Source of the DNA: Mustelus asterias
Taxonomy: Eukaryota
Direction: 5' to 3'
Assembly: GCF_964213995.1 (NCBI RefSeq)
Contig: NW_027590213.1
Span: forward strand, 310,001 to 374,000
Length of the DNA: 64,000 bases
In this document: piece after piece, positions 1 through 64,000 of the stretch
Position numbering within the stretch: the first letter of the stretch is position 1
How the letters are laid out: every line of letters starts with the position of its first letter
Program-made: the position numbers and the translations under genes
Notes under the pieces: generated by a model
What the model was told of the DNA's origin: nothing
What the model saw: only the letters and a program-made list of their open reading frames with translations
Database searches by the model: none

Positions 1-189
1 AACAGACTGAAAGGCATACAGGTTGGAGAAGGTTACAAAGATGGAGAAAAGAGCAACTATGAGAATGACGGGAACTCTGATGTTTACCCAGAAGCCAATA
101 TAGTTTTGTTTTTACTTAGTATGACATCCCTAATTGCACTGAACTGAATGGATTCGAACTACAAAGGTCCGTGAACGAAGCCCAGTCGG

Positions 190-572
190 ACAAGCAAACC
201 AGCCTCCCATCCATTGAAACACTTCCCGCTGCTTCGAAAAAGCAGCCAGCAAAAATCAAGAACCCCACACACCCCGGATGTACACTCTTCCAATTTCTTC
301 CGTCGGGAAAAAAATTCAAAAGTTTGAGGACACATACCAACAGACTCAAGAACAGCTTCTTTCCTGCCACCATCAGACTTTTGAATGGACTTACCTCGCA
401 CTAAGTTGAACTTTCTTTCCACCCTAGCTATGACTGTAACAATACATTCTGCACTGTCTCCTTTCCTTCTCTATGAACTGTATGCTTTGTTTGCATATGA
501 TGCATGAAACAATACTTTTCACTGTGTACTAATATCTGTGACAATAATAAAGCAAATTAAATCAAATCAAAT
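190..572 (+). mobile_element. 3' end of Rex1/Babar- or L2-like LINE
   Basis: ORF 171-404 ends HPGCTLFQFLPSGKKFKSLRTHTNRLKNSFFPATIRLLN, a typical C-terminus for these ORF2s. It is followed by AATAAA and an (ATCAA)n-like tail at ~545-572. Confidence 0.65.
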
Positions 573-3279
573 CGGATTGTTACGTCAATCCAGAGGTCTG
601 TCCATTGCTGTCGATGTGCAGTCAGACCACGTAAGGTTGGTAGATAACGTTAAAAGGAATAATTGAACCAGATTCACAGTGAACATGACTGAGTACAAAA
701 CCTTCCCTTCCAAGTTTATGACTTGAGTTGCAATTCAAATAACTTGCCATGGTGAGATTTGAACCCACGTGCAGAGAGCCCGTGGCTCTGGCTAATCGCT
801 AATACAGCAACCTGACCGTGACACTACGGCACCTCCTGCCCGAGATCAGCCAGACTTGGAGGGAGTGAAGTTCTGGATATTATAGTTTGGACCAACTGAA
901 GTTAATGCAGTGAGGAATGTGGGATATAAAACTTGAAAGGCGAATCCAGAGGTAACAAAGGCATGGGGATATCTCCACACACAAATGAAGTTGAATAGCG
1001 GACAAAATAGAGGATTGTTAAAAATCTCTTTTTACACGTAATGTGACAAACCGATGCAAAATTTATTTTTGCCATCCCCTTCGAGATACTGGGGATGCAG
1101 AAATTCTAAATGCAAGATGTGCTACTTCCTGTCCTACTTTCCATTGAAAATTCCCTTCGTCATAATTAAATGGATACTTGCGATATAAAAGCGCCACAGT
1201 AGAATTACACTTAACACCCGGCTGAGGAGCTACATAACCCACCAATAGATTTCACAATGACAGAGTCTGACTCCATGAATCTTTGCCGCCAGGTTACGAC
1301 CAGAGAATATTTAAAGTATTACTTCAGTGTGCAAATGAATCCATTGCTGTGTTCTATTCGAATGTTAGGAACCTGTCTGAAATGCAAAGTCATGTTTGTG
1401 TTACCTATTTCAATGGAACCCAGAATCTAGACTACAAAAATCTACAAGTTACAAGTTCACTGAAATACATTGTACTTTCCAGACAATTGCATAAATTGTA
1501 CATGACATTCGAACTAGCTGATCCATATCATTGTTAAAGGCCAACGGACATTTCTGAACCTCCTTCATCCAACCGTCCAACACAACGTTATATTTGTCTC
1601 TTTCTTACTCATGCAGCTATTGAAACTCCTCTTAAAGAATGAAGGGGGAAAGGGAGGAAACAGGGAACTACTGTACAACTTTTTTCCTTCAGCTTCACGT
1701 CAGCCGGCGGGAAAGAGCTGCAATCTGTTATTGAGGCAGTCTTAATAAAGCACCTCGAAAATCATAGATTGGTCCATCAGGTTTTACGAAAAGCAATTCA
1801 CTTTGAGAAACGCGTTAATACCTTTGAGTTTGCAAGTCGCAAAATAGATCAAGTGGAGGCAGTAGACTTGAATTTCCAAAAATACATTCAATAAACAAGC
1901 AAACACGATGTCAATAGGCAAGACAAGTGACTGTACAGTTGGCAGCCAAATATTAGCACGGCTAGGGTAATGGGCAGAATCAGAGCATGGATATTTTTAA
2001 CTCATTAATGGAATGTGGACGTCGCTGTCTGGGCTAACATTTATTGCCCATCACCTATTGCTCCCCCCCCTCCCTTTTAACAGGATGCCTTTCAAGACCC
2101 TGTCGGGCATTTTTTGGAGTCCCATGTTGCCCAGGCGATGGAAGGATGTCAGATATTCTTCTCTAAAATGCAGATTGTTTTTTTAAAAAAAGGAAATCAA
2201 CAATGCTTTCATGGTCATCATTAAACTTCTAATTCCAGATTTTTATTGAACTGAAATTTCGCCATCTGCTTCCATGTTGAGGTTCGAACCCAAGTCCCCT
2301 GAGAATGATCTGGGGTCCCAGGATTATTAAACCAGTAACTTTACCGCGACGTGTCCACCTCCCCTTGAACGGGAGATGTTAACATTGGTCATTGCTGCTA
2401 GTCAGTGTGCATTAAGGCTCATGGCTAAGGCTAGTTGCATTCTCCATCAATGAGCTACACGAAAAGCGAGATGATAATATATCTGGGTTTGTACATTTTA
2501 CAAGGACAGATGGGAATACAAGCTGTGAGGGGGCACATAGAAGCTAGAAGGGGATGTACAGCGCTTTCTATTGTCCACCGCCAGGGAACTATGCCTGTTC
2601 AGTTGTTGAATGCATCTGAAACGTAAATCAATGTGTTTTAGGTGGATTCAGAGATATAGTAACGAACAGGGCGGTAGACTTGAAGTCACGGATCAACCAC
2701 ACTCATGTTAAATGGCGCAGCAGCCTCGACGCGCTGAAAGGGTAAGGGCAGGTACTAAATATTATGCTGCTGTCGATGCCCCACAAGAGCCGCTTCTCGC
2801 CCGCCTTTCTCTCACACCTATATCATTCTAATCTTCACTTGCCCTTCTGTGCTTCTTACTTCCCCTGAATATATTCATGGAATTGGCCAAAATTACGTTT
2901 TGTGAGAGGAAGTTCCACGTTTTCAACACTCATTGTGCAATATAGTTTCTCCTGAAAAACTCTCTGGATTTCTTACCTGTTACCCATCACTTCAAATAAA
3001 TGTTTTGCGAGGCTATTCCAGAGTCAATCACTTGCTGTGGATATTGAGTCACGAGCAGGATAAATTAAGTAGAGATAGCAGGTCTCCTTCCCCACAGGGT
3101 CATCAGTGAAAGTGGTGGGTTTTGGTAGCAATCAAATTGGGTCACCATTAGATTTAATTTTCTGATGTTTACACCCACAGTGCTGTTAGGGAGAGAATTC
3201 CAGGATTTTCGTCCCACGACAGTTAAGAAACAGTGATATATTTAGAAGTTGGAATGGTGAGCGATTTGGAGGGGAACAA

Positions 3280-4699
3280 GTAACGATACTGTGCCTTTAA
3301 GAAATTAATTTCTATCATGTTTCTTGTAAGAGGTATGTTTAAAATTCAACTCTGTTTTACGGGGGCCGATTTGTCTGCACAAAGAACAAATAACAAACGA
3401 CAGTACAGCACAGCAATCGGCCCTTCGGCCCTCTGAGCCTGTGCCGATCATGTTGTCTTATCTAGACCAACCGCTTATATCGTTCTGTTCCCCGTTTCTT
3501 CATATGCCTATCAAGATATGTCTCAAATGTTATTAAAGTGACTGCCTCAATCACCTCACATGGCAATGCATTCCAGACCCCCACCGCCCTCTGTGTAAGA
3601 AACTTCCTCCACGCATCTGCACTGAACCTTTCCCCCCTTATCTTGCACTTGCTGCCCCCTTGTAATTGTCATTTCTACCCTGGGAAAAAGCTTCCAACTG
3701 TTCACTCTATCTATAGCTTCCATAACTTTATAAACTTCTATCAGATCGCCCCTCAGCCTGCGTCTTTCCAGGGAGAACAATCCCAGTTTATTCAATCTCT
3801 CCTCATAGCTAATACCCTCCATACCAGGCAACATCCTGGTAAACCTTTTCTGCACTCCCTCCAAAGCCTCCACATCCTTCTGGTAGTGTGGTGACCAGAA
3901 TTGGACACACTATTCAAAATGTGGCCGAACCAAAGTTTCATCCAACTGTAACATAATTTGCCAACTTTTATACTCGATGCCCCGTCCGATGAAGGCAAGC
4001 ATGCCATATGCTTTCTTTACCACCTTTTCCACCTGTGCTCCCACTTCTAAGGATCTGTGGACCTTACTCTCAAATCTGTCTGTGTGTCTGTGCTCCTGAT
4101 GGTTCTGCCATTTATTTCATGGCTCCCACCTCAATTGGATCAACCAAAATGCATCACCTCGCATTTGTTCAGGTTAAATTCCATCTGCCAGATCGCCACC
4201 CATTTTTCCAGGTTGTCTATATCCTGTGGTGTTCCCTGACAATCTTCATCACGATCCACAACTCTGCCAATCTTAGTATCATCCGCAAATTTGCTAATCA
4301 GAGCAGCTACGTTTACTTCCAAGCCATTTAGATATATATTACAAACAGCAGAGGTCCCAGCACTGATCACTGCAGAACACCACTAGCTACAGACCTCCAT
4401 TCGGAAAGAAACACCCTTCCACCGCTATCCTCGCTCTTCTATGGCCAACCCAGAGAATACTGTTAATGCAGGCAAATGATTCATTTTAGCTAAGTATGTG
4501 TTTATTTTAATCTGAGTTAATGCATTTTTGTTTATTTTGGTTTTTCCCCTGTGGTTTCAGAGTAGGGCTTTGATTGGGTTGATTGGCAGAGGCAAGGTCA
4601 TGTGAATGGGCTTGCAAGGAAAACATAATGCTTTATTTTATTTTTAAACAGTCAGTTTCTGCTTGGTCCTGAAAGAAGAAAGAGGTCTTTCCCTCTCTG

Positions 4700-4730
<31 letters not shown>

Positions 4731-5168
4731 GAAGGCTGCTGTGTGGGGCTGGCAGAAGACAGGAGTCTCTCTGTCTGCCTCTCTCTCCAGAGGTGTTTTA
4801 GGACTTTTAACAAGTCCAAGCGCATAAGCAGGGGATTGTTACTGATTTTGAAGAGGAGTCCAAGTCGATCAGAGGAATATTGCTTGAATTTGAACTGATA
4901 GGGATGAATTAGCGGCTATGAATTGCATGTTGTTAAGCTAAGCATTTCAATTGGGAAAAGTGAAACTAATTCGTTCGTTATGGTCAAACTGTACTGTTAA
5001 ATGAAGTTAGTTTTGATAAGCGCTTCCTTGTGTGTCAATGGAATCAGACCTGGAGCGAAACACCTTATCCTCACACTAATGTCAAAATTGAAACACGGTT
5101 GAGGTCTAGTCATAACCTAACATATGGGATTCGTAACATACTTGTTTTGTTTTCTCTGACACCTTAAC
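3280..5168. mobile_element. LTR-like element interrupted by a CR1, inserted in an older L2/CR1-like remnant
   Basis: Flanks rejoin as ..ggaggggaac|acttccaggcgatggtg.. The element ends in ..ttaaca (5168), has an internal (CT)n tract and no coding capacity. Boundaries are approximate. Confidence 0.4.
3390..4450 (-). mobile_element. CR1 LINE 3' fragment (degenerate RT C-terminus)
   Basis: ORFs 4140-4370 (SKFADDTK...WQMEFN) and 3556-3873 (VQKRFTRMLPG...RRRLRGDLIEVYK). Confidence 0.9.
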
Positions 5169-5499
5169 AACTTCCAGGCGATGGTGATTCCAATGTGGCT
5201 GCTGGCCCTGGCCTTCAAGAAGGTAGAGCTCGTGGGATTTAAAATACTGTCGAGGGAGGTTTGAGAAGTGGCGACAATGCATGTTTTTCTGTACACATGG
5301 CAGGTTTCAGCTGTCTTCTGTCTCAGTAATGATCAACTTCCGCACCTCATTTCTCCTGGTTAATTTTGTGTAAGGTTATCATCTCGAAATCGTTGGGGAT
5401 TCCAGCCCAATCCCACTGCTCCAATGACAAAACTGAGGAACTTATACAATCTCACACATCCACTTTTGGATATGATACAAAATAGTTTGTCTTCTCTGT

Positions 5500-6866
5500 T
5501 AGTCTAACCTCAGTGGTTGGTAAGTTGATGGAGAGGATCCTGAGAGACAGGATTTATGATCATCTAGAGAAGTTTAGTATGATCAAAAGTAGTCAGCACG
5601 GCTTTGTCAAGGGCAGGTCGTGCCTTACGAGCCTGGTTGAGTTCTTTGAAAATGTGACCAAACACATTGACGAAGGAAGAGCGGTGGATGTGGTCTATAT
5701 GGACTTCAGCAAGGCGTTCGATAAGGTCCCCCATGCAAGACTTCTTGAGAAAGTGAGAGGGCATGGGATCCAAGGGGCTGTTGCCTTGTGGATCCAGAAC
5801 TGGCTTGCCTGCAGAAGGCAGAGAGTGGCTGTGGAGAGGTCTTTCTCTGCATGGAGGTCAGTGACCAGTGGAGTGCCCCAGGGATCTGTTCTGGGACCCT
5901 TGCTGTTTGTCATTTTCATAAATGACCTGGATGAGGAAGTGGAGGGATGGGTTGGTAAGTTTGCTGACGACACCAAGGTAGGTGGTGTTGTGGATAGTTT
6001 GGAGGGATGTCAGAAGTTGCAGCGAGACATAGATAGAATGCAAGACTGGGCGGAGAAGTGGCAGATGGACTTCAACCCGGATAAGTGTGTAGTGATCCAT
6101 TTTGGCAGATCCAATGGGATGAAGCAGCAGTATAATATGAAGGGTACCATTCTTAGCAGTGTAGAGGATCAGAAGGACCTTGGGGTCCGGGTCGATAGGA
6201 CTCTTAAATCGGCCTCGCAGGTGGAGGATGCGGTCAAGAAGGCGTACGGCGTACTGGCCTTCATTAATCGAGGGATTGAGTTTAGGAGTCAGGAGATAAT
6301 GCTGCAGCTTTATAGGACCCTGGTTAGACCCCACTTGGAGTACTGCGCGCAGTTCTGGTCACCTCATTACAGGAAAGATGTTGAAGCCATTGAAAGGGTG
6401 CAGAGGAGATTTACAAGGATGTTGCCTGGATTGGGGGGCATGCCTTATGAGGATAGGTTGAGGGAGCTTGGTCTCTTCTCCCTGGAGAGACGAAGGATGA
6501 GAGGTGACCTGATAGAGGTTTACAAGATGTTGAGAGGTCTGGATAGGGTAGACTCTCAGAGGCTATTTCCAAGGGCTGAAATGGTTGCTACAAGAGGATA
6601 CAGGTTTAAGGTGCTGGGGGGTAGGTACAGAGGAGATGTCAGGGGTAAGTTTTTCACTCAGAGGGTGGTGGGTGAGTGGAATCGGCTGACGTCGGTGGTG
6701 GTGGAGGCAAACTCGTTGGGGTCTTTTACGAGACTTCTGGATGAGTACATGGGATTTAATGGGATTGAGGGCTATAGATAGGCCTAGAGGTAGGGATATG
6801 ATCAGCGCAACTTGTGGGCCGAAGGGCCTGTTTGTGCTGTGGCTTTCTATGTTCTATGTTCTATGT
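5500..6866 (+). mobile_element. 5'-truncated young CR1 LINE with open RT ORF
   Basis: ORF 5513-6781 with [21 protein letters not shown] and FADD motifs; (TTCTATG)n tail at ~6844-6866. Confidence 0.95.
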
Positions 6867-7899
6867 TAGGCGTTTAATGTCCCATGGCCGAATTGAAAGG
6901 GGAGCTGGTGAGTTAGTCATTAGGCCATGGAATTTTACAGCCCTTCATCCATTTTTGTCTGTCTTCGCCATCAAACAGCTACGTGTTCCAGCACTTGGTC
7001 CATTGCCTTGTATATAAAAGATTTGAAGAGTTCATCTCGATGCTTCTAAAATGCTGCTTTCATACCTGAAAAATTCTGAGTGTTGCCATTGACCAGAAAC
7101 ATTGCAGTTTCAACCACATTACTCTGTATCTTGAGTCACGTCTATGCCAGGCCAGGTAAGGACGGCACATTTCCTTCCGCAAAGCCGCATTAATGAACAA
7201 GATGGGGTTTTAGAGCCATCGACAATGGTCGTCATTAGATTTTATTTTATTGTTTTCAAATTTCACCAACTGCCTTGATCAGATTTGACATTTCTTCCCC
7301 GAATCAGTAACCTGGGTCTTTAAATTATTGATCCAGTGACAATACAGTGGGCCACCATCTCCCCATAGTCCAGCATCGACTTCCGTCAACCACTAATAAT
7401 TCAACATATACTGTTCGAGCAGGATAGGAGCGACCATGGAGAAGAAGTCCGATGTCGTGATAATCCTATAAACCTTCTGTTTTACCTAGTTGGGAGATTT
7501 TATCAGTCAAAGTCTTTCCCGACTTGTTCCCACCTTCCCACAATTGGCACAAAGCATTTACAATGTAGACATTGCCAACACTGAACTGTCTCTCCTTTGA
7601 AAATCACTATGGAACCAGTTCCCCCGCCCTAATTAATGGGCAGCTCCTGAAACATTGCAACTTGCCAGGTAACACTGACGCTACTCCGGGGCCACTCTAA
7701 ACTGGAGCAAATCATCTGAAACCTGAGCCATTTAAACATTTTTCTTCCCGCCAATACAACTGCCTCTCCTTGGATATTTTATATCAATGATATCCAGGGT
7801 AATCCGAAAGGCAAGCCTGGATGGGTGCTGGATGCATTCTGAGTGATAACTTCCGTTGAGGATGGAATAGACGGTTTCAGCGGGAACATAAATGTATTT

Positions 7900-10800
7900 A
7901 GAACATAGAACATAGAAAAACTACAGCACAAATAGGCCCTTCGGCCCACAAGTTGCGCCGGTCATGTCCCTACCTACCTTGGCCTATATATAGGCTTACC
8001 TACAACCCTCAATCCTATTAAGTCCCATGTACTCATCCAGAAGTCTCTTAAAAGACCCTATCGAGCTTGCCTCCACCACCATTGACGGCAGCCGATTCCA
8101 CTCACCCACCATCCTCTGAGTGAAAAACTTACCCCTGACATCTCCTCTGTACCTGCTCCCCAGCAGCTTAAACCTGTGTCCTCTCGTAGCAGCCATTTCA
8201 GCCCTGGGAAAAAGCCTCTGAGAATCCACCCGATCTATACCTCTCAACATCTTGTACACCTTTATCAGGTCACCTCTCATCCTTCGTCTCTCCAACGAGA
8301 AAATACCGAGCTCTCTCCACCTATCCTCATAAGGCATGCCAGCCAATCCAGGCAACATCCTTGTAAATCTTCTGCGCACCCTTTCAATAATTTCTACATC
8401 TGACGAGGGTCTTATAAAACTGCATCATTATCTCCCGTCTCCTAAACTCAATCCCTCAAGTGATGTAGGCCAGCACACCATACGCCTTCTTAACCACCTC
8501 CTCTACCTGTGAGGCCGATTTAAGAGCCCTATGGACCCGGACTCCAAGGTCCTTCTGAGCCTCTACACTGCTAAGAGTCTTACCCTTGATATTATACTCC
8601 TTCATTCCATTTGACCTGCCAAAGTGTACCAATACACATTTATCCGGGTTGAAGTCCATCTGCCACTTCTCCGCCCAGTCTTGCATCCTATCTATGTCAC
8701 ACTGCAGCTTCTGACGTCCCTCCAAACTATCCACAACACCACCAACCTTCGTGTCGTCGGCAAACTTACCAACCCATCCCTCCACTTCCTCATCCAGGTC
8801 ATTTATGAAAATGACAAACAGCAAGGGTCCCAGAACAGATCTCTGGGGCACTCCACTGGTGACCGACCTCCATTCAGAAAAAGACCTATCTACAACCACT
8901 CTCTGCCTTCTGCAGGCAAGCCAGTTCTGGATCCACAAGGCAACAGCCCCTTGGATCCCATGCCCTCTCACTTTCTCAAGAAGTCTTGCATGGGGGACCT
9001 TATCGAACGCCTTGCTGAAGTCCATGTAAACTACATCTACCGCTTTTCCTTCGTCAACGTGTTTAGTCACATTTTCAAAGAACTCCACCAGGCTCGTAAG
9101 GCACGATTTGCCTTTGACAAAGCCGTGCTGACTACTTCTGAGCATACTAAACTTCTCTAAATGTTCATAAATCCTGTCCCTCAGGATCTTCTCCATCAAC
9201 TTACCAAACACTGAGGTTAGACTCGCCGGTCGGTAATTTCGTGGTCTATCCCTATTCCCTTTCTTGAATATAGGAACCACATCTACAATCCTCCAATCCT
9301 CCGGAACCTCTCGCGTCTCCATCGACGACGCAAAGATCATCGACAGAGGCTCTGCAATCTCTTCCCTCGCCTCCCACGGTAACCTGGGGTACATCCCATC
9401 CGGTCCCGGCGACTTATCTAACTTGATTTTATTCAAAATTTCCAACACATCTTCTTTCTTAATGTCGACAAACTCAATCTTCTCAGTCCGCCGCAATCCT
9501 GTAGTACAACCACCCAGGTCTTTTTCCACCGTGAATACCGAGGTAAAGCATTCATTAAGCACCTCTGCTATTTCTTCCGGTTCCATACAGACTTTCTCAC
9601 CTTCAGCTTTTATAGGTTCTATTCCTTCACATCTCATCCTTTAACTCTTCACATATTTATAGAACGCCTTAAGGTTCTCCTTAATCTTACCTGCCAAGGC
9701 CTTCTCGTGACCCCTTCTGGCTCTCCTAATTTCCTTCTTCAGTCCCTTCCTACAAGCCGTATACTCATCTAGATCCCCATCATCGCCAACTCTCTGAACC
9801 TATTGTACGCTTTCCTTTTCCTTTTGACTAGGTTCAGCATAGCTTTCGTGCACCACGGTTCCCGTAACCTACCAAAATCTCCCTGTCTCATCGGAACGTT
9901 GTGATGTCGAACTCCAGACAAACATTCCTTGAAAATCTGCCACCTTACTTCGGTACTTTCCCTCGAGAGTACCTCCTTCAAATTTATGTCGCTTATCTCC
10001 TGCCTGATGGCTTCATATTTCCCCTTACTCCAAATAAACACTTTCCTAGCTTGCCTGATCCTATCTCTTTCCAATGTTAGCATAAAGGAGATAGAGTTAT
10101 GATCACTATCCCCAAGATGCTCCCCCACTGAGAGATCCGACACCTGTCCAGGCTCATTAGCCAGTACCAGATCGAGTACAGCCTCTCCTCTTGTCGGCTT
10201 ATCCACATGCTGTGTCAGGAAACCCTCCTGTACACAACTCACAAACTCCTCCCCATCCAAGCCCCTTACCCTAGGGATATTCCAATCAATGTTTGGGAAA
10301 TTAAACTCTCCCAACACGACAACCGTTATTCCTACATCTCTCCAGGATCTGTTTCCCTATCTGCTCCTCAGCAGCCCTGTCACTATTGGGCGGCCTATAG
10401 AAAACATCCAGCAAAGTTATCGACCCCTTCCCGCTCCGAACTTCCACCCACAGAGACTCCGTAGACAACCCCTCCACGGCGTCCACCTTCTCTACAGCTG
10501 TGACAATATCCCTGATCAGCAGTGCCACTCCCCCCGCTCTTCTGCCTCCCTCTCTGCCCTTTCTGAAACATCTGAAACCCGGCACCTGAAGTGTCCAGTC
10601 CTGTCCCTGTCCCCAAGTCTCCGTAATGGCCACCACATCACACTTCCAAGCATCGATCCACACTCTAAGCTCATCCACTTTATTTACTACACTCCTGGCA
10701 TTAAAATAGACATATCTCAAACCATTGGTCTGAGCTCTCCCGTTCTCTATCACCCGTCTATTCTCCCTCTTCCGCTGTCTACAATCCCTCTCTATTTGTG

Positions 10801-11775
10801 GGATACCCTCCTCGCTCCCAGTCACCTCATCTCGATTCCCTCCCCCAACCTTTCTAGTTTAATGTCTCTCCAGTAGCCTTAGCCAACCTTCCTGCCAGGA
10901 TATTGGTCCCCCTGGGATTCAAGTGCCACCCGTCTTTTTTATACAGGTCACACCTGCCCCTAAAGAGGTCCCAATGATCCAGGAACCCGAATCCCTGCCC
11001 CCTGCTCTAATCCCTCAGCCACGCATTCATCCTCCACCTCACTCCATTCCTGCTCTCACTTTCCCGTGGCACAGGCAGTAATCCTCAGATTACTACCTTT
11101 GCGTTCTTCCTTCTCAATTGTCTACCTAACTCACTATATTCTCTTTTCATGACCCCTTCCCTCTTCCTACCTATGTCAGCGGTACCAATATGTACCACGA
11201 CCTCTGGCTCCTCTCCCTCCCTCCTCAGGATTTCTGGGACGTGACCAGAGACATCGCGGATCCCTGCACCCGGGAGGCAGACCATCATCCGAGACTCCAG
11301 TCAGCCTCCGCAAAAACGCCTGTCCGACCCTCTTACTGTTGAGTCCCCGATTAATACTGCCTTCCTTCTCCTTTCTTTAGCCCTCTGAGTTACAGGGCCG
11401 GACCCTGCTCCAGAGACACAGCCACTGCTGCTTCCCCCAGGTGGGCTGTCCCCCACAGCAGTATTCAGACAGGAGTACGTATTGTGAAGGGGCACATCCA
11501 CCGGGGTGCTCTCTATCACCTGAGCTTTCCTCCTCCTGGCCGTTACCCACTTGCCTGCCTCCCATGGCCCTGGTGTGACCACCTGATGATAGCTCCTGTC
11601 TATCACCTCCTCATTTTCCCTAACCATTCGAAGATCCTCGAGCTGCACTTCCAGTTCTCTAACACGGTCCCTTCGGAACCACAGCTCAACACACCCATCA
11701 CAGATATGGACGTCCGGGAGACCAGGAGCCTCCAGGACCTCCCACATCCTACATTGGGAACAACAGACGTATTCC
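7900..11775 (-). mobile_element. Near full-length CR1 LINE: ORF1 (zinc finger, SGNH esterase) plus ORF2 (EN/RT), frameshifted
   Basis: ORF1 pieces CSQCRMWE..HICDGC and AVLIGDSTVRG (11301-11852, 11085-11288); EN pieces YFNARS/ITETW/SDH (10301-10825, 9769-10317); RT 8456-9637; (CATAGAA)n tail at 7900-7918. Confidence 0.93.
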
Positions 11776-12384
11776 ACAAATCTACAGGATTTGTGGAGTA
11801 AGTGGGGCAGTGAGACCATTTGGATTGTTCTCAATCGAATCAGTGGTTTCAATGGAATGTGATGGATATAACTCTACAATCGTATCTGATTAAAACATAC
11901 CCAAAAATCATCCTGGGTATCAGTCACCGATTGGCATTTATGCTGGGGACAGTATTGTTAACGGCATAAAAGTATACTGAGTAAAAGCATCTGAAAACTC
12001 CCCGGTTCTTTGTTCAGTGAATGACCAGGAATCTGGTTTGTGTCTAAATCAACACAGGCTCCTGGAGAATATTTTCAATGGTATCTCTTGGATGTGTTTC
12101 CTGCTTTCAGATCCTGTAAGAAACTCGACAGTTTCAGAAGTTTTGCAAAGTCTCCATCTCGGTGTTCCCCCTCCCTGGTGAAATTGGTGGAACTGGATTC
12201 AACGCCCCCCCCCCCCTCTCCATAATCAGTGCTTCTTCACTTTTCCAGATGTTCTGTCGGGGGTGGTGTTCCACGTAAGAACATAGATCAATGGAATAAC
12301 TACTGTGCAAAGGGGACTCGAATCCCACAAAGATTGTTACTGAACTTTGAATGAAGTAAAAATCTGGAATCAAAAATCTAATGA

Positions 12385-15220
12385 CTACCATTGCAAAGCA
12401 GATTATGGATAGGTGTGGAGGTCACAGGTTAGTTGTCATGGGTGACTTTAACTTTCCAAATATTGATTGGAACCTTTATAGGTCGAACAGTTCGGATGGG
12501 GCAGTTTTTGTACAGAGTGTGCAGGAGGGTTTCCTGACACAATATGTGGATAGGCCGACAAGAGGTGTGGCCACGTTGGACTTGGTACTGGGTAATGAAC
12601 CGGGCCAAGTATTAGATTTGTTTGTGGGAGAGCACTTTGAAGATAGTGACCACAATTCGGTGTATTTCCTTATTGCAATGGAGAGGGATAGGGCCATACG
12701 GCAGGGCAAGGTTTATAATTGGGGGAGGGGTAATTATGATGCGATTAGGCAAGAATTAGGCAGCATATGATGGGTACAGAAACTGTCAGGGAAAGGCACA
12801 AATGAAAATTGGAGCTTGTTCAAGGAACAAATATTGCGTGTCCTTGATAGGTATGTCCCTGTCAGGCAGGGAGGAAATGGCCGAGTGAGGGAACCATGGT
12901 TCACAAAAGAGGTTGAATGTCTTGTCAAGAGGAAAAAGGAAGCGTATGTAAGATGAGAAAACAAGGTTCAGTTGGGTCGCTTGAGGGTTACAAGGTAGCA
13001 AGGAATGAGTTTAAAAAAGGGCTTAGGAGAGCTAGGAGGGGGCATGAGAAGTCCTTGGCGGGTCGGATCAAGGAAAACCCCAAGGCTTTTTACTCTTATG
13101 TAAGAAATAAAAGAATGACCAAGGTGAGGTTAGGGCCGGTCAAGGATAGTAGTGGGAACTTGTGCATGGAGTCAGAAGAAATAGGAGAGGTGATGAATGA
13201 ATACTTTTCTTCAGTGTTCACCACGGAGAGGGGCCATGTTTTTGAAGATGAGGGTGTGATACAGACTGATAGGCTGGAGGAGGTAGATGTTCTGAGGGAA
13301 GATGTATTCGCAATTTTGAAAAACCTGAGGGTCGATAAGTCCCCTGGGCCAGATGGGATATATCGTAGGATTCTTTGGGAGGAAGGGATGAGATTGCAGA
13401 GTGTTTGGCTTTGATCTTTGGGTTCTCACTGTCCACGGGGATAGTGCCAGAGGACTGGAGAGTGGCGAATGTTGTTCCTCTGTTCAAGAAAGGGAATAGA
13501 AATGACCCTGGTAATTATAGACCGGTTAGTCTTACTTCGCTGGTTGGTAAGTTAATGGAAAAGGTCCTGAGGGATAGGATTTACGACCATTTGGAAGGAT
13601 GCCGCTTAATCCGGGATAGTCAGCACAGATCCGTGAAGGGTAAGTCTTGCCTCACAAATTTGATTGAATTCTTTGAGGAGTCAACTAAGTATGTAGATGA
13701 AGGTAGAACAGTTGGTGTCGTATACATGGATTATCGTAAGGCGTTTGATAAGGCTCCCTAAGGTCGGCTCATGAAGAAAGTAAGGGAGGTGTGGATAGAG
13801 GGAAATTTGGCCAATTGGATAAGCAACTGGCTATCTCATAGAAAGAAGTTTAACAACAGAAGGTCAAAGTCCAACAGGCTTATTTGGTAGCAAAAGCCAC
13901 AGGCTTTCGGAGCCTTAAGCTCCTTCTTCAGGTGAGTGGGAATTCTAATCACAAAAGGGCATATAAAGACACAAACTCAATTTACAGAATAATGGTTGGA
14001 ATGCGAATACTTACAGCTAATCATGTCTTAAAGGTACAAACAATGTGAGTGGAGAGAGCATTAAGACAGGTTAAAGAAATGTGTATTGTCTCCAGACAGG
14101 ACAGCTAGTGAGACATTGCGAGTCCAGGCAAGCTGTGGGGATTACAGATAGTGTGATATGAACCCAATATCCCGGTTTAGGCCGTCCTCATGCGTGCGGA
14201 ACTTGGCTATCAGTTTCTGCTCAGCGACTCTGCGCCGTCGTGTGTCGTGAAGGCCGTTCAGTGCTGTGTCCTCTGCTATTTGTAATTTTTATCAATGACT
14301 TGGAGAAGGGGGCTGAAAGGGGGTCAGTAAATTTGCTGATGACACCAAGATTGGTGAGTAGTGGATGAGGTGGAGGGCTGTTGTAGGCTGCAAAGCAGAG
14401 CTGGGCCGAAAAATGGCAGATGGAGTTTAACCCTAATCAGTGCGAGGTGATTCATTTTGGTAGGACAAATTTGAATGCGGAGTACAGAGTCAACGGCAGG
14501 GTTCTGAGGAACGTGGAGGAACAGAGAGATCTTGGGGTTCATATCCACAGATCTCTGAAGGTTGCCCCTCAAGTGGATAGAGCCGTGAAGAAGGCCTATA
14601 GTGTGTTAGCGTTTATTAACAGGGGGTTTGAGTTTAAGAGCCATGGGCTTATGCTGCAACTGTACAGGACCTTGGTGAGACCTCATTTGGAATATTGTAT
14701 GCAGTTCTGGTCACCTCACTATAAGAAGGTTGTGGAAGCATTGGAGAGAGTGCACAGGAGATTTACCAGGATGCTGCCTGGTTTGGAGGGTAGGTATTAT
14801 GAGGAAAGGTTGAGGGAGCTAGGGCTTTTTCTCATTAGAGCGGAGGAGGATGAGAGGCGAATTAATAGAGGTTGATCAGATGATGAGGGGGATAGATAGA
14901 GTGGACGGTCAAAGACTATTTCCTTGGGTGGATGTAGCTGTTACTGGGGGGCATAACTATAAGGTTCACGGTGGGAGATATAGGAGGGATGTCCGAGGTA
15001 GGTTCTTTACTCAGAGAGTGGTTGGGGTGTGGAATGGACTGTCTGCTGTGATAGTGGAGTCGGAAACTTTAGGAACTTTCAAGGGGTGATTTGATATGCA
15101 CATGGAGCACACCAGAATGATAGGGAGTGGGATAGCTTGATCTTGGTTTCGGACAAAGCTCGGCACCACATCGAGGGCCAAAGGGCCTCTACTGTGCTGT
15201 ACTGTTCTATGTTCTATGAA
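12385..15220 (+). mobile_element. CR1 LINE ORF2 remnant interrupted by a Penelope fragment
   Basis: ORFs 12381-12770 (MGDFNFP, SDH), 13375-13761 and 14420-14875; TTCTATG tail at ~15205-15218. Confidence 0.9.
13845..14260 (-). mobile_element. Penelope-like element 3' fragment (GIY-YIG C-terminus plus pseudo-LTR)
   Basis: Minus strand 14150-14255 reads LHDTRRRRVAEQKLIAKFRTHEDGLNRDIGF; hammerhead-like motif at 13898-13934. Confidence 0.75.
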
Positions 15221-15454
15221 ACAATTGTCGATTGTTGTAAAGACTGATCTGATTCACGGATACCCTTTAAGGAAAGAAATCTACCTTCCTTACTTGACCT
15301 GGCCTACCTGTGACGGCATATCCACACAACAATGCGATTGACTCTCAAACACCATTTGATATGGCCGAACAAACCATTTAATTCAAGGAAAATTAAGGGT
15401 GGACATCCAAAGAATGAAAATGAAAGCAGGGAAATGGCTGCAATTCCTCTTGTG

Positions 15455-15493
15455 GATTTTTGTACAGGGCTGGGTGTGATCTATATCACTGTG
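15455..15493 (-). other. 23-RSS of the IgH-like V
   Basis: CACAGTG + 23 nt + ACAAAAATC. Confidence 0.95.
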
Positions 15494-15969
15494 CCGTTGT
15501 GCACAGTGATATGTAGAGCTGCCTCCCATTGTTAAAGTCCTAATAGAGAGCACGAATACACTGTTGGAAAGGTATTTGGTTGCAGTGATTCGTTCACCAA
15601 ACTCCGGATTGTAATTCTTGCTATTTTCATTGTAGTACCAAAGGAGCCAGCCCGGTCCCTTCCCGAGACTGTGTCGGTACCAAAGCATGGTGTATCTCCC
15701 AAGATCAAATCCACTGGTTTTACAGGTTAGGGTCAGGGTTTGCCCGACTATCCCTATCTCTGCCTCTGGCTGGATCAACACCACATCCGACTGGACGCCT
15801 GCTAACCGAAAGAAACAATAATTATGGTGAGGTGAATCCAGTTTGTGTCACGCCACAGGGAATGATTAATGTTAAACAGAGACTATGGGAGCTTTCTGAG
15901 AATATCCAACTACTCACAGGATAAGAAGCCAATAAACAGACCGAGAGATATTGCTAGCGCCATGCTCAT
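15494..15969 (-). CDS. IgH-like V gene segment (TAILV-like), open reading frame. Leader exon 15918-15969, V exon 15494-15798.
   Basis: Spliced: MSMALAISLGLFIGFLS|CVQSDVVLIQPEAEIGIVGQTLTLTCKTSGFDLGRYTMLWYRHSLGKGPGWLLWYYNENSKNYNPEFGERITATKYLSNSVFVLSIRTLTMGGSSTYHCAQR. GTGAGT donor, CAG acceptor, phase 1. FR1 resembles shark VH (DVVLxQPEAE..LTCKTSGF). Confidence 0.9.
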
Positions 15970-17034
15970 GGAGCTTGTGTTAACTTAGACACCCTCCTCC
16001 CGGGACTCCCTCCAGTCATTCACTGAACAGAGCACTGGGCCGATCTTTAACTTCTGATCGTTAGTCACAACGGTTTGTACAAGGGCAGGGGGAGGGTTTT
16101 GACAAGACACCAATTAGAATAGAAGACACTGTCAACACGTGACAATATATCCATATCAATACAGAATGGGCGCCAACGAATTTGCATTGTTAAATAAAGC
16201 TGCAAAGATTCATTGTTACTCAGGGCGAATTGAATCATATTCCTCATGTTTCCGTTAACAGTACCGTCTGGAACATTATTTTCATTAGGGGACTGATTCC
16301 ATGTTGCTTTAGCAGAATGATTTAATAAGGTAGGCTCTTAGCATGACCGTCACATGCTGTCCAAACTGCCCATTCAATTCACTGACATAACAACACCGAT
16401 AATCTCCCCTGTACATTCCACAGATCGCTTCATATTCCAATTCAAGCAATATATCCAATGCTCAAGGAAATTTGTTGTTGAATCTTCATCCAGACAATGC
16501 ATTCCAGATCCCAGCTGTTTAAAGAATAATCCATTATTCTGTAGTTACGTGTGTAGTCTGGAGAATCTTTCCCAGTTTGGATGGGAGTGATTTGGAGGTG
16601 AACCTCCAGGTCGTGGTGGTCCCAGGTATCTGCTGCTCTTATCCCCTAGATGGCAGTGTTTGTAGGTTTGGAAAGTGCTGCCTAAAGAGCCTTAGCGAGT
16701 TCGTGCATGTCTAAATGTTTGCCACTGTGCCACGTCTGCCAATGTGTGAGTATTTGTGGAATTGGTTGCCATCAACTGAATTGCTTTGTACTAAATAGTG
16801 TCGAGCTTCTTGAGTGTTGTTGGAGCTTCATTCATTCAGTCAACGGGCCGCAGTAGCATAGTGGCATCTGGTCCGTCGTCTTGGAGGTTAGAGAACATCC
16901 GGTGCAGATCCGGGTAGCTTTTATAGGCGATTAAGCCTAATATCTTGGATCATGATAATATGTTCCATGCTGCGGCTGTACACTTTCCAATGGTACTTGT
17001 TAAAGCACCACATGGTCGACTTTTTAGCATTGAA

Positions 17035-17430
17035 TCACAGAAAATAGGAGCGGGAATAGATCATTCGGCCCTTAGAGCCTGCTCCATCATTCATTATGAT
17101 CATGGCTGATCTTCTATTGCAATACTCCTTTCTCCCTACAACCCTTCACACCTTTAGAGTCTAGAAATCTATCTATTTCATTTTTAAATATATTCAGATA
17201 CTTGGCCTCCGCAACTTCCTGAGGTGGAGAGTTCCACAGCTTCTGAGTGAAGACATTTCTCATAAATGACCTGTCACATATTTTGAAACGCTGACACTCT
17301 GTTCTAGACGCTCCACCACCCCCCCCCCCCTCCCCCGTCCACCGCCCCCCCCTCCCCAAACCCCGGAGCCAGAGGAAGCAACATTCCTGAATCCAGTCTG
17401 ACCAGCCCTGTCAGGATTTGAAAAGTTTGA
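17035..17430 (-). mobile_element. Old CR1 3' fragment
   Basis: ORF 17114-17359 (RNVFTQKLWNSPPQEVAEAKYLNIFKNEIDRFL). Confidence 0.7.
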
Positions 17431-17643
17431 GTGATATTACAAAAATTTCATTCCACTTAGCAAACTTAAACCACATGAGATTTATGAGGAAGTGACTGTC
17501 CGGGTGTGATATTATCCGTACGTTAGATGGATGGCCTTATTCTGTGTGGTAGAGTAACACTATGGTTCCATGAATTGTTGTCAGCAATGAATCTATTGGA
17601 GTTTGATGAAGGGGACAAACTGTGTGCAGTTCCTCTAGTTTGG

Positions 17644-17682
17644 GTTTTTTTTACAAATCTGGGGCTGACCCGCCTCACTGTG
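17644..17682 (-). other. 23-RSS of the V pseudogene
   Basis: CACAGTG + 23 nt + AAAAAAAAC. Confidence 0.85.
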
Positions 17683-18438
17683 TTAACTGTGTACTCTAAT
17701 AAGCAGCTGTTTCCTCCATCGTCAGAAACCTGACATCCAAAGCAAATATATTGTGTGCAAGCTCTTTGGAAACAGTGAATCGTCCTCGAGTCTCCCCACA
17801 GTATCAATGGAAGTCTTCATCATAGTAGGAAACTAGCCAGTCTGACATCTTTCAGGTACCATGACAGTACCAGTACAGCCAATAGCCACTGAAGTCGAAG
17901 CCGCTGGTATTGCAGGTCAGGGACAGGGACTACACTGGGAACCACTTCTCTGCCTCTGGCTGCGTCAGAACTACTTCCGACTGGACACCTGTTAAAGTCA
18001 AAGAGACATCCATTATTGTGATGGGCGGATCGGTGGCACAGTGGTTTTTATTCCAGGCCTGAGTACTATCTGTGTGGAGTTTAGACGTTCTCCCCGTGCC
18101 TGCGTGGGTTTCCTCTGAATGCTCCAATTTCCTTCCACAGTCCAAAGATATGCACGCTAGGTGGATTTATCATGCTAACGTGTTCCTAAATATCGGTAGA
18201 TGTCTCGATTAGGTGATTAGCAGGGGTTACGGGGACATGGCAGAGTGGGCCTGGGTGCAAACTCAATGGTGAAATAGCCTCCTTCTCACTGTAGGGATTC
18301 TATGATGATTCCTTCCCCTGTAACACACCATTGAAAGGTGAGGTTCTGCAAACACACACAGCAGGAATTTGGGGAAATGTCAAGCAGCTCACTGCAGAAG
18401 GAACCCTCCAATAGTCCGAGTAACATTGTTAACCTCAT
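17683..18438 (-). pseudogene. IgH-like V pseudogene, paralog of 15494-15969. Leader 18393-18438, V exon 17683-17988.
   Basis: MRLTMLLGLLEGSFC|SVQSEVVLTQPEAEKWFPV*SLSLTCNTSGFDFSGYWLYWYCHGT*KMSDWLVSYYDEDFH*YCGETRGRFTVSKELAHNIFALDVRFLTMEETAAY*S. Four in-frame stops and the second canonical Cys is lost. Confidence 0.88.
18020..18305 (+). mobile_element. HE1-like V-SINE in the leader intron of the V pseudogene
   Basis: GGTGGCACAGTGG head and V-SINE core TGTGTGGAGTTT..GTTCTCCCCGTG..TGCGTGGGTTTCCTC. Confidence 0.75.
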
Positions 18439-18889
18439 GGTCAAGAACAGGAGGAACAAGGTGCATTTCAAACTGCTTGCTGTCGCTGCAAGCTTGCTTT
18501 CAGTTATTGGTGTGTTGGGACACCAAGGTCCCTTTGCACAACAATAGCAGTTTCTGCAAGAACATACCCAGAATTTGCAACCGATAACACATTCTTTAGA
18601 GCCAATAATAATTGTGTCTTTTTCTTAAAGCAGCAAGGGCCAAATATTGAATAATTCCAATGTCACAAATGTTCATTTTTGCAGCAAATTGTGATTACTG
18701 TCTCATTCATCTCGAGATTCGCCCCTTTCCTCAGCAATAGTGTCACTCAGTTAGAACAATAATATTCTAAGGGACAAAGTGCAACCGAATGCACTAGCCC
18801 TGGTGAAATCAGAAAGGCTCTGGTCCTGGTGTGAGAGACCCCAAACACATTGGCTGCAGCTGGACTGTGAGCACAAGTGGAAATGGACA

Positions 18890-19325
18890 ATGGTCCAATT
18901 TCCCAGCACTTGGTCCGTAGCCTTGCATGCTATAGCGTTTCAAATGCTCATCTGAATGCTTCCTAAATGTGTTGAGGGGTTACCGCCTGTACCACCCTTT
19001 CAAGCAGTCAGTTCCAGATTCCCACCACCCACTGGGTGAAAGTGTTTTGATCCCAAATCCACTCTCAATCTGCTGACCATTACCTTAAATTTATGTCGCC
19101 TTGTTATTGACCTCTCCACGAAGGGGAAATGTCCCTTCCTATTCACAATATCTATATCCCTCCTAATTTTGTACACCTCAATCAGTTCCACCCCCCTCCT
19201 CATTTTATCTGCTGTAAGGAAAGCACCTCCAAACTAACCAGCCTCTCTTCATCGCTGAAACGCTCCAGCCCAGGCAGCATCCTTGTCAGCCTCCTCTGCA
19301 CCCTCTCTGGTGTAATCACACCCTT
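18890..19325 (-). mobile_element. Old CR1 3' fragment
   Basis: ORF 19000-19203 (RRGVELIEVYKI). Confidence 0.7.
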
Positions 19326-19409
19326 CAAAGTCTCTCTTCATGTATAAAAGTCAGCGTGTACCCATCTCTTGTTCAGAACTGATCACACTGTGCCTTCCTG
19401 CTTATTTAT

Positions 19410-19655
19410 TCATAAAGTTTATTTGTTAGTGTCACAAGTAGGCTTACATTAACACTGCAATGAAGTTACTATGAAAATCCCCTAGTTGCCACATTCTGGC
19501 GCCTGTCCCGGGCACACTGAGGGAGAAGTTAGCATGGTCAAAGCACCCAACCAGTATGTCTTTTGGACAGTGGATGTAAACTGGAGCATCACGAGGAAAC
19601 CCATGCAGACACGATAGGAACGTGCAAACTCTGCACAGACTGTGACCCCAAGCCG
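19410..19655 (-). mobile_element. V-SINE
   Basis: Shares GTCACAAGTAGGCTTACATTAACACTGCAATGAAGTTACT and the V-core with 20775-21060. Confidence 0.7.
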
Positions 19656-20124
19656 TCCATCACCTGTAAATCAGTCTCTGGTAACCATACATCCACTTTG
19701 CGTGCTAGTCCAGCAGTTGATGTGGCTGCTAATCTATCTAACTCTCTGGTGTCCATATATCTTTGTGTGTTAGTCAATCTGCCGATGAAACTATCCACTA
19801 AACTGTCCAGTGACCATATATTTGTCTTCTTTAATTCATCAGTTCGCGTGTCTATAACTCGATCTACCTAACTGTCCAGTGACCATATATCTGCTTTGTA
19901 TGTGAATGCATCAATTCCTGTGTTTACCACTCTATTTATCTAGCTGTCTAGTGGCCATATATCTGTTTTGTGTGTTACTGAATCAGCTGATGTGTCTAAG
20001 AATCTAATTCACATCTGTCTGCCTGTCCATCCCTGTGTTGATGCTGCAATTCTACAACACCGACATTGGACAATGGGGCTACAAATCATGCCCAGCGTCC
20101 CCATTGCCTGGGAGAGGAACCTAC

Positions 20125-20163
20125 AGTTTACGTAGAGGCTGCTGCCTGGAATGTGCGAGTGTG
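20125..20163 (-). other. Degenerate 23-RSS
   Basis: CACACTC + 23 nt + ACGTAAACT directly after the V exon. Confidence 0.7.
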
Positions 20164-21238
20164 TGTGTTTAAGATGCAGAAGTATTTCCTGGAGTCCTCA
20201 GCTGTCACCGGTGCAACTGTCAGACTGATGATTCTGTAAGTTTTGCTCAGGGAGGAGGAAAAGCGACGCCTGGAAAATGTGGCGCTGTCACTGAAACCAT
20301 CGGTGCAGCGGACGACAATATACTCGGGACTTCCCCCCATGGCTGGGTGGAGAGGTTCCCGGTACCAGACCAAGCAAGCTCTCTCCACCTCTGTGTATGA
20401 GCAGGTGATTGTCGTGGTGGCTCCCTGTTGGACCCTCACCTCTGCCTCCGGCTGGTGGATGACTGCGGATGCAGCCAGGCTACCTGAAGGATAGAGAAAA
20501 TTAGAATTAAGTGGAGGTTCCAGGCACTCTATCGATTTGAAACTGGGGAGCTGCGGGGGAGGGGGAGGATGGGGTGTGCCCAATGGAGGTTGGCCCCAGT
20601 TCCCACTGCCTTTTCTCACTACTGAAGCTTTTAAATAACTATTTGTAAAATTCCAATCATTAAATAAACTCAGTCACCAGTAATGTTGCTGTGTACTTAT
20701 CTCGAAAGATCAACATTAAATATAAGAATATAAAATAATTTATTGAAAGGAAATCAATGAGAATAACTAAATTAAGTTGATTTATCAGTGTCACAAGTGG
20801 GCTTACATTAACACTGCAATGAAGTTACTGTCGCCACGCTCCAGCGCCTGTTCTATTACACTGAGGGAGAGAATAGCACGGCCAATGCACCTAATCAGCA
20901 CATGTTTCGGACTGCAGGAGGAAAACATAGCACCCGGAGGAAACTCACGCAGACATGGGGGGAACGTGCAGACTCTGCACAGTGACCCAAGCCGGTAATC
21001 GAATCCGGGTCCCTGGCGCTGTGAGGCAGCAGTGCTAAACATTGTGCCAAAATGCCGCCCCTAATAATTAATTAAATCCAACCACTGCGAATATTGCTCT
21101 ACTTTTTCTCTAAAAGCAACATTAAATGTGGAAGAATAAAAGGCTTTCTTGAGAGGTAATCAATGAGAATGTGAAGTGTAACTCACCTGATATGATTGCT
21201 GCTAGAATGAAAGCTTTTAACCCTCGTGGGCGATCCAT
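20164..21238 (-). CDS. TCR alpha/delta-type V gene segment, open, with two non-canonical Cys. Leader 21187-21238, V exon 20164-20483.
   Basis: MDRPRGLKAFILAAIIS|GSLAASAVIHQPEAEVRVQQGATTTITCSYTEVERACLVWYREPLHPAMGGSPEYIVVRCTDGFSDSATFSRRRFSSSLSKTYRIISLTVAPVTAEDSRKYFCILN; phase-1 GTGAGT/CAG splice sites. Confidence 0.85.
20775..21062 (-). mobile_element. Full-length V-SINE (tRNA-derived head) in the leader intron
   Basis: Minus strand starts GGGCGGCATTTTGGCACAATGTTTAGCACTGCTGCCTCACAGCGCCAGGGACCCGGATTCGATT, followed by the V-core. Confidence 0.8.
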
Positions 21239-23144
21239 CTGCAAGTTGTATTTGCAATGGGTAGAATAGTACAATATATCTTGACTCGCTTCTTTATAGT
21301 GAGGAACAGGCCTGAAGAGGAAGTGCAGTTATTAGGCTTCCACCGAAATAGGAACTATGCAGCCAGCTTGTTTGTACACGATGTATTACCAAAACATCTG
21401 TAACAAGAGTGGAGTCAATGGAGAATGCGACAATTAGGAGCAGCGTCTTAGACTGCGTTGTCACTGTGTCCACTGTAATGAAAGTGAGACCGAACACATT
21501 GATACAGGCATTGGAATTGAGAGATAAGAGTGTGATAGAGGACAGTGAAACAGAGACACCAAGAGGTGGGGGTGGACATTTTGTTGGCTTTCCTGCCACC
21601 TGATGGAAGAAATAAGAATTTCTCCATCAGCAATCTCCTGCTTTGCTTTGGAACACAGTAGTTACTTCTGAAATCTTTTCAGAAGGGCGTTGCAGAAACA
21701 CGGCTGTGATCATTAAATAGCGGCACGGTGTAAAAGATTAATTGCAGCGAAAAGGCAAGACTCGCAAGAAGGCAGTCATACCCAAACACAAGCACACAGA
21801 CACAGATACACACAGAGTCTCTCACTTCCAGCAATCTCCCTCTGTTGGACTCTCTTATTTCACATACATACTCACACACACACACACACACTCGGACGCG
21901 CGCATGCACGCATACACACACTATCTTTTGCATTTCAAGGTATGGTACCTTAACAAAGGCCCTCTGAAAGTATAGATATACCATATCTACAGGATCCCCA
22001 GTGTCCACTTTGCTTGTTACATCTTCGAAGAACTCTAGCAAATTAGTCAAAACGATTTGCCCTTCGTAAAACCATGCTGACCCTAATGGATTGCATTTTG
22101 GCATTCTAATTGTCCCGTTACTACAATCTTAAAAATGGATTCTAATAACTTTAGAACGACAGGTGTCAAACTAGCTGGTGTCTGGTTTTATACCTTCTGT
22201 CTCCTTCCCGCTTTGAATATGGGCATTATATTATCTTTTTTCCAACCCACTGGAACCGTTCCCACATCCAGGAAATTTTGGAAGATTATAACCAATGTGC
22301 CTACTATCACTTTCTTTAAGACCATAAGCTGTAGGCGATTCGGCCCTGGGGACTTGACTGTCTTCAATCCCAACTGTTTGCTTAACACTTTTTCACTATT
22401 GATCATCATTTTTCTCAGTTCCTTCCTTTCTATTACCTCTGCATTTCCTGTTGCTATTGTGATGGTGCTCGATTTGCCCAGCGTGATAACTGAGGCAAGC
22501 TATTGATTGAGAGTTTCCACCATTTCTATTTCCCCCACGATTAATTCCCTAGTCGAATCCTCCAAGGGTCCAACAATCACATTCGCTCCACTCTTCACTT
22601 TTAGATATTTAAGATGCTTTTGCAGTACTTCTTTAAATGTTGTGCGTGTTTTCTTTCATAATTTACCTTGGATCTTTTTGTTACTTTTCAGTAACCCATT
22701 GTTGATCATTACAAGTTTCCCAATCCTCCAGTCTGCCACAGGCCTTTGCAATATGATATGCATTAGCTTTTCTTTTCATGCTATCTTTAGCTTCCTTGCT
22801 TAGCCATGGATATTTCTCCCCCTCTTACAGTCTGTATTCCTCATGGGAATGTATTTTAGTTGGGAGGAATTAATTGTCCCCTTCAGCATTTGCCACTGAT
22901 CATCAACTGTCCTGCCTTTTAGTCTTCTTTCCCAGTCCACTCGGGCCAATTTTGTCCTCATGTCTTCGTAATTCCCTGTGTTTAACTGCAGAAGTCTAGT
23001 GTGGGACTCGAGTTTCTCGTCCTCAAACTGAATTTGGAATTCTATCTAACTATGATCACTCTTGGCTAGAGGATCTTAACTATTAGATCATTATTTAATC
23101 CCTGCTGATTACACAATGCCAAATCCAGAATAGTCTGCTCCCTA

Positions 23145-24347
23145 TAATAAAAAAAAATACTGCTGATGTTGGGATCTGAAAGAAACACAGAAAATGCTCA
23201 AAAAATCTCAGCAGATCTTACAGCATCTGTGGAGGGAGAATCGAGCCAATATTTCGAGTCAGGGTGACCCTTCCTCAGAGCTGAAGACAAGGAAAGTTGG
23301 ACAAGATTTATACTGTGAGCGTGGGTTTTTTCTGGGGGCGGGGAACTATAATTGAAACAAATAGCATAGACAAAACGACAAAGGGAATGTAAATGGTGAT
23401 GATCAAGGCTGAGAATGTTGCTAAGAGCGTCCAATTAGAGATTGGAATGTGTAAATGGCAGAACCGAAAGTGCACAGTCTATGAATGTGGCAGTTATCCT
23501 TAGTGGAATGGGGAGTGGGGTGGGTAGATGAAGTAAAATGAAAAGCGATATTTTAGATGTTGATAAATAGAAGTAAAAGTAGAAAATAATAAAAAAATGG
23601 ACGAATGCGATGAAAAGAAGATGGCGTGGAGGTGGAGTAGAGAGGTCATGCTCTGAAATTGTTGAACTCAATCCTCAGTCCGGAAGGCTGTAATTTGTCT
23701 AATCTGAAGATGAAGTGCTGTTCCTTCATTTTACGTTGGGCTTCACTGGAACATTGGAAGAGGGCAAGGACAGACGTGTGGATAGGAGAGCAGGGTGGTG
23801 TGTCGAAGCTGCAGGAAGATCTGGGTCCTGCTTGCGGACAGACCAGAATTATTCTGCAAATCACTCTGCATTGTTCTCTACAATGTAGATTAGGCAGCAT
23901 CGCGAGCAGCGAATGCCATAGACGAGATTAAAGGAGATGCACGTGAAGCGCTCCTTCACCGGGAAAGAGTTTTTGGAGCCTAAGATGCTGAGGAGGGAGC
24001 AGAAGAAGGGGCAGGTATAGCATTTTCTATGGTAGCATGGAAAAGTGCCGCTGGCGGTGGGTGAGTTTCTAGGTGTGATCAAGAAGTGGAAAAGGATGCC
24101 CCGGAGGGAATGATCCCTATGAAATACTGGCAGGGGGAGTGAGGGGAAATTGGGTTGAAAGGTAACATTATGCAGGTGTTGGCAGAAATGGTGGAGGATG
24201 ATTCTTTTAATGCGGAGGCGTGTGAGCTGGAAAGTGAGTATAAAGCGGATGCTATCCTGGTTTTGGGAGGGAGGAGAGAGTGTGAGAGCAGTAGCCTGGG
24301 AGATGTGTGGGACACGGTTGAGAGCCGTGTCCACCACATTGGGTGGA
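23145..24347 (-). mobile_element. Penelope-like element fragment (GIY-YIG endonuclease plus pseudo-LTR)
   Basis: GTFPCYHRKCYTCP..FTCISFNLVYGIRCSRCCLIYI (23861-24556) and RKMKEQHFIFRLDKLQPSGLRIEF (23646-23900); hammerhead-like motif ~23244-23282. Confidence 0.8.
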
Positions 24348-25126
24348 AAATCAAGATTGGTCTGCTCTTTCGTTGGTTCCACAACATATTTCTGCAAGAA
24401 ACAATCTCTAATACATTCAATGAACTTTCCCTCGAGGCTACCCTTGCCAATTTGATAAATCCACTCTACATGCATATTAAAATCATCCATGATTATTGAC
24501 GTACCTTTCTTACAAGCCCCCAATATTTCCTCATTTAGACAATGCTTCACTGCCAAACGACTGTTTGGGGACCTAAATATTACTACAGCATCTCATTTCA
24601 TTTCTGTCTATCCGTCTGAAATATTGAGTACCTTTGGATATTCAATTCCCAAATCTAGTTTTGCCTGCAACCATGTCTCAGTAATCGCCATTAATTCATA
24701 CATATTTCTCTATATTTGTACAATTAACTCATTAATTTTATTCCCAAAGTTTCGTGCAGTGAGGTACAAAGCCTTTAAGTTTGTTCTGTTATCAAATTTC
24801 CCTATTCTTGCACGATTTCCTGGTGTCCTATGATGTCCACACGTTCTGTCCCTTCCTTTTATTTTCTGGTAACAATCAGTTTCATCGTTAACCTTCACTC
24901 CAACCTTCTCCTTTAACTTCGATATTTTTTATTATTACATGGAACTGAACACTCATTCCTCCTTACCCCACTATTTAGTTTAAAGCCCTATTTACAGCCC
25001 TAGTTATTCGCCAGCATGATTCAGATTGAGTCCGCACCGATGCAACAGCTCCTTCCTGCACAAATACTGGTGCTAATATTCCATGAATTCGAACACATTT
25101 CTCCCACATGAAACTATGAGCCACAC

Positions 25127-26039
25127 TGTTGGTTGGTTTTTCGAGGTGGTCAGATACCGTCAGTAAATCTCAGACAAAACAAGACCGACGAAGCCAGTGT
25201 CTCAGTTTAAAGACGTAACCTTTATTTTGACCAGCGGCCACCAAGAGAAATAATTAAAGGGTCAGGGCAGCTCTGATATAGAGCATCTCGCCCTCTCCAA
25301 TGAAATCTGACGTATGCAATTCAAATCAGGCCAATTATAGTTTTCCTTATTAATTACTCCCGCCTTTCATGAGCTTTAAATCAATCATCTTCAATATACT
25401 TAAACCAGCAATAATTTATGTTAGATACCTTTGCCAATCACATCTTACCTTCTGGCAAAATGGCAGTTCCTTCGTCCTTAGAATTGCAAACTCCTACCTT
25501 GGCTAACCCAGATTTCTGTATCCCATAGTAACCAGACACCAGCCCCAAAGTTCAAAGGGCACGTTCCAATGAGTTCCTCTACAGGTCACTGCCAAAGCAG
25601 ATTAACACTTGACTCCACGTCTGGGCATGCATCCATTTTATCTGGACAGTGAATATACCCTATTCATAAAATTTGTTTAAGTGTTCTGAATGTTCTTTCC
25701 ATTCGAAGCTCTACTGATTAAACTTGCATATTCTCAAGGTTTTAATATTTTTTTAGAATATGACTTTGCCCTAATGCCCTATAACATAATGCTTTGCAGC
25801 ATACTGCCTTTGGCAATAGTGAACAATGATTCTTAAAAATATATTAATACATTCAAATCTTTAAATCATAATCACTTGTTTAAATCTCTTACTGCATTTC
25901 ATATGTGTGCAAACTGCTTTCGTGTTACTTTATAAATATGTTTTAAAGTCATTTAACTTAATGCTGGTAGTTCTGTCAGTGTCCTCATTTCTAAATGTCT
26001 AAAAATCTTTACTAACCTATTAGAATTTTTCCCCGTACA
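25127..26039 (-). mobile_element. Solo LTR with 5-bp target-site duplication
   Basis: TG...CA termini flanked by CACAC at 25122-25126 and 26040-26044; minus-strand AATAAA near 25221; diverged relative at ~47335-48221. Confidence 0.7.
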
Positions 26040-26517
26040 CACACGTTTACCTCTTTAATCTCATTAATCGTGTCCCAGTTAGCTCATGGCTCAGATATTA
26101 ATCCAGAGATTATTACCTTTTTGTTTATGATTTTGAGTTTAGAACCTGGCTATTCATCTTCCCGTAGCAGAATGTGCATCCTTGCTCTGCCTGTGTCATT
26201 CGTACATACGTCAAAAATGACAACTGGATTTTCCCCCTCCCATTCCGAATTTCTCTGCAGTCCAGAGGAGGTGAACCGAAACCTGGCACCAGGGGGCAAC
26301 ACAATCTACAGGACTATCGCTCCTGGTCACAGAGAACATTGTCTGTGCCCCGAACTATACGATCGCCGATTACGACTAGATTCCTCCTTCCTACCCCACT
26401 TGAATGGCTCTCTGGCCCACGGTACTGTGGCCAGTTCGCTCATCTGTCCTACAGTCCTCGCCCTCGTCAACAGCAGGAGCAAGAAAGTTGAACCTGTTGG
26501 ACAAGCAGTAGGACTAA

Positions 26518-26739
26518 GTTTTCAGCACATCTCTCTCCATGTTCTGTATCACTGTGTCTGTAATCCTCACCATGTTCAGGTTTTTGTGCAGCTCTCTCCT
26601 TGTTCTGTATCACTGTGTCTGTAATCCTCACCATGTTCAGGTTTTTGTACAGCTCTCTCCGTGTTCTGCATCACTGTGTCTGTAATCCTCACCATGTTCA
26701 GGTTTTTGTACAGCTCTCTCCGTGTTCTGTATCACTGTG
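26518..26739 (-). repeat. 61-bp tandem repeat of the 23-RSS
   Basis: Heptamers CACAGTG at 26733-39, 26672-78, 26611-17 and 26550-56. Perfect nonamers ACAAAAACC at 26701-09, 26640-48 and 26579-87, each 23 nt from its heptamer. The fourth nonamer is degenerate (GCTGAAAAC). Confidence 0.95.
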
Positions 26740-27045
26740 CTATGTGCCGACTCAGTCCACAGTAATAGACAGCCGAGTCGCTTAGCTGCAGTTTGGAGAT
26801 CTTTAACCGGCTGATTTTCTGGACAGAATCGATAGAAGCAGAAATTCTCTCCCCGGCAGCGTTTTCTTTATTGCCCCCTCCTGAAGTGTGTTTCTGCAGC
26901 AAGTATTTCAGAGTCTGCCCTGGGGGCTGGCTGTACCAGTGTACTGTGTACTGACAGATTCCTGAATATTCACAGCTTAATGTAACCGTGTCACCAGCAG
27001 CAGAGGTTTGTAGAGGCGGATTCTTGGATACCAGGGAAGAGGAAC
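26740..27045 (-). CDS. TRDV: NAR-TCR supporting V-delta segment (leaderless, CDR1 Cys), open
   Basis: Acceptor TTTCTAATCCTGCAG, then (G)SSSLVSKNPPLQTSAAGDTVTLSCEYSGICQYTVHWYSQPPGQTLKYLLQKHTSGGGNKENAAGERISASIDSVQKISRLKISKLQLSDSAVYYCGLSRHI. Absent from the ORF track because it has no start codon. Confidence 0.9.
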
Positions 27046-27244
27046 CTGCAGGATTAGAAAAAAAAGCGTTTGTTTAGGTTTTGCCATTTTTTAGTCGGAG
27101 ATTGTGTCAGTCGCAGGAGTAGCTCAGTTTTATGCGGAGTTATTATTATTTTAATTCTAATGGAACGATATTGACTTACGCTATAAACCAGTGTACAGTG
27201 AGGTGACATTTTATTTTGCACAAGTTCTAATGATCTGTAACGAT

Positions 27245-27700
27245 GTTATTAAACTGGAGGGAGTGCAGAAGAGATTTACAAGGATGTTGCCAGGACTCAA
27301 GGGACTGAGTTATAGGGAGAGTTTGGACTTTTTCCTTTGGTGCGTAGGAGATAGAGGGGTGATCTTATAGAAGTGTATAAGATCATGACAGGCACGGATA
27401 GGGCGAATGAACTCAGTCTTATTTCCAGGGTTTGGGAGTCGAGAGCAAGAGGGAATAGGGAAAGAAGTAACCTGCAGAGCAACTTTTTTTTACACAGAGG
27501 TGGTACGTATGTGGAATGAGCTGCCGGAGGGAGTGGTTGAGGCAGGGACATTGTCAACATTTAAAAGGCATTTGGACAGATACATGGATAGGAAAGGTTT
27601 AGAGAGATATGGGCCAAATGCAGGCGAATGGCTGAGCTTCGACGGACATTTTGATCGGCATGGATCAGTTTGGATCTGCCGTAAATTCTGTGAATCTATG
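27245..27700 (+). mobile_element. CR1 3' fragment
   Basis: LEGVQKRFTRMLPGL..GDLIEVYK-like coding remnant; ORF 27407-27718. Confidence 0.8.
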
Positions 27701-29269
27701 AATACACTGTCAGCTTAGTAGGAGCTGGTTCAACAGTGAATTATGAATGAGCAATGATCACATACCTGAACAGGAAAACAACAGGTTTATGGGGAAAATT
27801 CATGGCTCGTGGAAGAATTGGATTTCGTTTATAAAGTGGCAGCATCTACCCGAGGGGCCGAATGTCCCCCTCCCACGCTAACTTATTCTATGATATATGT
27901 TAGGTTTTAGTTTCTATTTTCCTTTTTGAGAGGGATATTGAAGGGAACATTTTATTATCAGTGACGCAATCCTTTTCTGGAGATGATTGCCAAAGAACAA
28001 CCCAGCTGCGTCACATCACAGCGCACAGCAAGATCCAACAGAGTGATTGTGATTCATCAGCTCCGATGGGGCCGAACCATGTTGACCATCGGTGGCCAAA
28101 TGTCATTTATATATTTCAGTTTAACACCTCCCGGGAGTCAATGTTTGCTTTTTAATCTATTTCTTTTCTATCTATTGGTATAATTTTTCTCCCCTTCTCT
28201 TTATATTGAGATATCTAGTCAGTTTCATTTCATTTACTTTGTGCTGTTTGGTTTTCCTGAGTCGTGGGAACGCGTCCCAAAGTCTCGTAGTTGTCAGTTG
28301 CGTTCATCCTGTTCAGTTTCCGCAGTGGTTTTACTGTTACTCACTGGGAACTGCCTCTTTTGGATCTCTCACAATTTCATTTTTTTCTGCTCATTAACTG
28401 ATTCTCTCCCGGGTTCGCTGGGCAGAGTTTTCTCTAAATTGTACATTGTATAGAAACTCCTGTTCCACATTTCAAAGCTGCTCCATCACTCAGTTATGTT
28501 GCAGCTTATCTCCTGTGTCGACCACATTTGCCCTGACCATTTTAGTGTACAAATATGTAACAAACGCTGCCTTGAATGCGTTCAACATTAACTATCCACG
28601 GCTCTCTGTGGTCTGGAATTCGCAGATTCACCACAATGGCTTTGACTGAAGAAATGTCTCCTCTCCGCAGTCCAAATTGCTGAACCGTTATTCTGAAAAT
28701 GTGACCCCAAATTATAGACTTCCCAGATTGGAAAAACTACCACCCAGAATCTGCCTTTCACGCCCTTTGAGAATATAATAAATTCTGCTGAGATCACTCC
28801 TCACTCCTCTAATATCAGTCGAGGGAAAATAGGCAATGGGTCTTCAATCACTTCTCAAAGGACAATCATTTTATCCCAAGACTCTGTTTAGTGAATATTA
28901 GTTAAATTCCCTCCGAAGTATGTACATCCTTCCAAACTAAAGGAGATCAAATCTCACATAGTATTCCAGGTCAGTTCGAATCTCCGCAAATCTCGTTTTC
29001 AATCCTTGAGTTTTATTGTATTTTCAGTATTCTCCAGAAATAATAATCCAATCTTTCTCTCCATGTCGATTAATTCTCTATCACTTGTTCTAAATGAATA
29101 TTCCCTTCACAATTGTTTTCTATTGTTCCTGTTCTCCTTGATACAATTACCACATCATCCTCCTCTCTTACTGCATTGTGCGATTTCAGTTAACACTAAT
29201 CAGGGCTACAAATGCATTACAGCAATCGCCCACAAACAACCATCACAAATCCGGTATGTCCTGACCCAT

Positions 29270-30225
29270 TGGCAGGACAGACTCAGCAGAGCTGGCGGCA
29301 CGATATTGTCGGGAGCGACTTGCCCTGGGAGTCCACAATACCGTCTCTGGACCGCATGAAGTCTCATGACATCAGGTCAGACATGGGCAAGGAAGCGGCC
29401 TGCTGATTACCATGTGCCTCTGCTGATATATCTATACTCCTCCATGTTGAACAACATCTGGATGAAGCACTGAGGATGTCAAGCGTGCATAACGTATACT
29501 GGTTAGGGGGCTTCAATATCTATCACCACGACTGGCTCGGTAGCACATAGCTGGACATAACTGCCAGACTGGGACTGCGGCAGGTAGCGAGGAAACTACC
29601 AATAGGGAATAAAGCATATTTGACCTCAGCCTCAGCAACCTTACTGCCGCAGGTGCATCGCCAGAGAAGTATCAGTAGGAGTGACCACATGCAGTCCATG
29701 TGGACACAATTTATTGTCTTCACATTGAGCTTCACTCCATCGTGTAGTATGGCACAGTCGCCGTGCTAAATCAGATAGTTTTTGAGCAGATCCAGCAACT
29801 CATCACTAGGCATCCATGACGCACTATGGGCCATCAGCAGCAGCAGATTTTCACTCAAACACAATCTGTAACCTCATGGTCCGGCATGTCCCCTGCATTG
29901 ACATTAGCAAACGAGGGATTAACACTGGTTCAATGAAGACTGCAGGAGGCAATGCCGGCAGCAACACCAGACATCCCTATAACTGATTTGTCAATCCGGT
30001 GAAGATAAAGCTGAAGCCTTGGCAACAATCCTCATCCAGAGATATCGAGTGGATGATCCATCTCAATCTCCTCCGGAGGTCCCCAGCATCACTGATGTCA
30101 GTTTTCATCCAATTTGATTCACTCCACGTGACTTCAGGACCGGCTGAAGGCACAGGATGCTGCAAAGGCTATGGGCTCTGGAAATATCCCGGCAATTTAC
30201 TGAAGACCTGTGCTCCAGAATTAAC
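29270..30225 (+). mobile_element. Degenerate LINE (L2/CR1-like) endonuclease-region remnant
   Basis: GGFN..HHDWL, SDH and WFN-like remnants across frames. Confidence 0.45.
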
Positions 30226-30992
30226 CACTAACGGTGGAAAATGAGAAAAAGTTATTGTTTATAAGGAGGATATTTAAGGAAATATCAGATACAATGTCAC
30301 TAATTTCAGTCACTGATTTCTTTATTACAAAATTCCTTCGGACCTACAACAAGGTCCCTTATACCTGAAGCCCGTGGTTTAATTTTCTGTTTGTCTCCCG
30401 GGTCAGGTATTGAGTGAGTCACTGCGGTTAAATGGACTGGCCGCAGTGACATCGATCTCATTCAGCTGGTAGCTTCTTGACATTGCACGGCTAGGACTGC
30501 AATCTACTGCCCAGGAGAGAGCTCTGAGACCCCGCTGCCGTGTTGTAAGCGACAGATAAACCTCTCCCAGTCACATTTCACATCCAGAGTGGATTCCGGG
30601 GTGTTGTCAATTTGAGTTTGTTAAAAAAAAACTCCCAGGAGTGTCAGAGTTCTTGATGTTGATGTGCCTCTTAAAACAATCGCCCAGATTCTGTCAACTC
30701 TCACAGAACACTGAACCGCACCCAGCGCCTCACCACCACCCCCACCCACAAGCCTCACCCCATTATCCCTGCCCCGCTGACCACCGACTCCATCAGGTCT
30801 CACAGACACTTTCCCCCGGCCTGACCTGGACCCGACTCCAAAATCACATCCTGTTCCCAACTCGAAATCTGTAACGGATGATTTTCCATAGGAAGATTCG
30901 ATTGGATTGAAACGAGACAGATCACAATGATAAAGTGAAGGGGAACATTAAACGAGACAGTCTGTAACACGGCGGGGTTTGGAGTCACTTAC

Positions 30993-31051
30993 CGGCTGTG
31001 ACAGTCACCACCGTCCCGGATCCATCCACATAATCATATTTCCGTTTAGTA
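30993..31051 (-). CDS. NAR-TCR J segment
   Basis: TKRKYDYVDGSGTVVTVTA followed by a phase-1 donor GTAAGT (30987-30992); xGxG-TxxTV J motif. Confidence 0.92.
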
Positions 31052-31090
31052 CACAGTGGCACCTCTCTCAGTCTCCCCGGTACAAGAACC
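31052..31090 (-). other. 23-RSS 5' of J
   Basis: GGTTCTTGT + 23 nt + CACTGTG on the minus strand. Confidence 0.92.
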
Positions 31091-31401
31091 ACCGACATCT
31101 CAATCTGCCGGGAAACCATCACCAGTCAATCGGAAGTGTCCAATTATTCGGGGGATTTAAAATTAATAAACAAGATTCAACGTTTCAACGTCTCTGTCGG
31201 TTCAAATTGTACTTTGTGAGGCCCAAGCTCTCAGTAAATGGCCGCAGGGAGGAAATATTAACTTCATATATAGCAAAAAAAATCAAAGAAAGATGTGAGT
31301 GGTGGAGATTACAATAGAAGTAATCCAGATTACAGCGAAAATATCGTCAAACCAATGATTCACTGTCCGGGCCCTGAGAATTTGTACTGTAATTGTGCAC
31401 A

Positions 31402-31472
31402 GGTATTTGCTCAGCTTCCTTCCACTGTGACTCTCCCAAAGTTACACAGTGTTACAATTCAGCATCAAAATA
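31402..31472 (-). other. NAR-TCR D segment (31430-31444, TAACTTTGGGAGAGT) flanked by two 12-RSS
   Basis: Plus strand: GGTATTTGC-12-CACTGTG-[15 nt]-CACAGTG-12-ATCAAAATA. Confidence 0.88.
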
Positions 31473-31832
31473 TCGGGTACTGGGTGGAATGTTGGAACAT
31501 GAATTAAACCGCGCGGAATGTGGCTCCCAGCTCCGGCTGTGAGCCCAGGATCCCATCTGGTGTGTGGGTTTGTAACTGGGATCAATCATTCCCATTCTCC
31601 ATTCACCGACAACACTCCCAGGAAAGACACCACCATTCACTCACACTCCGTGTTTATAAAACTCGAAGTGTCAACGATAATAATCAGGTCCCGTTAAAAA
31701 CTAAACTGTGGCACCGAGAGTGTGAGGTGCAATTGTCGGGGTGGCGGTGGGGGGGAGGCGCGGGACGGGGGGCGGTGTTCAGGGCAGATTAACTCCGGTT
31801 TTTCATTTGGTTCTGAGAGAATCTGCAGGGAG

Positions 31833-31870
31833 AGTTTTTGTATCGCTGGATGCCGAGGCCCATCACGGTG
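31833..31870 (-). other. RSS of NAR-TCR V (22-nt spacer)
   Basis: CACCGTG + 22 nt + ACAAAAACT. Confidence 0.9.
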
Positions 31871-32337
31871 TGCCAGTACCAGTAATGAGCTTTACAGTAA
31901 TAGGTGGCGGTGTCTTCAACTCTCACATCCCGAATTTCCAGCGAAAATGTCTTTTCTGCTTTGTTCACAGACACAACAAATCTCCCTCCGCTGGAGATCC
32001 GCTCCCACTCCGTCCCGGTCTGGGTTTGTCTGAAGAAATGTCCATTTTCTAAGTGATAACCATGTAAAACACAGGTGATGGTGAGAGACTGACACTTCTT
32101 CCTGGTCACCGCTGCCGGGCTCTGTGTCACTGACTGACTGAAACATCCTGGAAATTAAACACAGAGAGTTTATTGGACCATCAGAGCCGAACCGCACAAC
32201 GGGGCTAAAACCCAGACAGTGTCTGCAATTGGGATGGACTGGGGCAGCTTTATATTCAATCCACACAATGTAGTTTAGTGCGATTAGTACTCACGGTGTA
32301 AACAGACACACAGACTGAAAACAAGAAGGATTCCCAT
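31871..32337 (-). CDS. NAR-TCR V (IgNAR-like V), open. Leader 32295-32337, V exon 31871-32147.
   Basis: MGILLVFSLCVCLH|RCFSQSVTQSPAAVTRKKCQSLTITCVLHGYHLENGHFFRQTQTGTEWERISSGGRFVVSVNKAEKTFSLEIRDVRVEDTATYYCKAHYWYW. VNAR-type CDR2 deletion (ERISSGGRFVVSVN), extra FR1 Cys, and its own D and J downstream. Confidence 0.93.
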
Positions 32338-32659
32338 CGCTCTGCTGCCCGGAGCTGATGGTTTAAATGACGTAGAGCTGGAGACTGCAGAGGTGGACTG
32401 CTCTGGGAGACTGGATCTCAGCTGAACTGAAATAGCTCAGACCCGAACGTCGTCAATTTAGGCCACGCCCATTGTTTAAAATAAATCTCGAGAATCTCAA
32501 GGTGACAGAAAGCTGTGAACATTCAGTTGAGGCTCCACAGTTAGCGCTGCCTCGGAGCTCCCGACCCCAGAATCTCGTTCCGCAACCCCTCTGGGTGTTG
32601 CCACCCAGAGTTTGTGAATGTCCCTCTTTGTCAAAAGCAAGTAAGATTCTTATTCTTTT

Positions 32660-34150
32660 CTTTTTTTCAGTGTCCAAGTGCAGAGATGGTAGTAACGACA
32701 ATGATATGCTCCTCCTGCCAGATGTGGGAGATTTGGGAAATTTCTCGTGTCCCTGCGTCTATGTCTGCTGGAAGTGTGACCAGCTGCAGCTCCTCACAGA
32801 CCGCATGGTTCAGTTGGAGCAGCAGCTGGAGACACTCTCACGGGATCCAGGGTGAGGTAGCTAAATGGATACAACATTGGCTTGATGACAGAAGACAGAG
32901 GGTGGTTGTAGAGGGTTGTTTTTCAAACTAGAGGCCTGTGACCAGCGGTGTGCCTCAGGGCTGGGTCCACTGTTATTTGTCACGTATATTAATGATTTGG
33001 ATGAGAATTTAGGTGGCATGGTTGATAAGTTTGCAGATGACACCAAGATTGGAGGCATAGTGGACAGTGAAGATGGTTATCAAGGATTGCAACGGGATCA
33101 TAGTCAATTGGGCGAGTGGACTGATGAATGGAAGATGGAGTTTTATTCAGATGAATGCAAGGTAATCCATTTTGGTCGATCGAACCAGGACAGGACTTCA
33201 TCATTTAATGGGAGGATGTTGAGTTACAGAACAAAGAGATCTGAGGGTACATGTTCATAGCTCCTTGAAAGTGGAGTCACAGGTGGACAGAGTGGTGAAG
33301 AAGGCATTCAGCATGCTTGGTTTCATTGTTCAGAACATTGAATACAGGAGTTGGGACATCTTGTTCAAGTTGCACAAGATATTGGTAAGGCCACATTTGG
33401 AAGACTGTGTACAGTTCTTGTCAACGTATTATAGAAAGGATATTATTAAACGAGAAAGAGTGCAGAAAAGATTTACTAGGATGCTACTAGGACTTGATGG
33501 TTTGAGTTATACGCAGAGACTGGATATACAGGGACATTATTCCCTGGATGGTATCAGGCTTAGGGGTGAACTTATAGAGATCTATAAAATAATGAGGGGC
33601 ATAGTCAGTTTGATGGTCAACATCTTTCCCAGAAGGTCGGGGAGTCTACAACTAGAGTGGGTAAGTTTAAGGTGAGAGGGGAGAGCTACAAGAGGGTACA
33701 GAAGGGCAATTCTTTCACACAGAGGGTGGTGAATGCCTGTGACAAGCTGCCAGAGGTAGTAGTAGAGGCGGATACAATTTTGTCTTCGAAAAAGATTTTG
33801 GACAGTTACATGTGTAAAATGAGTATGGAGGGATATGGGCCAAACATAAGCATTTGGGGATAGCTTAGTGGTTATTAAAAGGGCGACATGGACAAGTTGG
33901 GTCAAAGGGTCTGTTTCCATGCTGCAAACCTCTATGACTATGACGGTGGAGTATACAGGGGGAAGTAAGTGTGATGGATGGTGTGATAGTTATCTTTTAA
34001 AAAACATTTAGATAGTTACATGTGTACGATGGGTATAGAGGGATATGGGCCAAATGCGGGCAATTGGGATTAGCTTAAGGGCTTTAAAAAAAAGGGACGG
34101 CATGCCAATTTGGGCCGAAGGGCCCGTTTCCATGCTGTAAACCTTTATGA
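32660..34150 (+). mobile_element. CR1 LINE fragments (ORF1 start, RT/3' end, duplicated 3' UTR)
   Basis: ICSSCQMWE (32614-32931), KFADDTK (32916-33260), ORF 33265-33675. Confidence 0.85.
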
Positions 34151-34439
34151 CTAGATGACTCTATAGAGACTAGCTTCAAGAAGGTGTCAAACCACAAGTC
34201 CTGACAGATAGATGGGTGACTGCCAGGTCAGGCAGGTATGTAATGCAGGAGTCTCCTGTGGCGATTCCCCTCTCAAACAGATATACCGTTTTGGATACTG
34301 TTGCGGGGGGTGGGGGGGGGGGTGAAATAGCCGCTCAGGGGAAAATACCAGCAGCAACCAGGCCTGTGGCACCACGACTGGTTCTGCTGTAGAGCAAGGT
34401 CGAGCTAAATCCAAGACGGAGGCGGGACCGACCGCCATA

Positions 34440-34810
34440 TTATCATTCTAATTTCTATGGAATATTCCTTCCTCTCTCATTCCCCAAAGCTGTGAATCTC
34501 CCTCCCACACACTCTCCCTCCATTATCAATCTGCTGTATCTAATATTCACCCTCCCAATTCTCCTGAAGGTGCTGATTGAGGCTGATTGACAGATCCACG
34601 CTCACTGCTTCCTGTCCTGGACACAGAGAGAGCTGGAAATCTCCATGCAGGCTGCCAGACAGATATATGTCTACATTACTGGAGTAAAAATGTGTGGAAT
34701 GTACAGACCGAATTCACTTCATTCCCTTCAGATGGTGCAAGTCCCCAATTTCCCCCAGAATGAGAAAAGAAATGGAAAGGGGGAAACATTGATTTCCTCC
34801 CAGATGTTGC
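34440..34810 (-). pseudogene. Truncated paralog of the zinc-finger gene 5' non-coding block
   Basis: Near-identical to 49255-49612 and, inverted, to 42560-42745 (TATTCACCCTCCCAATTCTCCTGAAGGTGCTGATTGAGGCTGATTGACAGATCC). Confidence 0.7.
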
Positions 34811-37600
34811 CCTCTTTTTAGGCCAAATCAAATAAACAAACTCAGATTAAGTCAGGACAAAGTAAAAGGGGCAGCTCCCCAAAAGGAGGGGGAACAGTCC
34901 GAACAGAAATCAAAGTACAAAGGAAACTTTAAAAGATCAAATTAAAATGTGATTATTAGGGTCGATAACGCACCCCAACCCCTGCCGTGCCCAACGGGCG
35001 TGGAAGGCATCAACCGCGCCCATGGACACCGCCTGCTCCCTCTCCACGGAGAGCTGGCCGCGAACGCCACCACGGTAGAGGGGAAGACAGTCAGGATGGA
35101 CGACCCCCGCGATCGCCCGCTGCCTGGACCGGTAAATGGCGCGTTTCACCAGGCTTAGGAGCAGGTTCACAAGGAGGTCACCATCCCGACCCTCCCCTCT
35201 CCACACCGGGTGTCCGTGGATCAGGAGCGTGGGACTGAAGTGCAAACAGAACATCAATAAAAGGTTCTTCAGGAAAACATAAAGTTAGTGCAGCCTAAGA
35301 CACTCAACATAGACATGGTCCACGGACTCCACAAGGCCGCAGAAAGGGCAGTCTTCGGAGCCCGTGAACCAGTGAATCCTACGGTTGTGCGGAACTGCTG
35401 CATGCATCACCCTCCACCCCAGGTCCCCGACGTAATTGGGGGAGATCCCTCCGTAGAGGGACCTCCACCGCCCGGCGGCAACAAGGCCCGCCAAGGTGTA
35501 TCCGGGTGACAGGCGAGGAGGCGGTAGTGGAAGGTGTGCAGCAGCAGCCCGCACAGGAGACGCCTCCGCGCGGTAGAAAAAGGCATTGAGGGCATTTCCG
35601 CGAGGCAGCTCAGGCTGTGGGGCACCTCACCCAGGGGAGGGGGCTGAGGCTTTGGTCCAATGTGGAATTCCGCCCGAACAGGGGAACGCTCGGGCGGGAT
35701 CCCACTGCACGCCTGCGCCGTCTCGAGTTTGCGTGCAGTTTCGGGGCCGAGCACGACCGTCCTAAGGTCTAGGATGGCTTTGGCCGCGTGCCGAACGGAC
35801 ATCCCCGCGCGCTCAGCCAGCACGCGGGGACTCATCCAGCCCGCTCCTCCGCCATCGAGCACGTCCCCGATTCTGGTCACCCCGGCGTCCACAGCCCCCC
35901 TCTCCGCCAGCCACCTGAAGTCATACGGCTGGAGGAGCGGATTCCTGAGCAGCGGCTCTCGCACGAGAGCCGCTACTCCTGACGGGGGAGAGCTGCGTCG
36001 CGAGGCGACCGTGTTCCAGACAGTGAGGAGGTCCTGGTAAAAGATGGGCAACTCCTGCAGGGCGGTCGAAGCACGCCCCAGTTCGATATGCAGGAGCTGC
36101 ACGTCATAATTGAGACCGTGCCACTGGCGGAAGAAATACGTCGCCATGGCACACCACTGTGGAGGGGGCTCAACGTAAAGGTACCTCTGCAGGGCCTGGA
36201 GGCGGAAGGTCGCTATCTGAGTGCGGAGGCACACCAGACCTTGTCCGCCCTCCTCAAGCGGGAGATGCAGAACCGCAGCAGGGACCCAGTGCAGTTGATT
36301 GTCCCAGAAGAACCGCAGGAGGGTTCTCTGGATATCAGTGACAAAGCCAGGGGGAGGGGTCAAAGGGACCAGCCGGTACCACAGCATGGAGGCGACCAGC
36401 TGGTTTATGACGCGAACTTGTGCCCCGTAGGACAGCACTCGGAGCAGTCCTGTCCAGCGACTCAGGCGGGCGGAGACTTTGGCCTCCAGCTCCCGCCAGT
36501 TCGCCGGCCAGGATTCCTCGGCTGGGCAGAGATGGGCCCCCAAGTAGAGGAGGTTGGTCCTGCTCCAGGTGAAAGGCCTGAGCTCCTCCGGAAGGGGGTC
36601 CGTCTCCCAAGGACCGACAAGAGTCCGGAGCACTTGGCCCAGTTGATCCTGGCGGAGGACGCGGCGGAGTACACCGCCTGGCATTCTCGCATCCTCCGCA
36701 GGTCAGCCGGGTCCGTGAACATGAGGAGCACGTCGTCAGCGTAAGCTGACAGGACCACCCCTACGTCCGGTCCACGCAGGGCCAAACCTGACAACCTCCT
36801 CCGCAAGAGGCGCAGGAATGGCTCCACGCATACGGAATACAGTTGGCCGGACAAGGGGCAGCCCTGCCGTACTCCTCTCCCGAAGCGAAGGGGTGCCGTC
36901 AGGGACCCGTTAACCTTAATCAGACACTCTGCGGCAGAGTACAGTAATCGGATCCGGGCGACAAAATGCGTCCCGAACCCGAATGCCCGCAGAGTCCCGA
37001 GTAAATACTCGTGCTCCACCCTGTCGAACGCCTTCTCCTGATCTAATTACAAGAAGGCGCCCGACAGACCAGCCCTCTGGGTGTGATGGATTAGGTCCCG
37101 GACCAGGTGGAGATTGTCATGTATGCAACGGCCCGGGACCGTGTAGGACTGGTCAGGGTGGATCAAGTGGTCCAGCACGGATCCAAGGCGTGAAGCCATA
37201 GCCCTGGCAAATATTTTACAATCCGTGCTGAGGAGGGAGACCGGGCGCCAGTTATTGAGCAGGTGGAGATCCCCCTTCTTGGGCAGCAGGGCAATGACGG
37301 CCCTGCGCCACGAAAGGGGCATCTCCCCGGTAGCGACGCTCTCCCCCAGGACGCCCGCGTAGTCGCTCCCCAGGACGTCCCAGAACGCCCTGAAGAACTC
37401 TGTCAGCCCGTCCAGCCCAGGGGCCTTGCCCCGGCTGAGCCCATTTAGGGCGCCGGTCAGCTCGGCCATGGTGGTAGGGGCCTCGAGCCTGCCGACGCCC
37501 TCCGGGCTGACCTGCGGCACGTCCTCCCACAGAGGAGTGCGGGCATCCTCGCTGGACGGATCCGGAGAGAAGAGCGAGGTGTAATACTCCCGGGCAATGG
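34811..37600 (-). mobile_element. Tx1-clade non-LTR retrotransposon, defective copy C (RT and 3' end)
   Basis: Near-identical to 51332-54138 but with a stop near 37047 and small deletions; ORFs 36462-37019 (YADD) and 35407-36684. Confidence 0.92.
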
Positions 37601-38135
37601 CAATTCGGGGGGGGGCAATTCGGGGGGGGCCATTCGGGGGGGGGCCATTCGGGGGGGGGGCCATTCGGGGGGGGGGGGGGCCATTCGGGGGGGGGGCCAT
37701 TCGGGGGGGGGGCCATTCGGGGGGGCGCAATTCGGGGGGGGGCAATTCGGGGGGGGGCAATGCCCGGGGGGGCAATGCCCGGGGGGGGGGCAATGCCCGG
37801 GGGGGGGCAATTCGGGGGGGGCAATTCGGGGGGGGGGGGCAATTCGGGGGGGGGGGGCAATTCGGGGGGGGGGCAATTCCCGGGGGGGGGGCAATGCCCG
37901 GGGGGGGGGGCAATGCCCGGGGGGGCAATGCCCGGGGGGGGGCAATGCCCGGGGGGGGGCAATGCCCGGGGGGGGGCAATGCCCGGGGGGGGGGCAATGC
38001 CGGGGGGGGGGCAATGCCGGGGGGGGGGCAATGCCCGGGGGGGGGGCAATACGGGGGGGGCAATGCCGGGGGGGGGCAATGCCGGGGGGGGGGGCAATGC
38101 CGGGGGGGGGGGGGCAATGCCGGGGGGGGGGGGAC
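37597..38135. repeat. G-rich low-complexity repeat (GGCAATGCCCG(n)) next to an assembly gap
   Basis: Variable G-runs; the unit resembles adjacent Tx1 sequence GGGCAATGGCCCGG. Confidence 0.8.
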
Positions 38136-38211
38136 AAAGCCCAGGGGGGGGAAGATTGAGACAGAGAGAAAGAAAGAGCGAGAGAGAAAGAGCGAGAGAG
38201 AAAGAGAAAGA

Positions 38212-38995
38212 NNNNNNNNNNNNNNNNNNNNNNNNNNNNNNNNNNNNNNNNNNNNNNNNNNNNNNNNNNNNNNNNNNNNNNNNNNNNNNNNNNNNNNNNN
38301 NNNNNNNNNNNNNNNNNNNNNNNNNNNNNNNNNNNNNNNNNNNNNNNNNNNNNNNNNNNNNNNNNNNNNNNNNNNNNNNNNNNNNNNNNNNNNNNNNNNN
38401 NNNNNNNNNNNNNNNNNNNNNNNNNNNNNNNNNNNNNNNNNNNNNNNNNNNNNNNNNNNNNNNNNNNNNNNNNNNNNNNNNNNNNNNNNNNNNNNNNNNN
38501 NNNNNNNNNNNNNNNNNNNNNNNNNNNNNNNNNNNNNNNNNNNNNNNNNNNNNNNNNNNNNNNNNNNNNNNNNNNNNNNNNNNNNNNNNNNNNNNNNNNN
38601 NNNNNNNNNNNNNNNNNNNNNNNNNNNNNNNNNNNNNNNNNNNNNNNNNNNNNNNNNNNNNNNNNNNNNNNNNNNNNNNNNNNNNNNNNNNNNNNNNNNN
38701 NNNNNNNNNNNNNNNNNNNNNNNNNNNNNNNNNNNNNNNNNNNNNNNNNNNNNNNNNNNNNNNNNNNNNNNNNNNNNNNNNNNNNNNNNNNGAAAGATTG
38801 AGAAAGACAGAGCGAAAGATTGAGAGAGAGATTGAGAGAAAGATTGAGAGACAGAAAGATTGAGANNNNNNNNNNNNNNNNNNNNNNNNNNNNNNNNNNN
38901 NNNNNNNNNNNNNNNNNNNNNNNNNNNNNNNNNNNNNNNNNNNNNNNNNNNNNNNNNNNNNNNNNNNNNNNNNNNNNNNNNNNNNNNNNNNNNNN
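38212..38995. other. Assembly gaps (N 38212-38791 and 38866-38995) within a GA-rich repeat
   Basis: N runs in the sequence. Confidence 0.99.
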
Positions 38996-40899
38996 GATTG
39001 AGACATAGAAAGATTGAGAGATAGAAAGATTGAGAGATAGAAAGATTGAGAGATAGAAAGACAGAGATTGAGAGAGAGATTGAGAGAGAGAAAGGTTGAA
39101 AGAGAGAAAGATGGAGAGGGAGATTGAGAGGAGGCTGCAAACAGAGAGAAAAGCAGGGCTGAGGCGGGAAAGGTGCGGACAGAAAGTGAAGAGGTTCATA
39201 CTCACCATCGCACATGTTTTCCCTCGGTGATCTCTCCAACTCCTTCCATCCCCTCTCCCATGGTGGGGAGAGAGATCCTTGGCCAGGGGCTTTGTGCTGG
39301 GAAAGGGGGGGTTACAATATCAGAGCTGGAACTCCATGCAAGCACACACTGACTCACTCACAAAGACACAGCTTACCTGATACTTACCAACCCACGTGTA
39401 GAGAGAGACTGGACAATGCATCGCCAGCCTTTTTATAACCTCACTGAGTCCCACACCTCCCCAATCAATCCTTATCCAACCACAGCTCCTCCACCTCACC
39501 TGAACACACCTCCTCCTACCTGGCCCAGTCCAACACCAACCTGTCTCTGACTGTGTGGGGGGGGTGTTTGTGTGTGGGGGTTAGTGAGCACCAGGCAAAT
39601 GGTTTATCCCAAGGCTCTCCCTCCCCCCCACTCCCAGCTTCACATCACCAGCACTGGGAGCTGAGAGAAGATGGGTTTCAATTAACTCGCAGCCCTGCAC
39701 TGCCAGAGAGAGAGAGAGGCCAGGTCTGAATGTGGATTGTACAACTTGTTCATCCAGGACTCCATCTGCTACAGGTTTGCACCCTTTGCTGATTCTTGCA
39801 AAATTCACTTTTCCTTAAGTTGCCTGAACTGAAACAATATCTTGCAAAGTTCTTTGTTGCTGCGTTTACAAATCCCAGTTCTGATTTACAATCTGCCTGT
39901 TGTCTGTCCGGGTGTCTGAATGTGTGTGTGTGCCCTGTGCTTAGTGGTTAATAATTCACCAGAGATCAGAGCTGCAAAATAAAGCGTTTCAACTTTTTTT
40001 AACAGAAGCACTGTCTGGGGGAGGGGAGGGAGAGAATGAGAGTGAAGTTTCTGTCTGATGAATGCTGTAAATGTGTCTTTAACCAGCAGCTCTGCAGAGA
40101 GACAGATGCAGGATTTTAAACTCTCTGGGAGCTGCAGGCAGGGACTCACACACACACACACACACAGATAGACATCAGCTCCTGTTTCACACCAACAACC
40201 AGGCTGGAGTCTATGCAGCTAATTTCCATCCAGAAATGTACTTGATCCATGAAGTCAGTGAGGGCTACATTCCCATGACTTCCCATTCAGTCCAATCCAG
40301 TTCAGTTTGTTGGAATGCAGTGTGGGAGCCTCTGAGGGAGTTTGGCTCGGGGGGGGGGGGGGGTTCACTTTTCTCTCATTCAATCTCTCCTGCCTTCCAC
40401 CCTCTCACAGACCTTCCTTTCGTCCCTGTCCCACCCGCCCCTTTCTCCAAACCTGTTACATTCCTAACTTTCCCCAGTTCACAGGAAAGGTCACAGAGCT
40501 GAAATGTTAACTCTGTTTCTCTCTCTCTCTGCACAGATGCTGCCGAACCTGCTGAGTTTAATCCCAGCATTTCCCTGTTTTCTAAGATTTCACAGAATAG
40601 TGTTGGTGCAGGAGGAGGCCATTTGGCCCATCGTGTCTGCACCAGCTCTCCAATGTGCTGTTAAATCAGAGATTGGTGTAAAACTGGGATCTGTTCCTGA
40701 CTGAGAGCGAAACGGCAGCTTTACATTTCCAACCTGAAAATAACTGGCCAATATTTTGTGCAGATTGTTCCCAGTTCCTTGCTTGTGGTCTATCCCTAAC
40801 TGCCCTTGAACTGAGCAGCTTGCTTGCTGGGCCATTCCAGAGTCAACCACATCGTGTGGACCTGGATTCACATGAAAGACTTACAGGTACTACCAGACC

Positions 40900-41380
40900 T
40901 GCTGTATCACTGTGTAATCCAACAATTAATCCAGTTCCCCTGGATTCCTGCTCTGTAACATATCACTGTGTAATCCAACAATTAATCCAGTTCCCCTGGA
41001 TTACTGCTCTGTAACATATCACTGTGTAATCTAACAATTAAAGCAGTTTTCCTACATTAATGCTCTGTATCACTTCACTGTGTGATCTAACAATTAATCC
41101 AGTTCTCCTGATTTATGTTTCCCTGTATCAATGTGTAATGGAACCCACTCCTGATACCGTGATCACACAAACACGGTGAGGGAGCTCCCTCTGGTGGTGA
41201 TCTGAGGTAAATGGCCTCTGCTTGGGAGATCAGTGAATTCTCAGACTACTGGAGGATCTTTCTTGTTGCAGGATTACGCTGCTGTATTTTTCTTAGGAAT
41301 AAGAAAAATACGCTCTGTAACATATCACTGTGTAATCCAACAATTACTCCAGTTCTCCTGGATTACTGCTCTGTAACATA
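40900..41380. repeat. 56-bp minisatellite
   Basis: CACTGTG-containing unit starts at 40908, 40964, 41020 and 41076, with an isolated copy at 41326. Confidence 0.8.
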
Positions 41381-41459
41381 ATACGTAATACGCTGTAATT
41401 CAGTAATACGCTGTATTCAGTGTAATCCGGCAACAAGATCCTCCAGCAATTATAAATTG

Positions 41460-42270
41460 CCCCTCTGGAACTTTTGTATCTCTCCCCTCTCACCTTAAAC
41501 CTGTGCCCTCTAGTTTTAGACTCCCCTACCTTTGGGAAAAGATATTGACTATCTAGCTGATCTGTGCCCCTCATTATTTTATAGACCTCTATAACATCAC
41601 TCCTCAGCCTCCTACGCTCCAGAGAAAAAAGTCCCAGTCTATCCAGCCTCTCCTTATAACTCAATCCATCAAGTCCCGGTCGCATCCTAGTAAATCTTTT
41701 CTGCACTCTTTCTAATGTAATAATATCCTTTCTATAATAGGGTGACCAGAACTGTACACAGTATTCCAAGCGTGGCCTCACCAATGTCTTGTCCAACTTC
41801 AACAAGACGTCCCAACTCCTGTATTCTATGTTCTGACCAATGAAACCAAGCATGCCGATGCCTTTTTCACCACTCTGTCCACCTGTGACTCCACTTTCAA
41901 GGAGCTATGAACCTGTACCCCTAGATCTCTTTGTTCTGTAACTCTCCCCAGCGCCCTACCATTAACTGTGTAAGTCCTGCCCTGGTTCGATCTACCAAAA
42001 TGCATCACCTCGCATTTGTCTAAATTAAACTCCATCTGCCATTCGTCAGCGCACTGGTCCAATTGATCAAGATCCCGTTGCAATCAGAGATAACTTTCTT
42101 CACTGTCCACTATGCCACCAATCTTGGTGTCATCTGCAAACCATGCCACCTATATTCTCATCCAAATCATTAATATACATGACAAATAACAGTGGACCCA
42201 GCACTGATCCCTGAGGCATATCGCTGGCCACAGACCTCCAGTTTTAAAGAAAGCCCTCTACAACCACACT
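41460..42270 (-). mobile_element. CR1 RT/3' fragment
   Basis: ORFs 41826-42083 and 41344-41853 (VRPRLEYCVQFWSP). Confidence 0.9.
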
Positions 42271-43155
42271 CTAGAACATAGAACATTACAGCGCAGTACA
42301 GGCCCTTCGGCCCTCGATGTTGCGCCGACCAGTGGACCCAATCTAAAGCCCATCTAACCTACACTATTCCCATATCATCCTTATGTTTATCCAATGACCA
42401 TTTAAATGATTGATTGGTTTCTAGATGTTGAAAATATCAAGGGATATGGGTTTAGTGTGGGGAGAATGATGCTGAGGTAGATGAATGAATTATCTCATTG
42501 AATAGTTTAAAAGGCTCGATGAGCCAAATGGCCGACTGCAACTCCTCGTTGTCATGGTCTCTGTGTCCAGGACAGGAAGCAGTGAGCATGGATCTGTCAA
42601 TCAGCCTCAATCAGCACCTTCAGGAGAATTGGGAGGGTGAATATTAGATACAGCAGAGTGAGAATGGAGGGAGAGTGTGTGGGATGGAGATTTACAGCTT
42701 TTGAGGAATGGGAGAGGAAAGAATGTTCCATAGAAACTAGAATTGTCTTTTCTGAATTTCTATCCTGTCCTGACAATGATGACTTTTGTAAACTTGTTTT
42801 ACAGGATATTGAAAGAGGAATCACAGGCCGAAATCTCAAACGTCACGTCGAGATCTGACATAGTCATATTCCTTGGGAGCTGAATATCATCGTCCTTTGA
42901 ATCTAGAAAGAGAAATTGTTGTCCAGTCTGTTGATTTGAAAAGATTTCAAACATCAGTGTGACTGGAAAAGCAGCAACACACTGCCACACTCGAGTGAGT
43001 GTGTTCCAATACACTGACTAAAGAGCTTTAACCAGTTACACAGCCTGAATAAATATCACACCATTCACAGCAGGGAGAGACTGTACCCGTGTTCTGTGTG
43101 TGGACGAGGCTTCAACTGATTGTCCACCCAAGAGAGAGGCAAGGACACCTGCACC

Positions 43156-44250
43156 ATGGAGAAACCATGGAAATGTGCGGACTGTGGGAAGAGATACAGA
43201 TACCCAACTGAGCTGGAAGCTCATCGGCGCAGCCACACTGGGGAGAGACCATTCACGTGCTCTCAGTGTGGGAAGGGATTCACTCAGTCATTCAACCTGC
43301 AGAGACACCAGCGAGTTCACACTGGGGAGAGGCCGTTCACCTGCTCTCAGTGTGGGGAGGGATTCACTTCTTCATCCCACCTGCGGAGGCACCAGCGAGT
43401 TCACACTGGAGAGGGGCCGTTCACCTGCTCTCAGTGTGGGGAGGGATTCACTTCTTCATCCTACCTGCGGAGGCACCAGCGAGTTCACACTGGGGAGAGG
43501 CCGTTCACCTGCTCTCAGTGTGGGAAGGGATTCACTCGGTCATCCAGCCTGCGGACACACGAGCGAGTTCATACTGGGGAGAGGCCGTTCACGTGTTCTC
43601 AGTGTGGGGAGGGATTCACTCGGTCATTCAGCCTGCGGGCACACGAGCGAGTTCACACTGGGGAGAGGCCATGCACCTGCTCTCAGTGTGGGAAGGGATT
43701 CTGTGACTCATCCCGCCTGCTGAGACACCAGCAAGTTCACACTGGGGAGAGGCCGTTCACCTGCTCTCAATGTGAGAAGAGATTCACTCGATTATCCAGC
43801 CTGCTGAGACACCAGCGAGTTCACACTGGAGAGAAGCCGTTCACCTGCTCTGTTTGTGGGAAGGGATTCAGTCAATCATCTAACCTGCAGAGACACACGC
43901 AAGTTCACACTGGGGAGAAACCGTTCATCTGCTTTCATTGTGGGAAAGGATTCACTCTGTCTTCGAACCTGCGGACACACCAGCGAGTTCACACTGGAGA
44001 GAGGCCGTTCACTTGCTCTGTGTGTGGGAAGGGATTCACTCAGTTATCCACCCTTCAGTCACACCAACGTGTTCACACTGGGGAGAGACCATTCACCTGC
44101 TCTGTATGTGAGAAGGGATTCACTCAGTTATCTGCCCTGCAGTCACACCAGCGAGTTCACACTGGGGAGAAACCATTCACCTGCTCTGAGTGTGGGAAGG
44201 GATTCAGTGTTTTATCCACCCTGCACAGACACCAGCAAGTTCACGAGTGA
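43156..44250 (+). CDS. Tandem C2H2 zinc-finger protein, 13 fingers
   Basis: [10 protein letters not shown].. followed by repeated HTGE(R/K)PFTC linkers; CACCATGG start context; acceptor TTTTACAG at ~42804. Confidence 0.85.
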
Positions 44251-46249
44251 TTCCAGGGGTTGGATTCTGCTGTTATTGTTCCTGCTCTCAATTATACCAG
44301 GACTGCATTTTGTTCATTCTCACAGTTGGTCAATGGGGAGGGTCGGAGGGTTTCTTCCTGCTGGACTGGCCGGTCTCACAACTTTGCCTCCAGTGGGCTG
44401 ATGCTCTTTGAGCCTTGTTGCGAATACCTGGTTTCAGATTTCACAAGGATCACAGAGTGACAGGTGATATGAAGTTAAGAGATATTTAGTCAGCATTTTT
44501 GTTTGAAACCCCTCAATGCCCGTCCAATTTCCTTTGAAATTATTTATTGTCTCCACTTCCTCAACCCTCCTAGGCAGCGAGTTCCAGGTCATTACCATTT
44601 GCTGCATCAAAATATTCTTCCTCACATCCCCCCCTGCTTCTCTGACCCAAAACGTCAAATCTGTGACCCCCTCGTCCTTGTCCCGTCAGCTAATGGGAAC
44701 AGCTTTTCTTTGTCCACCTTATCTAAACCTGTCAGAATCTTGTCCACCTCTATCAAATCTCCCCTCAACCTCCTTTGTTCCAAGGGGAAAAACCCCAGCC
44801 TAACATCGACAATATAAGGAACAAGCTAACAGAATATGTTAATACCTGAAATCAAATGGGAATGTTTAATTTCTGTTTTAAAGATATTGTGAATATATTG
44901 TCCTGGACAATAAAGGAATTGGAATAACTCACCTTGGGTGTGGTTGAATGGAATATATCAATCTGGTATCCACCTACATTCTAGTGAAAGTGTGGAATGT
45001 GTAGCTGGAACTCCCTCCCTAACAGCACTGTGGGTGTACTTACACCTCAGGCATTGTAGCAGTTCAGGAAGGCAGTGTTGGGGTTGACCACGGCCGAGGC
45101 AGCTACATACAGCCACATATTCTGTTATAATTGAAGGACTGCAGATTGAATGTGAGGCATTGTGGGACTGGACTATCTTGACCACATTCCTGTGACTGCT
45201 CAGTTTCTGCAATCACGGACCATTAAAGCTGCTTAGCAGGGCCCTGACAGAGGACCTGGTGAGAATATTTATTCATAATGAGTTAGAATTAAACTTATTC
45301 CAGGATTGGCTGGTGTTCAGTGGCTGAGATACCCGAATCTGTAAAAAGGGGATCTGACCAATCATCAAACAGCAGTAGGTAGTTGGTTCAGAAGTTAAGA
45401 AGCGTTCTCAGGCATCGTATCAATTATTTTATCATAAAGTTGTGAGGGACTTGTGACCTGATAGTCGGTGAAGTGACGGTACACTCCAAGTCGCACTGGA
45501 CTGAAAAGCGGATCTCTGAGAGTAGATTCTAATGGTTCTAATCCTACCATTCGATGGAACAAAAAACAGTTTGAGTGATAATAGAGGAGAATTAAGCATC
45601 TTGTATCTTATTTTAATCAAGGAGTTGTGAGCTTGTAGTGCTCTGTTGCTTTCAGAAGCTATCGCTGCAAGAGAGAGTGCTGAGGATTCATTGTTTGAAA
45701 TTTATGAGATGGGAGAACCTGTGTGTTTTGTTTGTTTTATGTGGATGTTTGTAGATGTGTTTTATCATTGTTTTGGGCTACATTTGTTAAGGTTTATCTT
45801 TCTGGGGATTTAATCTGATTTTGAGTCTTTAATTAAAGGTATTTCTGGAAGTTTAAAAACAGAACTACAAGAACGCTTAGGGAATTAATTTGGTCATTGT
45901 TGTAAAGCACATGCTAAGTTTCTCTGCTTGTGTGTGGATGATATTTGTGGGTTGAATGCTTCAAGCCTTGAGGATTTCTGTCTGTGATTTAAATCAAACA
46001 GATTTTAAAAACGAAGTGTACTTAAGATTTTTTTTCAAACTCTATGACCGTGGAGCCATATTTAATGGCCAGAGGCCTGATTCCAGGATATTTTGCTAAA
46101 CATGCAGGAATTTTAATCCGGATACAACTCACACATTTAAGAATGAGAGTTTTAATTTGTCATGCTTAGTTACAATTTGAGACATGTGAAATGATTCTGA
46201 CCAATCCTGTACTGGATTGATCTTTGGTTAAACTTCCTGTCAGAGTTGA

Positions 46250-46795
46250 GAGGGTTGGCTTATGAGGAGAGACTGAGTGGACTGGGACGATACTCATTGG
46301 AATTCAGATGAATGAGAGGAGCTCTTGTCGAAACATATAAAATTATGAAATATGGTAAATATAAAATTATGGGAATCGATTGGAAACAGGGAGGTTGTTT
46401 CCACTGGCAGGTGAAACTCGAACTGGGGGGCATTGCCTCAAAATAAGGGGGAGCAGATTTAGGACTGAATCGAGGAGGAACTTCTTCATCCAAAGTCTGT
46501 TTATTTATTATTTATTAATCACAAATCAGGCTTACATTAACACTACAGTGAAGTTACTGTGAAATTCCCCGAGTTGCCACACTCCGGCGCCTTCTGTGAC
46601 ATTCCCTGCCAGTGCTTGTTGAATGTTTTTAAGGCAAGGATAGATAAATTCTTGAACAGTAAAGGAATTAAGGGTTATGGTGAGCGGGCAGGTAAATGAA
46701 GCTGAGTCCACGAAATGATCAGCCATGATCTTATTGAATGGCGCAGAGAACGTGAGGGGCCAGATGGCCTACTCCTGCTCCTAATTCTTATGTAA
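46250..46795 (+). mobile_element. CR1 3' fragment with an inserted partial SINE
   Basis: YEERL..RGAL.ETYK remnant, ORF 46380-46562; SINE tail at 46495-46595. Confidence 0.65.
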
Positions 46796-47334
46796 GGTCG
46801 AAAGATTTATTCCTGACGCAATGAAAAGGGAAATTCCGGAATTGGATACTGAACAAGAGAGTTTAAAAGGAGAGCTTATTCAATAGAAATGTTTCCCAGA
46901 CCGTGTGGTCATTCGATTAAAACAAAGGAAGGGTGCTGACGTCCATTTGAGAACTTTTAGTCCACCCCTTTTCAAACTAAGGGATTCTATGTACAAAGAA
47001 AGCCCAAGCTAAGGTGGTCTGGAAAACATCATGATGGGGGCATCAATCTGTTCATGAGATGATCACAAAGCCCCATGATGCCCAGTACTGATTTCATTGG
47101 ACCGATATATAATGTATGTAATCTATCACCATTCTGATTGGATTGTGTCCAGCTGGGATGGGCTGAGTAACTGGATAAGAATTGATGATATTCTTTGTTG
47201 GGTGGAGTTACACATGGTCAGTCCCTGTGGCTTCTCCCCGCTGGCGTAACTCAATAAACTGTTTGTCAATTGAATCAGGTTTGAATGTTGAATGATTCTT
47301 CTGAGTTCATTCCCCAAAACACACTGGGTACATT

Positions 47335-48221
47335 ACCGCTGGAGACCAGGTATCACCAAAACCTTCAGACAATACAACGACTCATGAAAGCCAGTGTCCC
47401 AGTTTAAAGACACATCTTTTATCTGACTAACAATCGAAGGGAGAAATTATTGGACAGTGAAATGCCTCTCTAGAAGAGAAGCATCCTTATCTCTCCAATA
47501 ACTCTGACGTACAATGCTTCGGCTGGATCAATTATACATTCTCCATCAGAAATTCTCCTGCCTTTCATTAGGTGTGAACAAATCATTTTCTATACAAATA
47601 AATCCTTAATTACACGTCATATACTTTAGCCAATTGCATTTTATCCTCTGACACAATGGGATTTAGTGGTCAGTAGAATCCAGACACTTCGTCTCCCTAT
47701 TGCTTAGCAACGCCAGACGCTTAGCTACAAAGGTCAAAGTTAATGTTCCCACCGGCTCTTACTCCGCCACTGGCCAAACCAGACAAATGCACGTTCTCAT
47801 GTCTGAGAAGACACTGTCTTATCTGGACAGTGTGAATCAATCCTATTCATGAAGCTGCCTTGAGAACCTTTCTGTTAGAAACTTCGCTGATAAAGGTTGT
47901 CACATTCTGTGGCTTCATTGTTCTGAAGAATGTAGCCTGTCTGTAAGTGTCCCTGTACCATCATGCCTTGCAGCAGCCTGCCTTTGGCTAAAGTTTACAA
48001 TTGCTTTTAAAAATACAGCTCACATACATTTTAAAATCAGAAAATTCATGTTTAAATCAGAATTAATTGTTTAAATCTTTTACTACGTTCGTGTGTGTAG
48101 ACTGGTCCCTTGTTAGCTTCTGTGTCTGATTTAGTCATTTAACTCAATGCTGGTAGTTCTGTTCGTGTCCGAAATGCCGAATGGTTTATAATTTCTCGAA
48201 TCTATTAGGAATTTTCTCCAA
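47335..48221 (-). mobile_element. LTR related to 25127-26039
   Basis: Shared blocks GCCAGTGTC(T/C)CAGTTTAAAGAC, TTATCTGGACAGTG, CTGCCTTTGGC and AATGCTGGTAGTTCTGT; ends ..CCAACA. Confidence 0.6.
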
Positions 48222-48439
48222 CAGCTTGCCATTGCGGAGCTCGGAGTACAGCACTTGTTTCAGGAGTCTTGTCTGGGACTTGCAGACAATGTGGCCCGCC
48301 CATCACAGCTGGTCAAGTGAGACCGCACAGTCCAGCAGAAAGAAACACTCCAATCCTCCCACTCCACTGTCAGAATGAACATGGCTCAGTCCTGGATGTG
48401 ATTAACTGCAGCAATAACAGCAAAATCCAATCCCTGTCA

Positions 48440-48862
48440 TCACTTGTGAGCTCGTTGGTGTTTCAGCAGCTGGGATGACTGAGTGAATCCCTTCCCACAC
48501 ATACAGCAGGTGAACAGTCTCTCCCCGGTGTGAACTCGTTGGTGCACCCGCAGGTTGGATGATGTTCTAAATCTTTTTGTGCAGTGAGAGCAGCTGAATG
48601 GTCTCTCCTCAGTGTGAATGCGCTGGTGGACCCTAAGTACCTGAGAGCTTTTGAATCCGCTCCCACAGTCAGACCATTTAAACGGTCTCTCCGGGGTGTG
48701 AGCAAGATTGTGACTCAGCAGGTTGGGTAACTGAGCGAATCCCTTCCCACACACAGAGCAGGTGAACGGTCTCTCCCCAGTGTGACTGCGTCGATGAATT
48801 TCCAGGTGAGATGGGAATATGAATCCCTTCCCACAGTCCCCACATTTCCACGGTTTCTCCAT
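48440..48862 (-). CDS. Tandem C2H2 zinc-finger protein, 5 fingers (third degenerate, C->W)
   Basis: [13 protein letters not shown]..; acceptor CTTTTTGCAG at ~49191. Confidence 0.75.
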   Translation of the reverse strand: MEKPWKCGDCGKGFIFPSHLEIHRRSHTGERPFTCSVCGKGFAQLPNLLSHNLAHTPERPFKWSDCGSGFKSSQVLRVHQRIHTEERPFSCSHCTKRFRTSSNLRVHQRVHTGERLFTCCMCGKGFTQSSQLLKHQRAHK

Positions 48863-49687
48863 GGTGCTGGTGTCCTTGTGACTCTCCAGGTTAGACCATC
48901 AATTAAGTCTGACACAGAACACAGCAATGATGTTCTCCCTGCTGAGATGCTTTTTTCAGTTGTGTCACTGGTTAAAGCTCTTTCTTCAGTCTGTGCACTG
49001 GAACACTCTCAGTCAGGTGTGTGTGTATCGGTGCTTTTCCAGTCACACTGATGTTCAAAACCTTCTGAAGCAGACAGGACAGAGAAACATTTCTCCTTCT
49101 AGATTCAAAGGCCAATAGCATTCAGGTCCCAATGAATAGAGTGACATTTAGTTTGAGATTTCTGTCTGTAAATCCTCACCTTCTCATATCCTGCAAAAAG
49201 AATTTACAAAATTCATCAGTGTCAGTACAGGATAGAAATTCAGAACAGACAATTCCAGTTTCTATGGAACATTCTTTCCTCTCTCATTACCCAAAGGCTG
49301 TAAATCTCCATCCCACACACTCTCCCTCCATTCTCACTCTGCTGTATCTAATATTCACCCTCCCAATTCTCCTGAAGGTGCTGATTGAGGCTGATTGACA
49401 GATCCATGCTCACTGCTTCCTGTCCTGGACACAGAGAGCTGGAAATCTCCATGCAGGCTGCCAGACAGATATCTAAATTACTGGACTAAAAATGTGTGGA
49501 ATATACCGACTGGATTCACTTCCTTTCCCTTCAGTTGCTGCAAGTCCCCAATTTCCCCCAGAATGAGAAAAGAAATGGAAAGGGGGAAACATTGATTTCC
49601 TCCCAGATGTTGTCCAGAGGAGGAAGTTTCACTCTGAAGCTCATTGGACAACTTCCGCATTGTGATGTCACAATGGAGCTTTGCCTG

Positions 49688-49760
49688 AATCAGCCAATAG
49701 GAATCACTCTGCTCCGCGGTGACGTCTCCGGGTTCCAATGCGCAGACCCGGGCGGGCGGA
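49688..49760. promoter_or_regulatory. CCAAT / CRE / TGCGCA promoter module
   Basis: CCAAT 49694, TGACGT 49720, TGCGCA 49739; paralogous to 59231-59310. Confidence 0.55.
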
Positions 49761-49771
49761 CCCGGGAGCCC

Positions 49772-51331
49772 CGCACGGAGCCACCAACTAGCCCTAGCCC
49801 CTCCCCGACCCCACCCCCAGGATCGGTGGAGGAGGGGTTCCCCCCTCCAAAGGGTCCACCGCCAGGAACGTCCCGCCCACCGTGAGCCCCCTCTCCAGGG
49901 CGAGGCGAACCGCCCGCTCGGCCTTCAGGAAGAATACGGCCCGGCCGTACATCTTAGAGGCCGCGACAATGGCTGAGGGGCCGACAACCCCAGCCATTGC
50001 CTTAACGCAGGCCTCGATAGACATGTCGGGGTGGGCGTAGCACTTCACCCCGAGCTGCCGCGTGATTAAAGAGAATGGCGGCAGGGCCTTGGGAGCGGCG
50101 GGGGCTCTGGCAGCCGCCACGCCCGCATAGGTGGGCCGAGAAGGCCCTGCCACCGGCAACGCTGGTGATGTCGCCATGGTATCAAGGGAGTGCTACGCCC
50201 ACCCCGAGACTGCCCAGATGCACGGCAGGGCGTATATGTGGAGGGAAAAATAAGGGAGGGTGGGGTAGGTGGGTAGGGGTGTAGGTGTTCTCTCCCCGGA
50301 GTGAGAGAGGGAGAGAGGAGGTCGGAGCAGTGGGAGGGAGATGAGGCACAAGGCCGGTGCCCCAGTCAGGAGGGAAAAATGGGAGGGGGTGCCGGTCCCG
50401 GGGGCAGCAGCAGTGGGTAGGGGAATTAGGAAAAGGCCTTCACCCCCCCCACTGCAGATGGAGAAGAGACAGTCCAAACGCCTTCGCCCCCCCCCCCTTC
50501 TCCTCCAGTTACTCTCTGTCCTCTCTTCCTCCCTCCCCCCGGGGAGAGCGCACCCTCCAGAGGCCGGATGGCAGGCAAGCAGGCAGTCCAGACGGCAGGC
50601 AGTCCAGACGGCAGGCAGGCAGGTAGGTAAGCAGGCCAGACGGCAGGCAGGCAGGTAAGCAGGCCAGACGGCAGGCAGGCAGGTCAGCAGGCCAGACGGC
50701 AGGCAGGCAGGTCAGCAGGCCAGACGGCAGGCAGGCAGGTCAGCAGGCCAGACGGCAGCAGGCAGGTCAGCAGGCCAGACGGCAGGCAGGCAGGTCAGCA
50801 GGCCAGACGGCAGGCAGGCAGGTAAGCAGGCCAGACGGCAGGCAGGCAGGTAAGCAGGCCAGACGGCAGGCAGGCAGGTAAGCAGGCCAGACGGCAGGCA
50901 GGCAGGTAAGCAGGCCAGACGGCAGGCAGGCAGGTAAGCAGGCCAGACGGCAGGCAGGCAGGTAAGCAGGCCAGACGGCAGGCAGGCAGGTAAGCAGGCC
51001 AGACGGCAGGCAGACAGGCAACAGGCAGGCCGGGCAAGGCAGGCAGCAGCTCACCTCCCTCCTTCCTCCCCGCAGGGAGCGAAAAACAAACAAACCCAAC
51101 AAAACAACAACAAAAACCGGGCGTCTCCGTGAGCAAAAACGAGAAAAAAAAATAAAGGTACTCACAAAAAAAGAAAAGAAAACAAACCCACAGTTTCCGC
51201 CCGGCTCCGACCCGGGGCCCCCCGCTACTCGGGCGAACGTGAAACCACTTCACCCCGGAAACAAAGTGCAGGCGCTGCCCCAGAGGAGGCACGTTTCAGG
51301 CCGTCTGAAGCTCAATCTTCACTCAGAGAGA
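49772..51331 (-). mobile_element. Tx1 copy B: 5' UTR and internally deleted ORF1, no ORF2
   Basis: ORF 49794-50177 matches the ORF1 N-terminus and is fused to sequence equivalent to 55780-55850; 28-bp repeat at ~50570-51020. Confidence 0.88.
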
Positions 51332-51458
51332 CCTCTTTTTAGGTCAAACCAAGTAAACAAACTCAAATTAAATCAGGACAAAGTAAAAGGGGCAGCTCCC
51401 CAAAAAGGAGGGGGAACAGCCCGAACAGAAATCAAAATGCAAAGGAAACTTAAAAACA

Positions 51459-54400
51459 TCAAATTAAAATGTGGTTATTAGGGTCAATAATGCACCCCAA
51501 CCCCTGCGGTGCCCAGCGGGCGCGGAAAGCGTCAACCTCGCCCGTGGACACCGCATGCTCCCTCTCCAGGGACACCTGGCCGCGAACGTAGCCGCGGTAG
51601 AGGGGAAGACAGTCAGGATGGACGGCCCCCTCGATCGCCCGCTGCCTGGACCGGTAAATGGCGCGTTTCGCCAGGCCCAGGAGCAGGTTCACGAGGAGGT
51701 CGCCATCCCGACCCTCCCCTCTCCGCACCGGGTGTCCGTAGATCAGGAGCGTGGGACTGAAGTGTAAACAAAACATCAATAAAAGGTTCTTCAGGAAAAC
51801 ATAAAGGGAGTGCAGCCTAAGACACTCAACATAGACATGGTCCACGGACTCCACAAGGCCACAGAAAGGGCAGTCTTCGGAGCCCGTGAACCAGTGAATC
51901 CTACGGTTGTGCGGAACTGCTGCATGCATCACCCTCCACCCCAGGTCCCCGACGTAATTGGGGGAGATCCCTCCGTAGAGGGACCTCCAGCGGGGACCTC
52001 CGCCGCCCGGCGGCAACAAGGCCCGCCAAGGTGTATCCGGGCGACAGGCGAGGAGGCGGTAGTGGAGGGTGTGCAGCAGCAGCCCGCATGGGAAACGCCT
52101 CCGCGCGGTAGAAAAAGGCACGGAGGGCATTTCCGTGAGGCGGCTCAGGCTGTGGGGTACCTCACCCAGGGGAGGGGGCTGAGGCTTTGGGCCAATGTGG
52201 AATTCCGCCCGAACAGGGGAACGCTCGGGCGGGATCCCACCGCACGCCTGCGCCGTCTCAAGTTTGCGTGCAGTTTCGGGGCCGAGCACGACCGTCCTAA
52301 GGTCTAGGATGGCTTTGGCCGCGCGCCGGACGGACGTCCCCGCGCGCTCAGCCAGCACGCGGGGACTCATCCAGCCCGCTCCTCCGCCATCGAGCACGTC
52401 CCCGATTCTGGTCACCCCGGCGTCCACAGCCCCCCTCTCCGCCAGCCACCTGAAGTTATACGGCTGGAGGAGCGGATTCCTGAGCAGCGGCTCTCGCACG
52501 AGAGCCGCTACTCCTGACGGGGGAGAGCTGCGTCGCGAGGCGACCTTGTTCCAGACAGTGAGGAGGTCCTGGTAAAAGACGGGCAACTCCTGCAGGGCGG
52601 TCGAAGCACGCCCCAGTTCGATATGCAGGAGCTGCACGTCATAATTGAGGCCGTGCCACTGGCGGAAGAAATACGTCGCCATGGCACACCATTGTGGAGG
52701 GGGCTCAACGTAAAGGTACCTCTGCAGGGCCTGGAGGCGGAAGGTCGCTATCTGAGTGCGGAGGCACACCAGACCTTGTCCGCCCTCCTCAAGCGGGAGA
52801 TACAGGACCGCAGCAGGGACCCAGTGCAGTCGATTGCCCCAGAAGAACCGCACGAGGGTTCTCTGGATATCGGTGACAAAGCCAGGGGGAGGGGTCAAAG
52901 GGACCAGCCGGTACCACAGCATGGAGGCGACCAGCTGGTTTATGACGCGAGCTCGCGCCCCGTAGGACAGCACTCGGAGCAGTCCTGTCCAGCGACCCAG
53001 GCGGGCGGAGACTTTGGCCTCCAGCTCCCGCCAGTTCGCCGGCCAGGATTCCTCGGCTGGGCAGAGATGGGCCCCCAAGTAGAGGAGGTCGGTCCTGCTC
53101 CAGGTGAAAGGCCTGAGCTCCTCCGGGAGGGGGTCCGTCTCCCAAGGACCGACAAGGAGTCCGGAGCACTTGGCCCAGTTGATCCTGGCGGAGGACGCGG
53201 CGGAGTACACCGCCTGGCATTCTCGCATCCTCCGCAGGTCAGCCGGGTCCGTGAACATGAGGAGCACGTCGTCGGCGTAAGCTGACAGGACCACCCCTAC
53301 GTCCGGTCCGCGCAGGACCAAACCTGACAACCTCCTCCGCAAGAGGCGCAGGAATGGCTCCACGCATACGGAATACAGTTGGCCGGACAAGGGGCAGCCC
53401 TGCCGTACTCCTCTCCCGAAGCGAAGGGGCGCCGTCAGGGACCCGTTAACCTTAATCAGACACTCTGCGGCAGAGTACAGTAATCGGATCCGGGCGACAA
53501 AATGCGTCCCGAACCCGAATGCCCGCAGAGTCCCGAGTAAATACTCGTGCTCCACCCTGTCGAACGCCTTCTCCTGATCTAATGACAAGAAGGCGCCCGA
53601 CAGACCAGCCCTCTGGGTGTGATGGATTAGGTCCCGGACCAGGTGGAGATTGTCATGTATGCAACGGCCCGGGACCGTGTAGGACTGGTCAGGGTGGATC
53701 AAGTGGTCCAGCACGGATCCAAGGCGTGAAGCCATAGCCCTGGCAAAGATTTTATAATCCGTGCTGAGGAGGGAGACCGGGCGCCAGTTCTTGAGCAGGT
53801 GGAGATCCCCCTTCTTGGGCAGCAGGGCAATGACGGCCCTGCGCCACGAAAGGGGCATCTCCCCGGTAGCGACGCTCTCCCCCAGGACCCCCGCGTAGTC
53901 GCTCCCCAGGACGTCCCAGAACGCCCTGAAGAACTCTACTGTCAGCCCGTCCAGCCCAGGGGCCTTGCCCCGGCTGAGGCCATTTAGGGCGCCGGTCAGC
54001 TCGGCCATGGTGGTAGGGGCCTCGAGCCTGCCGACGCCCTCCGGGCCGACCTGCGGCAGGTCCTCCCACAGAAGTCTGCGGGCATCCTCGCTGGACGGAT
54101 CCGGAGAGAAGAGCGAGGTGTAATACTCCCGGGCAATGGCCCGGATGCCCTCCGGATCCGAGACGGGGGAACCGTCGTCGGCCAGCAGCGTAAGGAGCTG
54201 CTGACGGTTAGCCCGCCCTCTTTCCAGCGAGTAGAAGAAGGGGGAGCCGCGGTCCAGGTCCACCTGGAACTGGAGCCGCGACCTCACGTACGCGCCGCGA
54301 GACCTGGCAAGCTGCAGGTCTCGCAGCGCGTCCTTCTTCTCCCTGTACTCCGAACGCAGGGCCGGGTCCGCGTCAGGCCGACTGAGACGTGCCTCCAGGT

Positions 54401-55352
54401 CGAGCACCTCCTTCTCCAACTCCTCGAGCCTGGATTTCCGCCTCTTTGTCGACCCCCTCGCGTACCCCTGACAGAAGGTACGGACGTGAGTCTTGCCCAC
54501 ATCCCACCAGAGCCTCAAGGAGGGGAAGCCTCCCCGCTTCCTTCTCCAGCCGGCCCAGAATCGACGGAACGAGTCCAGGAAGCGCTCGTCCTCCAGCAGC
54601 GTGTTGTTAAAGTGCCAGTACGCGGACCCCCGCCGGATGCGAGACGGCGCAAAGTCCGCCCACACCAGGCTGTGGTCCGTGCTCGACACCGGCCGCATGG
54701 AGACAGAGGACATGCCGGACACGTGCGCCTTCGAAATGTAAAGGCGGTCGAGCCTGGACGCTCCGACTCCAGGCCTCACGAAAGTGAAGGCGCTGGAGCC
54801 AGGATGGAGATGTCTCCAGACGTCCACCAAGTCGTGGGACCCGATCAGGTCCCGCAACTTCACCACCGCCAGAGTGCGCAGCCAGGGGCCGGTGCGGTCC
54901 CGTGCCTCGAGGAGGCAGTTGAAATCTCCCCCGAGGATAATGCATTCGCCCCCCGCGATGGTGTCGATGTGAGCGGACACTTTCTCGTAGAAAGTCGTTT
55001 GCTGCGGTCCAGCGGTCGGGGCGTAGACATTCAGCAAGTGAATGACCACGCCCCCCTCACGGACCGTCAAGTGCAGCAACCGGCCTGGCACCGGCTCCTT
55101 GACCCCCAAGATCTCCGGCTTATAATGCGGGGCCAACAAGATAGCCACCCCGCAAGAAGCGAGCGTGAGGTGGCTCATGTAGACCCCCCCTCGCCACTCC
55201 AGGAGCCATTGGGCTTCGTCTCCCGGAACGGTGTGGGTTTCCTGCAGGAAACACACCGCATACTTCCCGTCACGGAGGACCGAGAAGTTCTGGAACCTGC
55301 GGTGTGGCCCACTGCTGCCGTTGATGTTGAGGCTGGCTATGGTCACCTTCAT
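51459..55352 (-). CDS. Tx1 ORF2: APE endonuclease, reverse transcriptase, C-terminal CCHC (1297 aa, intact)
   Basis: LQETH, GGDFN, RLDR, STDH; RQGCPLS, YADD; CPFC..DHVYVEC. Confidence 0.95.
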   Translation of the reverse strand: MKVTIASLNINGSSGPHRRFQNFSVLRDGKYAVCFLQETHTVPGDEAQWLLEWRGGVYMSHLTLASCGVAILLAPHYKPEILGVKEPVPGRLLHLTVREGGVVIHLLNVYAPTAGPQQTTFYEKVSAHIDTIAGGECIILGGDFNCLLEARDRTGPWLRTLAVVKLRDLIGSHDLVDVWRHLHPGSSAFTFVRPGVGASRLDRLYISKAHVSGMSSVSMRPVSSTDHSLVWADFAPSRIRRGSAYWHFNNTLLEDERFLDSFRRFWAGWRRKRGGFPSLRLWWDVGKTHVRTFCQGYARGSTKRRKSRLEELEKEVLDLEARLSRPDADPALRSEYREKKDALRDLQLARSRGAYVRSRLQFQVDLDRGSPFFYSLERGRANRQQLLTLLADDGSPVSDPEGIRAIAREYYTSLFSPDPSSEDARRLLWEDLPQVGPEGVGRLEAPTTMAELTGALNGLSRGKAPGLDGLTVEFFRAFWDVLGSDYAGVLGESVATGEMPLSWRRAVIALLPKKGDLHLLKNWRPVSLLSTDYKIFARAMASRLGSVLDHLIHPDQSYTVPGRCIHDNLHLVRDLIHHTQRAGLSGAFLSLDQEKAFDRVEHEYLLGTLRAFGFGTHFVARIRLLYSAAECLIKVNGSLTAPLRFGRGVRQGCPLSGQLYSVCVEPFLRLLRRRLSGLVLRGPDVGVVLSAYADDVLLMFTDPADLRRMRECQAVYSAASSARINWAKCSGLLVGPWETDPLPEELRPFTWSRTDLLYLGAHLCPAEESWPANWRELEAKVSARLGRWTGLLRVLSYGARARVINQLVASMLWYRLVPLTPPPGFVTDIQRTLVRFFWGNRLHWVPAAVLYLPLEEGGQGLVCLRTQIATFRLQALQRYLYVEPPPQWCAMATYFFRQWHGLNYDVQLLHIELGRASTALQELPVFYQDLLTVWNKVASRRSSPPSGVAALVREPLLRNPLLQPYNFRWLAERGAVDAGVTRIGDVLDGGGAGWMSPRVLAERAGTSVRRAAKAILDLRTVVLGPETARKLETAQACGGIPPERSPVRAEFHIGPKPQPPPLGEVPHSLSRLTEMPSVPFSTARRRFPCGLLLHTLHYRLLACRPDTPWRALLPPGGGGPRWRSLYGGISPNYVGDLGWRVMHAAVPHNRRIHWFTGSEDCPFCGLVESVDHVYVECLRLHSLYVFLKNLLLMFCLHFSPTLLIYGHPVRRGEGRDGDLLVNLLLGLAKRAIYRSRQRAIEGAVHPDCLPLYRGYVRGQVSLEREHAVSTGEVDAFRARWAPQGLGCIIDPNNHILI

Positions 55353-55380
55353 GTCAGCAGCTTTGTGCCACCGTCACCAC

Positions 55381-57479
55381 TTAACTAGGTGTGTGGGGGG
55401 GCGCTGGCGCAATTCTCACCAGTCCACCCCCCACCTTTTCGAGCCTGTGGAGGAACCGCAGTACCCAGCGCCGCTCTATTTTCTCCAGGCCCGCGGAGGC
55501 ATGCGAGCATGCCTTCACGGACCGGACGAGCCGCGCCAGGTCCGGCCAGCGGCCGAGGGCTAGCCGGATTATGTCGGAGCGACCGGAATGGCTACGGATA
55601 AAGACCCTGAGGTCCTTGGAGGGGATGAGGGACGACTCGGTGGGGGGCACGAGGGAGTCCCCCGCCTCGCTCTGGGCAGACTCTGAAAGTGTCCCCGTGC
55701 CCTCCACCGAGCCGCTGACCTCCTCAGGGCGGTCGCCCCTCGACTCCGAGTCCCCCGCCGCAGGACGTACGGCGGGCGGCACGGAGCCACCAACTAGCCC
55801 TAGCCCCTCCCCGATCCCACCCCCAGGATCGGTGGAGGAGGGGTTCCCCCCGGGCTCACCTTTCCCGGATTGCGGGCCCCCGTGCGACGGCGGCCCAGCC
55901 CCCCCCCCCGCCCCAGACGCTTGGACACCCCCCAGGTCCGGTGTATCCTTCGGACTGAGGTTGGGGATGTCCAGCGTCCAAGGTCGGGACGGAGAGGACG
56001 AGTGGATCGTCTCTTCGCCGCCGTCGCACGAGGACATGAACATTGGAGTGTCGCCCCAGTCCCCCGACAGACTGAAGAAGAACTCCGGGTTGTAACCGGC
56101 CGGGTGGAACGGAACCGTGGGGGCCCCGCTGCCACCCGGCCCCGGAGACTCCTCGCCGGGGGACTGAGGCAACACATGCTTGGATTTACAGGGTGCCTTG
56201 CCCCCTTTTTTCAGGGGACAAGGCACAAAGACAGGTGGGGGCACGGCAGGAGATGACTCACAAGGGGGGAGGGGCACGCAGACCTCGAACTCTACGGTGC
56301 CCGAGGGGCCCCGCCTCTTTTTGTTAACCTGCCCTCGGGCAGGCGAGGCCCCTCGCCCTCCGCCCCTCTTCGCCTTGCCGCGCCCCCCCTGCTCTCCCGT
56401 CACGTCCCCCCGAGGTGGCGGCGTCGCCAGTTTTGCCGGCTCGGGGTCGCTTACCCCCCCATGCTCGGGCCCATGATCCCGGGCGCCGGACCCAGCACTA
56501 GGCCCCGGAGAGCCCACGGGCCCGGCAGATGGTGGTGGTGGTGGGGGGGGGGGGCGCAGGTGGAGACTGAGGCGGTCCCCGAGCCGGCTGCCGGGGTGGT
56601 TGGGGTGTTTTCCCTGGGGGCCGGGGTTCCGGTACCCCCCTTCTTTTTTGTAGGTCCCTTATGGGCCTTTTGGCCGCGCGGGGGCTCCGCTCCCCCCCCG
56701 CCGGCAGCTGAGGTGGCAGCTGCTGCCGGCGTGGCCTCCCCTCGCGGAGGGGCGGATGGTACTCGTTTGGGGGGAGGGGGGGCTGCGGTGCCAGCTGCGG
56801 CCGCCTTGGGTTGGTGGTCGGCGGCCTTGGAGACGGGGCAGTTTTTTCTCACGTGCCCCGCCTCCTTACAGGCATGGCACCGCACACCGTCCGCGGACCA
56901 AAAGACCCGGTACGTGGTCCCCTCGTGGGGGACATTGAACCCTCCCTCCAGTTCCTCCTCCCGGGCCAGGCGGACAAAAACCTGGCGCCGGAAGGAGTAT
57001 ATGTGGCGGAGGGAGGGGTCCCGAAGGCCGAGCGGGATCGGCTGCACCCCGGACCTGACCTCCCCCAGTAGATGGACGTGGGGGAGGAGGAGCTCACTTG
57101 GTAGGAAGGGCGGGACGTTCGATATTACTATCTTGTGGGCGGTGGCCTCCAATGGGTCCACCGCCAGGAACGTCCCGCCCACCGTGAGCCCCCTCTCCAG
57201 GGCGAGGCGAACCGCCCGCTCGGCCTTCAGAAAGAATACGGCCCGGCCGTACATCTTTGAGGCCGCGACAATGGCTGAGGGGCCGACAACCCCAGCCATT
57301 GCCTTGACGCAGGCCTCGATAGACATGTCGGGGTGGGCGTAGCACTTCACCCCGAGCTGCCGCGTGATTAAAGAGAATGGCGGCAGGGCCTTGGGAGCGG
57401 CGGGGGCTCTGGCAGCCGCCACGCCCGCATAGGTGGGCCGAGAAGGCCCTGCCACCGGCGACGCTGGTGATGTCGCCAT
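55381..57479 (-). CDS. Tx1 ORF1 (gag-like, CCHC knuckle), split by a frameshift near a 12-nt homopolymer
   Basis: ORFs 56451-57479 (RCHACKEAGHVRKNC) and 55381-56517 overlap near the G12 run at 56543-56554. Confidence 0.8.
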
Positions 57480-57865
57480 TGTATCAGGGGAAGTGCTACA
57501 CCCACCCCGAGACTGCCCAGATGCACGGCAGGGCGTATGTGGGATGGGGAAGATAAGGGAGGGTGGGGTAGGTGGGTAGGGGTGTAGGTGTTCTCTCCCC
57601 GGAGTGAGAGAGGGAGAGAGGAGGTCGGAGCAGTGGGAGGGAGATGAGGCACAAGGCCGGTGCCCCAGTCAGGAGGGAAAAAGGGGAGGGTGCACCAATC
57701 TTGGGGATAGCAGCAGTGGGTAGGGGAATTAGGAAAAAAAGGTCTTCACCCCCCCCCAATGCAGATGGAGAAGAGACAGTCCAAACGCCTTCGCCCCCCC
57801 CCTTCTCCTCCAGTTACTCTCTTCCTCCCTCCCCCCGGGGAGAGCACACCCTCCAGAGGCCGGAT

Positions 57866-58650
57866 GGCAGGCAAGCAGGCAGTCCAGACGGCAGGCAGCC
57901 CAGACGGCAGGCAGGCAGGCAGTCCAGACGGCAGGCAGGCAGGTAGGTAAGCAGGCCAGACGGCAGGCAGGCAGGTAAGCAGGCCAGACGGCAGGCAGGC
58001 AGGTAAGCAGGCCAGACGGCAGGCAGGCAGGTAAGCAGGCCAGACGGCAGGCAGGCAGGTAAGCAGGCCAGACGGCAGGCAGGCAGGTAAGCAGGCCAGA
58101 CGGCAGGCAGGCAGGTAAGCAGGCCAGACGGCAGGCAGGCAGGTAAGCAGGCCAGACGGCAGGCAGGCAGGTAAGCAGGCCAGACGGCAGGCAGGCAGGT
58201 AAGCAGGCCAGACGGCAGACAGGCAGGTAAGCAGGCCAGACGGCAGGCAGGCAGGTAAGCAGGCCAGACGGCAGGCAGGCAGGTAAGCAGGCCAGACGGC
58301 AGGCAGGCAGGTAAGCAGGCCAGACGGCAGGCAGGCAGGTAAGCAGGCCAGACGGCAGGTAGGCAGGTAAGCAGGCCAGACGGCAGGCAGGCAGGTAAGC
58401 AGGCCAGACGGCAGGCAGGCAGGTAAGCAGGCCAGACGGCAGGCAGGCAGGTAAACAGGCCAGACGGCAGGTAGGCAGGTAAGCAGGCCAGACGGCAGGC
58501 AGGCAGGTAAGCAGGCCAGACGGCAGGCAGGCAGGTAAGCAGGCCAGACGGCAGGCAGGCAGGTAAACAGGCCAGACGGCAGGCAGGCAGGTAAGCAGGC
58601 CAGACGGCAGGCAGGCAGGTAAGCAGGCCAGACGGCAGGCAGGCAGGCAA
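57866..58650. repeat. 28-bp tandem repeat in the Tx1 5' UTR (about 25 copies)
   Basis: Unit GCAGGCCAGACGGCAGGCAGGCAGGTAA (e.g. 57951, 57979). Confidence 0.95.
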
Positions 58651-58999
58651 CAGGCAGGCCGGGCAAGGCAGGCAGCAGCTCACCTCCCTCCTTCCTCCCC
58701 GCAGGGAGCGAAAAACAAACAAACCCAACAAAACAAAAACAAAAACCGGGCGTCTCCGTGAGCAAAAACGAGAGAAAAAAAAAATAAAGGTACTCACAAA
58801 AAAAGAAAAGAAAACAAACCCACAGTTTCCGCCCGGCTCCGACCCGGGGCCCCCCGCTACTCGGGCGAACACGAATCCACCTCACCCCGGAAACAAAACT
58901 GGGTGTTGTCCGAGAGGAGGCACGTCTCAGGCCGTCTGAAGCTCAATCTTCATTAAGAGGGAAGCAGCCGCTTGACCAGCTCCACGTTCAGACAATCAG

Positions 59000-59600
59000 G
59001 ATGACCCGTGCAGCCATTGGCACAAAACCCGCCACTGATTGGCTGGATGATCAGAGTTCTTCCGGTCCTCCAGCTCTTGCCATTGGTCAATGAAGACAAT
59101 AGGCAGCGAAACCCGAGCCCACGTGGGGCCGGAGACACTTTGACCTCCGAACGCGTGGAGCTGTTGTCCAATCCGCAATGTTGTCTTTTTCCTCCAATGG
59201 GAGACTGAGCGTTGGGAACGTCTACGCTAGAATCAGCCAATAGGAATCAGTCTGCTCTGCCATGACGTCGTGGGGTTCCAGTGCGCAGGCCCAGGCGCGC
59301 GGACACGCCCCCTCCCATTGTTCCACCTCCCATTGTTTCCATTCCCCCTGTGCTTCCTCGAGCCAAGGTTTCCAGGCAACCGGCTCCGGCCAGAGCGAGA
59401 AGCCGCTCGGTGATCTCCCCCTCCCCCCCTCTCTCTCCGGCGGCTGCTGCTTCAAAAAGAGATCGAGAGCGACCGCTGGCGGCAGCCGCACTGCGCCTGC
59501 TCCGGACAGCTCGGCTCAGCAGCGCTCTCTGCGCCTGCTCCGGACAGCTCGGCTCAGCAGCGCTCTCTGCGCCTGCGTGCTGGGCTGCCAGCTGAGGGAG
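59000..59600. promoter_or_regulatory. CpG-rich promoter with multiple CCAAT boxes, CRE and TGCGCA; probable promoter of the ZNF gene at 63305
   Basis: ATTGG/CCAAT at ~59015, 59038, 59082, 59168, 59194 and 59237; TGACGT 59263; TGCGCA 59282. Confidence 0.55.
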
Positions 59601-59686
59601 TGGGGGAGGGGACTTTGCAAAATCTTCCCATCATTTTCTTCCAAGTCCCGCAGTTTGATTTGAAACAGAACAGCTTCTGTTTGTAG

Positions 59687-60077
59687 CTTCACCACAGACT
59701 CAAACTTCACACACAGACTCCAACTTCATACACAGACTCAAACTTCACCACAGACTCAAACTTCACCACAGACTCAAACTTCACCACAGACTCAAACTTC
59801 ACACACAGACTCAAACTTCACACACAGACTCAAACTTCACACACAGACTCAAACTTCACCACAGACTCAAACTTCACCACAGACTCAAACTTCACACACA
59901 GACTCAAACTTCACCACAGACTCAAACTTCACACACAGACTCAAACTTCACCACAGACTCAAACTTCACACACAGACTCAAACTTCACCACAGACTCCAA
60001 CTTCACACACAGACTCAAACTTCACCACAGACTCAAACTTCACACACACACTCAAACTTCACACACAGACTCAAACC
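59687..60077. repeat. 18/19-bp minisatellite CAC(A)CACAGACTCAAACTT
   Basis: Direct tandem copies visible in the sequence. Confidence 0.95.
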
Positions 60078-60257
60078 TCCTCCTCTGGGCAACATCTGTG
60101 AGGAAAACACTTTCTTTCTCCCTCTGGGAAATACAGAGAGTTGTGGGACTCTGGAACTGGAATTAGAGCCAAATATGGTGAGGGGGAAAATGTTTGTGAT
60201 TTTGTGGAACCTGTTTTATTGTCTGAGATATTTAAAGACAAATTTATCCTGTCTATT

Positions 60258-62225
60258 CATAGAACATAGAACATAGAACAATACAGCACAGAACAGGCCC
60301 TTCGGCCCACGATGTTGTGCCGAGCTTTATCTGAAACCAAGATCAAGCTATCCCACTCCCTATCATCCTGGTGTGCTCCATGTGCCTATCCAATAACCGC
60401 TTAAATGTTTCTAAAGTGTCTGACTCCACTATCACTGCAGGCAGTCCATTCCACACCCCAACCACTCTCTGCGTAAAGAACCTACCTCTGATATCCGTCC
60501 TGTATCTCCCACCACGAACCCTATAGTTATGCCCCCTTGTAATAGCTCCATCCACCCGAGGAAATAGTCTTTGAACGTTCACTCTATCTATCCCCTTCAT
60601 CATTTTATACACCTCTATTAAGTCTCCCCTCAGCCTCCTCCGCTCCAGAGAGAACAGCCCTAGCTCCCTCAACCTTTCCTCATATGACCTACCCTCCAAA
60701 CCAGGCAGCAACCTGGTAAATCTCCTCTGCACTCCTTCCAGCGCTTCCACATCCTTCCTATAGTGAGGTGACCAGAACTGCACACAATATTCCAAATGTG
60801 GTCTCACCAAGGTCCTGTACAGTTGCAGCATAACCCCACGGCTCTTAAACTCCAACCCCCTGTTAATAAAAGCTAACACACTATAGGCCTTCTTCACAGC
60901 TCTATCCACTTGACTGGCAACCTTTAGAGATCTGTGGATATGGACCCCACGATCTCTCTGTTCCTCCACAGTCTTCAGAACCCTACCTTTGACCCTGTAA
61001 TCCACATTTAAATTAGTCCTACCAAAATGAATCACCTCACATTTATCAGGGTTAACTCCATTTGCCATTTTTCAGCCCAGCTTTGCATCCTATCTATGTC
61101 TCTTTGCAGCCTACAACAGCCCTCCACCTCATCCACTACTCCACCAATCTTGGTGTCATCAGCAAATTTACTGATCCACCCTTCAGCCCGCTCCTCTAAG
61201 TCATTAATAAAAATCACAAAGAGCAGAGGACCAAGCACTGATCCCTGCGGCACACCGCTAGCAACCTGCCTCCAATCCGAAAATTTTCCATCGACCACCA
61301 CCCTCTGTCTTCGGTCAGACAGCCAGTTACCTATCCAATCGGCCAACTTTCCCTCTATCCCACACCTCCTCACTTTCATCATAAGCCGACCATGGGGGAC
61401 CTTATCAAACGCCTTACTAAAATCCATGTATATGACATCAACTGCCCTACCTTCATCAACACACTTAGTTACCTCCTCAAAAAATTCTATCAAATTTGTG
61501 AGGCACGACTTGCCCTTCACGAATCCGTGCTGACTATCTCGGATTAATCCGCATCTTTCTAAATGGTCGTAAATCCCATCCCTAAGGACCCTTTCCATCA
61601 ATTTACCAACCACCGAAGTAAGACTAACCGGTCTATAATTACCAGGGTCATTTCTATTCCCTTTCTTAAACAGAGGAACAACATTCGCCATTCTCCAGTC
61701 CTCTGGCACCATCCCCGTGGACAGCGAGGACCCAAAGATCAACGCCAAAGGCTCTGCAATCTCATCCCTTGCCTCCCAAAGAATCCTAGGATACATTTCA
61801 TCAGGCCCAGGGGACTTATCGACCTTCAGTTTATTCAAAACTGCCAAGACATCCTCCCTCCGAACATCTATTTCCTCCAGCCTATTAGCCTGTAACACCT
61901 TCTCTTCCTCAAAAACATGGCCCCTCTCCTTGGTGAACACTGAAGAAAAGTATTCATTCATCACCTCGCCTATCTCTACTGACTCCATACACAAGTTCCC
62001 ACTACTGTCCTTGACCGGCCCTAACCTCACCCTGGTCATTCTTTTATTCCTCACATAAGAGTAAAAAGCCTTGGGGTTTTCCTTGATCCGACCCGCCAAG
62101 GACTTCTCATGTCCCCTCCTAGCTCTCCTAAGCCCCTTTTTCAGCTCATTCCTTGCTAACTTGTAACCCTCAATCGAGCCATCTGAACCTTGTTTCCTCA
62201 TCCCTACATAAGCTTCCCTCTTCCT
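60258..62225 (-). mobile_element. Young 5'-truncated CR1 LINE with one frameshift
   Basis: ORFs 61032-62399 and 60343-61068; (CATAGAA)n tail at 60258-60278. Confidence 0.93.
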
Positions 62226-62409
62226 TTCAAATACTGTTTGTCTGTTAATGCATGATTCATTGATGTTGATTTTAATTTGATTATTGCAAGATTTATTAGA
62301 AGGTGAAATCTTTCTCTTTGCTTTATTGCACTGGGTTTGTCTGGGAATGTTAATTTTAAGGTTATTGTACTCATAAGGATCATAACAACATTGATACATC
62401 TGGAGTTAT

Positions 62410-62852
62410 TATAAGAACATAAGAACTAGGAGCAGGAGTGGGCCATCTGGCCCCTCGAGCCTGCTCCGCCATTCAATAAGATCGTGGCTGATTTTTTTGT
62501 GGGCTCAGCTCCACTTACCCGCCCGCTCCCCATAACCCTTAATTCCTTTACTGTTCAAAAATGTATCTATCCTTGCCTTAAAAACATTCAATGAGGTAGC
62601 CTCAACTGCTTCACTGGGCAGGGAATTACACAGATTCACAACCTTTGTGTGAAGAAGTTCCTCCTCAACTCAGTTGAGTTATAGAAGATCAGCCCTCATT
62701 CTTCGAAACTTTGAGAGAATAGAGGCCCAGTCTCCTCCGAGGAAACTTCCACCCTTCCAGGGATTTGTCGAATGAACCCTTGCTCCACTCCCTCTATTGC
62801 AAGTGTATCCTTCCTTTAGTAAGGAGACAAAAGCTCCACACAATACTCCAGG
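62410..62852 (-). mobile_element. CR1 3' fragments
   Basis: (CATAAGAA) tail and GAAGAAGTTCCTCCTCA 3'-end motif. Confidence 0.65.
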
Positions 62853-63304
62853 TAATGCAGGGAGAGTGTGGGACAGTTATTTACAGCTTTCGGGGAACAA
62901 GATAGAAATTAACAACTGCCAATTGTAGATTCTATCCTTAACTGACAGTGATGAAATTTATAACCTCTTTTACAGGATCTTCAAAGGGGGAGGATTTGCA
63001 GACACAAAATTCAAATCAAACATCAAGTGAAGAATTGACAGAGTCACTCGATTATCAGGATCTGAATATCATTAGCCTTTGAATCTTGAAGGAGAAATGT
63101 CTTTCTGTTCTGTTTGCTTCAGAAAGTTTTAAACATCAGTGTGACTGGAAAAGCAGCAAGACACAAACATCTGGGTGAGAGTGTTCCAGTGACAGTTACA
63201 TAGTTTGAAAGACCATCACCATTTACACCAGGAAGAGATTGTACAGACGCTTTGTGTGGCCACCTCGGCTGAACAACAAACCTGGAGACAGGGACACCCG
63301 CACC

Positions 63305-63895
63305 ATGGAGAAACCGTGGAAATGTGGGGATTGTGGGAAGGGATTCAAATCCCCGTCTCAGCTGGAAATTCATCGACGCAGTCACACTGGGGAGAGGCCG
63401 TTCACCTGCTCTGAGTGTGAGATGGGATTCAGTCGGTTATCTCACTTGCAGGCACACCAGCGAGTTCACACCGGGGAGAGGCCGTTCACCTGCTCTGATT
63501 GTGGAAAGGGATTCTCTCACTCCTCCAACCTGCGGATACACCAACGCGTTCACACTGGGGAGAGACCGTTCACCTGTACTCAGTGTGGGAAGGCATTCAT
63601 TGACTCATCAAGCCTGCGGATACACCAACGAGTTCACACCAAAGAGAGACCGTTTACCTGCTCCGAGTGTGGAAAGGGATTCAGTCGGTCATCCTTCCTG
63701 AAGGCACACCAGCGGATTCACACTGGGGAGTGGCCACCCACCTGCTCTGAGTGTGGGAAAGCATTCATTGATTCATCCAGCCTGCAGATACACCAGCGTC
63801 TTCACACTGCGGAGAGGACATTCACCTGCTCTGAGTGTGGGAAGAGATTCAGTCGGTCAACCTACCTGCGCAACCACCAGCGAGTTCACAAGTGA
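63305..63895 (+). CDS. Tandem C2H2 zinc-finger protein, 7 fingers
   Basis: [10 protein letters not shown].. with HTGERPFTC linkers; acceptor TTTTACAG at ~62975. Confidence 0.82.
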
Positions 63896-64000
63896 TGACA
63901 CGGGTTGGATTCTGCTGTTATTGCTGCTGTTAATCACACCCAGGACTGAACCATGTTCATTCTGACAGTTGGTGAAGTGGGAGGATCAGAAGATCCTGGA

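What the first reader, a model, noticed from the sequence alone, without database searches (positions are those of the whole stretch)
26518..26739. Tandemly amplified RAG signal: four stacked 23-RSSs behind the NAR-TCR supporting V-delta
Seen: a 61-bp unit (39-bp 23-RSS plus 22-nt linker TGAACATGGTGAGGATTACAGA) is repeated, giving four CACAGTG heptamers and three perfect ACAAAAACC nonamers at exact 23-nt spacing. Spacer sequences differ slightly between copies, which argues against a pure assembly stutter. Also seen: the V frame reads ..CAC ATA GCA CAG TGA through the first heptamer, so any join made at a distal RSS carries a stop codon. Established: V segments normally have one RSS. Inference: the array could raise local RAG loading, act as decoys that lower productive NAR-TCR output, or allow repeated attempts, because a distal join leaves the more proximal RSSs available for a later join to a downstream 12-RSS. 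I know of no description of this arrangement.
Basis: partly seen in the sequence, partly recalled or inferred. Interest (0 to 1): 0.85.

Follow-up and report, generated by a model that had tools for sequence, protein, structure and literature searches.

The report
Tandem recombination signals behind shark V-delta
A shark T-cell receptor V segment that normally would carry one RAG cutting signal carries a 61-base repeat holding three perfect signals and a fourth weak one, which looks like a natural in-cis competition between cutting sites and has not been described in the papers I could search.

Summary
On the minus strand an intact, leaderless V-set exon (27045-26740) lies 3.9 kb downstream of a NAR-TCR V-D-J unit. 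It is followed by a 61-bp tandem repeat (26739-26518; 3.5 copies, 95% matches, no indels). The repeat has four CACAGTG heptamers and three perfect ACAAAAACC nonamers at 23-nt spacing. The fourth nonamer matches the consensus at only 5 of 9 positions. Chance expects 0.00 perfect 23-RSSs in the window; there are 3. The V frame hits TGA inside the first heptamer, so only a cut at the proximal signal can be productive.

Contigs from independent public runs (three of the four laid; two organism labels) contain RSS-linker-RSS pieces. One contig carries a longer, paralogous array. This rules out an assembler stutter for the arrangement, but no contig spans this locus, so its exact copy number is unverified. 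The scan's first readers noted 61-bp RSS arrays (2 to 9 copies) behind other supporting V-deltas on other pieces of this genome; I could not read those.

Best reading: a VNTR-like amplification of the V's own RSS, inherited across NAR-TCR cassettes. Its distal copies probably act as cleavable in-cis competitors that give dead joins and leave the proximal RSS available. Selection for this is unproven. I found no prior description, but the key NAR-TCR paper was not held.

The parts
32295..32337 (-). Leader exon of the NAR-TCR V (ATG at 32337, followed by donor gtgagt)
   Evidence: Read directly from the sequence.
31871..32147 (-). NAR-TCR V exon (...CQSLTITC...FFRQ...YYCKAHYWYW)
   Evidence: Sequence. 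Pfam V-set E 5.1e-08. Has the a-b loop Cys and lacks the canonical Trp, as described in PMC1845163.
31833..31870 (-). Single RSS of the NAR-TCR V (CACCGTG, 22-nt spacer, ACAAAAACT)
   Evidence: RSS scan and sequence.
31402..31472 (-). NAR D segment (31444-31430) with a 12-spacer signal on each side
   Evidence: Sequence. The 3' RSS, CACAGTG-12-GCAAATACC, was found. The 5' nonamer is weak (5 of 9, read by eye).
30993..31090 (-). NAR J (31051-30993) with its 23-RSS (31090-31052); it ends ...GTC ACA GCC G|gtaagt, a phase-1 donor
26740..27045 (-). Leaderless supporting V-delta exon with a phase-1 acceptor (cag|GT TCC...) and a CDR1 Cys (EYSGICQYTVHWY)
   Evidence: Pfam V-set E 4.2e-15. No leader-like exon within 455 nt upstream. 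72% identical to P0001, a protein from a public JGI/ENA assembly (source organism not named) that carries the same CDR1 Cys.
26701..26739 (-). RSS 1, proximal: perfect heptamer and nonamer, 23-nt spacer. It is the only copy that abuts the V coding end.
   Evidence: X1 record 7 (26710-26913, 1 other letter) runs from the V end through the heptamer and the spacer. X5 record 29 (26695-26981, 10 other letters) covers the whole RSS.
26679..26700 (-). Linker 1 (22 nt), identical in all three copies
26640..26678 (-). RSS 2: perfect heptamer and nonamer; spacer differs from RSS 1 at 1 position
26618..26639 (-). Linker 2
26579..26617 (-). RSS 3: perfect heptamer and nonamer; spacer differs from RSS 1 at 2 positions
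26557..26578 (-). Linker 3
26518..26556 (-). RSS 4, distal and degenerate: perfect heptamer, nonamer GCTGAAAAC (5 of 9). The repeat ends here.

Best explanation
The array is a 61-bp, VNTR-like tandem amplification of the supporting V-delta's own 23-RSS together with 22 nt of its 3' flank. It probably arose by slippage or unequal exchange in an ancestral NAR-TCR cassette. It then spread as the cassettes duplicated, and exchange between units keeps them alike.

Mechanistically it puts three consensus 23-RSSs and one weak one in the same orientation behind one coding end. Published work on competing signals suggests RAG should be able to cut at any of the consensus copies. Only the cut at heptamer 1 can give an open frame. 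A cut at heptamer 2, 3 or 4 leaves one to three RSS units, each with an in-frame TGA, inside the coding joint, so that join is dead. It does, however, keep the proximal 23-RSS(s) on the chromosome, where they could still pair with a remaining downstream 12-RSS.

The distal copies are therefore in-cis competitors. They lower, delay or re-partner productive joining of this V. They do not add productive attempts.

Shown here: the anatomy, the in-frame stop, independent read support for the tandem arrangement, and its presence at paralogous loci and under a second organism label. Inferred: the origin, actual cleavage of distal copies, and the net effect on NAR-TCR output. I take the array to be neutral or mildly costly rather than selected.
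For: - Anatomy and statistics.
- In-frame TGA in heptamer 1.
- Unit differences lie only in the spacer, and the linker is as invariant as the heptamer and nonamer. That is the pattern expected from recent homogenisation, not from constraint on signal letters alone.
- Independent contigs: X1 record 3 (423 nt) lies on 26533-26725 and then 'goes back 117', so it is a longer array with a different flank. X1 record 4 (1832 nt) lies on 26579-26739 at about 90%. X3 record 12 lies on 26558-26655. X5 (organism B) records 26-28 lie inside the array across a linker, and record 29 joins the V end to RSS 1.
- Among the array rows listed table 3, 3 of 6 lie in nonamers (26706, 26645, 26640), so nonamers are not specially protected across the unit family.
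- First-stage notes report 2, 3, 5, 6 and 9 copies behind other supporting V-deltas. These are unchecked leads.
- The other V segments with a recognisable RSS in the window each have a single signal: 15493, 17682 and the NAR V at 31870.
- Competing RSSs on one plasmid are used according to heptamer, spacer and nonamer quality, with no effect of inner versus outer position (PMC2212273, passages read).
Against: - No data show where RAG actually cuts here. No RNA run was found, and no lymphocyte joints were seen (contigs only).
- All four heptamers and three nonamers are perfect, whereas the other V signals in the window are imperfect. Arrays are reported behind every supporting V noted so far, and one exists under a second organism label. 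Such persistence of a feature that should waste rearrangements could mean selection.
- The plasmid competition data come from mammalian 12-RSSs separated by whole gene segments, not from signals 61 bp apart on chromatin. Steric exclusion or loop-extrusion scanning could strongly favour one copy.
- The copy number at this locus is unverified.
Confidence: 0.55

Rival explanations
1. Selected regulatory device. The array is maintained because it tunes joining of the leaderless supporting V. It could act as a multi-signal landing pad that raises capture by the TRD recombination centre. It could throttle NAR-TCR output. Or it could force stepwise nested joins that use up upstream D segments, so that the supporting domain ends with a short or D-less CDR3.
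For: - The three perfect consensus 23-RSSs are the only perfect ones in 64 kb.
- Arrays are reported behind all supporting V-deltas noted in this genome (unchecked) and are absent behind the other Vs of the window.
- Tandem pieces exist under a second organism label about 3.5-5% diverged at this locus (X5 records 28-30).
- A retained proximal 23-RSS can, by the 12/23 rule, still pair with a downstream 12-RSS (established knowledge).
Against: - There is no differential conservation of signal letters. The linker is equally invariant, and nonamer variants are common among laid units.
- The reported copy numbers vary from 2 to 9, as in a drifting VNTR.
- A distal cut never yields a productive join, so any benefit must be indirect.
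- There are no usage data.
Confidence: 0.25
2. Inert minisatellite. The array is real, but RAG uses essentially only the proximal signal, for example because of coding-flank effects, nucleosome position or steric effects at 61-bp spacing. The distal copies would then have no effect on recombination.
For: - The array has the form of an ordinary minisatellite (the window holds several others).
- The 61-bp spacing is far tighter than in any tested competition substrate (PMC2212273 used whole V segments).
Against: Units 2 and 3 have perfect heptamers and nonamers, and their spacers differ from unit 1 by only 1-2 letters. By every sequence criterion recalled for RSS strength they are as good as unit 1. 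Coding-end sequence had only a small effect in PMC2212273.
Confidence: 0.15
3. Assembly artefact. The true locus has one RSS (or fewer copies), and the assembler stuttered.
For: - None of the pieces listed spans the array at this locus.
- Run X4 has no depth at 26155-26715.
- The best holders share under half of the sampled words.
Against: - The units differ at three spacer positions.
- The window's unit-2 and unit-3 letters at 26669 and 26600 make up part of the depth in X1 and X3 (table 3).
- Linker-to-heptamer junctions appear in contigs of X1, X3 and X5, built by a different assembler from other samples.
- A 423-nt contig holds at least 4.5 units (table 5 and record 3).
Confidence: 0.05

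Closest known systems
Canonical single 23-RSS of TCR and Ig V segments
   Same: Consensus heptamer CACAGTG, 23-nt spacer and nonamer ACAAAAACC, with the heptamer abutting the V coding end (unit 1).
   Different: Here the whole signal plus 22 nt is repeated head to tail. Units 2-4 abut non-coding linker, not a gene segment.
Minisatellite / VNTR
   Same: 61-bp period, head-to-tail units of high identity, a more diverged edge unit, and different lengths at paralogous loci.
   Different: The unit is a complete, consensus RAG target in a locus where RAG is active, so copy number is not expected to be functionally silent.
Plasmid competition substrates with two RSSs competing for one partner (PMC2212273, passages read)
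   Same: Several like-oriented signals compete in cis for one partner. Use follows signal quality, not position.
   Different: Those are artificial and extrachromosomal, and each signal has its own V coding end. Here the arrangement is natural and chromosomal, the spacing is 61 bp, and only one copy has a coding end.
Secondary rearrangement through a retained or embedded signal (VH replacement via a cryptic heptamer; receptor editing). Recalled, not read here.
   Same: A signal that survives a first join allows a second join on the same allele.
   Different: Those use a cryptic heptamer inside the V, or fresh upstream V segments, and they rescue a failed receptor. Here the first join is dead by construction, and the retained signals are full consensus RSSs downstream of the same V.
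Inactivating recombination signals such as the kappa-deleting element / RS (recalled)
   Same: Use of the signal yields a non-functional allele.
   Different: Those delete the C region or enhancers and act late. Here the dead join is a by-product of signal choice at the V end.
NAR-TCR (shark) and TCR-mu (marsupial, monotreme) two-V-domain chains
   Same: The array sits in a cassette of the NAR-TCR type: NAR V-D-J spliced to a leaderless supporting V (PMC1845163 and PMC12227049, passages read).
   Different: None of the passages I could read mentions more than one RSS behind the supporting V.

Membership tests
23-bp-spacer recombination signal sequence (RSS) | Heptamer CACAGTG, with the first three letters CAC critical | tested here: met
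   4 of 4 units have CACAGTG.
23-bp-spacer recombination signal sequence (RSS) | A-rich nonamer ACAAAAACC with three consecutive A's | tested here: met
   3 of 4 units are perfect. Unit 4 is GCTGAAAAC, 5 of 9, and keeps the A run. The criteria are as stated in PMC2212273.
23-bp-spacer recombination signal sequence (RSS) | Spacer of 23 +/- 1 nt | tested here: met
   Exactly 23 nt in all four units.
23-bp-spacer recombination signal sequence (RSS) | Heptamer directly abuts a coding gene segment | tested here: inconclusive
   Met for unit 1 only. Units 2-4 abut the 22-nt linker.
23-bp-spacer recombination signal sequence (RSS) | Cleaved by RAG1/2 in lymphocytes | not testable with these tools
   No RNA or lymphocyte-DNA raw reads were available. 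Only contigs could be laid.
NAR-TCR supporting V-delta | V-set domain without a leader exon, entered through a splice acceptor | tested here: met
   Pfam V-set E 4.2e-15. The acceptor cag|GT is at 27046/27045. In the 455 nt upstream there are only 3 ATGs, and none gives a signal-peptide-like exon with a good phase-1 donor.
NAR-TCR supporting V-delta | Conserved extra cysteine in CDR1 | tested here: met
   EYSGICQYTVHWY. The feature is as described in PMC1845163. P0001 has the same motif.
NAR-TCR supporting V-delta | Upstream NAR-type V (leader, a-b loop Cys, no Trp in WYRx) with its own D and J, the J ending in a splice donor in phase with the supporting V | tested here: met
   One search shows leader 32337-32295, KKCQSL, FFRQ, a D with flanking signals, and a J ending G|gtaagt. 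The phase-1 donor plus GT gives GGT, and the frame stays open.
NAR-TCR supporting V-delta | Expressed as a three-domain delta chain after two rearrangements | not testable with these tools
   No RNA run holds the stretch.
Minisatellite / VNTR | Head-to-tail units of 10-100 bp | tested here: met
   Period 61, 3.5 copies, 95% matches.
Minisatellite / VNTR | Copy number varies between alleles or individuals | tested here: inconclusive
   Longer and shorter arrays with other flanks exist in X1 (records 3 and 4), but they look like paralogues. No allele of this locus was spanned. First-stage notes give 2-9 copies at other cassettes (unchecked).

The most novel reading that the evidence does not exclude
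The 61-bp arrays are a selected, lineage-specific part of the NAR-TCR cassette. They would be a natural multi-RSS landing pad that raises capture of the leaderless supporting V by the TRD recombination centre and imposes nested, stepwise joining. Distal cuts come first, each removing a downstream D or its 12-RSS, until the proximal signal makes the only productive join. This would set both how often NAR-TCR chains are made and how short the supporting domain's CDR3 is. It would be the first known case of RSS copy number used as a regulatory variable in V(D)J recombination.
Probability: 0.18. Interest if true: 0.88.

Novelty: new variant of a known kind. Interest (0 to 1): 0.64.

Why it matters
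V segments are taken to carry one RSS. How RAG chooses among neighbouring signals on chromatin (by signal strength, by position, or by the direction of loop-extrusion scanning) has mostly been studied with artificial substrates or cryptic sites.

A family of natural cassettes carries reportedly 2 to 9 near-identical consensus signals 61 bp apart behind a single coding end. Every distal cut leaves a sequence-readable scar of +61 bp steps with an in-frame stop. That makes it a ready-made in vivo competition assay.

If the arrays prove to be selected, RSS copy number becomes a new way of tuning segment usage. It would also bear on how sharks coordinate the two rearrangements that a NAR-TCR chain needs. 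If they prove neutral, they show how much wasted recombination a TCR-delta locus tolerates.

Tried and rejected
- **Related loci.** The search for homologous proteins with the supporting V returned 2 proteins with E <= 0.001 among 4 candidates. One was a 72%-identical supporting-V-like ORF, P0001, that stops at its contig edge before any RSS.
- **Metagenome scans.** An exact scan for nonamer-N22-heptamer-N23-nonamer found 0 stretches. A protein-guided scan found 276 pattern matches, none confirmed by tblastn. Those collections probably hold almost no shark DNA, so the blanks say nothing about other sharks.
- **Copy number.** No listed contig spans the array. Depth cannot be used as copy number, by the tool's own warning. 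In X1 the summed word depth reaches 1095 in an array bin, against 109-143 in five of the six bins that lie wholly inside the V exon (738 in the sixth). That only fits 'many similar units'.
- **Common origin with the 56-bp array at 40905-41110** (each unit holds CACAGTGATA): rejected. The best local alignment is 14 nt with score 28, a score reached by 10 of 1446 random window pieces and 3 of 500 shuffles. That array has no nonamer at 12 or 23 nt (read by eye).
- **Linker derived from a V 3' end (ATTAC...).** This was only an eye comparison at about chance level after discounting the anchor, so I dropped it.
- **Rescue of distal joins by splicing** (heptamer CA|GTGATA as donor, linker ...TTACAG|A as acceptor): rejected as unlikely. 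The donor is weak and the acceptor has no pyrimidine tract (read by eye). It was not tested.
- **Leader exon upstream of the supporting V:** none. The only good donor (AGC|GTAAGT at 27179) is in phase 0 after a 10-residue non-hydrophobic ORF, and read in that phase the V exon runs into a stop.
- **A D/J partner in the window.** The 12/13-spacer signal-like site at 675-703 is followed by neither a D nor a J-like frame. The partner 12-RSSs lie outside the window. First-stage note s1-892081 places a D and the first J across the window's low edge; I did not test this.
- **First tblastn with the supporting V** used a wrong reading frame and is void. The repeat found only itself plus two distant Vs (30.7% and 26.1% identity). 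The 122-nt two-unit blastn query matched only the array itself, apart from hits of 15 nt or less.
- **Literature.** Searches gave no paper describing tandem RSSs behind a V. The two V(D)J papers that contain 'multiple RSSs' mean something else (passages read). Criscitiello et al. 2006 (PMC1458790) and PMC7909615 were not held. Supplements were closed and not requested. A description could sit in any of those.
- **Findings look-up by sequence:** blank.

Full report
**What is there.** On the minus strand the window holds a complete NAR-TCR cassette.
- A leader exon lies at 32337-32295.
- A NAR-type V exon lies at 32147-31871, with the a-b loop cysteine (KKCQSL) and FFRQ in place of WYRQ. It carries a single RSS (CACCGTG, 22-nt spacer, ACAAAAACT).
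- A 15-nt D (31444-31430) has a 12-spacer signal on each side.
- A J (31051-30993) sits behind a 23-spacer signal and ends ...GCC G|gtaagt.
- About 3.9 kb further on, a V-set exon starts directly at a splice acceptor (cag|GT TCC, 27045) and runs open to ...YYCGLSRHI at 26740.

The J's phase-1 donor and this acceptor keep the frame. I found no leader-like exon in the 455 nt upstream. CDR1 carries the extra cysteine (EYSGICQYTVHWY). These are the features that PMC1845163 (passages read) gives for NAR-TcRV and its associated TcR-delta V. Pfam scores both exons as V-set (E 5.1e-08 and 4.2e-15).

**The array.** Immediately after the V coding end come four units with a 61-bp period, starting at 26739, 26678, 26617 and 26556.
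- Units 1-3 each consist of CACAGTG, a 23-nt spacer, ACAAAAACC and the 22-nt linker TGAACATGGTGAGGATTACAGA.
- Unit 4 keeps the heptamer and spacer, but its nonamer is GCTGAAAAC (5 of 9), and similarity to the unit ends there.
- TRF reports period 61, 3.5 copies, 95% matches and no indels. The repeat finder reports three 101-nt copies spaced 61 and 61.
- The three full units differ at 3 of 61 columns, all in the spacer. Heptamers, nonamers and linkers are identical.
- The exact pattern heptamer-N23-nonamer occurs three times in 64 kb, all here, against a mean of 0.00 in 100 shuffles.
- The V frame reads ...CAC ATA GCA CAG TGA, so the first heptamer holds an in-frame stop.

**Is it an artefact?** All 23 listed runs are kept as Logan contigs, and none is on record as RNA. 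I laid four runs on 25900-27400 at 90% likeness, which also admits paralogues. They were X1, X3 and X4 (three samples of organism A) and X5 (organism B).

No listed piece spans the array, and X4 has no depth at 26155-26715. The copy number at this locus therefore remains unverified. The tandem arrangement itself, however, is independently supported:
- X1 record 3 (423 nt) lies on 26533-26725 and then goes back 117 with 5 letters between. It is an array of at least about 4.5 units with a different flank.
- X1 record 4 (1832 nt) lies on 26579-26739 at about 90% and then runs into other sequence.
- X3 record 12 covers 26558-26655.
- In X5, records 26-28 lie inside the array across a linker (for example 26648-26736). 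Record 29 (287 nt, 10 other letters) joins the V exon to RSS 1 and the start of the linker.
- The window's own unit-specific letters at 26669 and 26600 make up part of the depth in X1 and X3 (table 3).

A stutter of one assembler cannot explain this. The best DNA holder may be the sample the assembly came from, so I count samples S2 (X3) and S4 (X5) as the independent ones.

**It is a family trait.** Look-ups in the scan's own notes returned twelve distinct first-reader notes, on other pieces of the same genome, that describe 61-bp or tandem 23-RSS arrays behind other supporting V-deltas. The copy numbers they give are 2, 3, 5, 5+6 and 9. These are unchecked AI notes, and I could not read that DNA. 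They do agree with the paralogous arrays seen.

Within this window, the other V segments with a recognisable signal have one each: the two IgH-like Vs at 15493 and 17682, and the NAR V. A second supporting V or a second copy of the unit is absent from the window.

**How it most likely works.**
- *Origin (inferred).* Slippage or unequal exchange duplicated the RSS plus 22 nt of flank in an ancestral cassette. Cassette duplication spread it, and exchange between units keeps them alike. The linker is exactly as invariant as the signal letters. Among the laid unit family, 3 of the 6 listed variable array positions lie in nonamers: ACAGAAACC twice and ACAAAAACT once (table 3; 17 further rows were not shown). 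This is the pattern of homogenisation, not of constraint on signal letters.
- *Consequence (inferred from established RAG biology).* On plasmid competition substrates, two signals competing for one partner are used according to heptamer, spacer and nonamer quality. Inner versus outer position has no effect and the coding end has only a small effect (PMC2212273, passages read). Units 1-3 are equal by those criteria, apart from 1-2 spacer letters, so cuts at units 2 and 3 should be frequent.
- *What a distal cut does.* It puts 61, 122 or 183 nt carrying the TGA into the coding joint. Removing the stop by trimming would need more than 50 nt, so the join is dead. The join keeps the proximal 23-RSS(s), which by the 12/23 rule could still pair with a remaining downstream D or J 12-RSS.
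- *What this implies.* It is not a way to get more productive attempts, because only the heptamer-1 cut can be productive and it ends the series. The distal copies are competitors that dilute, delay or re-partner the productive join.

I give this package 0.55. The rivals are a selected tuning device (0.25), an inert minisatellite in which only the proximal signal is used (0.15) and an assembly artefact (0.05).

**Comparison with what is known.** Each unit passes the sequence tests for a 23-RSS. Only unit 1 passes 'abuts a coding segment', and cleavage is untested. As a repeat it is an ordinary minisatellite. Functionally its nearest relatives are artificial competition substrates and secondary rearrangement through retained or embedded signals (VH replacement, receptor editing; recalled, not read).

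I found no description of tandem RSSs behind a V:
- Searches for NAR-TCR terms returned 3, 25, 2 and 24 papers.
- Searches for phrases such as 'tandem RSS(s)', 'duplicated RSS', 'multiple RSSs' and 'RSS array' returned 10 papers. Only two concern V(D)J recombination, and both use the phrase in another sense.
- A shark/TCR delta/RSS search returned 44 papers, 25 of them listed.
- A search on competing RSSs returned 12 papers.
- Passages read in PMC12227049, PMC10322711, PMC5931798 and PMC1845163 do not mention it.

The founding NAR-TCR paper (PMC1458790) and PMC7909615 were not held. Supplements were closed, and most subscription papers are outside the library. 'Not described' is therefore provisional.

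**Verdict.** This is a real, statistically unmistakable feature, correctly read by the first stage. It is probably a family-wide, copy-number-variable amplification of a consensus RSS. I class it as a new variant of a known kind. It is interesting mainly as a natural in vivo test of how RAG chooses among adjacent signals, and for the possibility, unproven, that signal copy number tunes NAR-TCR assembly. Interest 0.64.

Noticed in passing
window 40905-41110 and about 41325-41440 (minus strand): A 56-bp tandem array (3.7 copies). Every unit contains CACAGTGATA but has no nonamer at 12 or 23 nt. It lies next to a LINE-like 3' end at 41440-41800. Similarity to the RSS array is only 14 nt and near chance (10 of 1446 random pieces score as high).
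   Followed up: partly
window 20161-20424 (minus strand) and 19801-19995: A V-set ORF (Pfam E 6.3e-09) with no recognisable RSS behind its YFC end. A 72-bp tandem repeat (2.8 copies) lies about 150 nt downstream. Possibly a V pseudogene or a decayed signal.
   Followed up: no
window 15491-15790 and about 17640-18145 (minus strand): Two IgH-like V segments, each with a single 23/24-spacer signal (nonamers ACAAAAATC and AAAAAAACC), among the TCR Vs. First-stage note s1-893876 also lists them.
   Followed up: partly
window 26679-26700 (each linker): The 22-nt linker contains ATG|GTGAGG, which resembles a 5' splice site, and ends ...TTACAG|A just before the next heptamer. It is as invariant as the heptamer and nonamer. 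No function was tested.
   Followed up: no
window 27226-27400: A very high-copy repeat just upstream of the supporting V (summed word depth above 50,000 in the 27226-27327 bins for X1, X3 and X5 and about 6,000-8,000 for X4, with many loose ends). It belongs to the same LINE-like family as 41440-41800.
   Followed up: no
window 43234-44244 and 63382-63890: 84-bp-period arrays that read as C2H2 zinc-finger repeats (…TGEKPF-type units). Zinc-finger genes or pseudogenes therefore lie upstream of the V cluster.
   Followed up: no
window 50599-51046 and 57895-58675; also 37599-38131: Two copies of the same 28-bp GC-rich minisatellite bracket a 60-67% GC block at 50-59 kb. A G-rich 17/18-bp array of about 32 copies sits beside an assembly gap.
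   Followed up: no
window 675-703 (plus-strand coordinates): A signal-like site with a perfect heptamer, a 12/13-nt spacer and a 7-of-9 nonamer, oriented to face the V signals. No D- or J-like coding sequence lies behind it, so it is probably cryptic.
   Followed up: partly

Follow-up and report, generated by a model that had tools for sequence, protein, structure and literature searches.

The window analysed here is a stretch of 64,000 nt from Mustelus asterias (GCF_964213995.1, contig NW_027590213.1, positions 310,001-374,000 of the forward strand), and window coordinates are used for its features. At 26740-32337, on the minus strand, it carries an unrearranged germline copy of a NAR-TCR cassette in which all coding parts are open. 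The parts of this cassette and the further V exons of the window are as follows.

32295..32337, minus strand, leader exon of the NAR-TCR V, MGILLVFSLCVCLH, with a phase-1 GT donor
31871..32147, minus strand, NAR-TCR V exon, open, with a Cys in the a-b loop (RKKCQ)
31833..31870, minus strand, NAR V RSS, heptamer CACCGTG at 31870, 22-nt spacer, nonamer with one mismatch
31445..31472, minus strand, 5' 12-RSS of the NAR D, perfect heptamer, weak nonamer (4/9 mismatches)
31430..31444, minus strand, NAR D segment, 15 nt, open in 2/3 forward frames
31402..31429, minus strand, 3' 12-RSS of the NAR D, two mismatches
31052..31090, minus strand, 23-RSS of the NAR J, one mismatch
30993..31051, minus strand, NAR J segment, TKRKYDYVDGSGTVVTVTA, with a phase-1 GTAAGT donor
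27046..30992, minus strand, predicted intron from the NAR J to the supporting V, 3,947 nt, containing high-copy repeat stretches
26740..27045, minus strand, leaderless supporting V-delta, open, CAG acceptor in phase 1, Cys in CDR1 (SGICQY)
26518..26739, minus strand, 61-bp tandem array of 23-RSSs, three of them perfect (26739, 26678, 26617)
20161..20483, minus strand, diverged V-like exon, open, no RSS found, belongs to the repeated unit
17644..17990, minus strand, IgHV-like pseudogene V with stops and a 23-RSS
15455..15790, minus strand, IgHV-like V of TAILV type, open, with a 23-RSS, belongs to the repeated unit

The first-pass annotation had listed a leader, a V with a 22-RSS, a D with 12/12 spacers, a J with a 23-RSS and a leaderless V-delta, and each of these was found on the minus strand at the place assigned to it; the phase-1 J donor, the intron of about 3.9 kb, the phase-1 acceptor, the in-frame splice and the open state of the parts were confirmed base for base. 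The leader is separated by a 147-nt intron from the NAR V exon, in which a Phe replaces the canonical Trp (GHFFRQ), and the heptamer variant CACCGTG is also present at the V RSS of 9 of the 12 unjoined paralogs among the top paralogs. The D indeed has a 12-nt spacer and a perfect heptamer on each side, but its 5' nonamer carries 4/9 mismatches as against 2-3 in the paralogs. The predicted splice from the NAR J to the supporting V reads in frame (VTVTA followed by GSSSLVSK), and judging from the sites this J would be spliced to 27045 in vivo. The 650 nt upstream of the supporting V contain three ATG..GT candidates, none of them hydrophobic and hence none leader-like.

Six RSSs with no more than two mismatches lie in 26501-32400, compared with a mean of 0.012 (maximum 1) in 500 shuffles in which base pairs were taken two at a time. 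Further RSS-like matches at 675, 41082 and 45032 have three mismatches and no adjoining V, D or J, and they were rejected; that at 41082 falls inside a 56-bp tandem repeat. The supporting V had been credited with its own 23-RSS, and a perfect one is there, though not one but three, plus a decayed fourth (at 26556, where the nonamer has decayed). An open join is possible only from the first (26739); use of the distal signals for a longer CDR3 was rejected because reading on past the first heptamer meets an in-frame stop.

NAR-TCR, a TCR-delta of cartilaginous fish that rearranges twice, reportedly goes back to Criscitiello 2006. In the phylogeny that the first-pass annotation had proposed, here a quick maximum likelihood tree of 60 rows with row P0019 left out, the V fell within a clade of 23 NAR-TCR V (SH-aLRT 95) separate from the 15 IgNAR V. 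This clade includes the great-white protein named NARTCRdV in Table S1 of Flajnik et al. 2025, and the V is 84% identical to the great-white model so labelled; that table has a single model with a C-delta for catshark and another for stingray, but no model so named for great white or epaulette shark. According to PMC1845163, NAR-TCR is diagnosed by a Cys in the a-b loop, absence of the canonical Trp and a Cys in CDR1 of the supporting V. The a-b-loop Cys was present in 21/23 NAR-TCR V and 0/15 IgNAR V, and the Trp was replaced in all 23 of the former and kept in all 15 of the latter. The cassette combines a leader, an a-b-loop Cys and loss of the Trp in its NAR V with its own D and J bearing 12/23-compatible RSSs (the weak 5' nonamer of D aside) and with a leaderless supporting V-delta that has its own RSS and the CDR1 Cys, so that both extra Cys are present in the sequence.

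The V shares with the IgNAR V (VNAR; PDB 7spo, 2ywy and others) its shortness and the lack of a CDR2 region, the two groups are sisters in the tree, the best solved-structure matches of this V are VNARs, and its J resembles an IgNAR J. The structure matches and the J would fit an IgNAR cluster with the V-delta as an unrelated neighbour. However, the true IgNAR V of this genome are only about 50% identical to it, keep the Trp and have no a-b-loop Cys, the tree splits the two kinds, and this V shows neither the Trp of WYRK nor the VNAR grouping. Moreover, the pairing of NAR V with a supporting V recurs in dozens of copies (the assembly has at least 55 copies of this kind of V), as it does in the gene models of a sawfish and many sharks. 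IgNAR V splices to IgNAR constant exons. Here the next Ig-fold exon after this J is the supporting V, and C-delta was the sole C found with a query set that contained no IgNAR C. As far as genomic data reach, the downstream D-delta, J-delta and C-delta together with the tree refute an IgNAR cluster, which we regard as scarcely credible. Two outcomes had been named beforehand as telling against a NAR-TCR, a J spliced to an IgNAR or other constant exon instead of 27045, and a V grouping with conventional IgNAR V with no C-delta downstream. The genomic data bore out neither, and the clade, the diagnostic residues and a downstream C-delta in the same orientation support the identification as NAR-TCR.

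Taken alone, this cassette is one of dozens of copies and would merely enlarge a system that has been known since 2006; its setting matters more. At 27-47 kb downstream, in the same orientation and left of the window, there are a D-delta, five J-delta and an open C-delta, so the word complete in the first-pass annotation holds for the cassette and not for these segments. The resulting 53-kb unit consists of the NAR V-D-J, the supporting V, three further V, one D-delta, five J-delta and C-delta. The C exon type is delta (human TRDC at E 1e-11 versus TRAC at 2e-4, compared on paralog P0029), the trdc signature CLXXXFXP given in PMC10322711 is present in the C exon downstream of the cassette, and no J-alpha-like motif was found in 29 kb downstream of this C-delta. 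We put at roughly 0.8 the probability that this unrearranged open cassette heads a self-contained TCR-delta unit, one of 19, which would encode a three-domain delta chain after two RAG rearrangements.

For this copy, RAG would assemble NAR V, D and J in keeping with the 12/23 rule, a reaction for which the signals are in place and of which finished products exist in paralogs. The first 23-RSS of the supporting V would be joined to D-delta (12/23) and that in turn to J-delta (12), most simply within the unit itself with deletion of about 27 kb; four NAR-headed paralogs contain a finished supporting V-D-delta join. In a transcript starting at the NAR leader, the NAR J would be spliced to the supporting V, and a further splice would link J-delta with C-delta, all predicted in phase 1. 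By the literature model, the NAR V would stand unpaired atop the supporting V, probably with the two extra Cys forming a disulfide, and the supporting V and C-delta would pair with TCR-gamma.

The weaker 5' nonamer of D and the presence of KKCQ in place of the usual KECQ, a private E-to-K change in the a-b loop, point to possible early decay. A rather unlikely alternative is that the cassette is real but silent or decaying in this copy, with only some units in use; the unit also contains a pseudogene V and a J with an upstream stop and no RSS called, and open frames are weak evidence because duplicates this young would hardly have begun to decay. Nevertheless, all frames, splice sites and heptamers are intact, the central A run of the 5' nonamer is retained, and the C-delta exons are open.

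In the whole assembly, C-delta gave 19 C1 matches and 19 TM matches, all open and all different, which diverge by 0.05-8.7% over exons and introns, while the controls gave one copy of RAG1 and two of C-alpha (74% identity). All 19 units have their own set of 3-5 J-delta. An unjoined D-delta is present in 11 of them and a joined one in seven, while in one it falls past the contig end; in 15/19 a NAR V and its supporting V precede C-delta by 13-58 kb in the same orientation. A single scaffold carries three C-delta at distances of 1.2-3.9 Mb, and the other 16 are on separate smaller contigs.

The 19 C-delta of the assembly, most of them on these smaller, unplaced-looking contigs, might instead reflect a normal single-C-delta locus with an ordinary cassette, the rest being haplotigs or mis-assembly; four C-delta differ from another copy by 0.05-0.24%, so these may be alleles or duplicates made in assembly. 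However, merging those less than 0.3% apart leaves 16 sequences, which at two alleles per diploid locus means at least eight loci. The C-delta form three clades 3-8.7% apart, J sets and spacing vary between units, RAG1 has one copy and identity between the two C-alpha is just 74%, which makes a single locus quite improbable. The multiple units are laid out like Ig or TCR-mu clusters, whereas shark TCR has been described as a single translocon. The units are nonetheless not sealed, and the region may still behave as one large recombining locus: C850 mixes two units (its V is 99.5% like the C154 unit and its D-J-C matches the C71 unit at 12.27 Mb at 99.9%), and for many cassettes there is no C-delta nearby. 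Behind another cassette, at 14345000-14404999 of C71, no C-delta was found and the unit stops at a signal joint; nor was there one within 75 kb upstream of the first J-alpha of the C71 C-alpha. Among the literature listings and passages covered there was no report of multi-copy C-delta in a shark, although the primary NAR-TCR papers may already contain one.

Several sister units contain coding joints and signal joints made by RAG, and the seven junction rows accounted for show 0-2 untemplated bases. Perfect signal joints occur in C122, C110 and C71, and in C138 an IgH V-D1 is fused to D-delta-J-C. The joined forms are likely to be inherited, germline DNA. Somatic rearrangement in lymphocytes of the sequenced tissue is an unlikely source for them, although C850, C122, C401, C138, C71 at 11.04 Mb and C90 were each seen once, as were two D-delta signal joints, and C850 matches an unjoined unit at 99.9%; a junction observed a single time may be somatic. 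On the other hand, one V-D-delta junction is common to three units 1.2-3.8% apart, one NAR V-D junction is common to 18 of the 30 top paralogs, and untemplated bases are almost absent. The C173 D-J junction has depth 14 in run X1, other contigs on the stretch having 35-60, in a run that may be the assembly's own sample and where depth is no share of cells. Few untemplated bases are also described at the joints of germline-joined shark Ig genes in PMC2193156.

As described in PMC1845163, PMC12227049, PMC5931798 and PMC6795676, NAR-TCR has the same leadered NAR V, own D and J, leaderless supporting V-delta and downstream TCR-delta D, J and C as here, and an IgHV-like V beside D-delta. The stacked RSSs are a difference, as is the setting: PMC12227049 and PMC6795676 place NAR-TCR inside a translocon, and among shark antigen receptor genes those for TCR are described as translocons and only those for Ig as clusters, whereas here there are 19 C-delta units, 15 of them cassette-headed. 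The germline-joined Ig miniclusters of sharks, as PMC2193156 describes them, likewise have multiple clusters, split and joined copies and little TdT activity at joints, but are described for Ig H and L; here they are TCR-delta, including the C138 chimera, and signal joints are retained.

TCR-mu of marsupials and monotremes (PMC7615758, PMC3457774) is also a delta-derived three-domain chain encoded in repeated [V-D-J-supporting V-C] clusters, with a supporting V of limited or pre-joined diversity, and the V-D-joined units here resemble platypus [V1-D-J1-V2-J2-C]. TCR-mu differs in its IgHV-like V, its position off the alpha/delta locus and its fully joined Vj, most likely made by retrotransposition, whereas here introns are kept and joins are partial. 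The top V here is NAR-type, apart from the IgHV-like rows, and the C is delta-type rather than C-mu; the parallel is convergent, working alike without membership.

We lean slightly towards a change, in this houndshark, from a translocon to an Ig-like multi-cluster of at least 8-10 C-delta units, most of them NAR-TCR-headed, in which germ-cell RAG keeps fixing pre-joined TCR-delta genes, inter-cluster joins and an IgH-TCR-delta chimera. The unit would probably have multiplied by recent segmental duplication, and RAG would probably also be active on these units in germ cells. If true, this would be a living parallel to the origin of mammalian TCR-mu clusters with pre-joined supporting V. Many C-delta units would break the division between TCR translocons and Ig clusters and raise the question of how each T cell would restrict itself to a single delta chain. 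They would also provide split and joined copies, closely related, from which germline RAG events on TCR genes can be reconstructed base by base, and the joints reveal the RSS pairs that RAG really uses here, including a wrong one, NAR D to supporting V.

Minus-strand reading, an RSS scan and translation bore out every part of the cassette named by the first-pass annotation (window 26740..32337), i.e. a leader and V with a 22-RSS, a 12/12 D, a J with a 23-RSS and phase-1 donor, an intron put at ~3.9 kb and a leaderless supporting V-delta with a phase-1 acceptor.

Segments of the cassette (window positions; the window is C181:310001-374000) and of the unit behind it (contig C181, left of the window)
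32337-32295, minus strand, NAR V leader exon (translation)
147 nt, minus strand, leader-to-V intron (translation)
32147-31871, minus strand, NAR V exon, open frame
Heptamer CACCGTG, 22-nt spacer, nonamer with 1 mismatch, minus strand, NAR V RSS (RSS scan)
31444-31430, minus strand, NAR D, 12-nt spacer on each side
31051-30993, minus strand, NAR J, 23-RSS, phase-1 donor
3,947 nt, minus strand, intron from NAR J to supporting V
27045-26740, minus strand, supporting V-delta, open, phase-1 acceptor
C181 309581-309565, same strand as the cassette, D-delta, 12/23 RSSs
C181 309315 to 300425, same strand, five J-delta
C181 292964-289329, same strand, C-delta, three coding exons

The predicted NAR J/supporting V splice is in frame (VTVTA|GSSSLVSK), as claimed. 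The NAR D nonamers have two mismatches at the 3' side and four at the 5' side, and the 5.9 kb of the cassette contain 6 good RSSs versus 0.012 expected. The supporting V does carry its own 23-RSS, but as three perfect copies within a 61-bp tandem array (3.5 copies) directly past it, of which the first alone gives an open join. The cassette as first described is correct, but ordinary taken alone.

A V-set domain was matched by both the NAR V and the supporting V in profile comparison, and the closest solved structures to the NAR V are VNARs. The NAR V carries the marks listed for NAR-TCR V in PMC1845163 (leader, a-b-loop Cys, no Trp); the supporting V has no leader and a Cys in CDR1. Longer relatives of the cassette protein (57 matches among 101 candidates, 61-90% identity) came exclusively from sharks and a sawfish, and in all 18 inspected the NAR V is followed by this supporting V as well. 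The great-white protein P0008 (LOC121270138, 84% identity) is carried as NARTCRdV in Table S1 of PMC12227049. In the phylogeny proposed as a check, a quick ML search over 60 V domains that left out protein P0019, the window V fell inside a 23-row NAR-TCR clade (SH-aLRT 95, branch 0.62); the 15 IgNAR V, 3 of them from the Mustelus asterias assembly, lay outside it. The cassette almost certainly belongs to NAR-TCR.

A C-delta, whose absence downstream would, together with an IgNAR grouping of the V, have spoken against the NAR-TCR reading, follows on the same strand together with a D-delta and five J-delta, one of the latter with an upstream stop and no RSS called. This C is assigned to the delta type because the C-region of a paralog matches human TRDC (1e-11) better than TRAC (2e-4), because it bears CLXXXFXP, a trdc signature in PMC10322711, and because the catshark relative P0061 has the same NCBI description as the model that Table S1 of PMC12227049 marks TCRD. 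ATG and stop of the unit are 53 kb apart, and no J-alpha-like motif was found in the 29 kb past its C-delta. Three further V lie past the cassette: a diverged one that lacks an RSS, an IgHV-like pseudogene and an IgHV-like V with an open frame. The diverged exon (window 20161-20483, minus strand), in which an RSS was sought and not found, is open, has extra Cys and 30% identity to its nearest row; the four further units that were examined retain it at 89-100%.

In the same assembly, with 40 of 40 candidates scored, the first exon of C-delta occurs 19 times, and 19 TM exons lie in corresponding positions. All 19 C-delta are open and distinct, diverging by 0.05-8.7% across exons and introns in three clades, and scaffold C71 bears three (7.14, 11.04 and 12.27 Mb). 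Merging those less than 0.3% apart left 16 sequences and, with two alleles per locus in a diploid, therefore at least 8 loci, or at least 10 if all copies are real. As controls, RAG1 was found once, by a stricter first search, and C-alpha twice (copies 74% alike), each behind a J-alpha array; the J-alpha motifs number 143 in the stretch read on C546 (C546:138289-242098) and 34 in that on C71 (C71:18370833-18431904). Upstream of these arrays, a C-delta was sought without success over 75 kb ahead of the first J-alpha on C71 and over 13 kb on C546, a stretch with an N gap. Each of the 19 units has 3-5 J-delta of its own, and D-delta is free in 11, V-joined in 6, joined to IgH D1 in 1 and past the contig end in 1. 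A NAR V and supporting V lie 13-58 kb upstream of C-delta in 15; the other four are C401 (contig start), C3311 (short contig), C71 at 11.04 Mb (conventional V-D join) and C138 (IgH V-D1 join). For NAR V itself, the 101 matches include at least 55 near-full-length ones at 66% or higher, a lower bound with 150 of 657 candidates scored; a matching supporting V lies a few kb past most copies. We put the probability that this multi-C-delta layout, seen in one assembly, is real at roughly 85-90%.

Shark TCR are translocons according to PMC12227049 and PMC6795676, and Table S1 of the former has a single C-delta model for catshark and another for stingray, in contrast to the 19 found here, and one great-white NAR-TCR model marked 'gj'. 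TCR-mu, arranged in clusters, is called the sole TCR with germline-joined V in PMC7615758, and a germline-rearranged TCR is claimed for catfish (PMC6170632). Our literature search returned no report of multi-copy shark C-delta, a point on which the primary NAR-TCR papers may bear. A second C-delta is found in frogs and in birds. Placed at the front of one C-delta unit among many, with joins that are likely germline, the cassette is a variant on a known system. C-region protein matches (n=13) comprised 8 labelled M. asterias, 2 labelled Heptranchias and 1 each from three other sharks; a protein with the M. asterias label is 100% identical to one C exon of the assembly, consistent with a houndshark of this or a nearby species. 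Two models labelled Heptranchias perlo (P0062 and P0064) bear C-delta, one with a NAR J and supporting V, so that other sharks may also have duplicated C-delta.

Among the best 30 NAR V loci, a V-D join with a junction type in common is present in 18 and a D-J join in 2, while 1 is inverted and 7 are fully split, the class of the window cassette; in the stretch examined, the remaining 2 showed neither D nor J. The supporting-V-to-D-delta junction is identical in contigs C119, C96 and C436, whose C genes are 1.2-3.8% apart, which points to a join predating their duplication. In C850, a V 99.5% like that of the C154 unit is joined to a D-J-C 99.9% like the C71 12.27-Mb unit, which makes it a join between units. 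The 5.77-kb inversion at C122:393165-398935 (L137), on a contig where no C-delta was found, joins NAR D and the supporting V, leaving a perfect signal joint at the stack's first RSS, and is a precise, 12/23-legal RAG error. Of the 25 supporting V loci that are unjoined, 22 are followed by RSS stacks of 2-5, with two rows reading a neighbouring pseudo-copy. Two further signal joints each lie at a D-delta 12-RSS, in C110 and C71 (14.38 Mb). These units (C110:113681-114765, L189; C71:14376804, L174) are 99.1% alike and end at the same D-delta 12-RSS, fused to a differing 23-type RSS in each; in C110 the adjoining NAR V end seems to be joined to a J RSS, resembling a hybrid joint.

Untemplated bases number 0-2 in the seven junction rows accounted for, a count that leaves out C401 and C71 11.04 Mb (unscored) and C90 (unaccounted, longer); germline-joined shark Ig genes are ascribed little TdT activity in PMC2193156. 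The C173 D-J junction is present in sequencing run X1 at depth 14.2, weak support because X1 may have been made from the sample that was assembled, and run X5, from another organism, has a different D-J join (depth 4.7). Most joins in the sister units are likely germline. At C138:218463-217700 (L132), an open IgH V and D1 are fused to D-delta, followed by J-delta and C-delta, which looks like a fixed Ig-to-TCR-delta trans-rearrangement; the 8 IgH D1 loci opened for comparison (of 30 matches) all show the same D1 start, then their own RSS and JH. An IgNAR-like V at C71:2929793-2929480 (L144) appears germline-joined, with a J-like motif directly past it. Convergent NAR-TCR cassette pairs spanning ~11 kb occur at C71:16070095-16081414 and in C153, C444 and C2349, with a V-D join in one cassette of the pair.

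Signals, frames, splice sites and downstream partners are directly seen for the window copy, and every join type is found finished in paralogs. The window copy would rearrange twice, its NAR J would be spliced to the supporting V, and the product would be expressed; it is probably in use. According to PMC3457774 and PMC6795676, the unpaired NAR V on the supporting V binds antigen and the supporting V pairs with gamma, and PMC1845163 describes a putative disulfide linking the two extra Cys.

Upstream of the cassette, the window contains C2H2 zinc-finger arrays at 43120-44250 and 63209-63895 (plus strand), the former by Pfam and both by an 84-bp repeat. A 56-bp tandem repeat at 40905-41110 (minus strand) has heptamer CACAGTG without a good nonamer or gene segment. 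A LINE-type ORF of 1,304 aa with endonuclease and reverse transcriptase lies at 51459-55373 (minus strand), and additional RT fragments at 5486-6781, 8456-9640 and 61032-62405.
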